Shown here: positions 1 to 64,000 of the stretch, in pieces
How the letters are laid out: each line of letters starts with the position of its first letter
How positions within the stretch are numbered: position 1 is the stretch's first letter
NCBI GenBank assembly: GCA_951812955.1
Contig: OX638340.1
Location: forward strand, 1,024,001 to 1,088,000
Reading direction: 5' to 3'
DNA from: an uncultured Gemmatimonadota bacterium
GTDB taxonomy: Bacteria; JAAXHH01
DNA length: 64,000 bases
Notes under the pieces: generated by a model
Seen by the model: the letters and a program-made list of their open reading frames with translations, nothing else
Told to the model about the DNA's origin: nothing
Databases searched by the model: none
Program-made: the position numbers and the translations under genes

Positions 1-60
1 TACCGCAACGTGAAGGTGGACGGCCACGTGGAGAAGGTGCTCGACGAAGTGTCCGGCTGA
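1..60 (+). CDS. 3' end of an unidentified CDS (partial at window edge; ...YRNVKVDGHVEKVLDEVSG*)
   Basis: The frame is open from base 1 to the TGA at 58-60. It is too short for a family assignment. Confidence 0.35.
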   Translation, partial: YRNVKVDGHVEKVLDEVSG

Positions 61-94
61 AGCGCGCACGGCCCGGCGATCCGTCGCCCGACTG

Positions 95-961
95 TTAGAG
101 CATGAACCGTTTCAGGTGGGCCCGCGCGCGGACGAAACCCTCCTCTTCCAGATCCCACGAGCTATAATACCGGCCGTCCTCATGCTCGATGCTGAGTATG
201 CCGTCGTACCCGAAATCCTCGAGCCGTTTCATGATTTGCGCCCAGTCGGCCAGGCCCTCGCCGGGTATACAATACCGCCAGTAGCCTTCGCCGAAAGCGA
301 CCCGTGATTCGAAGGAAGGTTTGATTCTACCGTAAAGATAGAGCGCTTCCTCGTCGAACATGGTGTCCTTGGCGTGGACATGGTGTGCCCGGTGGCCGAA
401 TTCATTCAGGAAGCGCATCGGGTCCACACCCAGCCTGATCAGGTGCGAGGGATCGTAGTTGATCCCGAAGGCGGGCGATGGGCAGGCCTCGAACATGGCA
501 CGCAGCATCTCGGGCGTCGCGCCGATCCGCTCATGGTGGGTAGATCCACCGGGCCAGCCCTCTAAGGCGATGGTCGCCCCTCTGGATTCGGCAAAATCCG
601 CGATATCGGGCATGGTGCGCTTCCACTGTTCGAAAGTCGCATCGCGTCCCTGGGCGGGGTCCCCGGGTGCCGGCGCCACATAGAACATATTGGTCACGCC
701 ATGGTCCACCGCGCGCTGTATGGAATCCCTGGACTCGCCCAGCGCATGTTCCCGCTGTCCGGCGTCTTCACTCAACAGTTCCGTGCCGGCGACCAGGTCT
801 ACCTGGCCGATGGCCACGCCGTGTGTTTCGGCGGTCCGGACCTTGTCCCCGTCGATCCGGGAAATGTCGATCGTATCGAACCCCTTTTCGGCCATCCACG
901 CGCAGACCGACTCAAATGGCATTTCGTTCAATCGGCCCGTAGTGCGAATCCCCACTCTCAT
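95..961 (-). CDS. sugar phosphate isomerase/epimerase (xylose isomerase-like TIM barrel family)
   Basis: 288-aa ORF whose layout and C-terminal ...LSIEHEDG... resemble AP-endonuclease-2/xylose-isomerase-like TIM barrels. This is a family-level call only. Confidence 0.7.
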   Translation of the reverse strand: MRVGIRTTGRLNEMPFESVCAWMAEKGFDTIDISRIDGDKVRTAETHGVAIGQVDLVAGTELLSEDAGQREHALGESRDSIQRAVDHGVTNMFYVAPAPGDPAQGRDATFEQWKRTMPDIADFAESRGATIALEGWPGGSTHHERIGATPEMLRAMFEACPSPAFGINYDPSHLIRLGVDPMRFLNEFGHRAHHVHAKDTMFDEEALYLYGRIKPSFESRVAFGEGYWRYCIPGEGLADWAQIMKRLEDFGYDGILSIEHEDGRYYSSWDLEEEGFVRARAHLKRFML

Positions 962-994
962 CGTGACTCTCCTTCAGATTTGAAAAAACGTCGT

Positions 995-1022
995 TGACAC
1001 AGTCGCCGGTCAATGTATATGA
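995..1022 (+). promoter_or_regulatory. candidate sigma70-type promoter upstream of bioY (TTGACA-16 nt-TATATG), overlapping inverted repeat TTGAC-N10-GTCAA
   Basis: TTGACA lies at 995-1000 and TATATG at 1017-1022. The arms TTGAC (995-999) and GTCAA (1010-1014) are reverse complements. Read by eye only. Confidence 0.3.
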
Positions 1023-1104
1023 ACCTGCATGGGGTCGCAAGGCAAAGCAGCCCTTTGAAACCGCAGACCATATGTGATTCGACTGGGACTGCAGAAAGGA
1101 CAAT

Positions 1105-1656
1105 TTGACCAGGAACACGCGACTGGCCACGGCCTCCCTGATGGCGGCGCTGACCGCGGTGAGCGCCTACGTAATCCTGCCCATTGGCCCGGTGCCGATC
1201 ACCATGCAGACCTGCTTCGTCCTGCTCTCCGGCGCGGTGCTCGGCAGCCGCTGGGGCGCCGGAAGCCAGATCGTCTACGTTTGTCTCGGCCTGGCGGGCA
1301 TCCCGGTATTCGCCGGCGGCATGAGCGGCCCCGGAGTCGTGATTTCGCCGACTTTCGGCTACATCGCAGGATTCGTGCTGGCCGCGTTTCTGACCGGAAA
1401 ATACCTGGAGCGTTTTTCCAGGAACAGCGTAACGCATCTCGCCGCGGGCATGCTGATCGGGCAGGCGGCCATCTGGGGATGCGGCCTGTTGTACCTCCAT
1501 GCCTATTTCAATCTGTACGCGGGCGTGGAGACCTCGTGGCGCGGCGCCATTGCCATGGGACTGCTTCCCTTCATCCCCTTCGACCTGGTCAAGCTCGTAC
1601 TCGCGTTGTCCGTCAGCCGCACGTTGTCCAGGTATACGCCTTGGGAAACTGCATGA
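1105..1656 (+). CDS. bioY: biotin transporter BioY (ECF S-component type)
   Basis: 183-aa polytopic membrane ORF. ...VSAYVILPIGPVPITMQT...GIPVFAGG...FGYIAGF... is typical of the BioY family. Confidence 0.8.
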   Translation: MTRNTRLATASLMAALTAVSAYVILPIGPVPITMQTCFVLLSGAVLGSRWGAGSQIVYVCLGLAGIPVFAGGMSGPGVVISPTFGYIAGFVLAAFLTGKYLERFSRNSVTHLAAGMLIGQAAIWGCGLLYLHAYFNLYAGVETSWRGAIAMGLLPFIPFDLVKLVLALSVSRTLSRYTPWETA

Positions 1657-1711
1657 GGTCTTGAGACCGGCGACCGCTCCCCTGCGCGAAGCGGCGGCAG
1701 ACACCTCGCTG

Positions 1712-1740
1712 TTGACACGACAACGGCGGATCAGTATAGT
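1712..1740 (+). promoter_or_regulatory. candidate sigma70-type promoter (TTGACA-17 nt-TATAGT) for the substrate-binding protein gene
   Basis: TTGACA at 1712-1717 and TATAGT at 1735-1740 with a 17-nt spacer, about 40 nt upstream of the ATG at 1780. Confidence 0.45.
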
Positions 1741-1779
1741 CTTTACCTTCCGGGATCGCGCGACAGCGCCGGTCCCATC

Positions 1780-3534
1780 ATGTACACAACATCTTCAGGT
1801 AATCCCATGAAGGAATGGACACGATCGATCCGGGTTGCGTGTTCGCGCTTTCCGGCCTTATCCGCGCGCGGCCGTATAGCCGCCGTCTCGACATGTCTGC
1901 TCGGGTTCCTGCTCGGATTCCTGCCGGCCGGTACGCTGACCGGCGCCGTCCCAGTGGTCAATTCCATTGGAAAACCGATGCCGCCGGACGCGGCGCCCCT
2001 GGACCAGCAGGTGTTCCGCTACACGCTGGTCGAGCCTCTGACCTTCGACGTCAGTATCAACATTTACGAGGGCCAGGGAGCGCTTACGCTGTTCGAGCGC
2101 CTGGTCATGCTCGACAAGAACCTGGAGCTGGTCGGCGCGGCGGCTTCCTCGTGGGAGCAGTCGGCGGACGGGCTTCGCTGGACGTTCAAACTCCGTCCCG
2201 ATGGGAGATGGAGTGATGGACGCAGGGTCACGGCACACGACTACGAATACACCTACAAGCGGTTCCTCGATCCGGCCGTGGCAAGTCCCTACGCCTTCTT
2301 CTACTACGAAATCAAGGGCGCCCGCCCGTTCAACCAGGGCAGTGTTACCGATCCATCAACCGTGGGCGTGCGTGCCCTGGACGACCTCACGCTGGAGATC
2401 GAAACGGAGAAGCCCTGTCCCTATCTGCCCTTTATTGTGGCTTTCACCGGATCGGGACCGGTACCCCGGTGGCAGGTGGAAAAACACGGGGTACTTTGGA
2501 GCGAAGCCGGGAACCTGGTTTCCAATGCGAGCTACACCCTATCTGAATGGCAAAAGGGCAGGCAGGCCACGCTGACCCTCAATCCCTACTATACCGGTCC
2601 CCATAAGGGGTATCTCGAGAAAATCGTCCAGATATTCACCACGGGACACCCGGGTACCCCGCCGTACGAGAACGACGAAATCGACTATCTCAGGGTCCTG
2701 TTGACCGACCTGCCGTTTATTGAGAACCATCCAACCCTGAAATCCGAGCTTGTATACTACGCCTTTCCGGAAACGTGGTATCTTTTTTTCAAGACCCGCG
2801 AGCCGCCATTCGACGATGTACGGGTGCGGCGGGCGATCAGCCACGCCATCGACCGCGAGGCCTTGTGCACCGTCGTGCTGCGAAATACGGGCGTACCCGC
2901 ATACTCCATGTTGCCTCCCAGATTCCCAGGCAGCGCGGATTCGTCCATACAGGCAATCCAGGCTTACGACACCGAACGCGCCAAGGCCCTGCTTGCCGAA
3001 GCGGGCTATCCCGATGGAAAGGGGTTTCCGGTCATCGATTTCTGGATAGGCAAGACCAATCCCCAGATCAGTTACACCGCCCAGGCCGTGCAGGCGATGC
3101 TTGGAAATACCCTGGGGATGCGTATGCGGATGAGAGGTTCGGAGGACAAGGTGTACCGGGACAACATGTACAAGTGGAACATCCCCATGGGGCTTGGAGG
3201 ATTCAATGCGGACTATCCCGATCCGAACAACCTGCTCGGTATGGTATGGCGTTCGCAGCCGAGGGGATTCGGGCGGCAGGACTGGCGTAACGAGGGTTTC
3301 GACCAGCTGATCGACGCGGCGGCGGACGAGTTGGATCACAACAAGCGCATGAGCATGTACCAGGAAGCGGAACGGATCCTGGCGGAAGACGCCGGCGGCG
3401 CATTTCTGTACCATAACATGACGGTGGATCTGCGCAAACCCTATCTCAAAGGGCTCGAAGTCAACAAGTTCGGATACACGATGTTCTCCTGGATCGGCAT
3501 CATGCATACGAAAATGTACATCGCCCGGCATTAG
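1780..3534 (+). CDS. ABC transporter substrate-binding protein, family 5 (peptide/nickel/opine type), orphan
   Basis: 584-aa ORF with an N-terminal hydrophobic signal region and the length and sequence style of family-5 SBPs (OppA/DppA-like). No permease or ATPase genes are adjacent. The start may be the ATG at 1807. Confidence 0.75.
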   Translation: MYTTSSGNPMKEWTRSIRVACSRFPALSARGRIAAVSTCLLGFLLGFLPAGTLTGAVPVVNSIGKPMPPDAAPLDQQVFRYTLVEPLTFDVSINIYEGQGALTLFERLVMLDKNLELVGAAASSWEQSADGLRWTFKLRPDGRWSDGRRVTAHDYEYTYKRFLDPAVASPYAFFYYEIKGARPFNQGSVTDPSTVGVRALDDLTLEIETEKPCPYLPFIVAFTGSGPVPRWQVEKHGVLWSEAGNLVSNASYTLSEWQKGRQATLTLNPYYTGPHKGYLEKIVQIFTTGHPGTPPYENDEIDYLRVLLTDLPFIENHPTLKSELVYYAFPETWYLFFKTREPPFDDVRVRRAISHAIDREALCTVVLRNTGVPAYSMLPPRFPGSADSSIQAIQAYDTERAKALLAEAGYPDGKGFPVIDFWIGKTNPQISYTAQAVQAMLGNTLGMRMRMRGSEDKVYRDNMYKWNIPMGLGGFNADYPDPNNLLGMVWRSQPRGFGRQDWRNEGFDQLIDAAADELDHNKRMSMYQEAERILAEDAGGAFLYHNMTVDLRKPYLKGLEVNKFGYTMFSWIGIMHTKMYIARH

Positions 3535-3569
3535 AATCGATTACCCGGAAGGAGCGCACGGAACTTGAT

Positions 3570-4436
3570 ATGCTCGGAAGGAGTGAACGGACCTTGAACG
3601 TGGAAGGGATCGTTACCGAAGACATCGTACGACAATACCGGGAAGACGGCGCGGTGTGCATCAGAAAGGCCTTCGATCCGCACTGGGTGTCCGTCGTGGA
3701 AGCCGGCGTGTCACGCAACGTGGCAGAGCCCAGCGACTATGCGGGCGTTCTGAAAGCGGGCGAGGAAGACAGGGGCGGGTTCTTCGACGACTACTGCAAC
3801 TGGCAGCGGATTCCCGAATACGGCGACTTCGTGTACGCGTCACCCGCGGGGGCCATGACGGCGCAGCTGATGGCATCGGGGAGCTCAGTATTCTATCACG
3901 AGCATCTGCTGATCAAGTGGCCCGGCACGCTCAAGCGGACGCCCTGGCACCACGACCAGCCCTATTACCCGGTGAACGGCCGGCAGAACGTATCCCTCTG
4001 GATGCCACTGGACCCGGTTTCGAAAGCGTCCTGCGTACAGTTCATCAGGGGTTCCCACAACTGGGACCGCTGGTTCGTCCCCCGCAAGTTCGCCAGCGAG
4101 ACCAATTACGCCCTCGCGGACGCCTCGGCGAAGCCGATGCTCGGTGACCGGCCCTTCGAGGACGTGCCGCCCATCGACGAACACCTGGAAGACTACGATA
4201 TCCTCGCGTGGGACATGGAACCCGGCGACGTCATCGCCTTTCACATGTGCACGCTGCACGGCGCGGCCGGCAACCAGTCCCTCTCCGATGCGCGGCGCGT
4301 CCTGGCCACGCGCTGGCTCGGTGACGACACCCGGTTTACCGACAGGCCCTGGGAGATTTCTCCTAAGGTGACGGGAGGTCTGGCCCCGGGAGATCCCATG
4401 GCCTGCGACCAGTTCCCGCTGGTCTGGTCAGCATAA
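3570..4436 (+). CDS. phytanoyl-CoA dioxygenase (PhyH) family Fe(II)/2-oxoglutarate dioxygenase
   Basis: 288 aa with WHHDQPYYP (the HxD of the facial triad) and a distal ...LHGAAGN... His, as in PhyH-family proteins. Confidence 0.7.
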   Translation: MLGRSERTLNVEGIVTEDIVRQYREDGAVCIRKAFDPHWVSVVEAGVSRNVAEPSDYAGVLKAGEEDRGGFFDDYCNWQRIPEYGDFVYASPAGAMTAQLMASGSSVFYHEHLLIKWPGTLKRTPWHHDQPYYPVNGRQNVSLWMPLDPVSKASCVQFIRGSHNWDRWFVPRKFASETNYALADASAKPMLGDRPFEDVPPIDEHLEDYDILAWDMEPGDVIAFHMCTLHGAAGNQSLSDARRVLATRWLGDDTRFTDRPWEISPKVTGGLAPGDPMACDQFPLVWSA

Positions 4437-4449
4437 AGAAGGAACCCAC

Positions 4450-5283
4450 ATGAACCATCAGTTAACGACCGAGCAGATCGCGTCTTACAGGGAAAACGGC
4501 TTTCTGATCATAGAGGATTTCCTGAATGAATCCGAACTGGAGACCTGGCGGTCGGCAGTGGAGGAAGCGGTGGCGTTGCGGGACGAGAACCGGCTGCCGG
4601 AGGGATCCTACCACCTGGACAGGAAGGTAACGGCGGGGGATGAAGCCGTATTCCGGCAGCGGATCAACCTGTGGATGGATCATGCCGGCGTTCGCACGCT
4701 GATGCTGGACAGTAGGCTGGGCAGAATGGCGGCCGACCTGGAAGGCGTCGAAGGAATACGGATCTGGCACGACCAGGCCCTGATCAAGCTGCCGTGGGCG
4801 AATCCCACCACCTGGCATCAGGACAATACCAAGTGGTCCTTCGTGTCAGACCACTCCATCACGATCTGGGTCGCCCTCGACGAGGTAACCATCCAGAACG
4901 GCTGCATGTTTTTCATGCCCGGTTCCCAAAAGAAACGGCGCGACGATTACCCGGCGGCGGGGAATCACGTGGGCGCCATGTTCGAAGCTTATCCCGATCT
5001 CGGCGCGATGGAACCCGTGCCCGTCGTCATGCCGGCGGGGGGCTGTTCCTTTCACAACGGACTGATCGTGCACGCCGCCAATGCAAATATGACGCCCTAT
5101 CCGCGAAGGGCCTTTACCTGCGCCTACATGCCCGACCACAGCCGTTTCAACGGCATACCCAATGTCCTTCCCAAGCGGATCCTGAATACCATTCAAATTG
5201 GCGATCCGCTTGAAGATGGAGACCAGAACCCGCTGATCCACACCTACGACCCGAAACGCGAAGGCCTCACCGGCCCCGTGTGA
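4450..5283 (+). CDS. phytanoyl-CoA dioxygenase (PhyH) family dioxygenase (tandem paralogue)
   Basis: 277 aa with the N-terminal ...YRENGFLIIEDFL..., WHQDNTKW and ...VHAANAN... motifs. It starts 13 nt after the previous PhyH gene. Confidence 0.7.
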   Translation: MNHQLTTEQIASYRENGFLIIEDFLNESELETWRSAVEEAVALRDENRLPEGSYHLDRKVTAGDEAVFRQRINLWMDHAGVRTLMLDSRLGRMAADLEGVEGIRIWHDQALIKLPWANPTTWHQDNTKWSFVSDHSITIWVALDEVTIQNGCMFFMPGSQKKRRDDYPAAGNHVGAMFEAYPDLGAMEPVPVVMPAGGCSFHNGLIVHAANANMTPYPRRAFTCAYMPDHSRFNGIPNVLPKRILNTIQIGDPLEDGDQNPLIHTYDPKREGLTGPV

Positions 5284-5295
5284 GGAGGTACATCG

Positions 5296-8004
5296 ATGAA
5301 CCGGTTTACCGTCCTGCCACTGTTATGCCTGATTCTTCTCTGCGGAACGATCTCCGGCGTTTCAAAAGCGCAGGACTTCGAGTATTGGCCCGGCACCGAA
5401 TACGATGCTTCGGTACCCACCGCGGAGGAGATCCTGGGCTACCGGATCGGTGACCGCATCACGCCCCACGCGGGCCTGATGAAATACCTGGAAGCGCTCG
5501 AGTCGGCGATGCCCGACCAGGTGCATATTCTCGAATACGCACAGTCCTGGGAAAGGCGCAGACTCGTCTATGCTTTCGTGGGATCGGCGGAACACATCGG
5601 CGCACTGGCGGCCATCGGCGAAGGCATGGAACGGCTGGCGGACCCGAGAATAACGTCCCGCGCCAGCGCCGACAGCCTGATTGCCTCCATGCCGGTAATT
5701 GTGAATCTCAGCTACAGCGTGCACGGAAACGAGATCTCCCCTTCGGATGCGGCGCTGCTCACGGCCTACCACCTGCTGGCGGCCCGGAACGACCCTGTCG
5801 TCGACCGGATCCTCAAAGAGACGATCGTGATGATCGATCCGGTCCAGAATCCCGATGGGCGGGACCGGTTCGTCCATAATTTCGAGATCGCCGAAGGACT
5901 GGAGCCGAATGCCAGTCCGCTTGCGGCCGAGCACAACGAACCCTGGCCCGGGGGGCGGACCAACCATTACTACTTCGACCTGAACCGCGACTGGATTTCG
6001 TTGAACCATCCCGAGACCCTGGGGAGGGTGAAGGTTCTGCAGGAGTATTTCCCGCCGGTCTTCGTCGACCTCCACGAAATGGGATCCAATGCCACCTATT
6101 ACTTCGCGCCAGAGGCCATTCCCTACAATCCGCACCTGGCCAGGGACCAGCGGGAGAGTCTCCAGCTCTTCGGAAAAAACAACGCGAAGTGGTTCGACCA
6201 TTTCGGATTCTCGTACTTCACGAGGGAAGTGTTCGACGCCTTCTATCCGGGTTACGGCGCGAGTTGGCCGTCCTACTACGGCAGCGTGGCCATGACGTAT
6301 GAACAGGCGTCGGCCCGGGGACTCGTCGTCCGAAGAAGCGACGAGTCGGTCATGCATTTCCGGGACACGGTGCGGCATCACTTCGTCGCTTCCATCGCCA
6401 CCAGCGAAACGGCGGCGAGCAACCGGGAGCAGCTACTGGCGGACTTCTATGCCTACCGGCAGTCGGCGATTGAAGAAGGCCGCAGCGAAGATATCCGGTC
6501 CTACATCCTGCCGCGCAGGTTGGCCGGCAACACCTCGGGAGTGGACAAGCTGGCCTGGCTCATGGCTTATCACGGCGTGGAGGTCCAGCAGGCCGGTTCG
6601 GACTTCCGGGCGGGAGGGAAGAACTATCCCGCGGGCAGTTACGTCATATCTCTCGCCCAGCCCGCCAAGCGCCTGATTCGCACGCTCATGGATACGCACG
6701 TACCGATGAGCGAGGACTTTATCGCGGAACAGGAGCGGCGCAGGAGCAAGGGCTTAGGCGACCAGATATACGACGTGACCGCGTGGTCCTTTCCGCTGAT
6801 GTACAACGTCGAAACCGTGGCCGTGGACCGCCAGGTCGAGGGAAATCTCACCATGGTCGATCCCGCCCTGGTTCCGCCGGGATCGATCACGGGAGGCCGC
6901 GCGGAAGTAGCCTATCTGGTTCCCTGGGGCACCCAGGCCGCGGGTCGGCTGCTGGCCGCTTCGCTGAGGGCGGGACTCCGCGCATTCAGTACCGACCTGG
7001 CGTTCGCGCAGGGGGACCGGCGCTACCCGACCGGCACGCTGATCTTCAAGGTCAAGGACAACCCGGATCACATGCACGAAACGTTGGCGGAGATCGCCGT
7101 CTCATCCGGAGCGGAAGTCATCGCGACCGATACCGGGTGGGTGGATGAAGGGCCTAATTTCGGCAGCAACAACGTCGTGTATATGCGCAAGCCCCGCATC
7201 GCCCTGGCGTGGGACAGGCCGACCCGGGCCTACAACGCCGGCGCCACCCGTTTCGTCGTGGAACGCCAGATCGGGTACCCGGTGACGCCTATCCGGACGC
7301 GCCAGATTGCCACTGCCGACCTGAGGGACTTCGATGTACTGCTGCTGCCCGATCCCGGGTTCGGCGCCACTTATGAGGACGTACTCGGCGAACGGGGAAC
7401 CAGGCGGATAAGGGACTGGGTCCGTACCGGCGGCACGGTGGTTGGCCTGGGCAGCGGCGCCACGGCCTTCCTCGCGGGTGGTATGACCGGACTTCTTTCG
7501 ACGGCCAGAGAGGACCAGGCCAAAGAGGACGGCGAAGGCGACGGCGATACCGGTGACGGAGATGCTGCCGGCAGGATATTCCGTACGGAAGAAGAATACC
7601 TGAGGGCGTTGAAGTCCGATGACTCCGCGCCGCCGGCCACGCAGGGCGTCCTCCTCAAGGCCGGGCTCGATCCCGACCACTGGTTGGCCGCCGGCAGGGA
7701 CAGCACCGTGAACGCCCTGGTCAGCGGCAGCTCGATCTTTACTCCGCTCAAGCTGGACGAAGGAAATAACGTGGCCGTCTTTCTGGGTCCCGACGAAGTA
7801 CTCGCCAGTGGGTTCGCGTGGGAAGGCAGCACGAAACAGTTGGCCTACAAGCCTTTGCTCATGGAAGAACGACACGGCCGCGGCCTGGCCATCGGGTTTA
7901 CGGCCGACCCGAACTTCAGGGCGTACATGGACGGTCTGAACATCCTGTTCCTCAACGCGATATTTCGAGGCCCGGCCCATTCGGGAGCGGCCGTGACCGA
8001 GTAG
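5296..8004 (+). CDS. M14 family zinc carboxypeptidase, long form with C-terminal extension
   Basis: 902 aa with a signal peptide. SVHGNEISPS supplies the HxxE zinc ligands and DLHEMG the third His ligand. An acidic low-complexity stretch EDGEGDGDTGDGD lies in the C-terminal half. Confidence 0.8.
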   Translation: MNRFTVLPLLCLILLCGTISGVSKAQDFEYWPGTEYDASVPTAEEILGYRIGDRITPHAGLMKYLEALESAMPDQVHILEYAQSWERRRLVYAFVGSAEHIGALAAIGEGMERLADPRITSRASADSLIASMPVIVNLSYSVHGNEISPSDAALLTAYHLLAARNDPVVDRILKETIVMIDPVQNPDGRDRFVHNFEIAEGLEPNASPLAAEHNEPWPGGRTNHYYFDLNRDWISLNHPETLGRVKVLQEYFPPVFVDLHEMGSNATYYFAPEAIPYNPHLARDQRESLQLFGKNNAKWFDHFGFSYFTREVFDAFYPGYGASWPSYYGSVAMTYEQASARGLVVRRSDESVMHFRDTVRHHFVASIATSETAASNREQLLADFYAYRQSAIEEGRSEDIRSYILPRRLAGNTSGVDKLAWLMAYHGVEVQQAGSDFRAGGKNYPAGSYVISLAQPAKRLIRTLMDTHVPMSEDFIAEQERRRSKGLGDQIYDVTAWSFPLMYNVETVAVDRQVEGNLTMVDPALVPPGSITGGRAEVAYLVPWGTQAAGRLLAASLRAGLRAFSTDLAFAQGDRRYPTGTLIFKVKDNPDHMHETLAEIAVSSGAEVIATDTGWVDEGPNFGSNNVVYMRKPRIALAWDRPTRAYNAGATRFVVERQIGYPVTPIRTRQIATADLRDFDVLLLPDPGFGATYEDVLGERGTRRIRDWVRTGGTVVGLGSGATAFLAGGMTGLLSTAREDQAKEDGEGDGDTGDGDAAGRIFRTEEEYLRALKSDDSAPPATQGVLLKAGLDPDHWLAAGRDSTVNALVSGSSIFTPLKLDEGNNVAVFLGPDEVLASGFAWEGSTKQLAYKPLLMEERHGRGLAIGFTADPNFRAYMDGLNILFLNAIFRGPAHSGAAVTE

Positions 8005-8125
8005 GCAAACCGAGCGCCCGAATCGACCTCGGTGAAGCCGGCGCATTATCGAAACGGCCGGGGAACAGATCCGCGACCCGGTGGCAGTCTGATAGAACAA
8101 CTCCCGAAGAAAGGCGGTCTGTGGC

Positions 8126-9133
8126 ATGTCCTCCATTCCCATGCGTAACACCCCGCCGGACCATGGTATCAGGGTGCCTTACGAAACCCATTCTGCATTT
8201 ATCGCGGAACTTTTCGCCGCGGCCGGCATGAGACGCGGTGAAGCCGGGTTGATGGCCAGGATCCTTGCCACGGCCGACAAACGCTGTGTGTACAGCCACG
8301 GCACACAGCAGGCGCTCGGGTATTTGCCGAAGCTTCGTGACGGCGAGGTGAATCCACGCCCAAACGTCACCGCGGTTCGCGAATCGGACACCGTCGTGGT
8401 CCTGGACGGAGACGGCGGCATGGGATACGGACCGTCCCACCGGGGTATGGAAACCGCCATCGAAAAAGCCCTGGCCCATGGCCTTGGCGCGGCCACCACG
8501 CGGAACCATTATCATTTCGGCGCGGCAGGGAACTACTCCCGCATGGCCCTGGAACATGGGTGCGTGGGATGGGCACTGTCCACCCACCGCGTCGCGCTCG
8601 ATCCTGACAGCGTGATCATGTCCGCAAGCGGCGGTTCGCCCATGAGCCTGGCCTTCCCGACGCGGAGCCAGCCTCCCCTGGTGCTCGACATGGCCGCGGT
8701 TTTCATGGGATACAAGGACGAACTGTTCCAGGAATTCTATGCCTTGTTCGCCAAGAGCCTGGGTCTCGCGGTCGCCTTGCAGGCGCTCGGGGGCATCCTG
8801 GCCGGCATCTGGAGGCCTGAATTCCAACCTCCCCGGACGAAATGGGAATCCAACCAGGGCGCTTTCCTGCTGGCCATGAAGATCGATCACTTCATGGATC
8901 TGGACGAGTTTGAGCGATCACTGGACGATTTCGTATCGAAGGCGAGGAACATGAGGCCGTTCCCTGGCATGCCATCGGCGGAACTGCCTGGTGGGATGGA
9001 GTGGCGGTGGGAAAAGGAAAATGATGAGACGGGGGTGCCGTTGAGCGACGAACACCGCGTGAGGCTGGAGGAGATCGCGGATACGTTCAACGTAGAGCCG
9101 CCCTACGAGTCGTTCGAATCCACGCGGTTCTGA
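8126..9133 (+). CDS. Ldh_2 family (malate/L-lactate/ureidoglycolate dehydrogenase type 2) oxidoreductase
   Basis: 335 aa. ...HGTQQALGYLPKLRDGEVNPRPN...VLDGDGGMGY... matches the recognisable pattern of the Ldh_2 family. Confidence 0.65.
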   Translation: MSSIPMRNTPPDHGIRVPYETHSAFIAELFAAAGMRRGEAGLMARILATADKRCVYSHGTQQALGYLPKLRDGEVNPRPNVTAVRESDTVVVLDGDGGMGYGPSHRGMETAIEKALAHGLGAATTRNHYHFGAAGNYSRMALEHGCVGWALSTHRVALDPDSVIMSASGGSPMSLAFPTRSQPPLVLDMAAVFMGYKDELFQEFYALFAKSLGLAVALQALGGILAGIWRPEFQPPRTKWESNQGAFLLAMKIDHFMDLDEFERSLDDFVSKARNMRPFPGMPSAELPGGMEWRWEKENDETGVPLSDEHRVRLEEIADTFNVEPPYESFESTRF

Positions 9134-9187
9134 TACGGACTGCCTTTCCATTCCATACAGATTACCGGGGCGTTTAGCCGGCAGGGA

Positions 9188-9604
9188 TCAAGCGGTCGCC
9201 TCCTTGAACCAGGTTTCGTGCACGCGCAGCCATTCCAGTCCGTTCGGCATTGCATCATTGCGTCGGAATATCACGGTGCTGTGCCTGGAAGTGGTTTCTC
9301 CGCCTTCTTCCTGCCATTCTTCGTACTCCGCTATAACGAGTTCGTGATCTTCTGCCAGTATGCGGACGTTCTCGATCCAGATGCGTATACCCGGCCGGCC
9401 GGTGTGGGCTTCGTACAGGACTTTCAGCAGGGGTTCCCGCTCCACCTTTCCGCCATGCGGCATGACGATCACAAAGGCTCTAGCGAGCACGGTCCCCATT
9501 CGTTCGAACGCTTCGGTGGTCCTGGGGACACGACCGTTGAACCAGGATTCGAAACACTGGTGCAAGGCGTCGATTTCGTTTCGGCAGGAAGCGATCAGCT
9601 GCAT
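9188..9604 (-). CDS. DUF4440/SnoaL-like (NTF2-fold) protein
   Basis: 138-aa ORF whose size and sequence pattern (...FESWFNG...; C-terminal WLRVHETW) resemble NTF2-like DUF4440 proteins. Confidence 0.4.
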   Translation of the reverse strand: MQLIASCRNEIDALHQCFESWFNGRVPRTTEAFERMGTVLARAFVIVMPHGGKVEREPLLKVLYEAHTGRPGIRIWIENVRILAEDHELVIAEYEEWQEEGGETTSRHSTVIFRRNDAMPNGLEWLRVHETWFKEATA

Positions 9605-9697
9605 GGTTGATCCATTGTAAAGGCTATTAGGTTCGGGTGGTTAATTCTAGTTATCTTATTGAATTTATTGAAATAAGGTTTTATTCGATCGGAGGAT

Positions 9698-10240
9698 TCA
9701 CCGGCCTACCTTGAAGCCCACCATGGCGTAGACCGCGGTCGTGCTCACGCCCTTGTCCAGGTTGATGTATCTTCCCTCGATCCCCACGAACGCAATACCG
9801 AGCGAGGTCCCGACAAAAACGCCCGGCTGCGCGTAAAAGGTATTCGTCGTCCTGGTGATATCCGTCCTGGTATCATCCTCCAGGTTCATCGACTTCTCGG
9901 AATCCTGCGCCCGTCCCACTCCGATCATCGCGCGCACCAGAATGGGAGACGATACCAGCGTCACGCCCGCGTCCACCCCGTATAACAGCAGGGATTTCTC
10001 TCCGTCGTCCCCGGTTTTCGCAAGGTGATAGGTCGCTCTCGCACCGACGTGAACAGTTCTGATTCCGGTCGGCAGGCTAACGATTACACTGCCGCCCCCG
10101 CCTCTCTCGTATTTTTCCGTGGCCTGTCCGCCGTGAAAACCGAACTCGGCGCCCTGGGCGTGGGTCCGTTCCGGGGTGACGGCGGCCATGAGCCACATCA
10201 GGCAGACCGCGCGACAGATCAACTGCAAGAAAGTCATCAT
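9698..10240 (-). CDS. small outer-membrane beta-barrel protein (porin-family-like)
   Basis: 180 aa with a signal peptide ending ...THAQG and an alternating hydrophobic/Gly-rich strand pattern. Confidence 0.5.
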   Translation of the reverse strand: MMTFLQLICRAVCLMWLMAAVTPERTHAQGAEFGFHGGQATEKYERGGGGSVIVSLPTGIRTVHVGARATYHLAKTGDDGEKSLLLYGVDAGVTLVSSPILVRAMIGVGRAQDSEKSMNLEDDTRTDITRTTNTFYAQPGVFVGTSLGIAFVGIEGRYINLDKGVSTTAVYAMVGFKVGR

Positions 10241-10577
10241 TCGTTCCCGGGCAATCTCGAACTAGTCTTCGATGCCGCATCACGTTCCCGGACAATCCAG
10301 CCTGCGCCCTTCACTCCGCGTTACCATCTCGAGAGGATAGCAGGAGCTATGATACCCAAGTAATATGGTCCGCGTCCAATACTTTCCATTTATTCTCTCC
10401 CAGCCGCGACGCCAGGACGCTGAATTGAGCCTGCAAACCCCTACTGTTATCGTTTGTAATCGCGCATTCGTTTGACCCTCAATCTAAATTCCAGTATTTT
10501 GGGAACGAGACACGATCCCGGCATCGGTCTGCCTGAAGAGGCCACGATTACCATAGCAGTTTTCGGAACTCTTCACA

Positions 10578-12779
10578 TTGAATCCAACATCCAAATCGGT
10601 CATTCCCGCGCTCTCAGCCGGACTTACTTCGGGTCTGGGACTTCTGGTTGCCCAGGTTGCCTTCGGCAGCTTCATTTTCTCGGGGGCCCTGGCGCCCTAC
10701 GCTTCACAGGGCGTGGGCCTGGTGCTGTTCGGGAACTTCGCGGCGTGTCTGGTCATCGCTCTTTTGGGTGGTTTCCGCGGGGCTATCGCGGGGCTGTCGC
10801 CCGCGCTGGTCATCGGCATGGCCGTGATCGGCTCCTCCCTGGACGCCGAGGGTCACGCGCTGTTCGCGACCGCATCCGTCGCCCTGATATTCTGTGCGGC
10901 GACCACGGGCGTGTGCTGTCTCGCGGTCGGCCGGTTCCGGCTCGCCAACCTGTTGCGCTTTATACCGTATCCCGTGGCCGGGGGATTCGTGGCCGGAATT
11001 GGCGGGGCCGTGTGCCTGGCGGCCCTGTCCCTGATGGGCGCAGACCCGGATTGGCTGGCAATGCCCGCTCTGTTCGAACCCTCCGTTTTATGGAAGTGGG
11101 TGCCGGGAGTAGTCTTTGGCGTCTTGCTCTACCTCTCCATGAAGACCTGGCGCAACCCACTTATCCTTCCCATGGGTGTGTTACTGGCTGTAGGTGCATA
11201 TCATTTCGCACTCAACAACCTCGGCATTTCGGGAGAAGAGGCACGGACCGCGGGATTGCTACTTACGAGCACGGCGGAAGGCAGCCTGTGGCCGGCGTTA
11301 GGGCCTGCCGATCTGTCCAATGTCAACTGGGCTTCGCTGACCTCGCAGATCCCCAACATGCTGGCGCTGATGCTGGTGGCGTTTATAAGCATCATCATGA
11401 ATATCGCCGGACTCGAAATGGCGACGAACCAGGAACTGAACTGGGACCAGGAGTTCAGGGTGACGGGACTGGCAAGCGTGCTTGCGGGACTGGGCGGGGG
11501 GACCGTGGCGACGCTTGTCGTTCCCGCGTCGCTTCGAAGCAAGTTGTTCGGTGCGACAACCCGGATGACCGGGGTGGTCGCTGCACTCGTTATCGGCGTG
11601 GCCCTTGTACTGGGCGACGGCATGCTGGAGATCGTACCCGCGGCGCTCGTGGGCGGAATCCTGGTCTTCGCCGGCCTGGGCATGCTGGACGAAGGGCTTG
11701 TGAGAAGCCGAAGAAGGCTTCCGCGGATGGAGTATGGAATTGTTCTGGCGATGTTTGCGGTTGTCACGTCGCTCGGATTGATCGAGGGCGTAGCCGTCGG
11801 TATGCTGGCCACGCTGGTTTTCTTCGCCGTGCGGCTCAGCAGGGTTGACCCCATCGAATCAAGATTCACCGCGCAGGAACGAGAGAGCATAAAATCGAGA
11901 TCCATACCCGACCGGGCTATACTGCGCAGAGAAGGTGAGCGGATACAGGTATACAAGCTGCGTGGTTACATTTTCTTCGGCAGCGCCTACGCGCTCTCAG
12001 ATGAATTCAAGAACAGGTTAAGCGGCGATTCGAGACCGGTGTGCATCATGCTGGATTTCGCGGCCGTTTCAGGCCTCGACTTCTCGGCCGTGAACGCCAT
12101 GGGAAGGTTTCTGCAAGCGGCGAAAGCGTCCAGCGTACGTGTCGTGCTCAGCGCGTTGTCCGAGGGACTGAAAGACCGGTTCGAACGCAGCCTGCCGGCT
12201 TCGGTGTATGGCGAATTGCTGTGGGAACCCGACGCGGACCGCGGTCTCGAACGTTGCGAGGATATCCTGATCGAAACGTGGAACACCGAGTCCGGAGGGA
12301 CCGAAGAACGGCGAGAATCGCTGCTGAAACATTCCGCGGAAGAACTGGAACACTACCTCGATCGACAAATCGATTTCGAGAGCCTGACGGAATCACTGCA
12401 AGGGTGGCTGAACCCAAGCAAGTACGAAGCAGGCGAGGTCCTGGCCGGGCCGGGTGCTCCCACGGACCATCTGCAACTGATCCTTTCGGGCCGCGTATCC
12501 GGTTACGATACCAGGGCGACCCGCCTGTTCCAATGCGGGCCGGGTGACGCGATCTGGCCGAATGGCGCGCCGGGTCAGAAAGCACACCGCGTAGTGGCCA
12601 ATGTACACTGTCAAACGATGTTGCTATCGCCCGCGGTTCTTGGCCGGCTGGAGCAGAACGAACAGCAACTGGTACATGACCTTTACCGGTACTTGCTGGC
12701 CGGACGGCTTCGCAGCGAACGGGAAGCCGGAGCATCGTTTACGGATACTGACAGCAAGATGCAGGGAAAAGAACGATGA
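10578..12779 (+). CDS. SulP/SLC26 family anion transporter with C-terminal STAS and degenerate cyclic-nucleotide-binding-like domains
   Basis: 733 aa (TTG start) with a polytopic N-terminal part in SulP style. The STAS-like segment reads ...IMLDFAAVSGLDFSAVNAM.... The C-terminal segment ...GEVLAGPGAPTDHLQLILSGRVSG...GPGDAIWPNG... resembles a cNMP-binding beta-roll. Confidence 0.8.
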   Translation: MNPTSKSVIPALSAGLTSGLGLLVAQVAFGSFIFSGALAPYASQGVGLVLFGNFAACLVIALLGGFRGAIAGLSPALVIGMAVIGSSLDAEGHALFATASVALIFCAATTGVCCLAVGRFRLANLLRFIPYPVAGGFVAGIGGAVCLAALSLMGADPDWLAMPALFEPSVLWKWVPGVVFGVLLYLSMKTWRNPLILPMGVLLAVGAYHFALNNLGISGEEARTAGLLLTSTAEGSLWPALGPADLSNVNWASLTSQIPNMLALMLVAFISIIMNIAGLEMATNQELNWDQEFRVTGLASVLAGLGGGTVATLVVPASLRSKLFGATTRMTGVVAALVIGVALVLGDGMLEIVPAALVGGILVFAGLGMLDEGLVRSRRRLPRMEYGIVLAMFAVVTSLGLIEGVAVGMLATLVFFAVRLSRVDPIESRFTAQERESIKSRSIPDRAILRREGERIQVYKLRGYIFFGSAYALSDEFKNRLSGDSRPVCIMLDFAAVSGLDFSAVNAMGRFLQAAKASSVRVVLSALSEGLKDRFERSLPASVYGELLWEPDADRGLERCEDILIETWNTESGGTEERRESLLKHSAEELEHYLDRQIDFESLTESLQGWLNPSKYEAGEVLAGPGAPTDHLQLILSGRVSGYDTRATRLFQCGPGDAIWPNGAPGQKAHRVVANVHCQTMLLSPAVLGRLEQNEQQLVHDLYRYLLAGRLRSEREAGASFTDTDSKMQGKER

Positions 12780-12885
12780 GCGGGTAATGCCGGCTGTCTT
12801 CTATACGTCCCATACCACATGGGTTCAGGAAATCAGTCTCCGCTATGAATTACACGGAGATTCTGACGAATCCGCCTTCGTGCAG

Positions 12886-13668
12886 CTAGAACCGATAGGC
12901 CGTCTCCAGCGGTTGCCCCTCCTCCAAGGCGCGTCGTGAAAAGTTCTCTTTTTCGCGCAACTCCCCGATCACGCGAATGACGTCCTCCAACGACTCACTG
13001 GGAAAGGCCATCACGCCGTTCACGTCCGCGGCGATAACGTCACCGGGGGCGACTTCGATTCCTCCGCAGACTATCGGCACGTTGGCGGCGACGGGGCGGA
13101 TCACCGAACCGGGACCATAGAGGCAGATTCCCCCCGCGTAAACAGGCAGGCCGATTTCCTCCATGCCCTCGATATCCCGGCAGCCGCCATCGGTCACCAG
13201 GCCCGCCATCCCCTTCTGACGACAGGCCAGCACGATCACGTCTCCGAACATGCTGAGCACCTCGCTGGTACCACTCGCCGTCACCCAGATCGATCCGGGC
13301 TCCGCTTCGTCCACCGGGCGAAAGACGAATGAACGAATGTCGTCCCGCGTGGTCGGGGTGTCGCTCTCCTCGTACTTCGTCGTCACGGCCGGCCCGGCGA
13401 TCGTACCCCTGGCGGGGATCATTGGTCGCACGCTTCGGGACATGGCCAGCCGCTCCCGGTCATGCCCCAGCCGGATCAACGCGTCCATGATCAGCGGCGT
13501 TGGTGCGTCTCTGAGCGCGCGGAAGGGATCACTGCTGGTACCGGTTTCCTGGTTCGTCTGAACCGCATGCGTTCTGGCGGGACTAGAGGCAAGGCTCGCG
13601 GCGGCCGTCGCGGCCATTCCGGATTTCAGGAACCCCCTGCGGGACAGGCTTCGATTGAATATCGTCAT
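12886..13668 (-). CDS. RraA family protein (RraA/HMG-aldolase-like) with twin-arginine signal peptide
   Basis: The RraA-like core reads ...VLACRQKGMAGLVTDGGCRDIEGMEEIGLPVYAGG.... The N-terminus MTIFNRSLSRRGFLKSGMAATAAASLASSPARTHA is a canonical Tat signal. The start is taken at the internal ATG (13668); the long ORF extends to 13731. Confidence 0.7.
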   Translation of the reverse strand: MTIFNRSLSRRGFLKSGMAATAAASLASSPARTHAVQTNQETGTSSDPFRALRDAPTPLIMDALIRLGHDRERLAMSRSVRPMIPARGTIAGPAVTTKYEESDTPTTRDDIRSFVFRPVDEAEPGSIWVTASGTSEVLSMFGDVIVLACRQKGMAGLVTDGGCRDIEGMEEIGLPVYAGGICLYGPGSVIRPVAANVPIVCGGIEVAPGDVIAADVNGVMAFPSESLEDVIRVIGELREKENFSRRALEEGQPLETAYRF

Positions 13669-13816
13669 ATTGTGCTCCTGGAATGTGTGGATGAGGGTCG
13701 AAAACCAGCATCGTTCCTGCGCATACATCAACTCGGTTCCACGTTGCGATTAAACTGTTGATACCGTGGAAGACCACGTCTATTATAATTGAACCTGCCG
13801 TCGGACCGGGCAGTTT

Positions 13817-13865
13817 ACCTGAAGTCTTTCGATCCTGGCAGATAACCTGAAGTCTTTCGATCCTG
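13817..13865. repeat. perfect 21-bp direct repeat ACCTGAAGTCTTTCGATCCTG x2, 28-bp period
   Basis: Copies at 13817-13837 and 13845-13865 are identical. They lie in the divergent intergenic region between the RraA-like and LarA-like genes. Confidence 0.9.
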
Positions 13866-13906
13866 TCCCCTTGTGCATCAAGTGGCCATCCCGAAAGTGG
13901 TTCGCG

Positions 13907-15463
13907 ATGAAATACCTGACCTATTCCGGTAACAACATCATCCACGCGGAACTGCCCGAAGAAGCGTCGGTCTTCTTCCCTCCGCCACCGCTCCCTGGAA
14001 TACCGAACAAGGATATACCGAACCGGGTCAGGGCGGCCTTCGAATCTCCCCTGGACATGCCGCCCCTGGAGGAACTGGTCGACGAGAAGAGCAGGATCCT
14101 CATCGCTTTCGACGACAATTGCCAGCCCTTTCCAGCTACCGCGCCGCCCGATATCCGCCAGCTCGCCATCGAGGCTCTGCTGGATATGCTCGACAGCTAC
14201 GGGGTGAAGCTGGAAAACATCGAGCTTATGTGTGCGGTCGCGCTGCATCGCAAGATGAAGGACTACGAATTGGCCGCCATGCTAGGCAAGCGCATCATGA
14301 AAACCTTCCACCCCCATCAACTGGTCAATTTCGACGCCGAGGACCCCGACGACATCGTCGTGCTGGGTACGACCGAAGAGGGAGAACCGGTGGAGACCAG
14401 CCGCAAGGTCATCGAAAGCGACCTGGTGATCTACGTGGACTCCATTCAGATTCCCCTGAACGGGGGACACAAATCCGTGGCCGTGGGTCTGGGAACGTAC
14501 AACAGCATCGCGCCGCACCACGCGCCCCAGATGACCTCTGAGAAGCCCCACGTCATGCAGCCCGAAGGTTCCGAAATGCACGGTTCAATCGAGCGCATTA
14601 GCCGCGTCATACTGAAACACACCCGCGTCATGGTCCTCGAGGCCGCCATGAACAACGCGTCCTATCCCCCGCTGATGCGCTATCTCAGCAAACCGGCGGA
14701 GCGTTGCAACCTGTTCGAGCGCGTGCTGAAGGCCACGACGCCGGCGTCCATGAAACTGTTGCCCGAATCGGTGCGATTCCAGGTATTCAAGGGCATTCAG
14801 AGCGCCTATCTTCCCGTCGAGATCAATGCCGGCTCAATCGACGCCGTCCACGAACCGACGCTGCAGACGCTGAAGGACCAGTTGCTGGTGACGACCGACC
14901 ACCAGCACGACACACTCGTATTCGGCCTGCCCGACCTCAGTCCCTACTCGGTCGGTGCGCGGATCAACCCGGTCCTGGTCCTGAGCGACGTCCTCGGATA
15001 CGTATTCAACTGGTTCTACAACAAGCCCTTCGTGAAGCCGGGAGGCGTGGTTATCATCATGAACCCGGTCTTCGAGTACTTCCATCCCGAGTACCACGTC
15101 GCCTACGAGAAGTTCTGGAACGAGGTGCTGCCCGAGACCCAGGATCCCTTCGAGATGCAATCGGCTTTCCAGGAGAAGTTCGCCCGGGATCCCCACATGA
15201 TCGACTGTTACCGGCACCGCTTCGCCCACCACGGCTTCCATCCCTTCACCGTGTGGTACTGGGCGACTTACCCGCTTAAATACCTGTCCAGGGTGATCCT
15301 GGCCGGCCCGAAAACAGACTTCGCCGCCAAGAGGCTGGGCGTTTCCTGGGCGCCGGACCTGGAGCACGCACTGGGTCAGGCCCGCGAAGTTACCGGCGGC
15401 GACGACGTGGTGGCCCTGACCATCCCGCCCTTCATGTACATGCAGGTGAATGACAAGGGTTAA
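13907..15463 (+). CDS. LarA-like (DUF2088, lactate racemase N-terminal domain) protein
   Basis: ...SRILIAFDDNCQPFP...ELMCAVALHRKM... follows the DUF2088/LarA N-domain pattern. The start is taken at MKYLTYSG; the ORF extends to 13871. Confidence 0.55.
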   Translation: MKYLTYSGNNIIHAELPEEASVFFPPPPLPGIPNKDIPNRVRAAFESPLDMPPLEELVDEKSRILIAFDDNCQPFPATAPPDIRQLAIEALLDMLDSYGVKLENIELMCAVALHRKMKDYELAAMLGKRIMKTFHPHQLVNFDAEDPDDIVVLGTTEEGEPVETSRKVIESDLVIYVDSIQIPLNGGHKSVAVGLGTYNSIAPHHAPQMTSEKPHVMQPEGSEMHGSIERISRVILKHTRVMVLEAAMNNASYPPLMRYLSKPAERCNLFERVLKATTPASMKLLPESVRFQVFKGIQSAYLPVEINAGSIDAVHEPTLQTLKDQLLVTTDHQHDTLVFGLPDLSPYSVGARINPVLVLSDVLGYVFNWFYNKPFVKPGGVVIIMNPVFEYFHPEYHVAYEKFWNEVLPETQDPFEMQSAFQEKFARDPHMIDCYRHRFAHHGFHPFTVWYWATYPLKYLSRVILAGPKTDFAAKRLGVSWAPDLEHALGQAREVTGGDDVVALTIPPFMYMQVNDKG

Positions 15464-15485
15464 TTAAGCGCGCTAATGACAAGGA

Positions 15486-16511
15486 TTAAGAGAGCGCGCC
15501 ACGGAGTTTCCCCACCAGGTCACGGGCCGGCGCAAAGGGCAGCGTAACGACCGCCCGGCGCAACGCGCTTTCGTAAATCCCCAGGATCACGCTGAAGTCG
15601 GACAGCGCCGAATCGATGTTCAACGGGTGGACGGCCGAGTCGTCTTCGATCCAGTCGATCATGGCTTCGGTCATCGCCGCCTGGCCGCGGATGTCTTCCT
15701 CGGCGTAGACATGTTCCCCGCTTTCGTATTTGTTGTCTATCCTGGATTCCCAACCGTGCATGGTCCAATGCACGTACCCCTTGTCCCCGTACACCGCAAT
15801 ACGCTTGTGGACGTTTACCGCTCCGGCGGCGATAACGCGAGGCGCGACGGCGCCGCAGCGCAGCAGGGCGCTCACGCCGTTGTCGTAGTTGATGACTCCG
15901 GTGCAATGGTCCGGCGCGTAGTGGTGCCTGGAGGTTTCGGCCAGTCCTTCCGGGCCCGATACCTGTCCGAAGACATCGACCGGCGTCGCGCCGGTGTTGA
16001 AAGCACCTACGGCCTGCAGCGCGTGCGTCCCCTGGTAGGCCAGGTTCATCCCCGCACTGGCCTCAATGAAGCGTAGATTCCCGATTGCGCCTTCCCGCAC
16101 CTTCCGCTGAAACAGGCTCCGTCGAGGGTGAAAGTGCAACTGGTGATTGACGGCTATTTTGACCCTGGCAGACCGCGCGAAGGCCTGCATCGCCAGGAAA
16201 TCCTCTCCCTGGATGGCAACGGGTTTCTCGACCAGCACGGCCGGTATCCCCGCCGACTCCGCCGCTTCGAAGATCTCCATGCGTACCGAGGGCGGCGTGT
16301 TAACATGGACCAGGTCCGGTTTCTCCCGCTCGAACATCTCGCGGTAGTCTGTGTACCTCGCGGACACATCGAACGCCGATCCGAAGGCATCGAGCTTATC
16401 CCGCTGACGGCTCGACACGGCGGCCAGGCTTCCGCGGCTTACGTGCCGGTAGGCCTCGGCCAGTCCACGAGCCCTCCCGCCGCTGACCCCGATGATTGCG
16501 CTTTTCATCAT
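15486..16511 (-). CDS. Gfo/Idh/MocA family oxidoreductase
   Basis: Contains the N-terminal Rossmann MMKSAIIGVSGG... and the EKP motif (VLVEKPVA). The start is taken at the ATG at 16511, because the longer ORF to 16676 would overlap the upstream gene. Confidence 0.75.
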   Translation of the reverse strand: MMKSAIIGVSGGRARGLAEAYRHVSRGSLAAVSSRQRDKLDAFGSAFDVSARYTDYREMFEREKPDLVHVNTPPSVRMEIFEAAESAGIPAVLVEKPVAIQGEDFLAMQAFARSARVKIAVNHQLHFHPRRSLFQRKVREGAIGNLRFIEASAGMNLAYQGTHALQAVGAFNTGATPVDVFGQVSGPEGLAETSRHHYAPDHCTGVINYDNGVSALLRCGAVAPRVIAAGAVNVHKRIAVYGDKGYVHWTMHGWESRIDNKYESGEHVYAEEDIRGQAAMTEAMIDWIEDDSAVHPLNIDSALSDFSVILGIYESALRRAVVTLPFAPARDLVGKLRGALS

Positions 16512-16545
16512 ATTGATATTTGCCTCGCCTGTTCGAAATGCTAGG

Positions 16546-16625
16546 CAATGCGAGACCGGTCCAGGTAATGCGGGACCCTTCCAGGTAATGCGAGACCTAC
16601 CTCGGTAATGCGGGACCCGTACCGT
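16546..16625. repeat. 20-bp tandem repeat x4 (consensus YAATGCGRGACCnnnCCnGG)
   Basis: Units start at 16546, 16566, 16586 and 16606. AATGCG(A/G)GACC is conserved in all four. The array lies between two minus-strand genes. Confidence 0.85.
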
Positions 16626-16638
16626 ACCCGGCCGGCCG

Positions 16639-17658
16639 TCAGGTCCATGGCCGGATGACGACTTTCCCACATTCACCGGATACCTGCGTCTCCCATGCGC
16701 GCTGTATTTCGTCTATGGAAAATACGTGCGTAATGAGTCGATCCACTTTCTTCCTGTTTCGATCAATGATGCCCATGATATCGTGGGCACCCTTCATGTT
16801 GTAATGCCAGGAACCTTTCAGATCGATGCCCTTGCGAATCATGTCGTCGCTTACGACCAGCCGGGTGTCCGCACCGCTCTCACCGACGAAGGCGAGGCTC
16901 CCTCTCCTGCGAAGTGCATCGATGCAGAATCTGTGCGCGGTCGGAGAACCTGAACAGTCCACGGCCTTGTCGACGCCGGTGCCGCCGGTCAGCTCGCGTA
17001 TGCGTTCCGCCGCGTGTTCGTCCCGTGGACAGATGACGTGCGCGGCACCCAATTCCCTTGCCTTCGCCTTCCGGTAAGGATGGGATTCCACGGCGATGAC
17101 CTCGGCGCCCATGTGACTTGCGCAGATCACGCCGCCCAGGCCTACCGGTCCCATTCCGGTTATAAGGACGGTTTCACCGCCCCTCAACCGAAGACGGTCC
17201 AGTGCGCCGTAGGTCGGTCCCAGTCCGCAGCAGGCCATGGCCCCATGCTCATAGGACATGCCTTCGGGGATTGGCGTTAAAAGCCAGTCCTGTTTGAGCA
17301 TGTACTGGGCCAGGGTCGCCTTGCCTTCGTCGCTTCCCGTGAACGCTGCGAAATCCACGACGTTTTCACAATGTATGTAGTCTCCGGAACGACACAGCGC
17401 GCATCCGCCGCACGGATACTGCGGCATGACCGCGACCCGGTCTCCTGCCCTGACAAGACCGGGCTGCGCGACTTCGACCACCTCGCCCGCCGCTTCGTGA
17501 CCGAGAAAATCCGCCCTGTGGCCGGCCGCGAAACCCTTGTACTCGGTGCAGAGCGGCGCCGCGTGTATCTTGATCGGAACCCAGTCTTCCTTTGGTTTCG
17601 GTTCGTCGGCCTCGACGGTGCCTCCGTGGTTCTTTCCGAGGATTACGGCTCTCTTCAT
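16639..17658 (-). CDS. zinc-dependent medium-chain alcohol/polyol dehydrogenase (threonine/sorbitol dehydrogenase-like)
   Basis: GHEAAGEVVEV is the catalytic Zn motif and CGGCALCRSGDYIHC the structural Zn motif, with a GxGxxG-type fold (ITGMGPVGLG). The ATG at 17658 is preceded by GGGGGA. Confidence 0.8.
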   Translation of the reverse strand: MKRAVILGKNHGGTVEADEPKPKEDWVPIKIHAAPLCTEYKGFAAGHRADFLGHEAAGEVVEVAQPGLVRAGDRVAVMPQYPCGGCALCRSGDYIHCENVVDFAAFTGSDEGKATLAQYMLKQDWLLTPIPEGMSYEHGAMACCGLGPTYGALDRLRLRGGETVLITGMGPVGLGGVICASHMGAEVIAVESHPYRKAKARELGAAHVICPRDEHAAERIRELTGGTGVDKAVDCSGSPTAHRFCIDALRRRGSLAFVGESGADTRLVVSDDMIRKGIDLKGSWHYNMKGAHDIMGIIDRNRKKVDRLITHVFSIDEIQRAWETQVSGECGKVVIRPWT

Positions 17659-17794
17659 CGGTAAACGTCCCCCCACGCGAAATCGGGTTACAAATCGTGG
17701 TCTGCGGCCGAACAGGTTGCGTGATGCGTAAGCCGCAATATAACGTCCGTCCGATCTTGACGCAACATACCGAAGACTGTTACTTGGTAAGTCA

Positions 17795-19042
17795 ATGAGC
17801 AGACTTTATCACAACGAATCCGGCCGTGTCATACCGGCGCTGTGCGAGGAACTTACGAGGTTCCGGCGTGCCCGCGTCATCCTGAACCTGCCGGCCACCG
17901 GTTCGGACGCGAACCTGTACGTGCTTGCCCGGCCCCATCGGACCGGCGACAACCCGCTGAACCTGTCCATCAACGGGATCCGTCAGGCTGCAATCCACGC
18001 TGGTGCGGATCTGCATTACAGATGGTATGAAGGGGTCGTAAAAGCCGGCGACCTGCGCGAAGGAGAGAACGTGGTGGCGTTATGGGCCGAGGACAGTGCG
18101 ATGACGGGTTGGTCGCTCGCGCTGGAACCCGGGGGCGCCTCATCCAGCAGTTTCCTTTCCGACGATGGGGGTACGGTCTGGCGCTCCGACCGGATGGGAT
18201 ATCTGAACGCGGTGCAGGGCAACTACTGCGTACGCATTCGCCTGATGGAAGGCCAAGACGATCCGCCTCCGGATATGGTGTGGGAGTCCCCCATTCATCC
18301 TAGGACACGGTCGCTCCACGAGCTGCTCCCGCGCCGTGCCGTTAACGCCACGGATCGGCTCACCCAGGTACGGGAACTGTCTTCCTGGCTGGCTTCGAGC
18401 TGGGAACATTCCGGGTCCCGTCGCGCGACGGTTTACGCGCCGTGGGACGCGGAGACCATACTCGCCTGGGGCGGCAGCCAGCGCGGTCACAACGACGAGC
18501 GTCCCATCGCCATGTGCGTACATTACGCGGTGGCCTTCGTCAGTGCCTGCCAGTCACTCGGCATCCCGGCGCGCTGCGCAGCGCTGACGGGCACGCCCAA
18601 CGGATATGACGGTCATTTCGTGGCGGAAGTCTGGTTCGAGGAACACCGGAAATGGGTGATGGTCGACCCGAACTGCGACGCGATCCTGTTCCGTAACGGG
18701 CAACCGCTGTCCATCGAGGAGATTCAGGAACTGGGAGGCGGACTGGAGCCTTACGTGGCATGGGGTGTCGGTACGCGGTACCAGCGGACTTTCTCCCATA
18801 TAAAAGACTTCATTCGCAACAATCTGACTAAAGGGGCGTGTTTCCGGAACAGAAGCGTCTGGCCGAGGACCGACTTCCTGTCCCGTCCCGAGTATACGCC
18901 TCCGGGCCACGGATCCGTCTCCTACTGTGAGACCGACCTGGTCTGGACGGAATCGGACGTGGAATCAGGCTTCGGAATGTTCAGGTATTTCGCGCAAAAC
19001 GACTACTTTGCCGCGCCACCCGACAGGACCGCCTATGCCTGA
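17795..19042 (+). CDS. transglutaminase-like (papain-fold Cys-His-Asp) domain protein
   Basis: 415 aa. CVHYAVAFVSACQSLGIPAR (Cys), GHFVAEVWF (His) and WVMVDPN (Asp) lie in the order typical of the transglutaminase core. Confidence 0.65.
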   Translation: MSRLYHNESGRVIPALCEELTRFRRARVILNLPATGSDANLYVLARPHRTGDNPLNLSINGIRQAAIHAGADLHYRWYEGVVKAGDLREGENVVALWAEDSAMTGWSLALEPGGASSSSFLSDDGGTVWRSDRMGYLNAVQGNYCVRIRLMEGQDDPPPDMVWESPIHPRTRSLHELLPRRAVNATDRLTQVRELSSWLASSWEHSGSRRATVYAPWDAETILAWGGSQRGHNDERPIAMCVHYAVAFVSACQSLGIPARCAALTGTPNGYDGHFVAEVWFEEHRKWVMVDPNCDAILFRNGQPLSIEEIQELGGGLEPYVAWGVGTRYQRTFSHIKDFIRNNLTKGACFRNRSVWPRTDFLSRPEYTPPGHGSVSYCETDLVWTESDVESGFGMFRYFAQNDYFAAPPDRTAYA

Positions 19043-20048
19043 CGTGATCACGAGCGAAGAAGCGCTGATCGACCAGATGACGACCCCATCACGGCCGGTA
19101 GTCCAGGCGGTATCGGCACTGGATGGGGATGTGTTGATCCTGGGGGCCGGCGGTAAGATGGGGCCGACACTCGCGGAACTCCTCGTTAGGGCCGGCGCGC
19201 GGCGCGTGATCGGGATATCGCGGTTCAGCGACGCGAAGGTCAGGACATCCCTCGAGGAAGCGGGCGTGGAGACCATCCAGGCGGACCTGCTAAGCGAGCA
19301 AGACCTGGGCCGTCTCCCGGATGCGCCGTACGTCCTCTTACTAGCGGGATTCAAGTTCGGCGCCACGGGAAACTCGCCCATGACGTGGGCGATGAACACA
19401 TGGCTTCCCGGCCGTATCATGCAGCGGTATGCCGAATCCCGTGTAGTCTACGTCAGTTCCGGCAACGTATACGCCTATTCGCCGGTCATGGCAGGCGGTT
19501 CCGACGAGGAAGCCGAAATCGGGCCGGTGGGTGAATACGCCCAGTCCCGACTGGGTGGTGAACGCATTGCGGAGCACCTTAGCGTCGAGCAAGGCACTCC
19601 GCTGCTTATCGTGCGACTGTTTTACGCCACGGAGCTGCGCTACGGCATCATGCACGACCTGGGCCGGAAAATCCACGAAGACGTGCCGATCGACCTGGCC
19701 ATGGGTCATGTAAACCAGATCTGGCAGGGGGACGCGAACAGCTACCTTGCCCGCATGTTCCCGTTCTGCAGCAGTCCCGCCACGATCCTGAACCTGACGG
19801 GACCGGACATCCTCTCCGTTCGGTCGGTGTCCGAGATGCTTGGCCGTCGACTCGAAAGAAAGCCGCAGTTTACGGGCCACGAGAGCGAAACGGCGCTGCT
19901 TGGCGACGCCCGCAGACTTTTCGACAAGCTGGGCAAGCCTGAGATACCGGTGGAAAGGATCGCGGACTGGGTTGCCCACTGGCTCCGCACTGGTGGCCGA
20001 AGCCTGGATAAACCGACCGGCTACGAATCGCGCTCCGGACGTTTCTGA
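19035..20048 (+). CDS. NAD-dependent epimerase/dehydratase family protein
   Basis: Rossmann motif LILGAGGKMGPTLAELL. The ATG at 19035 overlaps the upstream stop (ATGCCTGA), which implies translational coupling. Confidence 0.7.
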   Translation: MPDVITSEEALIDQMTTPSRPVVQAVSALDGDVLILGAGGKMGPTLAELLVRAGARRVIGISRFSDAKVRTSLEEAGVETIQADLLSEQDLGRLPDAPYVLLLAGFKFGATGNSPMTWAMNTWLPGRIMQRYAESRVVYVSSGNVYAYSPVMAGGSDEEAEIGPVGEYAQSRLGGERIAEHLSVEQGTPLLIVRLFYATELRYGIMHDLGRKIHEDVPIDLAMGHVNQIWQGDANSYLARMFPFCSSPATILNLTGPDILSVRSVSEMLGRRLERKPQFTGHESETALLGDARRLFDKLGKPEIPVERIADWVAHWLRTGGRSLDKPTGYESRSGRF

Positions 20049-20110
20049 GCGTGAGTGCCGTTTAACCAGGGAAGCGAATATGGGATCCGATTCCCCATAC
20101 CATATGGATA

Positions 20111-20153
20111 CTCGGCCGCGGACGCCTGGCCGCGGATGCTCGGCCGCGGGATG
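20111..20153. repeat. about 14-bp tandem repeat x3 centred on GGCCGCGG
   Basis: GGCCGCGG occurs at 20114-20121, 20128-20135 and 20142-20149 with similar flanks (CTCGGCCGCGGAcgc / CTGGCCGCGGAtg / CTCGGCCGCGGGatg), 30-70 nt upstream of the next CDS. Confidence 0.8.
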
Positions 20154-20184
20154 AATTGAAAACGTACGTTTCCGGAGATTACTC

Positions 20185-21246
20185 ATGCATGACGTTATGC
20201 CCCCGGCAGTCCGGGCTGCTTTGAAACAGGGCGTGGTTATCCCGGCCCATCCCCTGGCAGTCACGGCAGACAGAATGCTGGACGAGCGCCGCCAGCGTGC
20301 GCTCACGCGGTACTACCTCGCTGCCGGTGCCGGTGGCCTTGCCGTGGGCGTTCATACGACCCAGTTCGAGATCCGGGATCCGACGTACGGACTCTACGAT
20401 CCGGTGCTGGGGCTTACCGCGGAGATCATGGACCGGGAAGCACCGGCGGATTTCATCCGGATCGCCGGGATCTGTGGACGGACGGCGCAGGCGACCGGCG
20501 AGGCGGAAACGGCAAGATCCCTTGGCTACCATGCCGGCCTGCTCAGCCTGACCGCCATGGGCGGCGCCACGGACGACGAACTTATCGCGCACTGCCGGGC
20601 CGTGGCCGACGCCATACCCGTCATGGGGTTCTACCTGCAGCCGTCTGTCGGCGGCCTGGTGCTCCCCTTCCGTTTCTGGCGGCGATTCGTGGAACTGGAA
20701 GGGGTCGTGGCCATAAAGATCGCGGCGTTCAACCGGTATCACACGCTCGACGTGCTCAGGGCACTGGCGGAATCCGGCAGGCACGAGGAGATCGCGCTCT
20801 ACACCGGAAACGACGACAACATCGTGATGGATCTCCTGACGGAGCACGCATTCCAGTGCGGAGACGCGCGCCGGTCGGTACGGTTCAGGGGCGGGCTGCT
20901 TGGTCACTGGGCTGTATGGACCCGGGGAGCTGTGGAGTTGCTGCGGGCGTGTCAGGCCGTCTCGACATCCTGCGAGGCGGTACCCCAGAACCTGCTGACC
21001 CGATCGATCGAGGTCACGGACTGCAACGCGGCATTCTTCGATCCTGCCCATGGTTTTGCCGGGTGCATCCCCGGGATTCACGAGGTGCTGCGCAGGCAGG
21101 GACTGCTCGAAGGCAACTGGTGCTTAAATCCCGAAGAGACCCTTTCGCCCGGCCAGTACGAGGAGATAGACCGGGTTTACCGCGCTTATCCCCATCTGAA
21201 CGACGACGCGTTCGTCGCAGAACACCGGGACGACTGGCTCAGATGA
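20185..21246 (+). CDS. dihydrodipicolinate synthase (DapA/NAL)-like family protein
   Basis: 353 aa. The N-terminal ...VVIPAHPLAV...YYLAAGAGGLAVGVHTTQFE... matches the style of a DHDPS-like TIM-barrel subfamily. This is a family-level call. Confidence 0.55.
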   Translation: MHDVMPPAVRAALKQGVVIPAHPLAVTADRMLDERRQRALTRYYLAAGAGGLAVGVHTTQFEIRDPTYGLYDPVLGLTAEIMDREAPADFIRIAGICGRTAQATGEAETARSLGYHAGLLSLTAMGGATDDELIAHCRAVADAIPVMGFYLQPSVGGLVLPFRFWRRFVELEGVVAIKIAAFNRYHTLDVLRALAESGRHEEIALYTGNDDNIVMDLLTEHAFQCGDARRSVRFRGGLLGHWAVWTRGAVELLRACQAVSTSCEAVPQNLLTRSIEVTDCNAAFFDPAHGFAGCIPGIHEVLRRQGLLEGNWCLNPEETLSPGQYEEIDRVYRAYPHLNDDAFVAEHRDDWLR

Positions 21247-21308
21247 ATGCACAGTAGAAAACCTCATCCGCATGACGGATGCTTGAACCGCCGGAAACGG
21301 AGCAGAAC

Positions 21309-22427
21309 ATGAAGATAACCCGCATTGAAACCATTCCTGTCGAAGTGCCACTCAAGCAGGGCATGACCACGAAAACCGCTCACGGCGAACATATCGTCTC
21401 CCCTTACGTCATACTCAGGGTGCATACGGACGAGGGGCTGACCGGGTTGGGCGAAGCCACGGTCGCGCCGCGCTGGAGCGGAGAAACGTCCGCGTCCTGT
21501 ACAGCTGCGATCCGGGATCTGGTGGATCCCGCGCTGAAGGGGGAGGATCCGGCTGACGTGAACCGGCTTTGCGGAGTCATGGACGAGGTCGTCAAGCTGA
21601 ACCCCTTCACCAAGGCGGGCGTGGAGATGGCCCTTTGGGACCTGGCGGGCAAGCATGCGGGGAAGCCTCTCTATCAATTGCTGGGCGGAAAGGTCCGGCA
21701 AGAGATTCCAATGAAGATGGTGGTCGGCGCCTTTGACGTGCCGACTTCGGTTGCCCTGGCGGAGAAATTCCTGCAGTGGGGTGTGCAGTGTCTCAAGGTC
21801 AAAGTCGGGCTGGATCCCGGGGAGGATCTCGAACGCGTCCGCGCGGTCCGCGCGCTGGCCGGCCCCGACATCCGTATGAGCATCGACGCGAATTGCGGGT
21901 GGCCGCCGGCCGTTGCGCGACGCATGTTGCATCTCCTCGAGCCATTGGACATCCTGTTCGCAGAGCAGCCCATGGCACCGCAGTTCGACGATGAAGCGGC
22001 CCTGATCAGAACGGGCACGACCATCCCCATCATGGCCGACGAGAGCGTCTTCACCCCGCACGACGCCATGCAGACCGCACTGCGCCGATCGGCGGACATC
22101 ATCAGCGTATATCCGGGCAAGAACGGAGGGATCGGACAGACGCTGGGCATCTCGCACGTGGCCAGCGCGGCGGGACTGCGCTGTCACATGGGCAGCAATC
22201 TCGAGTTGGGGATCGCCACGGCGGCCATGCTCCACGTGGCGGCCAGCGTGGAACCCATCGACAGTGAGACCTATCCCGGCGACCTGCTCGGTCCGCTGTA
22301 CCACGAAGGCGATATGATCGAGACGCCGCTGGAACTCGGCCCCGTCCATGCGAGCGTACCCGAAGGACCCGGTCTCGGAGTCACCCTGGATGAAGCACAG
22401 ATCGAACGCTGGAAAGACGCGTCATGA
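21309..22427 (+). CDS. enolase superfamily enzyme (muconate cycloisomerase / dipeptide epimerase-like subgroup)
   Basis: Contains MKITRIETIPV..., the KxK motif (LKVKVG), DANCGW, AEQP and ADES metal/base motifs. The start is at 21309; the ORF extends to 21279. Confidence 0.8.
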   Translation: MKITRIETIPVEVPLKQGMTTKTAHGEHIVSPYVILRVHTDEGLTGLGEATVAPRWSGETSASCTAAIRDLVDPALKGEDPADVNRLCGVMDEVVKLNPFTKAGVEMALWDLAGKHAGKPLYQLLGGKVRQEIPMKMVVGAFDVPTSVALAEKFLQWGVQCLKVKVGLDPGEDLERVRAVRALAGPDIRMSIDANCGWPPAVARRMLHLLEPLDILFAEQPMAPQFDDEAALIRTGTTIPIMADESVFTPHDAMQTALRRSADIISVYPGKNGGIGQTLGISHVASAAGLRCHMGSNLELGIATAAMLHVAASVEPIDSETYPGDLLGPLYHEGDMIETPLELGPVHASVPEGPGLGVTLDEAQIERWKDAS

Positions 22428-22442
22428 CCGGCTGTTCGAACG

Positions 22443-22514
22443 GAATCCCACCCATGACCGGATCCGCATGCATGACCGGAATCCCACCTATGACCGGATC
22501 CACACGCATGACCG
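22443..22514. repeat. 36-bp tandem repeat x2 (33/36 identical), rich in ATGACCG submotifs
   Basis: Units at 22443-22478 and 22479-22514 differ at 3 positions. ATGACCG occurs 5 times between 22424 and 22514. Confidence 0.9.
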
Positions 22515-22589
22515 TTACGCGCGGCACGATACACAGTTACGAGCATAGCGCCAACCTAGAAGCAGTACCAAACTACAGAAAGGACAGCC

Positions 22590-23648
22590 ATGGCTGACGA
22601 ACGGACCTACAAGGCTTGCGTGGTGGGCCTGAGCGGCATCGGGGCGGGGCAGCCCCCGGTCGACGGCGACCACGGAATGGGCCAAGAAATGCCTAACCGG
22701 CACGTACCGGCCTATGCCCTCCTGCCGTTTACGGAGGTGGTCGGTGTATGTGACCTGAAAGAAGACCTCCTGCAGGAAACCATGGATGATTGGTCGGGTA
22801 CCTTCCCGGGATTGCGGGGATTCGCGGACTACAGGGAGATGCTTGAAGCCTGCAAACCGGATATACTGAGCGTAGTAACATCGGACCACCGCCACGCGGA
22901 CATCGTCGTGGACGGAGTCGCGGCGGGCGTTCGGGGCATCTATTGCGAGAAACCGATTGCGACCTCACTTGCGGATGCCGACCGCATGATCGCCGCGGTG
23001 GAAAGCCGGAACGTGCCCATGAACATCAACCACACCCGCCGCTGGGGAGCGGTATACCGGGAAGTCAGGAAGCTGCTCGACGAAGGCGCGATCGGCGAGC
23101 TGAAACGCATCACGCTGAATTTCGGCGGCCCCCGGGCCATTCTTTTCCGCAACGGCACCCACATGATCGACATGGCCTGCTACCTCGCGGGATCGGAACC
23201 CGCGTGGGTTTTCGCCGAACTCGACGAAGGCTACGAGGACTACTGGCCCTACCAGGGCGATGGCGGAAGGAACGCGGACCTGGAGCCGGGCTGCTCCGGT
23301 TTCATCCATTTCAAGAACGGCGTGCGTGCATTTTACAACGGTTCCAAGGGAATGGAATGCCGTGGAGGTTACCAGCTGGACGGTACCGACGGATGGATGT
23401 TCGTTCACGAGGACTATTACGAGCTCGACACGGGTAAAGGTATCCAGACTGTCGCTCCCAAGGGTCCGACCCATTACTACTCCGTCGCGGCTATCCGGGA
23501 CCTCGTCCACGTCATGGAACACGGAGGTGAGACCATTTCACCTCCCCGCGCCGCCCGGAATACCCTGGAGATCATCCTGGGGTTTCTCGCATCACAGAAG
23601 CACGGCAACGTACGCATAGATTTCCCGCTGGACGAGAACACCGTATAG
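22590..23648 (+). CDS. Gfo/Idh/MocA family oxidoreductase
   Basis: Contains the N-terminal VVGLSGIGAG and the EKP motif (IYCEKPIA). 352 aa. Confidence 0.75.
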   Translation: MADERTYKACVVGLSGIGAGQPPVDGDHGMGQEMPNRHVPAYALLPFTEVVGVCDLKEDLLQETMDDWSGTFPGLRGFADYREMLEACKPDILSVVTSDHRHADIVVDGVAAGVRGIYCEKPIATSLADADRMIAAVESRNVPMNINHTRRWGAVYREVRKLLDEGAIGELKRITLNFGGPRAILFRNGTHMIDMACYLAGSEPAWVFAELDEGYEDYWPYQGDGGRNADLEPGCSGFIHFKNGVRAFYNGSKGMECRGGYQLDGTDGWMFVHEDYYELDTGKGIQTVAPKGPTHYYSVAAIRDLVHVMEHGGETISPPRAARNTLEIILGFLASQKHGNVRIDFPLDENTV

Positions 23649-23671
23649 CCTTCCACGAGCGGTAACTTCCC

Positions 23672-25714
23672 ATGAGCGTTCGCATCGCCATCGACACGGG
23701 CGGCACGTTTACAGACCTTGTATTGTCCGACCCCGACACGGGCCGGCTGGTCTTTCACAAGGTGCCGAGTACGCCCGCCGATCCGAGCCGGGCACTGGTG
23801 GAAGGTGTCAAAGGGCTCGTCGACCGGGCCGGCGTCGGCACTGCCGAAATCCTGTTTCTGATTCACGGTACCACGGTGGCCACCAATACGATCCTTCAGC
23901 GGAAGGGGGCCCATACCGCCTTCATCACCACCGAAGGGTTCCGGGACGTGCTCCACATCCAGCGGCAGGACCGCCCCCACCTGTACAACATGCGCATCCG
24001 CCGGACCCCGGCCCTCGTACCCCGCTCACTGCGATATGAGCTGCCCGAACGGACCCTGCACGACGGGTCGGAAGCGGCGCCGATAGACCAAGATCGACTT
24101 GGCAGCCTCGTGGCGGCACTCAGGGAGGAAGGCATCGAAGCCGTCGGCGTCGGGTTTCTCCACAGTCACATCGATCCCGGTCACGAACAATCGGCAGGCG
24201 AAGTGCTGCGGCGGGCACTGCCCGAAACCACAGTCTGCCTCTCCTCCGACATGAGTCGTGAAGAAGGCGAATACGAACGGTTCAGTACTTGCGTCATGAA
24301 CGCCTACGTGCAGCCCATCATGACGAACTACCTGAAGAAGGTGGACGATGCCCTTTCCAAGGCATCCATCGAGGCGCCGCTGTATGTCATGAAATCCAAT
24401 GGCGGGGTCACCTCGGCCCGGGACGCAGCGGATCACTGCGTGCATACGATTCTTTCAGGTCCGGCCGGGGGTGTCGTGGCCGGCGAGGAAATCGGAAGGC
24501 GGCTCGACCGGCCAAACGTCATCACCGCCGACATGGGGGGAACAAGTTTCGACGTGGCGATGATATATGAACGCAACATAGCTTTCGCGAAGAACGCGGA
24601 GATCGACGGCCTGGCCCTCAAAGCCCCCATGATGGACATCCATACGATTGGCGCAGGCGGTGGCAGCATCGCATGGATCGATTCGGGCGGCGCCCTGAGG
24701 GTGGGCCCGCAATCGGCAGGGGCGGAGCCGGGTCCCGCCTGCTACGGCGCCGGCGGTTCCGAACCCACCGTGACAGACGCGAACCTGGTGCTGGGCCGGC
24801 TCTCCACGGACAGTCTGCTGGGCGGCGCGCTGTCGCTGGATTCCGAAACCGCGCGTCGGGTGATCGACGAGAAAATCGCGGCCAGTCTGCAATGCACGGT
24901 GGAGGAGGCCGCCGAAGGGATCATCCGGGTGATCAACGCCTCCATGACGGCGGCCATCCGGAAGCTCACCGTGGAACGGGGGTACGATCCCCGCCTCTTT
25001 ACGCTGGTTCCCTTCGGCGGCGCAGGACCGCTCCATGGTACCGCTCTTGCCCGGGAACTGGGCATACGCGACGTGGTGGTACCGCTCGCGCCCGGGGTCG
25101 CTTCGGCCGAGGGCCTCGTTTTTTCGAACCTGCGTTCGGACCGGATCCAGACCCACGTAGAACTGCTGGATCGACTCGGGGCTTCGGAATTCGAGAAGAT
25201 GCTGGAAGAACTGACCGTACAGGCGGAAGGGGATCTGTCTACTTCGTCGGCTACAGGCCATCCGGTCATCAGCCGGCGCGCGGGCCTGCGATACGCAGGT
25301 CAGGGGTACGATATTCCCATCGACCTGCCCGAGGGCGCCGCCGACCTCGCCTTGCTCGAATCGGCCTTTCACCTCGAGCACGAGCGCCAGTACGGATTCG
25401 CGCGGCGTGATCAACGGGTTCAACTCGTCAACCTGTGGGTGTCTGCGGAACTGGTGATTTCGGGCAGCCGGCGTGATACCGCCGAACGAGCCGTGCCGGA
25501 TCGACCCAAACCACCTACCATGCGGCCCGTGTATCTTTCAGGCAACTGGATCGAAACAGCCGTGTTTGACCGTACCGCACTGCGCAGCGGCCAACAGATC
25601 GACGGACCGGCCATCATCGAACAGCTTGATTCCACGACACTGATCTGGCCCGGTGAGCACGCAGGAATCGATGCCTGGGATCAGATCGTCATTGCCGGAC
25701 TGGAAAACCCATGA
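23672..25714 (+). CDS. hyuA: hydantoinase/oxoprolinase family, A (beta) subunit
   Basis: 680 aa. The N-terminus MSVRIAIDTGGTFTDLV is characteristic of HyuA/OplA-type ATP-dependent hydrolases. Confidence 0.85.
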   Translation: MSVRIAIDTGGTFTDLVLSDPDTGRLVFHKVPSTPADPSRALVEGVKGLVDRAGVGTAEILFLIHGTTVATNTILQRKGAHTAFITTEGFRDVLHIQRQDRPHLYNMRIRRTPALVPRSLRYELPERTLHDGSEAAPIDQDRLGSLVAALREEGIEAVGVGFLHSHIDPGHEQSAGEVLRRALPETTVCLSSDMSREEGEYERFSTCVMNAYVQPIMTNYLKKVDDALSKASIEAPLYVMKSNGGVTSARDAADHCVHTILSGPAGGVVAGEEIGRRLDRPNVITADMGGTSFDVAMIYERNIAFAKNAEIDGLALKAPMMDIHTIGAGGGSIAWIDSGGALRVGPQSAGAEPGPACYGAGGSEPTVTDANLVLGRLSTDSLLGGALSLDSETARRVIDEKIAASLQCTVEEAAEGIIRVINASMTAAIRKLTVERGYDPRLFTLVPFGGAGPLHGTALARELGIRDVVVPLAPGVASAEGLVFSNLRSDRIQTHVELLDRLGASEFEKMLEELTVQAEGDLSTSSATGHPVISRRAGLRYAGQGYDIPIDLPEGAADLALLESAFHLEHERQYGFARRDQRVQLVNLWVSAELVISGSRRDTAERAVPDRPKPPTMRPVYLSGNWIETAVFDRTALRSGQQIDGPAIIEQLDSTTLIWPGEHAGIDAWDQIVIAGLENP

Positions 25715-27390
25715 AGACCGACCCCATCACCCTGGAACTGATGCGCAACCGGTGGACCGGCATCGCGGAGGAAATGTGCGCCGCGCTGATCCGCACCAGT
25801 TACTCCACCAATATCAAGGACCGGCGCGACTGTTCCGCGGCCATCGTGCAGCCCACGGGGGAGATCCTGGCCCAGGCCGAGTCGGGCGTCCCCTTACACC
25901 TGGGCGTGATGCCAGGCGTGGTGAAGTCCATCCTGGAAGTCTATCCCGTGTCGGCCATGAAGCCTGGAGACGTCTACATCACGAACCTGCCGTATCCCGA
26001 AGGACCGGGCCATCTGCCGGATGTTTCCCTGGTATCCGCCATATTCTATGAAAACCGCGCGGTCGCACTGGCGGCATCCACCGCCCATCACGTGGACATG
26101 GGCGGGTTCGCACCGGGCAGCATGCCCTTCGGCGTGACGGAAATCTACCAGGAGGGCCTGCAGATCCCCCCGCTCCCCATTTTCAAGGGCGGACAGCTTG
26201 ACGAAGATATCTACAAGTTGATCAACCAGAACGTGCGGACGCAGTACGAGGTGCGGGGCGACCTGATGGCCCAGTACGCCTGCGCACAGATCGGCCAGCA
26301 GAGGGTAAGCGAACTCATGTCCAGGGAGTCGCCCGAAGAAGTAATCCACTACATGGACGAGATCCAGGACTACGCGGAACGACGGATGCGGGCGGGGATA
26401 GGGACCCTGCCCGACGGCGAGTACACCTTCGAGGACTACCTGGACGACGACGGCGTCACCGATACGCCAGTGAAGATCGCGGTCGCCCTGACCGTCTCGG
26501 GCGACGAACTGCGCGCGGACTTTTCGGGTTGCAGCGACCAGGTTCTGGGTCCGCTGAACGCGCGGCTGCCGGCGGCCGCTTCCTGCATAAGCTACGTGTG
26601 CAAGGCGGTGATCGATCCGGACCTGCCCGCGTGTGCCGGGGCGTACCGGCCCCTGGACATCTTCGCCCCCGAGGGATCCATCCTGCAGGCTACCTATCCG
26701 GCGGCCATCGGGAACGCCAACATCCTGACGGACCAGCGGGTCGTGGACGTGCTGATGGGCGCGCTGTACCAGGCCGCGCCCGACCGCGTATGCGCGGCCT
26801 GCAGCGGGGAGATGAACCTGGTAAATATCGGCGGAATCGATCCTGCTTCCGGGGAGTACTACAACTACGTGGAAACCTACGCCGGTGGGCAGGGCGCCAT
26901 GTTCGACATCGACGGAGAGGACGGCGTGCACACGCACCTCACCAACACACGGAACGCGCCGGTCGAAATCATGGAACGTACCTACCCGCTGCGGGTCGAG
27001 CGGTACGGCCTGATCCCGGATACGGAGGGGCCCGGCCGCCAGCGCGGAGGCTGCGGGATGATGCGGGAGCTGAAGTGCCTGGGTGAACGCACCATCATCA
27101 CCCTGGGTTCAGACCGCCGGAAGTTCACGCCCTGGGGGCTCGAAGGCGGCGGCAATGCGTCGGGCGCCCACTGTTACGTGATCGACAACGAAGGGCAGGT
27201 CAGGGAGATCCCTACCAAGGCCCATACCGAGCTTTACAGGGACGACGTCCTGCGGATCGAAACCCCCGGCGGCGGTGGCTGGGGAGACCCGGCCGAACGG
27301 GTCCGGGAGAAAGTGGAAGAGGATGTGCGAAACGAGCTCATTGGCCCGGAACGGGCGAGCGGACACTACAGATGGGGGAAGGATCAGTAA
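25711..27390 (+). CDS. hyuB: hydantoinase B/oxoprolinase family, B (alpha) subunit
   Basis: 559 aa with N-terminal DPITLELMRNRW...IAEEM. A 4-nt ATGA overlap with hyuA indicates coupling. Confidence 0.85.
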   Translation: MKTDPITLELMRNRWTGIAEEMCAALIRTSYSTNIKDRRDCSAAIVQPTGEILAQAESGVPLHLGVMPGVVKSILEVYPVSAMKPGDVYITNLPYPEGPGHLPDVSLVSAIFYENRAVALAASTAHHVDMGGFAPGSMPFGVTEIYQEGLQIPPLPIFKGGQLDEDIYKLINQNVRTQYEVRGDLMAQYACAQIGQQRVSELMSRESPEEVIHYMDEIQDYAERRMRAGIGTLPDGEYTFEDYLDDDGVTDTPVKIAVALTVSGDELRADFSGCSDQVLGPLNARLPAAASCISYVCKAVIDPDLPACAGAYRPLDIFAPEGSILQATYPAAIGNANILTDQRVVDVLMGALYQAAPDRVCAACSGEMNLVNIGGIDPASGEYYNYVETYAGGQGAMFDIDGEDGVHTHLTNTRNAPVEIMERTYPLRVERYGLIPDTEGPGRQRGGCGMMRELKCLGERTIITLGSDRRKFTPWGLEGGGNASGAHCYVIDNEGQVREIPTKAHTELYRDDVLRIETPGGGGWGDPAERVREKVEEDVRNELIGPERASGHYRWGKDQ

Positions 27391-27465
27391 CCAGACGGAC
27401 GGTTCGAAACTGAAAGTATGGACCTCGATGAAACCGTCGTTTAGGCGGGACGGCACGGGACGGCC

Positions 27466-28845
27466 ATGGTTAATGGAACCATACCAAAACGTATAGCCAT
27501 TATCGGCGGTGGGATATCCGGGCTGGGCGCAGCGTGGGCGTTGAATCAACATCCAGACCGGTTCGATTTCCGTATTTACGAAGCCCGGGAGCAGGTGGGC
27601 GGAAACGCAATCACCGCCGACATGCCGCAGGATGACGGCGGTTCCATTCCCTTCGACATTTCCGTCACCGCACTGATCCCATCGGTCTATCACCACATCC
27701 TGTTGTTGATGCGGAAGTTCGGCATCGAACTGCTCGATACCCGGTTCAACTACAGCGTGAAATACCATGGGCAGGTATACGCCCACGATTTCGACTCCGC
27801 CATCAGAAGGCAGCTGCAACCGGAGATTGTCCGGTTTCAACGGCTCCTGAAGCGTCTTCACCGGCTCGGCTGGCTGACCCATTCCCGGTCGAGGCTCGTC
27901 AACGCGCTCAATCCCTTAAATTACGTCAGCATGGGGACCGTGCTCAACCTGGGCGGTTTTTCAGGGGACTTCAGGTTCAAGATCCTGAAGCCCATGTTCG
28001 TCAATTTCCTGATGGCGACGAACGTGTTCGATATGCCCGCGTCGCTTTTTGCGCGGTACCTGGAGTTCTTCGATATCGAATCTGCGACGCCCATGCAGAC
28101 GTGGGACCAGGGCACGCGTCGTATCTACGAGCACCTTTCAGCCGGTTTCCGGGACAGGATATACCTCGGCCGGCCCGTACGAAAAGTGTACCGACGGCCG
28201 AACTGTGTCGTGATCGAGGATCCGGACGGAGTAGAGGAGACGTTCGACGAGGTGATCTTCGCCTGCAACGCGAACCAGACGCTGATGCTGCTCGACCGGC
28301 CCACGTTTCTGGAGCGGTACATTCTGTCGTCGATCCGTTATGAAAGCGAACTCCACAACCACACGGTCGTGCATTCGGACGCCTCCGTCCTGCCGGAGAA
28401 CGAAGTGAAACCGCTGGAGACGCGGAGCAATCATATTGAACAGTACGGGGCCAGGCCGGACAACTATGAAATAACCTACATCATGCACAACCAGCAGCCA
28501 TGGGCCAACCGGTCCGACAAACCCTGCCTGGTGACCTATAACCCGGTCACGCCCATCGACGAACGGAAGATCGTCAAGAAGTGGTGGTTCCAGCACATCG
28601 TGCATGATGTGCGCCATGTCGCCTGGCTCATCCATCTGTTCCGTTTCATCCAGGGCAGACGGCGGACCTGGCACTGCGGTGCCCATACCCTGATGAACAG
28701 CCAGGAAACCTGCTTTGTAACGGGACTCGCCGCGGCCTCGCAGATCGGCGCTGAATATCCCTTCAAAGACCCCCTGGCCAGGCGCATGTTCAATTATTAC
28801 GGAAGAATTCTGCACGGCTGGCGTTTCCGGAAGGCGAGAGGTTGA
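27466..28845 (+). CDS. NAD(P)/FAD-binding oxidoreductase (amine-oxidase-like Rossmann flavoprotein)
   Basis: The dinucleotide fold reads RIAIIGGGISGLGAAWAL...YEAREQVGGN. 459 aa. The substrate is unknown. Confidence 0.7.
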   Translation: MVNGTIPKRIAIIGGGISGLGAAWALNQHPDRFDFRIYEAREQVGGNAITADMPQDDGGSIPFDISVTALIPSVYHHILLLMRKFGIELLDTRFNYSVKYHGQVYAHDFDSAIRRQLQPEIVRFQRLLKRLHRLGWLTHSRSRLVNALNPLNYVSMGTVLNLGGFSGDFRFKILKPMFVNFLMATNVFDMPASLFARYLEFFDIESATPMQTWDQGTRRIYEHLSAGFRDRIYLGRPVRKVYRRPNCVVIEDPDGVEETFDEVIFACNANQTLMLLDRPTFLERYILSSIRYESELHNHTVVHSDASVLPENEVKPLETRSNHIEQYGARPDNYEITYIMHNQQPWANRSDKPCLVTYNPVTPIDERKIVKKWWFQHIVHDVRHVAWLIHLFRFIQGRRRTWHCGAHTLMNSQETCFVTGLAAASQIGAEYPFKDPLARRMFNYYGRILHGWRFRKARG

Positions 28846-29090
28846 AAACCGCACCGGGTGACAGGGCTTCTACTGTCCAGTCAACATGCACCGAACGACG
28901 GAAATCCCGCGCGTATCTGCGCCGCCGCATTCCCCGCTACACCTGTTCGGGCCAAATCCTGCTTGTCGCGTTAATGCCTTGTAGTTATCATACTTACAGT
29001 GTGGAACACTATAGCGTTTCTTGACCCCTGCGGCCCTTCGATACCCGGACGAATTCACCGGCGCCGAGGAGGATCACGGAAGGACTGGAT

Positions 29091-30167
29091 TTGCATACCT
29101 CCGAAACGATCGCAACCCCCATGGCCGACGCAGATACCGTACACCGTACCGGGCACGCTCCGGGTGGCCTACCCCCCTTCCCGGAAGGCTGGTACCTGGT
29201 AACCACGCGCGAAACCCTGTTGCGGGAAAAACTGATCGAGAAGATGTGGATGGGGGAGAACATCGTCGCATGGTGTGACGAGGAAGGCCGTATCTGCGTG
29301 GCCGACGCGGTTTGTCCGCACCTGGGTTCCGACCTGGGACCGCAGGTCGGCGGCAAGATTCACGGTGGCCGCCTGGTCTGTCCGTTCCACGGGTTCGAGT
29401 TCGATGCGACGGGTCAATGCGTCGCGACGCCCAACGCCCCGGCGCCGAAAGCCGCGAAACTGACCGTGTATGAAACCCGTGAGATCTCCGGCCTGGTCTT
29501 CGCGTGGTACGGAATCGACGGCCGTCCCGCGCACTGGCACCTGCCGGACGATCCTCCGACCGGTAACGAGTGGGGCGAACTGGGATTCAGAACCCTGCGT
29601 TTTCGCAGCCATCCACAGGAAACGGCGGAGAACTCCGTGGATATCGGACACCTGCGCTACGTACACGGCTATGACAATGTGGACCCGGTCGGCCCGGTGA
29701 CGGTGGACGGAGCCTACCTGAGGAGCTGTTTCAACTTCAAGCGCGTCCGCAGCATTATGGGCTTGAAGGACCTCACCTATGAAGTATCGGCCGTCGCCCA
29801 TATCCACGGTCTGGGATACTCCTATGTCGAAGTCCACGAAAAAACGATCGATATGCACTTGAGACTGTGGGTACTGCCCACGCCGATCGATGGCAGCCTG
29901 ATCGATCTCGTACTGGCGGGCCAATTGCAGGGAATCCGCAGACCCCGGCGTTTCATCTCGGGCCTGGGGTTCCTCCCCATGGCGTTGCGCAACCGCTTGA
30001 TGAAGCAAATCATGCTTTCACAGCAAAAACGGGACGTACTGCAGGACGTGGTGATCTGGGAACGAAAGCAGTTTCGCACGCCGCCCCGGCTGTGCAAGGC
30101 CGATGGGCCCATTGGCCTTTACCGGCGCTATTGCCTGCAGTTCTATCCTGAACAACCGAAAGCCTGA
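29091..30167 (+). CDS. Rieske [2Fe-2S] non-haem iron oxygenase (KshA / cholesterol-7-desaturase / SdmA-like class)
   Basis: The Rieske motif is CPHLGSDLG...CPFHGFEF (CxH...CxxH), followed by a catalytic-domain-sized C-terminus. The TTG at 29091 is preceded by GGAAGGA. An alternative ATG lies at 29121. Confidence 0.8.
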   Translation: MHTSETIATPMADADTVHRTGHAPGGLPPFPEGWYLVTTRETLLREKLIEKMWMGENIVAWCDEEGRICVADAVCPHLGSDLGPQVGGKIHGGRLVCPFHGFEFDATGQCVATPNAPAPKAAKLTVYETREISGLVFAWYGIDGRPAHWHLPDDPPTGNEWGELGFRTLRFRSHPQETAENSVDIGHLRYVHGYDNVDPVGPVTVDGAYLRSCFNFKRVRSIMGLKDLTYEVSAVAHIHGLGYSYVEVHEKTIDMHLRLWVLPTPIDGSLIDLVLAGQLQGIRRPRRFISGLGFLPMALRNRLMKQIMLSQQKRDVLQDVVIWERKQFRTPPRLCKADGPIGLYRRYCLQFYPEQPKA

Positions 30168-30255
30168 CCAATGCGACCCTTATCGGAGACAGGTAGAAGG
30201 TGGTCCGGTCCTGGAGGAGACCGCTCAAGCCTGCTGATATCTGCCGCTCTATAAG

Positions 30256-31050
30256 CTATCCGCCGTCCTCCAGCTCAGCCAGAGTCTCCAGCACCCCCTG
30301 CTGGATGAACTCCTCGTAGGCGTCCCGTGTCGGTAGTTCGGCCGCCTTCGACAGCATTTTCGTGGCCCGCGCCCGGCCGTCCTCGCGATCAAGATATGGA
30401 AGCCTGAGCGCATATTCAAACAGCACGACCTTCGAGTCCGGAGCTAGCTCCAGAGCCCGCTCGTAATGGATGACGGCGTTTTTCCGATTCCCCTTGTACA
30501 AGAACCGTGCAACGCGCCCGGCACGTGCGATGTCGGCGTGCCAGCCCCCTAAGGCCATATGCGCCTCTGCGAAGTCGGGGGAGATGGTGAGCGCGGTCTC
30601 GAGCAAATCGCGTGCCCTGCCCGCCAGACCTCGGCGAAATGCAGTTAGTTTACCGATACTCTGTGCATATCGGCCAACAGCGTGCGCGGATTGGAAATAT
30701 GCTTCGGAATTGGTCGAATCGATGCGCACTGCTTCTTCCCCGTACTCTATCGCGCGTTCCAAAATACCGTTCCGGTCCTCCTCAGTCGCCACATGGTGGC
30801 CGTACACCGCGAGCGATTGCGCCGCAAGGGCGTAGCCTTCGGATGTACCGACGGCTGACGCGAGATCCGCCGCCTCGAGAAAACGGCCTTCCTCGAAATC
30901 GGTCCTTGCTTCATCGATCGACTGCGCGTTCGCGCCAGCCGGGTCGGCCAGGCTGGCCGCAATAATCACGAATCCCGCAACTGCCACGAAACGGACAACT
31001 GCCGCGAATCCCGCAACGACTGCGAAACGGTAAAACTGGGTAAGGGTCAT
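30256..31050 (-). CDS. secreted/periplasmic TPR (Sel1/TPR-like) repeat protein
   Basis: 264 aa. A hydrophobic N-terminus ends ...PAGANA|Q, followed by helical repeat segments (...AEAHMALGGWHADIA..., ...AVIHYERALELAPDS...). Confidence 0.6.
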   Translation of the reverse strand: MTLTQFYRFAVVAGFAAVVRFVAVAGFVIIAASLADPAGANAQSIDEARTDFEEGRFLEAADLASAVGTSEGYALAAQSLAVYGHHVATEEDRNGILERAIEYGEEAVRIDSTNSEAYFQSAHAVGRYAQSIGKLTAFRRGLAGRARDLLETALTISPDFAEAHMALGGWHADIARAGRVARFLYKGNRKNAVIHYERALELAPDSKVVLFEYALRLPYLDREDGRARATKMLSKAAELPTRDAYEEFIQQGVLETLAELEDGG

Positions 31051-31208
31051 CTGATATCCCCAGTTCTATTCAGCGGACGGGTACTCGCATCTCGGCTCGA
31101 CGCTTTAGTGTCTTTCAGCGATCAGTCATGCGAATCCACACCATATGGACAAACGCGGTGCTGCCCGACGGCATCGGCTATGGACCGATTCGACTAGGTC
31201 AACGGGGT

Positions 31209-32252
31209 CTAAAGAGGTTTACGAGCCAGGAAACAGTACAGCGGCGTGAAGATACCCGACCTGCCGCCCTCGACATAAGCGTCAGCAGTTCGATCCAGGA
31301 GTCGGACCACTTCCGAATACCCCTTCGGAATCAGACTTAGCGCTTCGGCCATCTTCGATCCTGCGATCACGGCCTTGCGACCCCAAGGGAGCCTGTTCAG
31401 TGCGTTCCCCAAAGTCCCATGCCGACTCTCCATTGGCCGATACCAAGGCGTGGAGGGTTCATTCCGGACGTCTCGGTCCATCCCTTCGATGACGTGGAAT
31501 CCCGCCGCTTCAAGCCCGTGATTCACTTCCCTGAACGTCGCAATGTCGTTCAGCGCAATGCCGCGCATGAGGTCCTGCTCAATGGCCCGGTGCCGGTTGT
31601 CTTTCGGATCGAATTTCTCGGTCAGACACATTTCCTGACCCCAAAACAGGGCTCCTGGTTTGAGTACGCGGAAGATCTCCGCGAAAGCGCGTTCCTTGTC
31701 TGGCGCGTGGCACGTTGACTCGATGGCATAGGCTCGGTCAAACGTCTCGTCCTCAATGCCGCCCATATCCATGAAGCTACACGTCTCGTAATCGACCATG
31801 TGGCCGAGTCCCGCTTCAGCGTTCAACCGCTTTGCCTTATCCAATTGGAGTTCGTTGATGTTGATTCCGACAACCCGGACGCCGGCCTCCCGGACGACGC
31901 GACGCATCGGACCGCCGATTCCACAACCAACGTCGGCCACCGTCATACCCTGCTCCAACTCCAGCTTCGAGATCATCAACCGCTGATGCCGGATTATGGA
32001 TTCCTCCAGGCTTTCATCGGGCTTTAGTGGCGCGAAGTGGAGGGATTCGCTCCAACCCCACACCATTAACCCGCTGCAAAGATCATAGTACTCTTTCACT
32101 GTTTCTGTGTGGTCGTACTCATACGCGCCATCGGCCCCCGGGACCGCCCGGGCTGCCCGGGCGGTCCAGCCTTCAAGGCGCTGCGCGCGACTCTTGACGT
32201 CCGATCCCCGGCTCGCATCTTTCAGTTCTCTGGATAGTTTGCCCATCGCCAT
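31209..32252 (-). CDS. sterol C-24 methyltransferase (ERG6/SMT family, with Sterol_MT_C-type C-terminus)
   Basis: The protein is collinear with my recollection of yeast ERG6. YYDLCSGLMVWGWSESLHF corresponds to YYNVVTDFYEYGWGSSFHF, DVGCGIGGP to DVGCGVGGP, AIESTCHAP to AIEATCHAP, FRVLKPG to YKVLKPG, and C-terminal IFTPLYCFLARKP to LFTPMMLFVARKP. Confidence 0.85.
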   Translation of the reverse strand: MAMGKLSRELKDASRGSDVKSRAQRLEGWTARAARAVPGADGAYEYDHTETVKEYYDLCSGLMVWGWSESLHFAPLKPDESLEESIIRHQRLMISKLELEQGMTVADVGCGIGGPMRRVVREAGVRVVGININELQLDKAKRLNAEAGLGHMVDYETCSFMDMGGIEDETFDRAYAIESTCHAPDKERAFAEIFRVLKPGALFWGQEMCLTEKFDPKDNRHRAIEQDLMRGIALNDIATFREVNHGLEAAGFHVIEGMDRDVRNEPSTPWYRPMESRHGTLGNALNRLPWGRKAVIAGSKMAEALSLIPKGYSEVVRLLDRTADAYVEGGRSGIFTPLYCFLARKPL

Positions 32253-32288
32253 TTCGTGGTATTCCCCTGGTTTTTCGTCTACAAGGCT

Positions 32289-34316
32289 TCAGACTTGCAG
32301 TTCGTGTCTTTGCTCGGAGATGACGAACTGCAGCTTCTTGGTCGGTTTCATAGACGGAAACGGATTGAACCGCAGCTTATAGTTTGCAGGCGACACATCG
32401 ATCTTGAAGTAGTGCGCCAGCATCAGCACGTTGACAGCCAATTGCAGTTCCATCCAACGGGTGCCGAGACACATGTGCGTGCCCAGCCCGTACGGAGCGT
32501 ACCCGGGGCTGCGATGCTCATTGCGCGACGGCAAGTAGCGGTCGATGTCGAAGGAGTGCGGGTCGGGGAAGATGTCACTCATGTAATGCGAGGCGGTCGG
32601 CGCGATGTGGATCCGTTCCCTCATGGGCAGTTCGTATCCCTCAAACACACACGTATTCATCACGTGTCGAACAGACATGGGAACGATCGGGTACATGCGC
32701 ATACACTCCATGAGGAAGCGGTGCGTGACGTCAATCGCGGATGGAGTGAAGGCCTCGATGTCCGGAACGCCGTTCCCGAATACGTCATCGGCTTCATTTC
32801 GGATTTTCTCGTAGAGTGCAGGCTGCGACGCCATGGCATAGACTACCAGACTGAACGTGTCACCAAGGTACACGCTGGCGATCAACGCCGCAGAAAAGGC
32901 AAACCGCAGGTTGGCCTCCGGGAGGAATTGCGGGTCGCTCGCGTGCAGGCTAAGGTAATCGTCCACCAGGTCCCGCGGTTTTCCGGCCCGTTGGGCGGGG
33001 GTGTGGCCCTCCTCGACTCTTTTCATCAGTGTATCAAGGGATTTCGCCCGGCGTTTCATGCCCGGGGTGTTCAGCGTGAACTCGGGCAGCATCCTGGCGA
33101 TATGCACGCTGAGCGCCCGTTCCTTGTACTGCATCAGATCGTCCATCAGGTCCTGCGTGTCGATGCCGATAAACAGGGGCGAGAGTTGGGCGTTTATCAT
33201 CTGCCGGCACATGGACGTAGCAGAATAGGAATCGCCGACATTCAAGCTTGCCATGTATTTCCAGGCATGATGGTAGAGCTTGTCCAGCTGCCCCGCAAGT
33301 CTCCCGCGTGAATACGCTGGAGACAAAGACTTGCGCAGGCGGAAATGGTCGGCGCCGTCCAGGGAAGGCAAGAGGCCGGAAGCGCCGTAGACTTTCTCGA
33401 AGTCTCTGAAATAGTCCTTGGCACTCAGGTACATGCGCCCGTGCTTATGCACCCAGCGGTTTGCCTCGGGTCCGACCAGGAAGACCATGGGCCGGGTGAA
33501 AGGAGGGCGGATCTCAAACACCGGACCGTAGTCCTGCGCAAGGTCCGCAAAGAGCGCGTGGAGGTTGCCGTCTCGAACATGCGGTTGCATCATCAGCTTG
33601 CGTAACGGTACCCTCGGAATCTTCTTTGTAAAACCGGGACGTCGAAGCGTCGGGCCGGCGAGTTTGTGGGAGACTGCTTCGGCGATGGACCGGCCGATCA
33701 CGTCCATCTTGCAGATCAACTCGATGCGTTGCTCCGTCTCGTCATCGAGTTGGAACATGAATCGAAACACATCGCACGTATTGACGAGGCAAATTACGAT
33801 AACGTCTCTCGGGTCGGGGATCTCGTTCATGAAGATCGCCCGGCTGATCCGCGTTCTGATGAACTGACTTGCAGTACTCGAATCGACATCGTTGTTCAAT
33901 TCCATCTTCCAGTCAGTACGGGCCAGCGTCCAGAACTCGCCATCGTGGTGTTCCAGGATCTTCATTTCTACCAGGCGATCCAGAACCGAATCTATAATGG
34001 TCTCCGCTCGGGGGGCCAGCCGTTCGATCCAGTACTGTGTATTGTGCTGATTTGGCTCATTTACGATTTCTTCCAGAATGAAATCGATGGTGGAATTGCC
34101 CGTTGGTGTCTGGTCGAGGACGAACAGAGACCCCGGGTCCGTGTCGATGCGAGATCTGATTGAAAGCTCCGCAAGTGCGGCACCGATTACGGCGCAGTTC
34201 AAATCCCAGCCAGGCACCTGGTGGAAGTAGCCAGTCTCCTCATTGAGGAGCATCAGGATGAGTTCCTGGGTCAAAGTAAGTGATTGGGGCTTCACGTCCT
34301 TTGCAGTATCAGCCAT
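32289..34316 (-). CDS. GPP34 (GOLPH3/Vps74-like) domain fused to cytochrome P450
   Basis: The N-terminal ~200 aa follow the GPP34 pattern (LTQELILMLLNEETGYF...WDLNCAVIGAALAELSIRSRI...PDPRDVIVICL). The C-terminal part has P450 ExxR (ECMRMYP) and haem loop YGLGTHMCLG. The start is taken at the ATG at 34316, which overlaps the RND stop (TAATG); the ORF extends to 34406. Confidence 0.8.
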   Translation of the reverse strand: MADTAKDVKPQSLTLTQELILMLLNEETGYFHQVPGWDLNCAVIGAALAELSIRSRIDTDPGSLFVLDQTPTGNSTIDFILEEIVNEPNQHNTQYWIERLAPRAETIIDSVLDRLVEMKILEHHDGEFWTLARTDWKMELNNDVDSSTASQFIRTRISRAIFMNEIPDPRDVIVICLVNTCDVFRFMFQLDDETEQRIELICKMDVIGRSIAEAVSHKLAGPTLRRPGFTKKIPRVPLRKLMMQPHVRDGNLHALFADLAQDYGPVFEIRPPFTRPMVFLVGPEANRWVHKHGRMYLSAKDYFRDFEKVYGASGLLPSLDGADHFRLRKSLSPAYSRGRLAGQLDKLYHHAWKYMASLNVGDSYSATSMCRQMINAQLSPLFIGIDTQDLMDDLMQYKERALSVHIARMLPEFTLNTPGMKRRAKSLDTLMKRVEEGHTPAQRAGKPRDLVDDYLSLHASDPQFLPEANLRFAFSAALIASVYLGDTFSLVVYAMASQPALYEKIRNEADDVFGNGVPDIEAFTPSAIDVTHRFLMECMRMYPIVPMSVRHVMNTCVFEGYELPMRERIHIAPTASHYMSDIFPDPHSFDIDRYLPSRNEHRSPGYAPYGLGTHMCLGTRWMELQLAVNVLMLAHYFKIDVSPANYKLRFNPFPSMKPTKKLQFVISEQRHELQV

Positions 34317-37300
34317 TAGTGGCCTCCCTTCATCAGACGCAGATGAATGGTAGAAAGAGCGGGAACGACCATCATGAGTATGGCCGTGACGACGAGGATA
34401 CCGCAACCAAGCGATGCGGCAAAGGGAACCAGGAACTGAGCATGAATAGCGCGTTCCAGAATCAAGGGGGTGAAGCCGAGAAACGTAGTCAGAGAAGTAA
34501 GCATAATCGGACGAAAACGTCCCTTTGCGCCCTCTATGATCGCAGTTCGCGCCGGAGCGCCTTCCCTGAGTTTCTGATCGATGAAAACGATCATGACCAG
34601 TGAATCGTTCACAACCACGCCGCTCAGGCCGAATATACCCATGAAGGAGATTGCGCTCAGGGCTACTCCAAGGGCCCAGTGACCAAGGATCACTCCGATG
34701 AACCCGAACGGGATCACCGCCATGATGATGAACGGTTTGGTATAGGATCGTAAGGGGATGGCGAGCAGCACGAAGATCATGATCAGAGCGATCGCAAATC
34801 CGCGATACAGTGCATCCAGGGAATCGAGTTGTTGTTGTTGCTCACCTCCGAACGTGTAGGTCAGGTCCGGGTACACGGCGGTCAATTCCGCGAGGATTGA
34901 ATCCGCCAGGATGCTATTGGCCTGGTCACCGGAGATCACCGCGGCATCCACGTCCGCAGTGACCGTGACGACACGCTGACCATCCTTCCGCCGAATGGCC
35001 GGCGGCGACACGCCCGTGTTCAGCGCGGCCACACTGACGATCGGGACCTCGGCACCGGCCGGCGTACGGATCAGGTACCTTTCGATATCGGTGATGGAAC
35101 TTCGTTCATCGGCGGGCAGGCGCACGTAGACCCGAACCTCTTCACGGCCGCGCTGCACCCGGACGGCATCCGCACCGAAAAACGCGGCGCGCGTCTGTCC
35201 GGCCAACGCTTCCAGCGTGAGACCCAAAGTCCGCGCTTCCGGCCGGAGTTCAAGCTGTATTTCCGGGATACCCGGGGTGTGATCCGAACGGACATCGTAG
35301 ACGCCTGTCACTCCACGGAGACCATCGACCACCGAGTCCGCAATCCGGGCGAGTCGCACCGGATCCGGATGCGACAGCACGGCCTCGACCGGGTTGCCCA
35401 GGTCGAAGACCTCTCCGCTGAAGGTGACACCGCGCACGTAGGGCAGCACACCCACTTCCTCTCGCCATGCCTGCACAACCTCTCCGGTAGTGATCTGCCT
35501 TTGCTCCGCGCTCAGGAGTTTGAACTCGATGGTTGCAATGTTGGCCTGAGGATTAAGGGTGGGGGCTGGATTAAGCCCACCCTCGAGCCTCGAGCCCTGT
35601 CCGACGGTCACCATTACGCCGGTCAGCAGTGGTGGCGCATCCTCGGGGCGGCCGCGCGAAAGCCGATCGACGACCCGGTAACCTGCGGCCTCCAGTTCCT
35701 GTGCCACCTCGTATGTCCTTGGAGCGGTCGTCCCGTCGGGCATCTCCAGGATGACCGTCGCAAAATCCCCCTCCACGTCAGCAGCCAACGTGGTAGGTAC
35801 GATCCCCGCCGGTACCAGCGAGATACTAAGTACGAGTATTCCAACGGCCCCCCCCAGCGTGACCGCGGGCTGATCCGTCGCGAACCGTAACGCTCGGTCC
35901 AGGGGACCCTGCACGAACCGGTTCAGCGACTCGTTCACACGTCCCTGGATCCGCGCGAAGAACCGGTCGAAAGCACTTGTCGGCGTCCATTCCGGACCGT
36001 GCAAACGGGACAGGTGGTTGGGTAGTACCAGCAGTGATTCGATCAGGGAAACAAACAGTATGGCGATAAGGATGATCGGCAGTGCCCGCCATACGTCACC
36101 GACGCCTCCGGGTATGAACAGCAGCGGGACGAAAGCCACCACCGAAGTAAGGACCGCGAAGGTCAACGGCACTTTTATCCGTCGTACTCCGCGTATCGCA
36201 GCCACGACACCGGGCGTTCCCCGACTGCGTTCATATTGAATGTGCTCGGCTACGACGATGGCGTCATCGACGACAATCCCTATGGCGAGGACGAAAGAGA
36301 ACAGGCTGATGGTGTTAATAGCTACGTCGAGTACCATCATGACGGCCAATGTGCCTATACCCGAAACGGCGAGGCCGACGGCGACCCACAATGCAAGCCG
36401 GATTTCCAGAAACAGGCTGAGTGCGATCAACACCAGCAACAGACCCAGGATGCCATTCTTGACGAGAATATCGGCACGTTCCTCATAGGCTTGGGATTCG
36501 TCATTCCACATGGTGATGTGCACACCGTTCGGCAGAGCCGGGATCACCTCGTTTGCCATATGTTCCCGGACAGTCGTGGCGACGTCCATCACTTGTTCGC
36601 CGTTGGCTCGGTACACCTCGACGAATACAGCGGGATGGTTCTGATGCCGAACAATCAGGTCGGATTCCTGAAAACCATCGCGAACCCTGGCGATATCGCC
36701 AAGGCGCAAGGCAGTGCCGTCACTTCTGCTAAGCAGGATGATCTCTTCGAAATCCTGCTGGTCGTAGTTCTGGCCGAGGGTACGAACCCGCACCTGGGAT
36801 TCCCGGGTATCGATACTGCCGGCAGAAAGGTTCAGGGAACTGCGACGAATGGTATTGGCGACATCGGCGAGTGTCAGTCCAAGGGCTCTCAGCCGATGAA
36901 GCGGCACCTCGATGGAGATCTCGTATTTCCGAACACCACTGACCTCGACCTGGGACACGGACGGAAGCGCCGTGAGTCCATCCTCGATCTGATATGCCGT
37001 TTCCTTCAGCGAGCGTTCGGACACGTCGCCGTAGACGATGAACCGTATCATGCTCATACGGTTGTCCATCTCACGGAAACTGGGACGATCGGCACCGGCC
37101 GGGAAAGACTGGATGCGATTGACCGCGGACTCGATATCGTTGAGCGCCTGGACCATGTCCGTACCGAAATCCATTTGAATCCGCACGGATGCTATACCCG
37201 GGGCCGCTACAGACTTGACCGCCTTCACGTCATCCAACCCGCTGACCTGGTCCTCGATCTTGACGACGATCGACTCCTCGACCTCCTCCGGCGTGGCGCC

Positions 37301-37489
37301 GGGATAGGCCATCGACACTTCGATATGGTAGAAGGGAGTAGTGGGCCACGCTTCCCGATCGATGCCGGACAGCGAAATCAGCCCTGCGGCGACGATGGCC
37401 ATCATCAACAGATTGGCGGCCACGCTGTTGCCCGTCATGTAAGCGATCGGACCGGAAGGTTCGTTATGATTTCCGTTGTCCATACTCAT
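34316..37489 (-). CDS. RND efflux transporter permease (AcrB/HAE-type, 12-TM)
   Basis: 1057 aa with AcrB-like architecture and sequence style (...AYPGATPEEVE...VKSVAAPG...). A 4-nt overlap links it with the MFP gene. Confidence 0.9.
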   Translation of the reverse strand: MSMDNGNHNEPSGPIAYMTGNSVAANLLMMAIVAAGLISLSGIDREAWPTTPFYHIEVSMAYPGATPEEVEESIVVKIEDQVSGLDDVKAVKSVAAPGIASVRIQMDFGTDMVQALNDIESAVNRIQSFPAGADRPSFREMDNRMSMIRFIVYGDVSERSLKETAYQIEDGLTALPSVSQVEVSGVRKYEISIEVPLHRLRALGLTLADVANTIRRSSLNLSAGSIDTRESQVRVRTLGQNYDQQDFEEIILLSRSDGTALRLGDIARVRDGFQESDLIVRHQNHPAVFVEVYRANGEQVMDVATTVREHMANEVIPALPNGVHITMWNDESQAYEERADILVKNGILGLLLVLIALSLFLEIRLALWVAVGLAVSGIGTLAVMMVLDVAINTISLFSFVLAIGIVVDDAIVVAEHIQYERSRGTPGVVAAIRGVRRIKVPLTFAVLTSVVAFVPLLFIPGGVGDVWRALPIILIAILFVSLIESLLVLPNHLSRLHGPEWTPTSAFDRFFARIQGRVNESLNRFVQGPLDRALRFATDQPAVTLGGAVGILVLSISLVPAGIVPTTLAADVEGDFATVILEMPDGTTAPRTYEVAQELEAAGYRVVDRLSRGRPEDAPPLLTGVMVTVGQGSRLEGGLNPAPTLNPQANIATIEFKLLSAEQRQITTGEVVQAWREEVGVLPYVRGVTFSGEVFDLGNPVEAVLSHPDPVRLARIADSVVDGLRGVTGVYDVRSDHTPGIPEIQLELRPEARTLGLTLEALAGQTRAAFFGADAVRVQRGREEVRVYVRLPADERSSITDIERYLIRTPAGAEVPIVSVAALNTGVSPPAIRRKDGQRVVTVTADVDAAVISGDQANSILADSILAELTAVYPDLTYTFGGEQQQQLDSLDALYRGFAIALIMIFVLLAIPLRSYTKPFIIMAVIPFGFIGVILGHWALGVALSAISFMGIFGLSGVVVNDSLVMIVFIDQKLREGAPARTAIIEGAKGRFRPIMLTSLTTFLGFTPLILERAIHAQFLVPFAASLGCGILVVTAILMMVVPALSTIHLRLMKGGH

Positions 37490-47136: not shown

Positions 47137-47174
47137 ATCAGTAGGCCTGGGCGTAATCAGTAGGCCTGGGCGTA
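47137..47174. repeat. perfect 19-bp tandem duplication (ATCAGTAGGCCTGGGCGTA x2) covering the proS stop codon
   Basis: Copies at 47137-47155 and 47156-47174 are identical. The second copy contains the proS stop and its last five codons (YAQAY*). The first copy is a noncoding duplicate. Confidence 0.95.
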
Positions 47175-48584
47175 GGCGACCATGCGCTCCGAAGGACCAC
47201 CGCAATACGCGCAGGCACCCGTAACGGCATCCCAGTGCATGGGGACGCACCGGATCGTGTTCCGGGTCTCCTCTTTAATCGCGGCTTCGCAAGCCGGATC
47301 GCCGCACCAGTGGGCATGGATGAATCCGCCGTCGCCGTTCGCGGCTGTCACAAATGAATCGCGTTCCTGGATCTCCTGGGAACGTGATTCGCGGAAAGTC
47401 AGGGCGCGCTGGAACATGTCCCGCTGCACCGTCTGCAGCAAGTCTCCGACCCGGCCTCCCAGAGACTCGAGGGGTACAAACTCCTTCTCGCCCGTGTCCC
47501 TGCGTACGACTACGGCCTGGCCGGACGCGATATCACGCGGACCGAGTTCCACGCGCAGCGGAACGCCCTTCGTTTCCCACTCGGTGAACTTCCAGCCCAG
47601 GCCGAACTGCTCGCGGTCGTCGACCTTCACCCGCACGCCTTCCAGCGTTTCGAGCAGCCGGTCGACGGCTTCCCGGACGACGGCCTGCTCCTCGTCGGAT
47701 TTCGCGATGGGAATGACCACGACCTGGTGAGGCGCCAGGCGGGGCGGCAGCACCAGCCCCCTGTCGTCGCCATGGGCCATGATGATCGCGCCGACGGTCC
47801 GGGTGCTCATCCCCCAACTCGTCTGGTACACGTACTCTCGCGAACCGTCCCGCGTCTGAAAATCGATATTGAAGGCGCGGGAGAAGTTCTGCCCCAGGTT
47901 GTGCGACGTGCCCATCTGAAGGGCCTTGCCATCCTTCATCATGCCTTCGATGGCGTAGGTCTGCAGCGCGCCTGGGAATTTCTCGGCGTCTGTTTTCGGA
48001 CCGTATAGCACCGGAATCGCCATGTAGTCTTCGGCGAAGGTGCGGTATATGTCCAGGATGCGCAGGGTTTCCTCTTCTGCCTCTTCCGCCGTGGCGTGTG
48101 CCGTGTGTCCTTCCTGCCAGAGGAATTCCGTCGTGCGCAGGAAGGCCCTGGGACGGAGTTCCCACCGGAAGACGTTGGCCCACTGGTTGATGAGCAGGGG
48201 CAGGTCGCGATAGGACTGGATCCACCTGGCGTACATGTCCGCTATGATGGTCTCTGAAGTCGGGCGGACCATGAGGTTTTCTTCGAGCTTCTTGCCCCCG
48301 CCGTGCGTAACCACGGCGCATTCGGGAGAAAACCCCTCCACGTGTTCGGCTTCTTTCTGGAAGAAACTGTCGGGGATCAACAGAGGGAAATAGGCGTTCA
48401 CGTGACCGGTGTCCTTGAACATCCGGTCCAGTTCCGCCACCATGTTTTCCCAAAGTGCGAATCCGTATGGCCGGATGACCATGCAGCCGCGGGTCGGCGC
48501 GTTGTCGGCCAGTTCGGCTTTCGCGATCACTTCATTGTACCAGGCTGAGAAATCGTCCGCCTGCGCGGTCAACTTTTTTGCCAT
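47157..48584 (-). CDS. proS: proline--tRNA ligase (archaeal/eukaryote-like type with C-terminal Zn-binding domain)
   Basis: 475 aa. It has the N-terminal ...FSAWYNEVIAKAELADNAPTRGCMVIRPYG..., class II motifs, a C-terminal Cys cluster and a terminal Tyr. Confidence 0.9.
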   Translation of the reverse strand: MAKKLTAQADDFSAWYNEVIAKAELADNAPTRGCMVIRPYGFALWENMVAELDRMFKDTGHVNAYFPLLIPDSFFQKEAEHVEGFSPECAVVTHGGGKKLEENLMVRPTSETIIADMYARWIQSYRDLPLLINQWANVFRWELRPRAFLRTTEFLWQEGHTAHATAEEAEEETLRILDIYRTFAEDYMAIPVLYGPKTDAEKFPGALQTYAIEGMMKDGKALQMGTSHNLGQNFSRAFNIDFQTRDGSREYVYQTSWGMSTRTVGAIIMAHGDDRGLVLPPRLAPHQVVVIPIAKSDEEQAVVREAVDRLLETLEGVRVKVDDREQFGLGWKFTEWETKGVPLRVELGPRDIASGQAVVVRRDTGEKEFVPLESLGGRVGDLLQTVQRDMFQRALTFRESRSQEIQERDSFVTAANGDGGFIHAHWCGDPACEAAIKEETRNTIRCVPMHWDAVTGACAYCGGPSERMVAYAQAY

Positions 48585-48692
48585 TTTTCCGCTCCGGTAT
48601 CCTTGAGCTGTCTTACGTTACACGCTGTAACCCGCACCGCGCCGCACCACCACCTATAACCCGGTTCGTCACGATCCGCCGGGACGGCAAGT

Positions 48693-49103
48693 CTACCCCG
48701 ATTCCACCTTTTCGTCCGAGGTCATCGCGAGATAGAACCGCCCGATCTCCACTTCGAAATTCCGGCCGTCCGCATCCTGCATTTCATATTCGCCTTCCAT
48801 GGTGCCCCACTCCGTGTCCAGGGGGCAAAGGCTCTGGTATTCGTGGCTTTCCCCCGGTTCGAACTCGGGCTGCAACCCCACAACGCCCGGGCCTCTGATT
48901 TCGCTGCGTTTTCCGTCGGCATTGATGATGACCCAGTGACGGTTGATCAGTTTCACCCACTGCTCGCTGCCATTGGTGATGACGATACGGTACGCGAACA
49001 CATACTGGTCCCGCCCGGGATCGGAATGGTCGGGAAGGTAGCCAGGATAAACCTGGACACGTATACCATGGGTGATCGTGTCGGAATCCAGTGGTGTCGC
49101 CAT
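48693..49103 (-). CDS. apaG: ApaG (DUF525) protein
   Basis: ...ITHGIRVQVYPGYLPDHSDP...YVFAYRIVITN...RHWVIINADG...GPGVVG.QP... is the ApaG signature pattern. The start is taken at MATPLDS; the ORF extends to 49145. Confidence 0.8.
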   Translation of the reverse strand: MATPLDSDTITHGIRVQVYPGYLPDHSDPGRDQYVFAYRIVITNGSEQWVKLINRHWVIINADGKRSEIRGPGVVGLQPEFEPGESHEYQSLCPLDTEWGTMEGEYEMQDADGRNFEVEIGRFYLAMTSDEKVESG

Positions 49104-49228
49104 CGAACCGCTCCGCGGAAATGACCTTGAAAATCGAAGATGCATAAGATAAATACCGGGGGATGAAACGACAAATAAAATCCGACTCGGAAATCGATCC
49201 CGGCTTCAGAGGCCGTGCCAAAAACACC

Positions 49229-49257
49229 TTGACACTACAGGGTCGTATCTCTATTCT
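49229..49257 (+). promoter_or_regulatory. candidate sigma70-type promoter for gltA (TTGACA-17 nt-TATTCT)
   Basis: TTGACA at 49229-49234 and TATTCT at 49252-49257, about 40 nt upstream of the ATG at 49298, which is preceded by GGGGAAG. Confidence 0.4.
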
Positions 49258-49297
49258 GTCCACGGCATAAAACAGTATCACGCGGGGAAGAATCGGA

Positions 49298-50419
49298 ATG
49301 GTCAATCAAGGCCTGGAAGGCGTCGTAGCCGCACAGTCGGCCATCTGTTTTATCGATGGCCAGCAGGGCAGAATGCTCTACCGGGGCCACGACATTCACG
49401 ACCTGGCCACCCATTCGAGTTTCGAGGAAACCGCCTACCTGCTGTGGCACGGCATCCTGCCCGGTCCAGGCCGGTTGGCGGAACTCGAAGAGCAGCTTCT
49501 AACCGGTAGAACCCTGCCTTTCGAAGTCATGGAACTGCTGCGGGCGATTCCGCGGGACACGGCGCCCATGGACGTGCTCCGTTCCGCGGTCTCGTTCCTT
49601 GCCGCGTACGACCCGGACGTGGCGAACCATTCCCGCGAAGCGAACCTGCGCAAAGCCGTCCGCCTGACCGCCCAACTCGCATCCATAACCACGGCCTGGC
49701 ACCGGATCTCGAACGACGAACCTCCTGTGGATCCGAATCCCGGTCTCGGCCACGCGGCGAATTTCCTTTACATGCTGAGCGGTGCGGAACCGGAACCCGA
49801 GCATGCGAGGGCCTTTGACGTCGCCATGATACTGCACGCCGACCATGAGTTGAACGCGTCCACCTTCTCCGCCCGGGTAACCGCGGCCACGCTTTCGGAC
49901 ATGCATTCTGCGGTCACGTCGGCCATCGGCACGCTCAAGGGCCCACTGCACGGAGGCGCCAACAAGGACGTGATGGATATGCTTTACGAGATCCGGGAGA
50001 TCTCCCGTGCCGAGGATTACGTCAGAGAGAAACTGGCCGCGAGAGAAAAAATCCCCGGTTTCGGTCACCGTGTCTACAAGACGGAAGATCCCCGGGCGAC
50101 GCACCTGCGACGACTTTCCAAGGACCTGGGCAGGAGTGCGGGCGACCTGAAGTGGTTTGAAATGTCCCGTGTGATCGAGAAAACGATGATGGAAGTGAAG
50201 GGCATTGCCTGCAACGTGGACTTCTATTCCGGTTCGGTATACACCACCATGGGCATTCCGGCTCGGTTGTTCACGCCCGTTTTCGCCTGCGGCCGCATCA
50301 CCGGTTGGACCGCCCATCTCCTCGAACAGTACGCCGATAACCGGATCATCCGTCCCGTGGGAGAGTACACGGGGCCGACCGAAGCCCGGTATATACCCAT
50401 GGATGGGCGCCCCGCCTGA
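49298..50419 (+). CDS. gltA: citrate synthase (small type; citrate/2-methylcitrate synthase family)
   Basis: 373 aa with the N-terminal GLEGVVA...S.I..IDG and the catalytic GFGHRVYKTEDPRA motif. Confidence 0.9.
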   Translation: MVNQGLEGVVAAQSAICFIDGQQGRMLYRGHDIHDLATHSSFEETAYLLWHGILPGPGRLAELEEQLLTGRTLPFEVMELLRAIPRDTAPMDVLRSAVSFLAAYDPDVANHSREANLRKAVRLTAQLASITTAWHRISNDEPPVDPNPGLGHAANFLYMLSGAEPEPEHARAFDVAMILHADHELNASTFSARVTAATLSDMHSAVTSAIGTLKGPLHGGANKDVMDMLYEIREISRAEDYVREKLAAREKIPGFGHRVYKTEDPRATHLRRLSKDLGRSAGDLKWFEMSRVIEKTMMEVKGIACNVDFYSGSVYTTMGIPARLFTPVFACGRITGWTAHLLEQYADNRIIRPVGEYTGPTEARYIPMDGRPA

Positions 50420-50450
50420 GAAGCGGAACGCCCGATCGGTGACATGTCAT

Positions 50451-51038
50451 ATGATACAGGCTTTCCGCGCGCTGGTCTTCGCGACAACCGTCAGTGTATT
50501 TGCATTGCCGGCGTCCGGCCAGTTCAATTTCAACCTGGGCGGCGAAATAGCCCGCCCCACGTCGGGTCTTGCCAAACTGGTCGAAGAAGACTATGGTTAC
50601 GGCGCCCATGCCGCCCTGACTTACTGGTTGAGTTATCGAGTCCAGTTCGTCTGCTCGGGCGGCTACATCACATACGGTAGCGAAGCGTTCGCCTCCCGCA
50701 CCGAAGTGGAGGACCTGGTAGACCGGAATCTGGACGAAATAGTCGACCGGATCGAAGGCAATTACTCCAGCATACCGGTGACCACCGGGCTGCGATTCTA
50801 CCCTCTGGAACGACTCTTCGTGCAGGGCTCTGCCGGCGTGGTGTACAAGAGAACGCGGCAGAAAGGCGACGCAGCCACGAATTCGGAAGAGGGCTTCGTC
50901 ACTGAAAGAGAACTCATCGTGTCGCCGGGGGTCGGGCTGCTGATCGGCCGTTTCAGCCTGCAGGCGCAGTACAACGTGTCCAAGGACGACTGGAAGTGGT
51001 TGAGCCTGGGGGTGTCGATGATCTTCGGGAAGCTGTAA
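50451..51038 (+). CDS. small outer-membrane beta-barrel protein
   Basis: Has the signal peptide MIQAFRALVFATTVSVFALPASG and a beta-strand-style sequence. The start is taken at the ATG at 50451; the upstream part of the computed ORF overlaps gltA. Confidence 0.5.
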   Translation: MIQAFRALVFATTVSVFALPASGQFNFNLGGEIARPTSGLAKLVEEDYGYGAHAALTYWLSYRVQFVCSGGYITYGSEAFASRTEVEDLVDRNLDEIVDRIEGNYSSIPVTTGLRFYPLERLFVQGSAGVVYKRTRQKGDAATNSEEGFVTERELIVSPGVGLLIGRFSLQAQYNVSKDDWKWLSLGVSMIFGKL

Positions 51039-51146
51039 GGCTTCTGCTGTAAAATGCTTTCAGAATGTCGTCCTTGGAAGAAAACTCTAAACTACGCATT
51101 TGCAGACATCCGATTTTAACAGGCCCCTCCATTTACGGTAATTGCT

Positions 51147-54103
51147 ATGCCAGTCAATAGCGAGCCATCCTTCAACGAAGCACTGGCACGTGTCCTCCGG
51201 TCGAAGAATCCTCGCTGGCGGGACACGCTTGCCGCAGAACAACACCAAACGCTAAAGGGTGGCGGTAGACCTGACGTAATACTGCGGAATCCGCGCGGTT
51301 CGGTGGTTGTCGTCGAGACCGAGTACGTTCCAGCCCGTACGGTTGAGACGGAAGCCAATGATCGCATCGGTCGAGAACTCAGTGATTCAGGCGTGGCTAT
51401 TGAGCAGTGTGTCGCCGTCCGAGTACCTGATTACTTAAAAACGGTCCCTCAGCACGATCTCGACACCCGTACGGCGGTGGCGACCTACGAATTCTGCCTC
51501 TTCAGCGAAACGGACAATGCCGAGGATCCTTTGCGCTGGCCTGCGGATGGTTGGATCACAGGCGCGATCAACGATCTCGCGCTCCTGATCGAAACCGCGT
51601 CGATTTCAGAACGGATCGTCGCCCAAAGCCTGGACATTCTGGAAGATGGGATAAGCGAAACTGCCGTCCAGTTGCGCGAAGCCACTAAGGACAGACCAAA
51701 CGTAAGTTCCCGCATTGCGAAAACGCTCCTGCAAGAAGACGGCGTGCAGACTTCCCGAATGGCTATGGCCATCATCGCAAATGCGCTCACTTTTCAGAGC
51801 ATGCTCGCCGGGGTCTTTCACGTAAAGACGATCGACGATCTACGCCGGAACGGAGTCATCCCAAAGTCGGCGGTCCTGCGAGAATGGAAGCGCATCCTTC
51901 GAATAAACTACTGGCCCATATTCCACATTGCGAGCGAGGTCCTCAGTCCGATTCCGGATGGCATCTCCGCTCGTTTGCTGGAAAAGTTGTCGAATGTGTC
52001 GAGCGAGTTAGAAGCACACGGCATCACCCAGTCACACGACATCTATGGGCGAATGTTCCAGCGGATGATCAGCGACAGGAAGTTCCTCGCGACGTTTTAC
52101 ACCTTGCCCACGTCGGCGACGTTGCTCGCGGAGTTGGCAGTTGAGATGATAGACGTTGAGTGGAGCGATCCTGATGAGGTGACGAAGCTTCGCACCGCAG
52201 ACTTTGCATGCGGTACGGGTACGTTGATCACGGCGCTCTATCAGGCAATGCTGGGTCGCCATCGACGTGCTGGCGGCAACGATGAGGCGATTCACAAGAG
52301 CATGATGGAGACTTCTATCTTCGCGGCCGATATCATGCCGGCGGCTACCCATCTGACCACTTCGATGTTGTCCAGTACCCATCCAACAACCCCTTTCGAG
52401 CAGACCCGTGTCCATCTCTTGCCCTACGGCCAGCAGGAGGACGACGTAGGGGCCATTACCTTCGCGCTGGGCGCGCTTGACCTGATACGAGCGCAGCACG
52501 GTACCGGACTATTCGAGAACACGGGGATCATGGTACAAAGCGGTACAGAAAGCACGCAGGACGTCATTAGAGAAGCAGGTAGATTGACGGACACATTCCT
52601 GCTTCAGCACCACTCGATGGACGTGGTTATCATGAATCCGCCCTTTACTCGCCCGACCAACCACGAAGCGACCGATGTCCCTGTACCTTCTTTTGCCGGC
52701 ATGGGAAATAATGAGGCAGAGCAGGCAGCCATGTCCCAACTTCTGAGAGATATCCGGAGGGAAATTGACGATCCCGCCGGTCACGGAAACGCCGGACTCG
52801 CGTCCAATTTCCTTGACCTCGCTGACGCCAAGATCCGTCCCGGCGGCTTGCTTGCGCTCGTGATGCCACTCAGCCTTCTTCAAGGCAACGCGTGGAAGGC
52901 AAGCCGCGACCTACTGCAGGCAAAGTATGAGAGCGCAGTGGTCGTCAGCCTAGCATCCGTAGTTCGAGACAGTGCGGTATCATTCTCGGCCGATACCGGA
53001 ATGGGAGAGGTGTTGTTGATCGCACGACGCAGAACCGTACCAGACAGTCCAGAGCACACGAAAACTGAAGAGACAGTCGATACGGTTACCTATTCGCGCT
53101 GCGAAAGCCGCCGGCATCGGGAACCGAGGCAACAGGGATCGCATCGGCGATTCGTGACGCGATCCAGCAGGGCACCTCGCGAATCGCCATTGGAAACGCC
53201 CGTTACGGTATTCTCACACGAGGTACCTGGGACGAGGGCCACTGCGCGTCAGTGATAAATGCTGAACTCGTAGATACCGTGAGAAACCTGCAAGATAGCA
53301 AACTGAAATTGCCTCGAATGGCTCAAGCGTATTCGGTTCCAACAACGATGCTGGGCGAGTTGGGAAAACGGGGCTTGGTTCACCGAGATATCAATGGGAT
53401 TGAAAGAAAATCCGTTCAAGATCAACAGGAATCAAAACGGTATTTTCGCGGTCCGTTCGATATCGTACATACGACAGACGAACCGACCTTTCCGGTTCTC
53501 TGGGGACATGCCACTGACCGCGAACGTTGCATCGTGGTTCAGCCTGACAGTGCAGGAATAATTCGCGAAGACTGTGAAGACGGCGCGCACGATGCCTGGA
53601 GAACGGCGACCAGGCTCCACTTCAGTCTCGACTTTCGCCTCAACTCACAATGCCTCGCCGCGTGCCTTACTCCAACCGAAACACTGGGAGGAAGAGCATG
53701 GCCCAATTTCCAGATGGACAGCCGTAGGAATGAGACTGTTACCGCGCTGTGGGCTAACACAACGCTGGGACTGATACTGTTCTGGTGGGCAGGTACCGTT
53801 CAGCAAGCAGGACGAGCCAACCTTACCATCAGCAGGTTGCCCGAACTGCTCACGCTGGATGCGCGTACGCTGACAGACGCGCAGCACAAGCAGGTAGATC
53901 TGATCTTCAAAGAGTTTGAGAAACGCCCACTGTTGCCAGGAAACGAGGCGTATCGGGACGCGAGCCGACAGGCGCTGGATGAGGCCGTGCTCATTGGCCT
54001 CATTGGACTGCCTGAATCAATTCTCGATCCTCTCGCGGTGCTTCGCCGGCAGTGGTGCAGTGAGCCGACCGTGCATGGTGGGAAAAGTACGCGACCCAAT
54101 TGA
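51147..54103 (+). pseudogene. MmeI-like (Type IIG/IIL) fused restriction-modification enzyme, interrupted by a 1-nt frameshift
   Basis: The N-terminus has a PD-(D/E)xK-like motif (GGRPDVIL...VVVETEY). The gamma-class N6-adenine MTase motifs are FYTLPTSATLLAEL, DFACGTGTL (motif I) and MNPPF (motif IV). The frame changes near 53069-53100. The frame of the downstream ORF is open from 53069 and reads protein-like (...YLFALRKPPASGTEATGIASAIRDAIQQG...), whereas the upstream frame turns into an Arg-rich tail. Confidence 0.7.
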
Positions 54104-54173
54104 ATAGTTTTACGATAGTACTCAAACCCCAAAATGCAGTTGGCTTCCATATAGCACCGCATTCTAATTGATC

Positions 54174-56870
54174 ATGAATTGCGATGGTAATATGAGTTCA
54201 TCTAAAATCAGACCTGCTGAAAAACCGCTCGCAATGTTTGTAAGTAGTGTGATGGATGATGACCTTCAACCATATCGAGATACAGCAGAATCCCTGATCA
54301 ATTCCAGGTTCCTCACGTCTTGGGTTTTCGAATACACCCCCGCGAGTTCTGAATCATTAGACGAGTCCTATTTACGACACGTAAGAAATGCGGATTTCGT
54401 AATATGGATAGGTGGTGAAAAAACATCGAATCCTGTGAAGCGGGAGGTAAATGAAGCAATCATTCATCAAAAACGCCTGTTGGTTTTTCTACTACCTGCT
54501 AACACTAGAAATGCTGGTACTGAGGAGATAATTGAGACTATCAGTTCAAACAAAGGTCCAAAGTGGTGTAAACTGGACGATCGAAATATCGAAACATTTG
54601 AGGAAGCACTTGACTATACGATACAGGACGAATTTGCTCGGGCGATTAGAAATGATCATAGTTGGCAACGAATCGGCACATTGGAACGACTAAACCGCGA
54701 CTCTCGAGCAAGGTCTTTGTCCAGATTCATGGCATCCGGCCTTTCACGAAATCAAGCAAATCGTATGTTTAAGAAGGTTTCCGATCTTCCTGTCTTAGCA
54801 TCGCCTGAGTTACCGAAAGAAGGCGAGGTGAGTTTACTTGTTGGGACGCTGGGATCCGGAAAGTCATTCACGGCTGAAAAAGTGTATCAGGAGGTCCTTG
54901 ATCAATCTAGATCTCCGTTGGCTCCTGTACCTTTCTACATAACTGCACGTCATGTTAGAAATGGTTTGGATTCTTACATCAAACAACTCAATCCTGAGTT
55001 AGGTGACGTCACTTCAATTGGCGCCTCCATAGTAATTGATCAAATTGACGATCTTCCCAATTCCGATTCACGCCGACTGTATGAAGAAGCGCTTGCTCTC
55101 ACGTTATCGTGGCCCAAGACGAGGGTTCTACTCGTTAGTCGTCCTCAGCCGTGGAGCCGAGACTGTGTTGCTACTACACATGTAAGGGAGATGTCGTTAG
55201 AGGAAGTTGAAACTGTGGTAGAACTCGTGTCGGATTCAATTCGTTCCCAGCTTCTTTGGATAATGCCTCATGCTTTACGTCGATCCGTTCAACGCCCTCT
55301 TTTCGCGATCCTGCTTGCCAAGTATCTCGAATCTAATGAAGATCAAGTTCCAATTTCTATGGCTAAGTTACTCGACCGGATGGTACGCGAAGCTGTCGAG
55401 AACGCTGGCACTGAAAGCAATCAGTCGATAGAAAAGATGCTGAGGTCTTTGGCTGTAAAACTGACAGACGGCCATGCCGATGTGAAACTGACGGATCTTA
55501 CTATACCAATATCCGATAGAAACAGACTCTTAAATACACATTTGGTATATGAGGAATCTGAACGTCTGGATTTTGCCTTGCCTATCTTGCGGCAATGGTT
55601 CGCATTTGATGCCATATGTCAAAAAGAAGTAGATATCGTAGAATTATCACTTGATGCGGGACGACTCGATAAGTGGGAAGATGTATTAACCACTGCAGTT
55701 GAACTCGCCACTAATCAGATTGATGACATAGTAGAACCCATTGTCGTCAATAACCCATCTGTAGCGTCAGTCATTCTCGACAGTGCATTCGGCCATCTGT
55801 GGTATAGTAGTCCTGATTCTGATCTATCTGCCGACACGTTCGGGAAACATATTCGAAGGGCAATGACGGCATTTGCCAAAGGCATAGGCCCTCTAAGTGG
55901 GCTAATTGCTCCTGTGAATGAACAAGGAGAAGTAAAACCGCTCGGTGTAGCCAAATTGAACGAAGGCTATTACAAGACGAGTTGGTATGAGGGATCATCT
56001 GACATAGAAAACGTAGTCGGGGTTTCTTCGGAAGATGATTTGGCGATTTCTGATTGGCCCCACATTTTCTCGCGAACAAGGATAGACTCACCTGCGTGGG
56101 CTTGGCTGGATGTCAAGCACCAGTTGAGGGAGCGTTTGGAAAAACTACTAAATTGTTACGGTTTTCCTATTCGAAATACCTTCTTCTTGCATGAATCAGC
56201 TTGGGAATTAGCATCCTCGGCATTGAACCGACATTCGCAGTTAGAACCCCAAGTCTCTAGTGATGAAATGAATGACGTGCTCCGATGGATCCAGAAAAGA
56301 CCTTCGACCATGCTTCGACAATTTAGTCCAGAGACCGTAGTGTTAGCAGCAACGTACCTACAAGGACTCATTGACAAAAACAGGCCACTCCGAGCACCGT
56401 GGCCTGGGCCTGATCAGGCTTTGTCTAGTAGTAAGTGGGTGTGGGAACTGTATTCTCCTGAGAGGCTTCGCAAAAGGCTTCAACGCGTCTTAAGTGCATC
56501 TTTAGAAATGTATCAGGAAATCGTATCCAAATGGTTTATCACTATGTCCAACAGATTCGAGTTATTTTCACTAAATCCAGTACGTCTTGTTGGTTACTTA
56601 TACGTGCCTGAAGGAAAAACTTCCGACTTGAGAAGTGAACCATCCGTAACGTTCTATTTTGAACCGATTCGGGGACATGTGTCGTCAAGTGTGGATATCT
56701 TTCTCGGTTCAATTCCGTTAGCAGAATTAGAGTCAACTGTACTTAAAGTCAATCCAAATGCTATCACAATATGTACGTCTATGGTTGTCAGTATTTTCGG
56801 CAGACGTCCAGCAACTGATCAGGCTTACGATTGGCTGAAAGACGGTTTACGTTCCGCCAAGTGGGACTAA
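54174..56870 (+). CDS. DUF4062-like N-terminal domain / NACHT-type STAND P-loop NTPase / uncharacterised C-terminal domain (Avs/bNACHT-like)
   Basis: The N-terminus ...LAMFVSSVMDDDLQPYRDTAESLI... follows the DUF4062 pattern. The NTPase motifs are Walker A LLVGTLGSGKSF, Walker B SIVIDQIDDL and a NACHT-like RVLLVSRPQP. About 560 aa of C-terminus have no motif I recognise. The start is ambiguous (TTG 54168, ATG 54174 or ATG 54192). Confidence 0.7.
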   Translation: MNCDGNMSSSKIRPAEKPLAMFVSSVMDDDLQPYRDTAESLINSRFLTSWVFEYTPASSESLDESYLRHVRNADFVIWIGGEKTSNPVKREVNEAIIHQKRLLVFLLPANTRNAGTEEIIETISSNKGPKWCKLDDRNIETFEEALDYTIQDEFARAIRNDHSWQRIGTLERLNRDSRARSLSRFMASGLSRNQANRMFKKVSDLPVLASPELPKEGEVSLLVGTLGSGKSFTAEKVYQEVLDQSRSPLAPVPFYITARHVRNGLDSYIKQLNPELGDVTSIGASIVIDQIDDLPNSDSRRLYEEALALTLSWPKTRVLLVSRPQPWSRDCVATTHVREMSLEEVETVVELVSDSIRSQLLWIMPHALRRSVQRPLFAILLAKYLESNEDQVPISMAKLLDRMVREAVENAGTESNQSIEKMLRSLAVKLTDGHADVKLTDLTIPISDRNRLLNTHLVYEESERLDFALPILRQWFAFDAICQKEVDIVELSLDAGRLDKWEDVLTTAVELATNQIDDIVEPIVVNNPSVASVILDSAFGHLWYSSPDSDLSADTFGKHIRRAMTAFAKGIGPLSGLIAPVNEQGEVKPLGVAKLNEGYYKTSWYEGSSDIENVVGVSSEDDLAISDWPHIFSRTRIDSPAWAWLDVKHQLRERLEKLLNCYGFPIRNTFFLHESAWELASSALNRHSQLEPQVSSDEMNDVLRWIQKRPSTMLRQFSPETVVLAATYLQGLIDKNRPLRAPWPGPDQALSSSKWVWELYSPERLRKRLQRVLSASLEMYQEIVSKWFITMSNRFELFSLNPVRLVGYLYVPEGKTSDLRSEPSVTFYFEPIRGHVSSSVDIFLGSIPLAELESTVLKVNPNAITICTSMVVSIFGRRPATDQAYDWLKDGLRSAKWD

Positions 56871-56898
56871 TTCATTCAGTTTCAGATACCTTTGATTC

Positions 56899-57900
56899 AT
56901 GGCTTACGAATCCCGTATGACCGAATTCAGGAAAGCGAGAGACCGCGGTGCCAAATACCTGCTTCGCCAGGTACACGCGGACGGCAGTTTCGGCAATCCC
57001 GTTCTCGGCGTAACCGAATACTACAAGGCGCCGGCCGCGTTTCTCGTGTGTGGACTGTCCCATGCCGCGAATCGACAGCTAAACTGGATCAGGCACAACG
57101 GCTTCCTGCCGAACGGTGATTTCGGTCCAAGACCCGCCAGCGAACGCAACAGTTACTATTACACCTACCACAATGCCTGGGTGATCAAGGCGGCCCACCG
57201 CATGGGCGCTTTCGACCTCGCCCGGCGCGGCATGGACTTCCTCCTCGGATTCCGCGACCCGGCCAGCGGCGGTTTCTACTCCCACCCGATGGCGCGCGAC
57301 GATACGACCGAGCAGGACCTGTGGGTCGTGAGCGGCATAGGCTGGTGCGCCGTTTACACCGGAAAGCTGGACGTGGCCAGGGGCATCGGCCGCTGGATGC
57401 GTCGCCTGATGGAGGATCAGCCCGATTACCCCAGTGCGTTGTGGACGGTCTACAGCCGCGACCGCGGACTGATCACCGAGGTGCTGGACGGCGACGATTT
57501 CAGGTACGTGCTGACTCGGGACGAGTCGCGCGACCAATCCTTCTACCACCCAGGCATCGCGGCTGGCTTCCTGTGCCGCCTCTACATGGCCACGGGCGAG
57601 GAGGAATGGCTGGATCTCGCGAGGGAGTACATGCGGTTCTGCGAAAACGTGGGGGACTATCACTTCAAGTTGCTGCGCGCGGGCAAGGTCGGTTGGGCTG
57701 GCGCGATGCTCTACACGCTCACGGGGGAAGTAAAGTACCGCGACATGGCGGTCAGGGTAGGAAACAACCTGGTCCAGGCCCAGTTGGCAAACGGCGCATG
57801 GGCCTGGCCGGAGATGGGGCTGACCGGACCGCACAACGACATCACGGCCGAAATGGTCGTATGGCTCGACGAGATCCACCAGGCGGTTGGCGACGGCTAG
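56899..57900 (+). CDS. prenyltransferase/squalene-oxidase-repeat (alpha/alpha toroid) protein
   Basis: 333 aa with QW-like or prenyltransferase-like repeats: GAKYLLRQVHADGSFG, ASGGFYSHP...DDTTEQDLWVVSGI and VGNNLVQAQLANGAWAW. Confidence 0.5.
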   Translation: MAYESRMTEFRKARDRGAKYLLRQVHADGSFGNPVLGVTEYYKAPAAFLVCGLSHAANRQLNWIRHNGFLPNGDFGPRPASERNSYYYTYHNAWVIKAAHRMGAFDLARRGMDFLLGFRDPASGGFYSHPMARDDTTEQDLWVVSGIGWCAVYTGKLDVARGIGRWMRRLMEDQPDYPSALWTVYSRDRGLITEVLDGDDFRYVLTRDESRDQSFYHPGIAAGFLCRLYMATGEEEWLDLAREYMRFCENVGDYHFKLLRAGKVGWAGAMLYTLTGEVKYRDMAVRVGNNLVQAQLANGAWAWPEMGLTGPHNDITAEMVVWLDEIHQAVGDG

Positions 57901-58661
57901 GCCGCGTTACCTGGATGCTCCCGAACGACCACGGCCCTGGCGTGCCGGTCCTCCACCGATAAACGGCGGGCAACGCCCGCCCTGAGCAGCGCGATATCCC
58001 CCGGTTCGAGCGAAAAGTCCCGTCCATCCAGTGCTAGTCGCACGACCCCGTTCAGTACCATCCAGTGCTCTTGCCGGTCCGTTGCGGTATCTCCAAGGTT
58101 ATTCAACTCATCGTATCCCTGCAACCGCCATTCGGAGATGGGACACCTCGGACCGGGATCTGAAATGGGGCCGGTATTCATGTTGCCGGGAACGACGAAT
58201 CCGGGCACGGTTGGCTCGGGCGGGCCATATTCTTCTACGGTCAGGTGAAGCGGTCGCTGTGCTCTTTCCAGCCGCGTCACGATGGCGTTGTTCTCGTAGG
58301 GCGTGAACATCTGGAACTGGTGCACGCACCCCATGGGCGTATAGACCAGGGTATTGGGCGTGATTTCGTATCGGACGCCGTCCAGCCGGACCTCCCCGTA
58401 GCCCGTTGTGAACAGCCAGATTTCGTCGTTGTCGTGGTAGTGGGGCTCGACACCGGTCCCGGCTCCGCCGTCCGGAAAGTGCCGGTAGCAGTTCAGGGCG
58501 GTCCATTCCGGGAACACGCCCTGTTCCCAGTAAGTCTGGTTCGAGTTGAGCGAACGTATCATGTATCGGGGGGCGTCTATGACCATGCTGCCTCGACTTT
58601 CGACGGGTTGAAGCCACCAAACTTCCGAATGTCTGCGATTCATCAGGCGATCAGGCGACAT
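57897..58661 (-). CDS. bicupin domain protein
   Basis: Two cupin-like modules are present: GVEPHYHDNDEIWLFTTGYGEVRLDG...GCVHQF and ...HWMVLNGVVRLALDG...GDIALL. The start is uncertain. Its stop overlaps the convergent gene's stop within CTAG. Confidence 0.6.
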   Translation of the reverse strand: MSPDRLMNRRHSEVWWLQPVESRGSMVIDAPRYMIRSLNSNQTYWEQGVFPEWTALNCYRHFPDGGAGTGVEPHYHDNDEIWLFTTGYGEVRLDGVRYEITPNTLVYTPMGCVHQFQMFTPYENNAIVTRLERAQRPLHLTVEEYGPPEPTVPGFVVPGNMNTGPISDPGPRCPISEWRLQGYDELNNLGDTATDRQEHWMVLNGVVRLALDGRDFSLEPGDIALLRAGVARRLSVEDRHARAVVVREHPGNAA

Positions 58662-58900
58662 CGCCTGTCTGCTCGAGATCGTAACCAGACTAATGAAGAC
58701 TGCGCCTTGAATTTACCGGTTCAATCTGTGTAAATTACGCCCCATCGTCTGACATATGGCAAGCACAACTTCGCTGATTCAGCGAATGGGTGCTGAAGGG
58801 AATCCGTTTAGCCAGTCCGGACTCACCTTAAAAAAAGTAACTTCAATCACTTGTCTGCCCGCTGCCTTGAATACCGGGCAGCCAACCTGCGAGCGCACCC

Positions 58901-60427
58901 ATGACAGCCGACAATCCAATTGAACGGATGGAAGCGCGAATCCGGGAGGCTGGCGACCTTGCCGCCGCATTCGCCCGCGACCCGCACCGCCCCGCCTACC
59001 ACTTCACGCCACCAGCGGCGTGGATGAACGATATCAACGGAGCCCTGTTCTGGAAGGGGAGGTACCACATCTTCTACCAGTATAATCCGCACGGCGCGTA
59101 CTGGCATCTCATCCAGTGGGGCCATGCCTCCAGCGCCGATCTCGTGCACTGGGTCCACCATCCGGTGGCGTTGACCCCGGATGCGGATGGACCGGACCGG
59201 AAGGGCTGCTACAGCGGGGGCGCACTGGTCAGCCGTGAAGGTGTTCCGGTCCTGATCTACTATGGCAACCCCGATGGCCTCTGCATTGCCCGCAGCAACG
59301 ACGACCTGCTGATCGAGTGGACGAAAGACCCGGACAATCCAGTCATTCCCCAACCCGCCGAAGGGAGTGCCGACTTCGGCCGTTACACCATCCACGACCC
59401 CTGCGGGTGGCTGGCAGACGACCAGTATTACGCCGCCGTCAACAAGAGCGACCCGCAAGACCAGGGGGACGCGGCATACCTTTTCAAGTCACCTGACCTG
59501 CGCACATGGGAGTACGTGGATTTGTTCTATCGGTCGCGGCGGGAGTGGACCGAAGGGGGCGAAGACTGCGCCGTGCCGGATTTCTTCCCGCTCGGTGACC
59601 GTCACATGCTGCTCTTCTGCAGCCATCTGCAGGGAAGCCAGTATTACATCGGCCAGGTCCGGGACGAACGGTTTTATCCCGAGATACACGGGCGCATGAG
59701 CTGGGAGGGGGGTCATCTCGGCGGACCGCGGACCCTGCTCGACGCAACCGGCAGGCGCATCTTCTTCGACTGGGTCCGCGAACTGCGCGGAAACGAGCGT
59801 GAGCGCGCCTCGGGATGGTCAGGCGTAATGACTGTTCCACGGATGTTGTCGCTGGATTCTGGCGGCCGGCTGCAAATCGATCCAGTCCCGGAGCTGGAAG
59901 TGTTGCGGATGGATGCCCACCGGCTTGAATCCATGGACGTGGCCGCCGATTCCGAAACGGCGGTCGAGGGAATCGGCGGCGACTGCCTGGAATTGGCCGT
60001 TGAGATTGATCCGTTGAAAGCGCGGGAAGTAGGGCTGAAAGTGCGGCGCTCCCCTGGGGGCGAGGAGGAAACCGCGGTCTCATTTAACTCAGATGCCGCC
60101 GTGCTTCGGGTCGAAGTCGGCCGGTCGTCGCTCGACCGCGAAATACGTTACACGCGATACCGCCGACACCAGCCGCATCTTTCGGAGCGCGAGCGGTATG
60201 TCACCGCCCAGGAAGGGCCGTTCGAGTTGGCGCCGGGTGAACCACTGACGCTGCGCATCTTCCTCGACCGTTCGATCCTCGAGGTCTTTGCCAACCGAAG
60301 GCAATGCATTACTCAGCGCATCTATCCGACGCGGGCCGACAGCACAGGCATCAGCCTGTTTGCACGCGGTGGCGCGGCCAGATTAAGGTCACTGCAGGCC
60401 TGGACCCTCGCCCCGATACACATATGA
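58901..60427 (+). CDS. glycoside hydrolase family 32 (beta-fructofuranosidase/levanase-like)
   Basis: Contains HFTPPAAWMNDINGALFWKGRYHIFYQYNP (the WMNDPNG block), a five-bladed propeller-sized N-domain and a beta-sandwich C-domain. 508 aa. Confidence 0.85.
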   Translation: MTADNPIERMEARIREAGDLAAAFARDPHRPAYHFTPPAAWMNDINGALFWKGRYHIFYQYNPHGAYWHLIQWGHASSADLVHWVHHPVALTPDADGPDRKGCYSGGALVSREGVPVLIYYGNPDGLCIARSNDDLLIEWTKDPDNPVIPQPAEGSADFGRYTIHDPCGWLADDQYYAAVNKSDPQDQGDAAYLFKSPDLRTWEYVDLFYRSRREWTEGGEDCAVPDFFPLGDRHMLLFCSHLQGSQYYIGQVRDERFYPEIHGRMSWEGGHLGGPRTLLDATGRRIFFDWVRELRGNERERASGWSGVMTVPRMLSLDSGGRLQIDPVPELEVLRMDAHRLESMDVAADSETAVEGIGGDCLELAVEIDPLKAREVGLKVRRSPGGEEETAVSFNSDAAVLRVEVGRSSLDREIRYTRYRRHQPHLSERERYVTAQEGPFELAPGEPLTLRIFLDRSILEVFANRRQCITQRIYPTRADSTGISLFARGGAARLRSLQAWTLAPIHI

Positions 60428-60614
60428 CCTCTGCCGCCCCCAGCACACCCAGGCACCGCCCACAGGGCATGAAATCTCAATTGACAAAAACTCCTGCGAA
60501 CGACTACTTGTTCAGGCTTAAATCCACTTGTTTATTGACCCTTTGGGCGTGTCGAAACCCGTCGGCCCACTGGACGTGTAGTTTGGCACCGGATCCTCGT
60601 TCAAGGAAACACCT

Positions 60615-61385
60615 ATGTCCATATCGGATGCATTCAGACTGGATGGCAGAACCGCTCTCGTAACCGGCTGTCGCAGAGGGATCGGAAGGGGACTTGCAGA
60701 GGGGCTGGCCGAAGCCGGCGCGGATATCGTGGGCGTGAGCGCGTCGATGGAGCCGTCCGGAAGCGAAATAGAAGGAGCGGTCACGGCCCTTGGCCGGAAG
60801 TTTACCGGGTATAGCGCGGACCTCAACGACCGGGACGCGCTGTATGATTTCATTCGCAAGGTCAAGCGCGATTTTCCGGCCATCGACATCCTCGTCAACA
60901 ACGCCGGCCTCACGCTGAGGGCGCCGGCCGCGGAGCATTCCGACGAGTACTGGGACACGGTCATGAATGTGAACCTGCATGCGCCGTTCATTCTCAGCCG
61001 GGAAATCGGCCGGGACATGGTAGCCCGCGGCAAAGGCAAGATCGTGTTTACCGCTTCCGTGCTTTCCTTCCAGGGCGGCATCACCGTGCCCAGTTACGCG
61101 GCCTCCAAGGGGGCGATCGGCCAACTGGCCATGGCATTGTCCAACGAATGGGCCTCGAAGGGTGTCAACGTCAACGCCATCGCGCCCGGTTATATCGCAA
61201 CGGACCTCACGTCGGCCCTGCAGACCGACCCGGAGCGGTCCCGGTCCATTTCCGAACGGATCCCTGCGGGCCGCTGGGGCACGCCGGAAGACCTGAAGGG
61301 CGCCGTGGTATACCTGTGCTCGGACGCGTCCAACTACGTCAATGGGACGATCCTGACTGTAGACGGCGGCTGGATGGGCCGCTGA
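60615..61385 (+). CDS. SDR family oxidoreductase (KduD / 2-deoxy-D-gluconate 3-dehydrogenase-like)
   Basis: Contains TALVTGCRRGIGRG (TGxxxGIG), NNAG and YAASKGAIGQL (YxxxK). 256 aa. Confidence 0.8.
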   Translation: MSISDAFRLDGRTALVTGCRRGIGRGLAEGLAEAGADIVGVSASMEPSGSEIEGAVTALGRKFTGYSADLNDRDALYDFIRKVKRDFPAIDILVNNAGLTLRAPAAEHSDEYWDTVMNVNLHAPFILSREIGRDMVARGKGKIVFTASVLSFQGGITVPSYAASKGAIGQLAMALSNEWASKGVNVNAIAPGYIATDLTSALQTDPERSRSISERIPAGRWGTPEDLKGAVVYLCSDASNYVNGTILTVDGGWMGR

Positions 61386-61506
61386 CCTCCCGTCAAAGCC
61401 GATGAATCGGCCGGCGTTTATGATGCCCGCCGGGTCGACGCCCCGGATGCTTCGAAACTACGCCACGTCCAACGACGACAGGACGACAGAAGGACGATAG
61501 GTTCAG

Positions 61507-62337
61507 ATGGGCCAATGCGTATTCTGTAACCAGCCAGCCGGATTTCTCAGGAAACAGCACAGCGCGTGCAGGGATCGCCACGAATCCGGCAAAAGAGAAA
61601 TCGTCGCGCTGGTCAGCGAAATCGGCACACCGGAACGTGATCTGGCCCGGCTGGAGACGCAGGTCGGAGAAATCGCCGCGGGGTGTTTCGTGGACAACTT
61701 CATGCTGCGCGATCTCGTGGTCAGAGGTTGGGAAAGCGCCGTGGATGTCGCCTTCGAAGACCACGTGATATCGGAGGAAGAAGAACGGCTGCTCGCGGAG
61801 TTGAAGCGCCACTTCGGGCTCTCCGACGAGGTGGTGGACCGGAATGGCGCCCTGAGCAGAATGAGGAAAGGAAAGGTAATCCGGGAACTGCTGGAGGGCA
61901 ACTTCCCGGACCAGTTCGCCACCTCTGGTCCCCTGCCCTTCAATCTGCAAAAGACGGAACAACTCGCCTGGGTGTTCGAGGGCGTCAAATACCACGAGCA
62001 CAAGAAACGCACCGAATATGTCGGCGGTTCCAGCGGGGTGAGCTTCCGCGTCGCGAAAGGCGTCTATTACCGTACGGGAGCGTTCAAGGGGCGCCGGGTC
62101 GAGACCATGGAGCAGGTCCACGTGGATTCCGGCCTCCTCGGCATGACCAGCAAGCATCTCTACTTCGTCGGCGAGCATAAGCGATTCAGGATCCGGTTCG
62201 ACAAGATCATCTCGTTCGAACCGCTGGAAGACGGGATCAGCGTGCAGCGTGACGCCATGACCGCGACGCCGCAGACTTTCATAACCGGTGATGGCTGGTT
62301 TACGTACAACCTCGTCGCGAACCTGGCGCAGATGTAA
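61507..62337 (+). CDS. hypothetical protein (N-terminal CxxC...HxxC zinc-ribbon-like motif; C-terminal PH/GRAM-like region?)
   Basis: 276 aa. Its coding-like codon pattern is preferred over the antisense ORF 61393..62178. It begins MGQCVFCNQPAGFLRKQHSACRDRH. No family is recognised with confidence. Confidence 0.5.
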   Translation: MGQCVFCNQPAGFLRKQHSACRDRHESGKREIVALVSEIGTPERDLARLETQVGEIAAGCFVDNFMLRDLVVRGWESAVDVAFEDHVISEEEERLLAELKRHFGLSDEVVDRNGALSRMRKGKVIRELLEGNFPDQFATSGPLPFNLQKTEQLAWVFEGVKYHEHKKRTEYVGGSSGVSFRVAKGVYYRTGAFKGRRVETMEQVHVDSGLLGMTSKHLYFVGEHKRFRIRFDKIISFEPLEDGISVQRDAMTATPQTFITGDGWFTYNLVANLAQM

Positions 62338-62369
62338 CCTGCGCCGGCAAATTTCTGAGAAGACCGTTT

Positions 62370-63218
62370 ATGGCGTCGCCTTACGCACATCTGTTGACCG
62401 ATAACGAAAAGTGGCATTTCGACCTTCAGGGATACCTTCACCTGCGCGGCGTGATCGCGCCGGAGCGCCTGGGCCGTATCCTGGAGGTGGTCGATCACTG
62501 GCTGTCCGCCGACGAATACGAGATCCCCGCGCCGGTTTTAAGGCATCGACAGGAGCCCTACAAGACACACCTGGACCACATCCAGTACGGGCACAGGCTG
62601 TTCCAGGAACTGAACGCCGATCCGGAGATCATCCGCGTGGTCGCGGGACTGACCATGGGCATGCCACGGCTGTTTCACTGCAACTTCACGAAAATGGACC
62701 GCGCCGCGCCGGGCGACGCGGACGTTCAGGCCTATCACAGGGATGACAGCGGCTTCAAGTTCCCCCCGGGCTTCAGGAATCCCCACAACGATTACCAGGC
62801 GGCGGGCGGGGAGATCTACTGCAGCCACCTGGCCACGTGGATCGCGCTGGCGGATGTACCGGCGGGCACCGGGTTCAGCCTGGTGCCGGGCAGCCACAAG
62901 TCGGCCTTCGGCACGCCGGACGCACTGAAAGTCGGCGACTATCTGCCCGTATCGATCACCGTGCCCATGGACGCGGGCGACGTCCTCATTTTCTCGACCC
63001 ACTTGTTGCACGATGCCGCGGCCTGGACCCAGGACTATCCCAGGATGAACATCTTCCAGCGCTATCAGTTCAGCGCCTATTTCAACGAAAGCGGCAAAGG
63101 CGGACTGCCCATCGACGAATACCGGGATCAGATCACCGAAGAGGAGTACGAACTGGAATCGCTCAGCAAAGACGAAAAGGCCGCCGTAACCCGGATGCGG
63201 CGTCACTTCGGACTGTAG
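62370..63218 (+). CDS. phytanoyl-CoA dioxygenase (PhyH) family dioxygenase
   Basis: 282 aa with the N-terminal ...FDLQGYLHLRGVI..., YHRDDSGF (HxD) and a distal ...STHLLHDAAAW... His. Confidence 0.7.
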   Translation: MASPYAHLLTDNEKWHFDLQGYLHLRGVIAPERLGRILEVVDHWLSADEYEIPAPVLRHRQEPYKTHLDHIQYGHRLFQELNADPEIIRVVAGLTMGMPRLFHCNFTKMDRAAPGDADVQAYHRDDSGFKFPPGFRNPHNDYQAAGGEIYCSHLATWIALADVPAGTGFSLVPGSHKSAFGTPDALKVGDYLPVSITVPMDAGDVLIFSTHLLHDAAAWTQDYPRMNIFQRYQFSAYFNESGKGGLPIDEYRDQITEEEYELESLSKDEKAAVTRMRRHFGL

Positions 63219-63238
63219 TCAACCCACAGGAGACGGCC

Positions 63239-63802
63239 ATGGCGTGGATACGCACCATTGACGAATCGGAAGCGGAAGGTCAACTGGAAAGAATATACCA
63301 AGGATCGATGCGATCCTGGGGAGGCGTGGACAACATCATCAAGGTCCACAGCCTGAACGTGCAGGCGCTGAGAGCGCTTATGACCTTCTACAAGGGCCTC
63401 ATGCACGGGGACTGCGACCTCACGCTGGGGCAGCGGGAGATGATCGCGACGACCGTCTCGGTTCTGAACGAGTGCGAGTACTGAATCCGCCATCATGGGG
63501 AGGGGCTCCTCAGAGAGATCGACGACAGGGAACTGGTGGATGCGATCAAGAGAGACTACCGCGAAGCGAACCTGGACGACGGCGACCGCGCCATGCTGGA
63601 CTACGTCCGGAAACTCACCCTGGCGCCCGCTTCCACTTCCGAATCGGATATCGAGCAGTTGAGGCAGGCGGGTTTCGGAGACAAGGCGATCCTGGAGATC
63701 AACCAGATCACGGGTTTCTTCGCCTGGTGCAACCGGACGGTGGACGGCCTGGGCGTGGAACTTGAGGCATTCTGGGACGAACCGAACGCGACGAATGTTT
63801 GA
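63239..63802 (+). CDS. AhpD/carboxymuconolactone-decarboxylase-like peroxidase-related protein, putative selenoprotein (in-frame UGA at 63482-63484)
   Basis: ORF fragments 63239-63481 and 63536-63802 are in the same frame and are separated only by one TGA. The joined product reads ...VSVLNECEY[U]IRHHGEG.... This is the family motif C-x-x-C-x-x-x-H with the second Cys replaced by UGA. The C-terminal half continues the family pattern (...DRAMLDYVRKLT...GFGDKAILEINQITGFFAWCNR...). Confidence 0.65.
63496..63512 (+). promoter_or_regulatory. candidate bacterial SECIS upper stem-loop
   Basis: 17-nt hairpin UGGGGAG-GGG-CUCCUCA with a 7-bp stem (one G-U pair) and a G-rich triloop. It starts 11 nt after the UGA. 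Folded by eye only. Confidence 0.3.
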
Positions 63803-63812
63803 CGGATGTGTA

Positions 63813-63855
63813 GCTGCGTGGAAACCTGGAAAGTCACGCAGCCGCAATCGATTTT
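63813..63855 (+). terminator. possible intrinsic terminator after the AhpD-like gene
   Basis: Perfect 8-bp inverted repeat GCTGCGTG (63813-63820) / CACGCAGC (63835-63842) with a 14-nt loop. A TTTT run lies at 63852-63855, 9 nt after the stem, which is suboptimal. Confidence 0.35.
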
Positions 63856-63883
63856 GAATGTAGATCAGCGATTTCGGGGAATA

Positions 63884-64000
63884 ATGAGTACTTTCGAAGT
63901 CATACCGACCGGACGCGCGCTAGGCGCGGAAGTTATAGGCTTGGATCTGCGCCGCGAATTGGACGAGTATACCGTTGGCAGGCTTCGTGCGGCATTCCTC
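63884..64000 (+). CDS. TauD/TfdA family Fe(II)/2-oxoglutarate dioxygenase (5' fragment, runs off window)
   Basis: MSTFEVIPTGRALGAEVIGLDLRRELDEYTVGRLRAAFL is a typical TauD-family N-terminus. Only 39 codons are visible. Confidence 0.5.
   Translation, partial: MSTFEVIPTGRALGAEVIGLDLRRELDEYTVGRLRAAFL

What the first reader, a model, noticed from the sequence alone, without database searches (positions are those of the whole stretch)
51147..54103. Frameshift splits an MmeI-like nuclease-methyltransferase-TRD fusion
ORF 51147-53255 carries a PD-(D/E)xK-like N-terminus (RPDV...VVVETEY; the canonical Lys is not evident) and gamma-class N6-adenine MTase motifs (DFACGTGTL, NPPF). After ...GEVLLIARRRTVPDSPEHTK... 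its tail degenerates into an Arg/Ser/Pro-rich sequence. The -1 frame is open from 53069 and reads as a natural continuation (...YLFALRKPPASGTEATGIASAIRDAIQQGTSRIAIGNARYGILTRGTWDEGHCAS-VINAELV...) into ORF 53252-54103. A single-nucleotide deletion, or an assembly error, at about 53069-53100 therefore separates one ~985-aa gene into two ORFs. I saw no slippery heptamer, so programmed frameshifting is unlikely. If the frameshift is real, the RM-like gene is inactivated while the adjacent STAND gene is intact.
Basis: seen in the sequence. Interest (0 to 1): 0.55.

Follow-up and report, generated by a model that had tools for sequence, protein, structure and literature searches.

The report
Frameshifted single-chain restriction-modification gene
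Two neighbouring reading frames are really one roughly 985-residue gene for a combined DNA-cutting and DNA-methylating defence enzyme, broken in this record by the loss of a single G; this is an ordinary event, although the enzyme family is large and has not been studied.

Summary
ORF 51147-53255 and ORF 53252-54103 are the two halves of one gene. More than 100 homologues of 960-1010 aa cover both halves as a single protein, and the closest is 93% identical. In a DNA alignment with the closest homologue (91.6% identical), the only internal indel is one missing G between window 53093 and 53094 (TAT-GTC-GCG becomes TAT-TC-GCG). The site is not in a homopolymer and has no slippery heptamer.

The break falls just after the variable linker that separates the methyltransferase from the C-terminal recognition module. 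The downstream half shows no decay: dN/dS is about 0.10, and 78 of 79 family-conserved residues are kept. The lesion is therefore either very recent or a consensus error, and it is present in the deposited record.

The gene has no conserved partner, and the adjacent STAND gene is unrelated cargo. This is a new member of a known kind, of modest interest.

The parts
51147..51605 (+). N-terminal PD-(D/E)XK nuclease domain (aa 1-153). Invariant acidic residues are E31, D43 (51273-51275), E57 and E59 (51315-51323, 'ETE').
51609..52076 (+). All-helical spacer between the nuclease and the methyltransferase (approximately aa 155-310).
   Evidence: Secondary structure of the full-length model, helices 155-309. 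It matches the spacer or connector domain of MmeI and BpuSI (PMC4833311, PMC3185434).
52104..53066 (+). Gamma-class N6-adenine methyltransferase domain (approximately aa 320-640). Motif I is ADFACGTGTL at 52197-52226 and motif IV is NPPF at 52635-52646. The domain ends in a linker of variable length (aa ~630-646).
53093..53094 (+). Frameshift site. One G is missing between these two bases: homologues read TAT GTC GCG (Y V A) and the window reads TAT TC GCG.
   Evidence: DNA alignment with L001 (91.6% identical) and L004 (80.7%) shows this as the only internal indel.
53094..53255 (+). Out-of-frame tail of ORF A: 53 Arg/Ser/Pro-rich residues followed by a TGA stop. It has no homologues.
53096..53725 (+). 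Recognition-like alpha/beta module (family aa 651-860), now in the other frame. This is the most variable part of the protein among close relatives. The listed ORF B begins only at the GTG at 53252, so it lacks the first 52 residues of this module.
   Evidence: One search shows 50-88% identity in aa 721-800 among relatives that are 80-97% identical elsewhere. One search shows this module swapped among tandem paralogues. One search shows 540-600 residues aligned to MmeI, DrdV and PglX.
53726..54103 (+). C-terminal helical bundle (family aa ~861-985) with conserved motifs WANTTLGL, LPxNEAYRD and WCxEPTVHGGK, followed by the stop codon.
   Evidence: It is positionally equivalent to the C-terminal helical bundle of MmeI (PMC4833311).

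Best explanation
Window 51147-54103 is one gene for a solitary, single-chain restriction-modification enzyme of the Type IIG/IIL kind. Its domains, in order, are a PD-(D/E)XK nuclease, a helical spacer, a gamma-class N6-adenine methyltransferase, a target-recognition module and a C-terminal helical bundle.

By analogy with MmeI, DrdV and BpuSI (inferred, not shown), one recognition module directs both activities. It directs methylation of the host's own sites and cleavage of unmodified incoming DNA at a distance from the site.

In this record the gene has lost one G between 53093 and 53094. That is three residues after the variable linker that joins the methyltransferase to the recognition module. 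The first product therefore carries nuclease and methyltransferase but no recognition module. The recognition module has no start codon of its own until 52 residues in. If the base is truly absent, both restriction and modification should be lost.

The lesion is either a very recent genuine null mutation, which I judge somewhat more likely (about 60%), or a consensus error in the assembly (about 35%). It is not programmed recoding.
For: - **One gene:** full-length single-protein homologues exist, and both frames align to them on either side of ...VTY|VALRK....
- **Single indel:** the DNA alignment shows one missing base.
- **Catalytic residues:** D43, E57, E59 and the motif I and NPPF residues are invariant in 48 sequences.
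- **Solitary gene:** no neighbouring gene family recurs in more than 5 of 80 loci.
- **Recognition module:** the C-terminal part is the most variable among close relatives and is shuffled among tandem paralogues.
- **Recent or artefactual:** dN/dS is 0.11 upstream and 0.10 downstream, and 78 of 79 conserved residues downstream are kept.
- **In favour of a real mutation:** the lesion is in the deposited record (P0269 is ORF A). No other frame-breaking indel occurs in 17 genes shared with L001. The site is not a homopolymer. The orthologue in a sister genome has an independent one-base insertion at about aa 270. About 8% of 80 genome copies are broken.
Against: - No reads are available, so an assembly or polishing error cannot be excluded. 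The complete lack of decay downstream fits an error equally well.
- Restriction and methylation activities are inferred from fold and motifs only. No member of this family is known to me to have been characterised.
- The nuclease motif is ExE rather than ExK. In EcoRV and EcoRI, swapping Lys for Glu at this position severely reduces cleavage (PMC3025578), so activity of this variant is not assured.
- The C-terminal module was not searched as a separate structure. Its assignment as a recognition domain rests on whole-chain alignments and on its pattern of variation.
Confidence: 0.8

Rival explanations
1. The missing G is an assembly or consensus error. The organism has an intact, functional 985-aa gene.
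For: The downstream half shows no decay at all. The window comes from a 3.8-Mb metagenome contig, which implies a long-read assembly. A strain mixture could also yield a minority allele in the consensus.
Against: The site is not a homopolymer. About 16 kb of neighbouring coding sequence shared with L001 has no other frame-breaking indel in the window. Independent frameshifts exist in the orthologue of a sister genome and in about 8% of family copies.
Confidence: 0.35
2. Programmed -1 ribosomal frameshifting or transcriptional slippage restores the full-length protein.
For: A -1 shift after the TAT codon would give ...VTYFALRK..., which is the same length as the homologues' ...VTYVALRK....
Against: The site ACC TAT TCG has no X XXY YYZ heptamer and no homopolymer run. 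Intact homologues have no shift here. Other broken copies are broken at different positions: about aa 270, 106-129, 962 and 967.
Confidence: 0.02
3. The frameshift converts a single-chain enzyme into a working two-subunit enzyme: a nuclease-methyltransferase subunit plus a separate specificity subunit, as in Type IIB enzymes (BcgI, BsaXI) or Type I enzymes.
For: The break lies at the methyltransferase/recognition-module boundary. ORF B's GTG overlaps ORF A's TGA as GTGA, which could allow translational coupling. Natural systems with separate RM and S subunits exist (PMC11997821, PMC3874165).
Against: No ATG, GTG or TTG occurs in the new frame before 53252. ORF B would therefore lack 52 residues, namely three strands and a helix of the module. 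ORF A also carries a 53-residue nonsense tail. None of the 80 genome loci shows a two-gene arrangement split at this point.
Confidence: 0.05
4. The family is not a restriction enzyme but a solitary DNA methyltransferase, for example an anti-restriction or epigenetic one. On this view the N-terminal nuclease-fold domain is non-catalytic in the ExE subfamily.
For: The canonical Lys is replaced by Glu in 179 of 226 long members. Distant homologues sit on plasmids among genes typical of plasmid transfer and establishment regions, including an ArdC-like zincin protein and a PRTRC cluster. The C-terminal half is fairly well conserved for a recognition domain. Near-identical tandem copies occur, which is not expected for an enzyme that can be toxic to its host.
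Against: E31, D43, E57 and E59 are invariant across phyla. They form the same E...D...ExE set that is catalytic in BamHI and OkrAI (PMC3025578). The plasmid-borne distant members keep the canonical D...ExK. The best structural match of the domain is an active Type IIG nuclease.
Confidence: 0.15

Closest known systems
MmeI / DrdV (Type IIL single-chain RM enzymes)
   Different: The MmeI Pfam domain models are not matched: MmeI_Mtase hits 1 of 48 members at E 0.046, and MmeI_N, MmeI_TRD and MmeI_C hit none. Sequence identity is about 11-13%. The motifs are NPPF rather than NPPY, and D..ExE rather than D..ExK. Activity, one-strand modification and cleavage distance are untested.
RM.BpuSI / Eco57I-type Type IIG enzymes
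   Different: BpuSI has PD-x15-ExK and NPPY (PMC3185434). BpuSI also has an extra domain interrupting its recognition domain and, from my own recollection, works with separate companion methyltransferases. Here no partner gene is conserved. All Pfam scores for the window protein are below the gathering thresholds.
BREX PglX/BrxX methyltransferase
   Different: PglX works within a multi-gene BREX operon and has no nuclease domain. This gene is solitary and has an N-terminal PD-(D/E)XK domain.
BamHI / OkrAI active site
   Same: The family has a Glu in place of the catalytic Lys, plus an upstream Glu: E31, D43, E57, E59 here against E77, D94, E111, E113 in BamHI (PMC3025578).
   Different: The resemblance concerns only the catalytic motif. 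BamHI is a small homodimeric Type IIP enzyme with no methyltransferase fusion. The equivalence of E31 to BamHI E77 is my inference, and no superposition was done.

Membership tests
Type IIG/IIL single-chain RM enzymes (general architecture) | N-terminal PD-(D/E)XK endonuclease fold | tested here: met
Type IIG/IIL single-chain RM enzymes (general architecture) | Canonical catalytic triad D...(D/E)xK | tested here: not met
   The window has D43...E57-T-E59. ExE occurs in 179 of 226 long members and ExK in 14, including distant plasmid copies. The variant is BamHI-like (PMC3025578), so catalysis remains plausible but is unproven.
Type IIG/IIL single-chain RM enzymes (general architecture) | Gamma-class N6-adenine methyltransferase domain with motif I (FxGxG-like) before motif IV (NPPY/F) | tested here: met
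Type IIG/IIL single-chain RM enzymes (general architecture) | C-terminal target-recognition domain shared by both activities | tested here: inconclusive
   Whole-chain alignments to MmeI, DrdV and PglX span 540-600 residues. The region is the most variable among close relatives and is swapped among tandem paralogues. No separate fold search of this module was possible.
Type IIG/IIL single-chain RM enzymes (general architecture) | SAM-dependent cleavage at a fixed distance from an asymmetric site, with methylation of that site | not testable with these tools
   This needs biochemistry or methylome data.
Type IIL (MmeI-like) in the strict sense | Solitary gene with no separate methyltransferase | tested here: met
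   No neighbouring ORF family recurs in more than 5 of 80 genome loci.
MmeI family (Pfam MmeI_N, MmeI_hel, MmeI_Mtase, MmeI_TRD, MmeI_C) | Match to the family's profile HMMs | tested here: not met
   The window protein gives no MmeI_* hit at E<=0.1. Only 1 of 48 relatives hits MmeI_Mtase, at E 0.046.
BREX PglX | Encoded within a BREX operon (brxA/B/C, pglZ, brxL) | tested here: not met
   There are no conserved neighbours. The PADLOC PglX hit is only E 0.063.
MADS MAD2 methyltransferase | NCBIfam NF047738 at or above its cut-off | tested here: not met
   The score is 15.8 bits against a cut-off of 720.
Programmed -1 frameshift site | Slippery X XXY YYZ heptamer at the shift, and conservation of the shift in homologues | tested here: not met
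   The sequence is ACC TAT TCG. Homologues are in one frame here, and other broken copies break elsewhere.

The most novel reading that the evidence does not exclude
The gene belongs to an uncharacterised and very large clade of solitary single-chain RM-like enzymes: about 1800 clusters at 50% identity with E<=1e-30, and no curated model. On this reading the clade uses a BamHI-type E...D...ExE nuclease site instead of ExK. It has spread by lateral transfer across many phyla of what appear to be marine-sponge symbionts. It diversifies by shuffling its C-terminal recognition module among tandem paralogues. Frequent frameshifts such as this one would then reflect ongoing gain and loss of specificities in these communities.
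Probability: 0.35. Interest if true: 0.55.

Novelty: new member of a known kind. Interest (0 to 1): 0.3.

Why it matters
For this window the result is mainly an annotation correction. The two 'hypothetical' ORFs are one defence gene carrying a single-base lesion, and the neighbouring STAND gene is independent cargo in a variable slot.

The family itself may be of wider use. It has thousands of members, no Pfam or NCBIfam model, and an unusual ExE nuclease motif. It also shows tandem copies with swapped recognition modules. Single-chain RM enzymes whose recognition module sets both cutting and methylation are the class in which new specificities have been engineered (PMC4833311). An uncharacterised clade with natural module shuffling could therefore add new specificities.

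If the lesion is real, the pair of near-identical genomes gives a natural experiment. This window carries the broken gene and OY762445.1 carries the intact one, so comparing their methylomes could assign the methylation motif.

Tried and rejected
- Curated-library searches on both ORFs (Pfam, NCBIfam, PADLOC) gave only sub-threshold methyltransferase hits for ORF A and nothing for the C-terminal part.
- PDB sequence searches, with a single sequence and with a 48-sequence profile, gave only marginal BrxX hits in motif I.
- I tried to find the window's own contig by exact protein look-up, using ORF A from the GTG, ORF B and citrate synthase. None is on record. The record name, coverage and sequencing technology therefore stay unknown.
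- I scanned JGI metagenome contigs for either allele of the frameshift site and found no match.
- I tested whether the STAND gene is a partner. It has no homologue in any of the 90 other fetched loci, and the slot downstream of the RM gene holds different genes in each relative. The idea is rejected.
- I tested for pseudogene decay downstream of the frameshift and found none. The excess of window-specific changes downstream is better explained by recombination. dS is 0.63 downstream against 0.16 upstream, while dN/dS is the same in both halves.
- I considered BREX and MADS membership and rejected both.
- The promoter and terminator scan of 50900-57000 found fewer sites than in shuffled sequence and is uninformative.

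Full report
**1. The observation**

The window holds ORF A (51147-53255, +, 702 aa) and ORF B (53252-54103, +, 283 aa) in different frames. ORF B's frame is open from 53069. I joined the two frames into a 985-aa protein and searched the 5.8-billion-protein collection. More than 4000 proteins matched. The best 120 include dozens of single proteins of 965-1010 aa at 50-93% identity that cover 100% of the query.

In a protein alignment, the frame-0 product follows the homologues up to ...EETVDTVTY and then departs into an Arg/Ser/Pro-rich tail. The other frame follows them from ALRKPPASGTEATG... onward. I fetched the genes of the two closest relatives: P0001 in L001 at 91.6% nucleotide identity, and P0003 in L004 at 80.7%. 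The three-way DNA alignment has exactly one internal indel, a G missing from the window between 53093 and 53094. The homologues read TAT GTC/GTA GCG (Tyr-Val-Ala) and the window reads TAT TC GCG.

**2. Real mutation or error, and is it programmed?**

The site is not in a homopolymer and has no slippery heptamer. Homologues are in one frame at this point. Other broken copies of the family are broken at other positions: about aa 270, 106-129, 962 and 967, plus a truncation and an insertion. Recoding is therefore very unlikely.

The downstream half is not decaying. dN/dS against L001 is 0.11 upstream and 0.10 downstream. The window keeps 78 of 79 positions that are at least 95% conserved in 48 relatives, which is within the range seen for intact members. 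The lesion is therefore very recent or artefactual.

Several points favour a real lesion:
- The deposited record carries it. P0269, from a 3,813,436-bp contig in NCBI/ENA, is exactly ORF A called from an internal GTG.
- Across 17 genes (about 16 kb) shared with L001, the window has no other frame-breaking indel.
- The orthologue at the same syntenic position in a sister genome (OZ241838.1, L006/L015) carries an independent one-base insertion at about aa 270.
- About 8% of 80 genome copies are disrupted.

I could not retrieve the window's own record or its reads. The question stays open, and I put it at roughly 60:35 in favour of a real mutation.

**3. What the gene encodes**

AlphaFold2 on P0001 with 48 relatives gave a confident model (pLDDT 83, pTM 0.86) with five parts:
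- an alpha/beta domain, aa 1-153;
- an all-helical region, about aa 155-310;
- a Rossmann-type domain, about aa 320-640;
- an alpha/beta module, about aa 645-860;
- a helical bundle, about aa 861-977.

The published MmeI layout is nuclease 1-155, spacer 156-300, methyltransferase 301-620, recognition domain 621-825 and helical bundle 826-919 (PMC4833311). It matches this model almost boundary for boundary.

**4. The nuclease motif**

The window has D43...E57-T-E59. These three residues and E31 are invariant in 48 relatives from many phyla. The ExK group includes distant plasmid-borne homologues that read ...RPDVL...AIEGKF.

The domain is therefore a genuine PD-(D/E)XK derivative in which Lys became Glu. 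The same replacement, together with an upstream Glu, is the catalytic set of BamHI and OkrAI (E77/D94/E111/E113). According to PMC3025578 it is otherwise known only in BtsCI, and Lys/Glu swaps at this position severely reduce cleavage in BamHI, EcoRV and EcoRI. My reading is that the family's nuclease is active with a BamHI-like metal site. That is an inference and remains untested.

**5. Where the break falls and what it does**

Residues about 630-646 form a low-confidence linker of variable length. P0021 has 11 extra residues there and P0035 about 100. The frameshift is at residue 649/650, in the first strand after that linker, so it sits at the junction of the methyltransferase and the recognition module.

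ORF A therefore encodes nuclease, spacer and methyltransferase plus a 53-residue nonsense tail. The new frame has no ATG, GTG or TTG before 53252, so ORF B would lack 52 residues of the module, namely three strands and a helix. In enzymes of this kind the single recognition domain directs both activities (PMC4833311). Losing it should abolish restriction and modification together, which makes this a non-toxic way to lose the system.

A functional two-subunit split cannot be excluded. Favouring it are the GTGA stop/start overlap and the natural existence of RM+S enzymes such as BsaXI (PMC11997821). The truncation makes it unlikely.

**6. Context**

The locus is syntenic in related Gemmatimonadota-like contigs. 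The order is ProRS, ApaG, citrate synthase, a 195-aa gene, the RM gene, then a variable slot, then a 327-aa gene, a cupin gene and a GH32 gene. The slot holds different genes in each relative:
- a 154-aa gene;
- HEPN_AbiU2 plus an amidase;
- a DUF6338 gene;
- here, a 900-aa DUF4062/NACHT-like STAND gene.

G+C is 0.60-0.64 in the flanks, 0.55-0.57 in the RM gene and 0.45 in the STAND gene. The STAND protein has no homologue in any of the 90 other loci fetched.

Across 80 genome loci, no neighbouring ORF family recurs in more than 5, so the RM gene acts alone. More distant members lie in plasmid-like or mobile contexts: ParA/RepA/relaxase genes, toxin-antitoxin modules, pUSP4 next to an ArdC-like gene, and pSTJ1 next to a PRTRC cluster.

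**7. Comparison and membership**

The gene resembles MmeI and DrdV in layout and in being solitary. It resembles BpuSI and Eco57I in its nuclease fold and methyltransferase profile. It is not a member of the MmeI Pfam family, of BREX or of MADS.

No curated model reaches its threshold on the window protein, and public annotations read 'hypothetical protein' or 'N-6 DNA methylase'. The family is large: 4961 clusters at 50% identity with E<=1e-3, and 1829 with E<=1e-30, mostly 950-1010 aa long.

**8. Verdict**

The finding is correct and its interpretation holds. As an event, a single-base frameshift in a defence gene of a metagenome-assembled genome is ordinary, and it may even be an assembly artefact.

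The more interesting material is incidental:
- the family is uncharacterised and very widespread;
- it uses a rare ExE nuclease motif;
- judging by record names, it is abundant across many phyla of what appear to be sponge symbionts;
- it forms tandem arrays with shuffled C-terminal modules.

This fits the reported enrichment and lateral transfer of RM genes in sponge microbiomes (PMC8163846).

Noticed in passing
window 54168-56870 (+): An intact 900-aa gene with an N-terminal DUF4062 domain (25.7 bits, just above Pfam's threshold) and a weak NACHT-like P-loop. Its G+C is 0.45 against 0.60-0.64 in the flanks. It occupies a slot that holds different genes in each related genome, and it has no homologue in the 90 other loci fetched. 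It looks like recently acquired, independent defence-type cargo.
   Followed up: partly
loci L011-L090 (genome contigs): The 80 best genome matches (44-100% identity over the full length) come from MAGs of many phyla. These include Gemmatimonadota/Longimicrobiales, Vicinamibacterales, Dehalococcoidia, Latescibacterota, Alpha- and Gammaproteobacteria, Synechococcus, Spirochaetales and Bacteroidota. Many record names point to marine sponges: Poriferihabitaceae, Porifericomitaceae, and APA/CAR/RHO/SB bins. This suggests lateral spread inside sponge microbiomes (compare PMC8163846). I did not verify the sample origin record by record.
   Followed up: partly
L061 2959-12063; L080 2821-12078; L090 2-11873; L048 6001-11871; also L058 and L066: Full-length paralogues lie in tandem arrays on one strand. 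L090 (three full copies plus a partial) and L048 (two copies) are about 100% identical. In L061 and L080, two copies share the N-terminal 450 aa at 96-99% identity but differ in the C-terminal module (57-86%), or the reverse. This indicates recombinational shuffling of the recognition-like module.
   Followed up: partly
L015 (= L006, OZ241838.1) about 6810; L016; L029; L085; L068; L028: About 8% of the 80 genome copies are disrupted, each at a different place. The orthologue at the same syntenic locus in a sister genome has an independent one-base insertion at about aa 270. That genome also has a fragmented MR_MLE gene.
   Followed up: partly
window 51147-53093 compared with 53096-54100: Synonymous divergence from the closest relative (L001) jumps from dS 0.16 in the 5' two-thirds to 0.63 in the 3' third, while dN/dS stays at about 0.10. 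Flanking genes are 95-97% identical. The gene is therefore a recombinant mosaic whose C-terminal module has a different history.
   Followed up: partly
L001 6118-7422 (-), compared with window 47157-48584: The prolyl-tRNA synthetase gene of the related contig L001 has a 5-nt indel relative to the window and is called at 434 aa instead of 475 aa. Here the related contig is the broken one, not the window.
   Followed up: no
L009 6905-9748 (pUSP4, Aminobacter); L010 6896-9811 (pSTJ1, Sulfuricystis): Distant homologues (24-25% identity, full length) lie on mobilizable plasmids. They keep the canonical PD..ExK nuclease motif. They sit among plasmid transfer and establishment genes: an ArdC-like zincin protein, DUF5710, DUF3560 and a topoisomerase on one, and a PRTRC cluster plus a separate N6 methylase on the other.
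   Followed up: partly
window 53252-53255: ORF B's GTG start overlaps ORF A's TGA stop as GTGA, and a GAGGG lies 13 nt upstream of the GTG. The same bases encode the conserved ...WDEGHCASV... in intact homologues, so this is probably coincidence. It is the only feature that could support translation of the downstream fragment.
   Followed up: partly

What the first reader, a model, noticed from the sequence alone, without database searches (positions are those of the whole stretch)
63239..63802. Probable selenocysteine (CxxU) AhpD-like protein split by an in-frame UGA
Two ORF fragments are in the same frame and are separated by a single TGA (63482-63484). Read through, the motif is NECEY-U-IRHHG. 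This is the AhpD/CMD 'peroxidase-related' active-site pattern C-x-x-C-x-x-x-H, with the resolving or nucleophilic Cys position occupied by UGA and the His at +4 conserved. Both halves look like one family domain (N-terminal MAWIRTIDESEAEGQLERIY..., C-terminal ...LDYVRKLT...AGFGDKAILEINQITGFFAWCNR...). A 17-nt hairpin (63496-63512) begins 11 nt after the UGA. That matches the geometry I recall for the minimal E. coli fdhF SECIS, although it lacks the bulged U. AhpD-like proteins are a known selenoprotein family in marine metagenomes, so this is a mis-annotation trap rather than a new family. It does imply that the organism uses Sec.
Basis: partly seen in the sequence, partly recalled or inferred. 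Interest (0 to 1): 0.65.

Follow-up and report, generated by a model that had tools for sequence, protein, structure and literature searches.

The report
Selenocysteine AhpD-like redox protein gene
This is one intact gene for a small redox enzyme whose internal "stop" codon almost certainly encodes selenocysteine; the family is already a known selenoprotein family that gene callers routinely cut in two, so the case is real but ordinary.

Summary
ATG 63239 to TGA 63800-63802 is one 187-codon frame with a single in-frame TGA at 63482-63484. Read through, it gives NECEY-U-IRHHG. With U written as C, the protein matches NCBIfam TIGR01926 (peroxidase-related enzyme) end to end, at 138 bits against a cutoff of 81.8. 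The TGA column is the second Cys of the CxxC motif in 62 Cys homologues.

All 41 related genes found in species-representative genomes, from several named phyla and 49-98% identical, carry TGA at this column. Both halves are under purifying selection (median dN/dS 0.07 and 0.15). The 17-nt hairpin starts 11 nt after the UGA and has a G-rich loop. Its folding energy is unremarkable, but its codons show a sharp, local synonymous-site constraint, and some homologues have a second, slipped-register hairpin made by four linked synonymous changes.

TGA is otherwise the commonest stop codon in the window. "AhpD-like protein, TIGR01926, CxxU" is a published selenoprotein family.

Not shown: selA, selB, selD or tRNA-Sec. 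They are absent from the window, and the rest of the genome could not be searched.

The parts
63228..63232 (+). Shine-Dalgarno-like AGGAG, 6 nt upstream of the ATG
   Evidence: Read directly from the sequence.
63239..63802 (+). Complete AhpD-like (TIGR01926) selenoprotein gene: 187 codons including Sec, plus the terminal TGA
   Evidence: Translation. TIGR01926 138.4 bits against a cutoff of 81.8, residues 2-173. Pfam CMD E = 1.5e-10. PDB 2pfx E = 8e-29.
63437..63439 (+). Glu67 codon, the proton-relay Glu, 12 residues before Cys79
   Evidence: Invariant in 63 homologues. Same spacing as E118-C130 in Mtb AhpD and E36-C48 in PA0269 (PMC3141380).
63473..63475 (+). Cys79 codon (TGC), first residue of the C-x-x-U motif; presumed resolving Cys
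   Evidence: Invariant, 86 of 86 sequences.
63482..63484 (+). UGA codon read as selenocysteine (U82), at the position of the second Cys of CxxC
   Evidence: TGA at this column in all 41 related genomic loci. The column is Cys in 62 homologues.
63485..63495 (+). 11-nt spacer between the UGA and the hairpin (codons I83, R84, H85 and part of H86)
   Evidence: The spacing equals that of the E. coli minimal SECIS (PMC8659212).
63494..63496 (+). His86 codon, the His at +4 from Sec (Mtb His137 equivalent); its third base opens the hairpin
   Evidence: Invariant.
63496..63512 (+). Putative SECIS hairpin: 7-bp stem (codons G87-E88 pair with L90-L91) and apical loop GGG (G89)
   Evidence: Fold. Rare geometry, 2 of 1764 TGA sites. 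Synonymous-site constraint confined to codons 87-91. Alternative slipped register in 7 homologues.
63800..63802 (+). True stop codon, also TGA
   Evidence: TGA ends 22 of 43 genes in the window.

Best explanation
Positions 63239-63802 are one gene for a 187-residue AhpD-like (TIGR01926/COG2128, CMD-fold) thiol/selenol oxidoreductase. Codon 82 (UGA, 63482-63484) is read as selenocysteine.

Inferred mechanism of decoding: the ribosome reaches the UGA, and the hairpin at 63496-63512 lies 11 nt downstream and presents a G-rich apical loop. A SelB-type elongation factor carrying Sec-tRNA(Sec) binds this hairpin and delivers Sec instead of termination.

Inferred mechanism of catalysis: the product carries the relay E67 ... 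C79-E-Y81-U82 ... H86. By analogy with M. tuberculosis AhpD, U82 is the exposed nucleophile. It attacks an oxidised partner (a peroxide, or a peroxiredoxin sulfenate or disulfide). C79 then resolves the adduct as an intramolecular selenenylsulfide, and an unidentified reductant regenerates the enzyme.

Shown here: one conserved reading frame across the UGA, the position of the UGA, the conserved hairpin, and family membership. Inferred: actual Sec insertion, the SelB interaction, the substrate and the reductant.

The organism is a sponge- or coral-associated bacterium. The window is about 95-96% identical in DNA to MAGs that submitters labelled Gemmatimonadetes, and closely related MAGs are labelled Latescibacterota.
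For: Family and active site:
- TIGR01926 is matched full length above its cutoff.
- PDB homologues align across the UGA in one chain.
- C79, Y81, H85, H86 and E67 are invariant, and column 82 is Cys in 62 of 85 full-length homologues.
- The five relay residues correspond to those of PA0269 and Mtb AhpD.
- Mtb Cys133, the second Cys, is the reacting residue.

Conservation of the UGA:
- All 41 loci from species-representative genomes have TGA at this column. They are 49-98% identical and are labelled Gemmatimonadota/Latescibacterota, Chloroflexota, Acidimicrobiales, Cellvibrionaceae, Thermoanaerobaculia, Myxococcales and Planctomycetota.
- Ten independent ENA assemblies show an 81-aa gene plus a 105-aa gene abutting at the TGA.
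- Database fragments of 104-107 aa start exactly at the codon after the TGA.

Translation of both halves: median dN/dS against 20 close relatives is 0.07 for the N half and 0.15 for the C half.

RNA element (22 divergent sequences):
- L91 is CTC in 20 of 20.
- L90 is CTC (14) or CTT (7).
- G87 is GGG (14) or GGA (7), never GGC or GGT.
- Every other conserved Leu or Gly column uses 3-6 codons (1.3-2.4 bits).
- Seven homologues carry the linked synonymous set GGA-GAA-CTT-CGN. This rebuilds a 6-7 bp hairpin one register over, with loop GGUC.
- The loop G at position 23 from the UGA is invariant, and position 24 is U in 14 of 22.

Not a reassigned code: TGA ends 22 of 43 genes in the window, including this one.

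Published family.
Against: - No selA, selB or selD homologue (tblastn with the E. coli proteins) and no tRNA was found in the 64-kb window or in any fetched locus.
- The hairpin is not thermodynamically exceptional.
- No Rfam family matches it.
- Classical compensatory covariation is thin because the stem is nearly invariant.
- The hairpin codons also encode a conserved peptide (HHGEGLL), so part of the nucleotide conservation comes from the protein.
- No ahpC-like partner gene is adjacent in the window.
- In B. thailandensis AhpD the first Cys was reported to matter more than the second, so the nucleophile assignment is by analogy only.
Confidence: 0.88

Rival explanations
1. The gene is a pseudogene, or the TGA is a sequencing error: an AhpD-like gene with TGC/TGT turned into TGA, so only the first 81 residues, or nothing useful, is made.
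For: One base separates TGA from TGC/TGT. Gene callers treat the locus as two fragments.
Against: TGA is present in 41 of 41 related genomes from independent assemblies. dN/dS downstream of the TGA is 0.15. Synonymous constraint is confined to the hairpin codons.
Confidence: 0.02
2. Two separate small proteins (81 aa and about 88-105 aa) are made from adjacent genes and assemble into a split AhpD-like enzyme.
For: In many homologues the codon after the TGA is ATG, GTG or TTG, and gene callers start a 105-aa gene there.
Against: In the window and most of its clade the codon after the TGA is ATC or ATA, which is not a start codon. The first in-frame start is GTG 63536, which would remove the invariant HHGEGLL. 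No ribosome-binding site precedes it. All Cys homologues and all solved structures are single chains with C-x-x-C on one helix.
Confidence: 0.02
3. UGA is read through without selenium. It could be read as Trp or Gly through a reassigned code, or as Cys/Trp by near-cognate suppression, with the hairpin acting only as a read-through stimulator.
For: Seventeen database entries show W at this column, so some pipelines chose code 4. The Sec machinery has not been demonstrated for this genome.
Against: TGA is the commonest stop codon in the window (22 of 43) and ends this very gene. The genome is about 60% G+C. The column aligns to a catalytic Cys, never to a true Trp codon. The one W form checked on DNA is TGA. 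The family is a recognised Sec family.
Confidence: 0.06
4. The hairpin is not a SECIS. Its conservation only reflects the conserved peptide HHGEGLL, and the true recoding signal lies elsewhere.
For: The MFE is not better than shuffles. HHGEGLL-like peptides also occur in some Cys forms. There is no Rfam match.
Against: Synonymous sites in exactly these codons are frozen, while all other conserved Leu and Gly codons vary. Four synonymous changes co-occur to rebuild the stem in another register. The two Cys-form genes checked have no hairpin at this spot. The geometry is rare, 2 of 1764 TGA sites.
Confidence: 0.08

Closest known systems
AhpD-like selenoprotein family (TIGR01926 / COG2128; 'AhpD-like 1', CxxU) from the Sargasso Sea and GOS metagenomes
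   Same: Same NCBIfam model, matched above its cutoff. Same CxxU motif with Sec at the second Cys. A stem-loop with a G in a small apical loop lies directly after the UGA. There is a large pool of Cys homologues.
   Different: Nothing essential. This copy sits in sponge- or coral-associated MAGs labelled Gemmatimonadetes/Latescibacterota. No paper I found in the held library describes selenoproteins in those bacteria. Public records of relatives are annotated as two fragments.
Mycobacterium tuberculosis AhpD (PDB 1GU9/1KNC) and Pseudomonas aeruginosa PA0269 (2O4D)
   Same: The relay Glu-x11-Cys-x-(His/Tyr)-Cys-x3-His is conserved as E67, C79, Y81, U82 and H86. Tyr at the middle position matches PA0269. 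Sec replaces the Cys133-type residue that reacts with AhpC.
   Different: Sequence similarity to Mtb AhpD is too low to detect by phmmer. No ahpC gene is adjacent in the window. Selenium replaces sulfur. The partner and the reductant are unknown.
Solved 'peroxidase-related' proteins 2pfx, 2oyo, 2prr, 3c1l, and AhpD 6k40
   Same: These are the closest solved relatives (E = 8e-29 to 5e-21). They are single chains of about 190 aa that align across the UGA position, with N-x-C-x-Y-C-x-x-H-G at the same place.
   Different: All are Cys forms. Most have no published function.
E. coli fdhF minimal SECIS
   Same: A 17-nt stem-loop placed 11 nt after the UGA, with G at position 23 in the apical loop. 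Position 24 is U in 14 of 22 divergent homologues.
   Different: There is no bulged U17. The window's loop is GGG rather than containing GU. The stem is 7 uninterrupted pairs. No lower stem is conserved.

Membership tests
AhpD-like selenoprotein (TIGR01926, CxxU) | Full-length match to TIGR01926 above its curated cutoff | tested here: met
   138.4 bits against 81.8, residues 2-173 of 187, with U written as C.
AhpD-like selenoprotein (TIGR01926, CxxU) | In-frame UGA aligned with the second Cys of CxxC in Cys-containing homologues | tested here: met
   Column 82 is C in 62 of 85 full-length homologues. C79 is invariant.
AhpD-like selenoprotein (TIGR01926, CxxU) | UGA conserved among orthologues, with coding conservation on both sides | tested here: met
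   41 of 41 loci have TGA. dN/dS is 0.07 for the N half and 0.15 for the C half.
AhpD-like selenoprotein (TIGR01926, CxxU) | Bacterial SECIS-like stem-loop with a G in a small apical loop immediately downstream of the UGA | tested here: met
   The hairpin at 63496-63512 has loop GGG. Synonymous constraint is confined to its codons. Its energy alone is not significant.
AhpD-like selenoprotein (TIGR01926, CxxU) | Sec-insertion machinery (tRNA-Sec, SelA, SelB, SelD) in the same genome | not testable with these tools
   Absent from the 64-kb window and from all fetched loci.
AhpD-like selenoprotein (TIGR01926, CxxU) | Selenium actually incorporated at residue 82 | not testable with these tools
   Needs 75Se labelling or mass spectrometry.
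Canonical AhpD (AhpC-reducing adaptor, M. tuberculosis type) | Proton-relay residues Glu, Cys, His/Tyr, Cys, His with 12-, 2-, 1- and 4-residue spacing | tested here: met
   E67, C79, Y81, U82 and H86 are all invariant.
Canonical AhpD (AhpC-reducing adaptor, M. tuberculosis type) | Genetic linkage to ahpC (peroxiredoxin) | tested here: not met
   The window neighbours are a PhyH dioxygenase upstream and an unassigned gene downstream. A Redoxin/AhpC-TSA gene follows the homologue only in L052. No neighbour was seen to be shared across phyla in a rough ORF clustering.
Canonical AhpD (AhpC-reducing adaptor, M. tuberculosis type) | Reduces oxidised AhpC in vitro | not testable with these tools
   Biochemical assay required.
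E. coli fdhF-type minimal SECIS | 17-nt upper stem-loop 11 nt from the UGA | tested here: met
   Definition taken from PMC8659212.
E. coli fdhF-type minimal SECIS | Bulged U17 and G23-U24 in the apical loop | tested here: not met
   There is no bulge. Loop positions 22-24 are GGG in the window. G23 is invariant, and U24 is present in 14 of 22 divergent homologues.
Carboxymuconolactone decarboxylase (PcaC enzyme) | Membership beyond the shared CMD fold (pca gene context, decarboxylase-type family model) | tested here: not met
   Only the generic Pfam CMD domain is hit (41 bits). The best specific model is the peroxidase-related TIGR01926. No pca genes are nearby.

The most novel reading that the evidence does not exclude
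The SECIS of this family is built from the codons of the catalytic-helix motif G-E-G-L-L and exists in two mutually exclusive registers. These are GGG GAG GGN CUC CUC with a 3-nt loop, and GGA GAA GGU CUU CUC C with a 4-nt loop. The registers are interconverted by four linked synonymous changes and are spread over several phyla. Point-mutated derivatives (UGA to UUA, AGA or CGA) still carry the hairpin as a 'fossil SECIS'. Together with the gene's presence in sponge-associated MAGs labelled Gemmatimonadetes/Latescibacterota, this would document horizontal spread of a self-contained Sec gene cassette into lineages where I found no published report of Sec use.
Probability: 0.35. Interest if true: 0.3.

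Novelty: new member of a known kind. Interest (0 to 1): 0.2.

Why it matters
The main value is annotation hygiene. This gene and dozens of relatives in public MAGs are split into an 81-aa and a 105-aa "peroxidase" fragment, or are translated with Trp at the Sec position. This hides a selenoenzyme and can push pipelines towards the wrong genetic code.

The finding also flags, indirectly, that sponge- and coral-associated bacteria labelled Gemmatimonadetes/Latescibacterota probably have the selenocysteine-decoding trait and need selenium.

The 42 aligned sequences give a clean natural data set on how a bacterial SECIS coexists with a conserved active-site peptide. None of this changes current understanding of Sec biology.

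Tried and rejected
- Rfam, at gathering thresholds on the whole window and at E up to 10 on 63440-63620, gave no SECIS or other relevant match.
- MFE z-scores against dinucleotide shuffles and synonymous-codon shuffles for all 42 sequences were mostly non-significant. I dropped MFE as evidence and used per-codon synonymous entropy instead.
- Classical covariation counts for both registers gave a weak signal, because the stem is nearly invariant.
- A scan for other in-frame-TGA genes in the window found none.
- tblastn with E. coli SelA, SelB and SelD against the window and all loci gave no hits. ARAGORN on the window and 43 loci found no tRNA.
- An exact-sequence look-up of the neighbouring window protein, to find the source contig, returned nothing on record.
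- ORF clustering to find conserved neighbours was noisy. It showed synteny only within the close clade.
I judged a model of a homologue unnecessary, given PDB hits at E = 8e-29.
- Literature searches for selenoproteins in sponge Latescibacterota/Gemmatimonadota found nothing specific. No BSepDB supplement is held.
- The reassigned-code (code 4/25) reading was rejected from stop-codon usage.

Full report
**Observation**

- An ATG at 63239 is preceded by AGGAG at 63228-63232.
- It opens a frame that runs to TGA at 63800-63802 and is interrupted once, by TGA at 63482-63484.
- Read through, the product has 187 residues with ...VSVLNECEY-U-IRHHGEGLLRE....
- The hairpin at 63496-63512 is U GGGGAG / GGG / CUCCUC A: seven pairs (one G-U) and a 3-nt loop. 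It begins 11 nt after the UGA.
- Among the 1764 TGA trinucleotides on both strands of the window, only two are followed at exactly 11 nt by a stem of at least 7 bp with a G-containing loop of 3-5 nt.
- Among all in-frame TGA junctions in the window, this one has the best coding score on both sides. The next two are only consecutive genes in the same frame.

**What the protein is**

With U written as C, the protein gives these matches.
- Pfam CMD, E = 1.5e-10.
- NCBIfam TIGR01926 "peroxidase-related enzyme", end to end: 138.4 bits against a cutoff of 81.8, residues 2-173.
- The closest solved structures are single chains that align straight across the UGA: 2pfx (E = 8e-29, residues 18-170), AhpD 6k40, 3c1l, 2oyo and 2prr.

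So the two halves are not separate proteins.

Among 85 full-length database homologues the UGA column is distributed as follows.

| Residue at column 82 | Count |
|---|---|
| Cys | 62 |
| Trp | 17 |
| Gly | 3 |
| Arg | 2 |
| Leu | 1 |

- Cys79, His85 and His86 are invariant.
- Glu67 and Tyr81 are also invariant in a 63-sequence alignment.
- The pattern E67-x11-C79-x-Y81-U82-x3-H86 reproduces the proton relay described for M. tuberculosis AhpD (E118, C130, H132, C133, H137) and P. aeruginosa PA0269 (E36, C48, Y50, C51, H55) (PMC3141380).
- Sec occupies the Cys133-type position. In Mtb AhpD this is the exposed residue that forms the mixed disulfide with AhpC Cys61, while Cys130 is partly buried (PMC6626918).
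- The same paper reports that in B. thailandensis AhpD the first Cys matters more. The nucleophile assignment is therefore by analogy.

**Is the UGA real and translated?**

The homologue search returned dozens of 104-107-aa proteins that are 61-75% identical and begin exactly at the codon after the UGA (M/V-[RQ]-HHGEGLL...). It also returned an N-terminal fragment ending ...NHCEY.

Ten independent ENA assemblies of one Acidimicrobiales population show an 81-aa CMD gene and a 105-aa gene abutting at the TGA.

One scan of species-representative genomes gave 41 loci. They were 49-98% identical and were labelled Gemmatimonadetes/Latescibacterota (sponge and coral MAGs), Chloroflexota, Acidimicrobiales, Cellvibrionaceae, Thermoanaerobaculia, Myxococcales and Planctomycetota.
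- All 41 have TGA at the same column, C-x-Y-TGA-[IV]-x-H-H.
- The scan patterns came from the Sec clade. The scan therefore says nothing about the ratio of Sec to Cys forms.

Against 20 close relatives, median dN/dS is 0.07 upstream and 0.15 downstream of the TGA. The part after the "stop" is therefore under protein-level selection.

One "W" form was checked on DNA and is TGA.

TGA ends 22 of 43 genes in the window, including this one. The window is about 60% G+C. This excludes a reassigned code.

In the window the codon after the TGA is ATC. The first in-frame start is GTG 63536, which would delete the invariant HHGEGLL. Independent initiation of the second half is therefore unlikely.

**The RNA element**

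Energy-based tests failed.
- The fold is no better than dinucleotide shuffles.
- It is no better than synonymous-codon shuffles (p = 0.17 for the window and mostly non-significant elsewhere).
- No Rfam family matches.

The informative test was synonymous codon choice at conserved residues in 22 divergent sequences.

| Codon position | Codons used |
|---|---|
| L91 | CTC in 20 of 20 |
| L90 | CTC 14, CTT 7, CTG 1 |
| G87 | GGG 14, GGA 7 (never GGC or GGT, which dominate other Gly columns) |
| E88 | GAG 14, GAA 7 |
| Every other conserved Leu or Gly column | 3-6 different codons (1.3-2.4 bits) |

These four codons form the two arms of the stem, and G89 is the loop.

Seven homologues from several phyla carry the linked set GGA GAA GGT CTT CTC CGN.
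- This set breaks the window's register.
- It forms a 6-7 bp hairpin shifted by one position, with loop GGUC.

In both registers, positions 22-23 from the UGA are GG in the apical loop. Position 24 is U in 14 of 22 sequences.

This parallels the E. coli minimal SECIS, which is 17 nt long, lies 11 nt from the UGA, and has G23 and U24 in the loop (PMC8659212). Here there is no bulged U17.

Controls:
- The two Cys-form genes fetched lack a hairpin at this spot.
- Variants with TTA, AGA or CGA at the Sec column, each one base away from TGA, keep the hairpin. "Remnant SECIS" structures of this kind have been described (PMC1794560).
- A Gly form (GGG) has no hairpin.

**Sec machinery**

The window has no tRNA gene, and neither do 43 related loci. 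tblastn with E. coli SelA, SelB and SelD, fetched, finds nothing in the window or in any fetched locus.

This means little for a 64-kb piece of a genome of roughly 3.9 Mb. This is the one refutation criterion that stays open.

**Context**

The window is 95-96% identical in DNA to JAPOOT010000231 (Gemmatimonadetes bacterium APA_bin_41) and to OY762445.1.

The neighbours are a PhyH dioxygenase upstream (62370-63218) and a gene downstream that gave no family match because it is cut by the window end. No peroxiredoxin is adjacent. In L052 a Redoxin/AhpC-TSA gene follows the homologue. The literature notes Prx-like/AhpD-like pairs in some reads.

A rough neighbour-joining tree puts 54 of the 58 Sec forms, with some of the Arg/Leu variants, in one clade. 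A few Sec forms sit elsewhere.

**Comparison with what is known**

- "AhpD-like protein, CXXU" was reported from the Sargasso Sea in 2005, with 27 sequences (PMC1088965).
- It appears as "AhpD-like (COG2128)" in genome surveys (PMC1794560).
- It was the fourth most abundant selenoprotein family in GOS, with 299 Sec forms against 902 Cys homologues (PMC2398784).
- A 2026 review lists "AhpD-like protein, TIGR01926, CxxU" (PMC13188914).

The gene here meets every sequence-level criterion of that family.

**Verdict**

This is a genuine, intact selenoprotein gene of a known family. It is a mis-annotation trap, not a new system. Interest is low (0.2).

Two things are mildly new. One is the two-register SECIS embedded in the catalytic-helix codons. 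The other is the implied Sec trait in sponge-associated MAGs labelled Gemmatimonadetes/Latescibacterota, for which I found no report in the held literature.

Noticed in passing
window 27466-34406: This may be a sterol-modifying gene cluster. It holds an amine-oxidase-like flavoprotein (27466-28845, +) and a Rieske/KshA_C oxygenase (29091-30167, +) with a weak hit to 4beta-methylsterol monooxygenase SdmA. It also holds a methyltransferase with a Sterol_MT_C domain (31209-32252, -; E = 2.6e-15). A 705-aa ORF (32289-34406, -) joins a GPP34 (Golgi phosphoprotein 3) domain to a cytochrome P450 whose PDB matches include CYP51, at E about 1e-15. Bacterial sterol methyltransferases in sponge symbionts bear on the sponge sterol-biomarker debate (my own knowledge). 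The evidence here is domain-level only.
   Followed up: partly
window 51147-57900: This is a low-G+C island: 45% at 54-56 kb against about 60% elsewhere. It carries a 900-aa ORF (54168-56870) whose only hit is an N-terminal DUF4062. Upstream lie a 702-aa ORF with weak DNA-methyltransferase hits (PADLOC MTase_II, E = 2.5e-8) and a 283-aa ORF with no hits. It may be a horizontally acquired defence or restriction-like module.
   Followed up: partly
L052:1501-2046, L053:99-647, L058:3001-3573, L057:37-585: Some homologues have a sense codon one base away from TGA at the Sec column: TTA (Leu), AGA (Arg) and CGA (Arg). All three keep the downstream hairpin. They could be recent loss-of-Sec mutants with a fossil SECIS, or assembly errors. 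A GGG (Gly) form has no hairpin.
   Followed up: partly
L035, L038, L040, L043, L044, L045, L048 (about 12-40 nt after the TGA): An alternative SECIS register occurs in these loci: GGA GAA GGT CTT CTC CGN, a 6-7 bp stem with loop GGUC. It is made by four linked synonymous changes and is found in Acidimicrobiales, Chloroflexota and a Cellvibrionaceae MAG. This suggests the gene moves horizontally together with its SECIS.
   Followed up: yes
window 3570-4436, 4450-5283, 62370-63218: There are three PhyH-family (phytanoyl-CoA dioxygenase-like) paralogues in 64 kb. One lies directly upstream of the selenoprotein gene. The window also holds several GFO/IDH/MocA oxidoreductases, two enolase-superfamily (MR_MLE) genes and a hydantoinase A/B pair (23672-27390). 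Together these suggest a scavenging heterotroph.
   Followed up: no
public records of relatives, e.g. P0026 (MBT6443481.1), L001-L010:9755-10318: Public annotations split this gene into an 81-aa CMD fragment and a 105-aa 'peroxidase' fragment. Other entries translate the UGA as Trp. The submitters' taxon labels for near-identical relatives also disagree (Gemmatimonadetes versus Candidatus Latescibacterota).
   Followed up: partly
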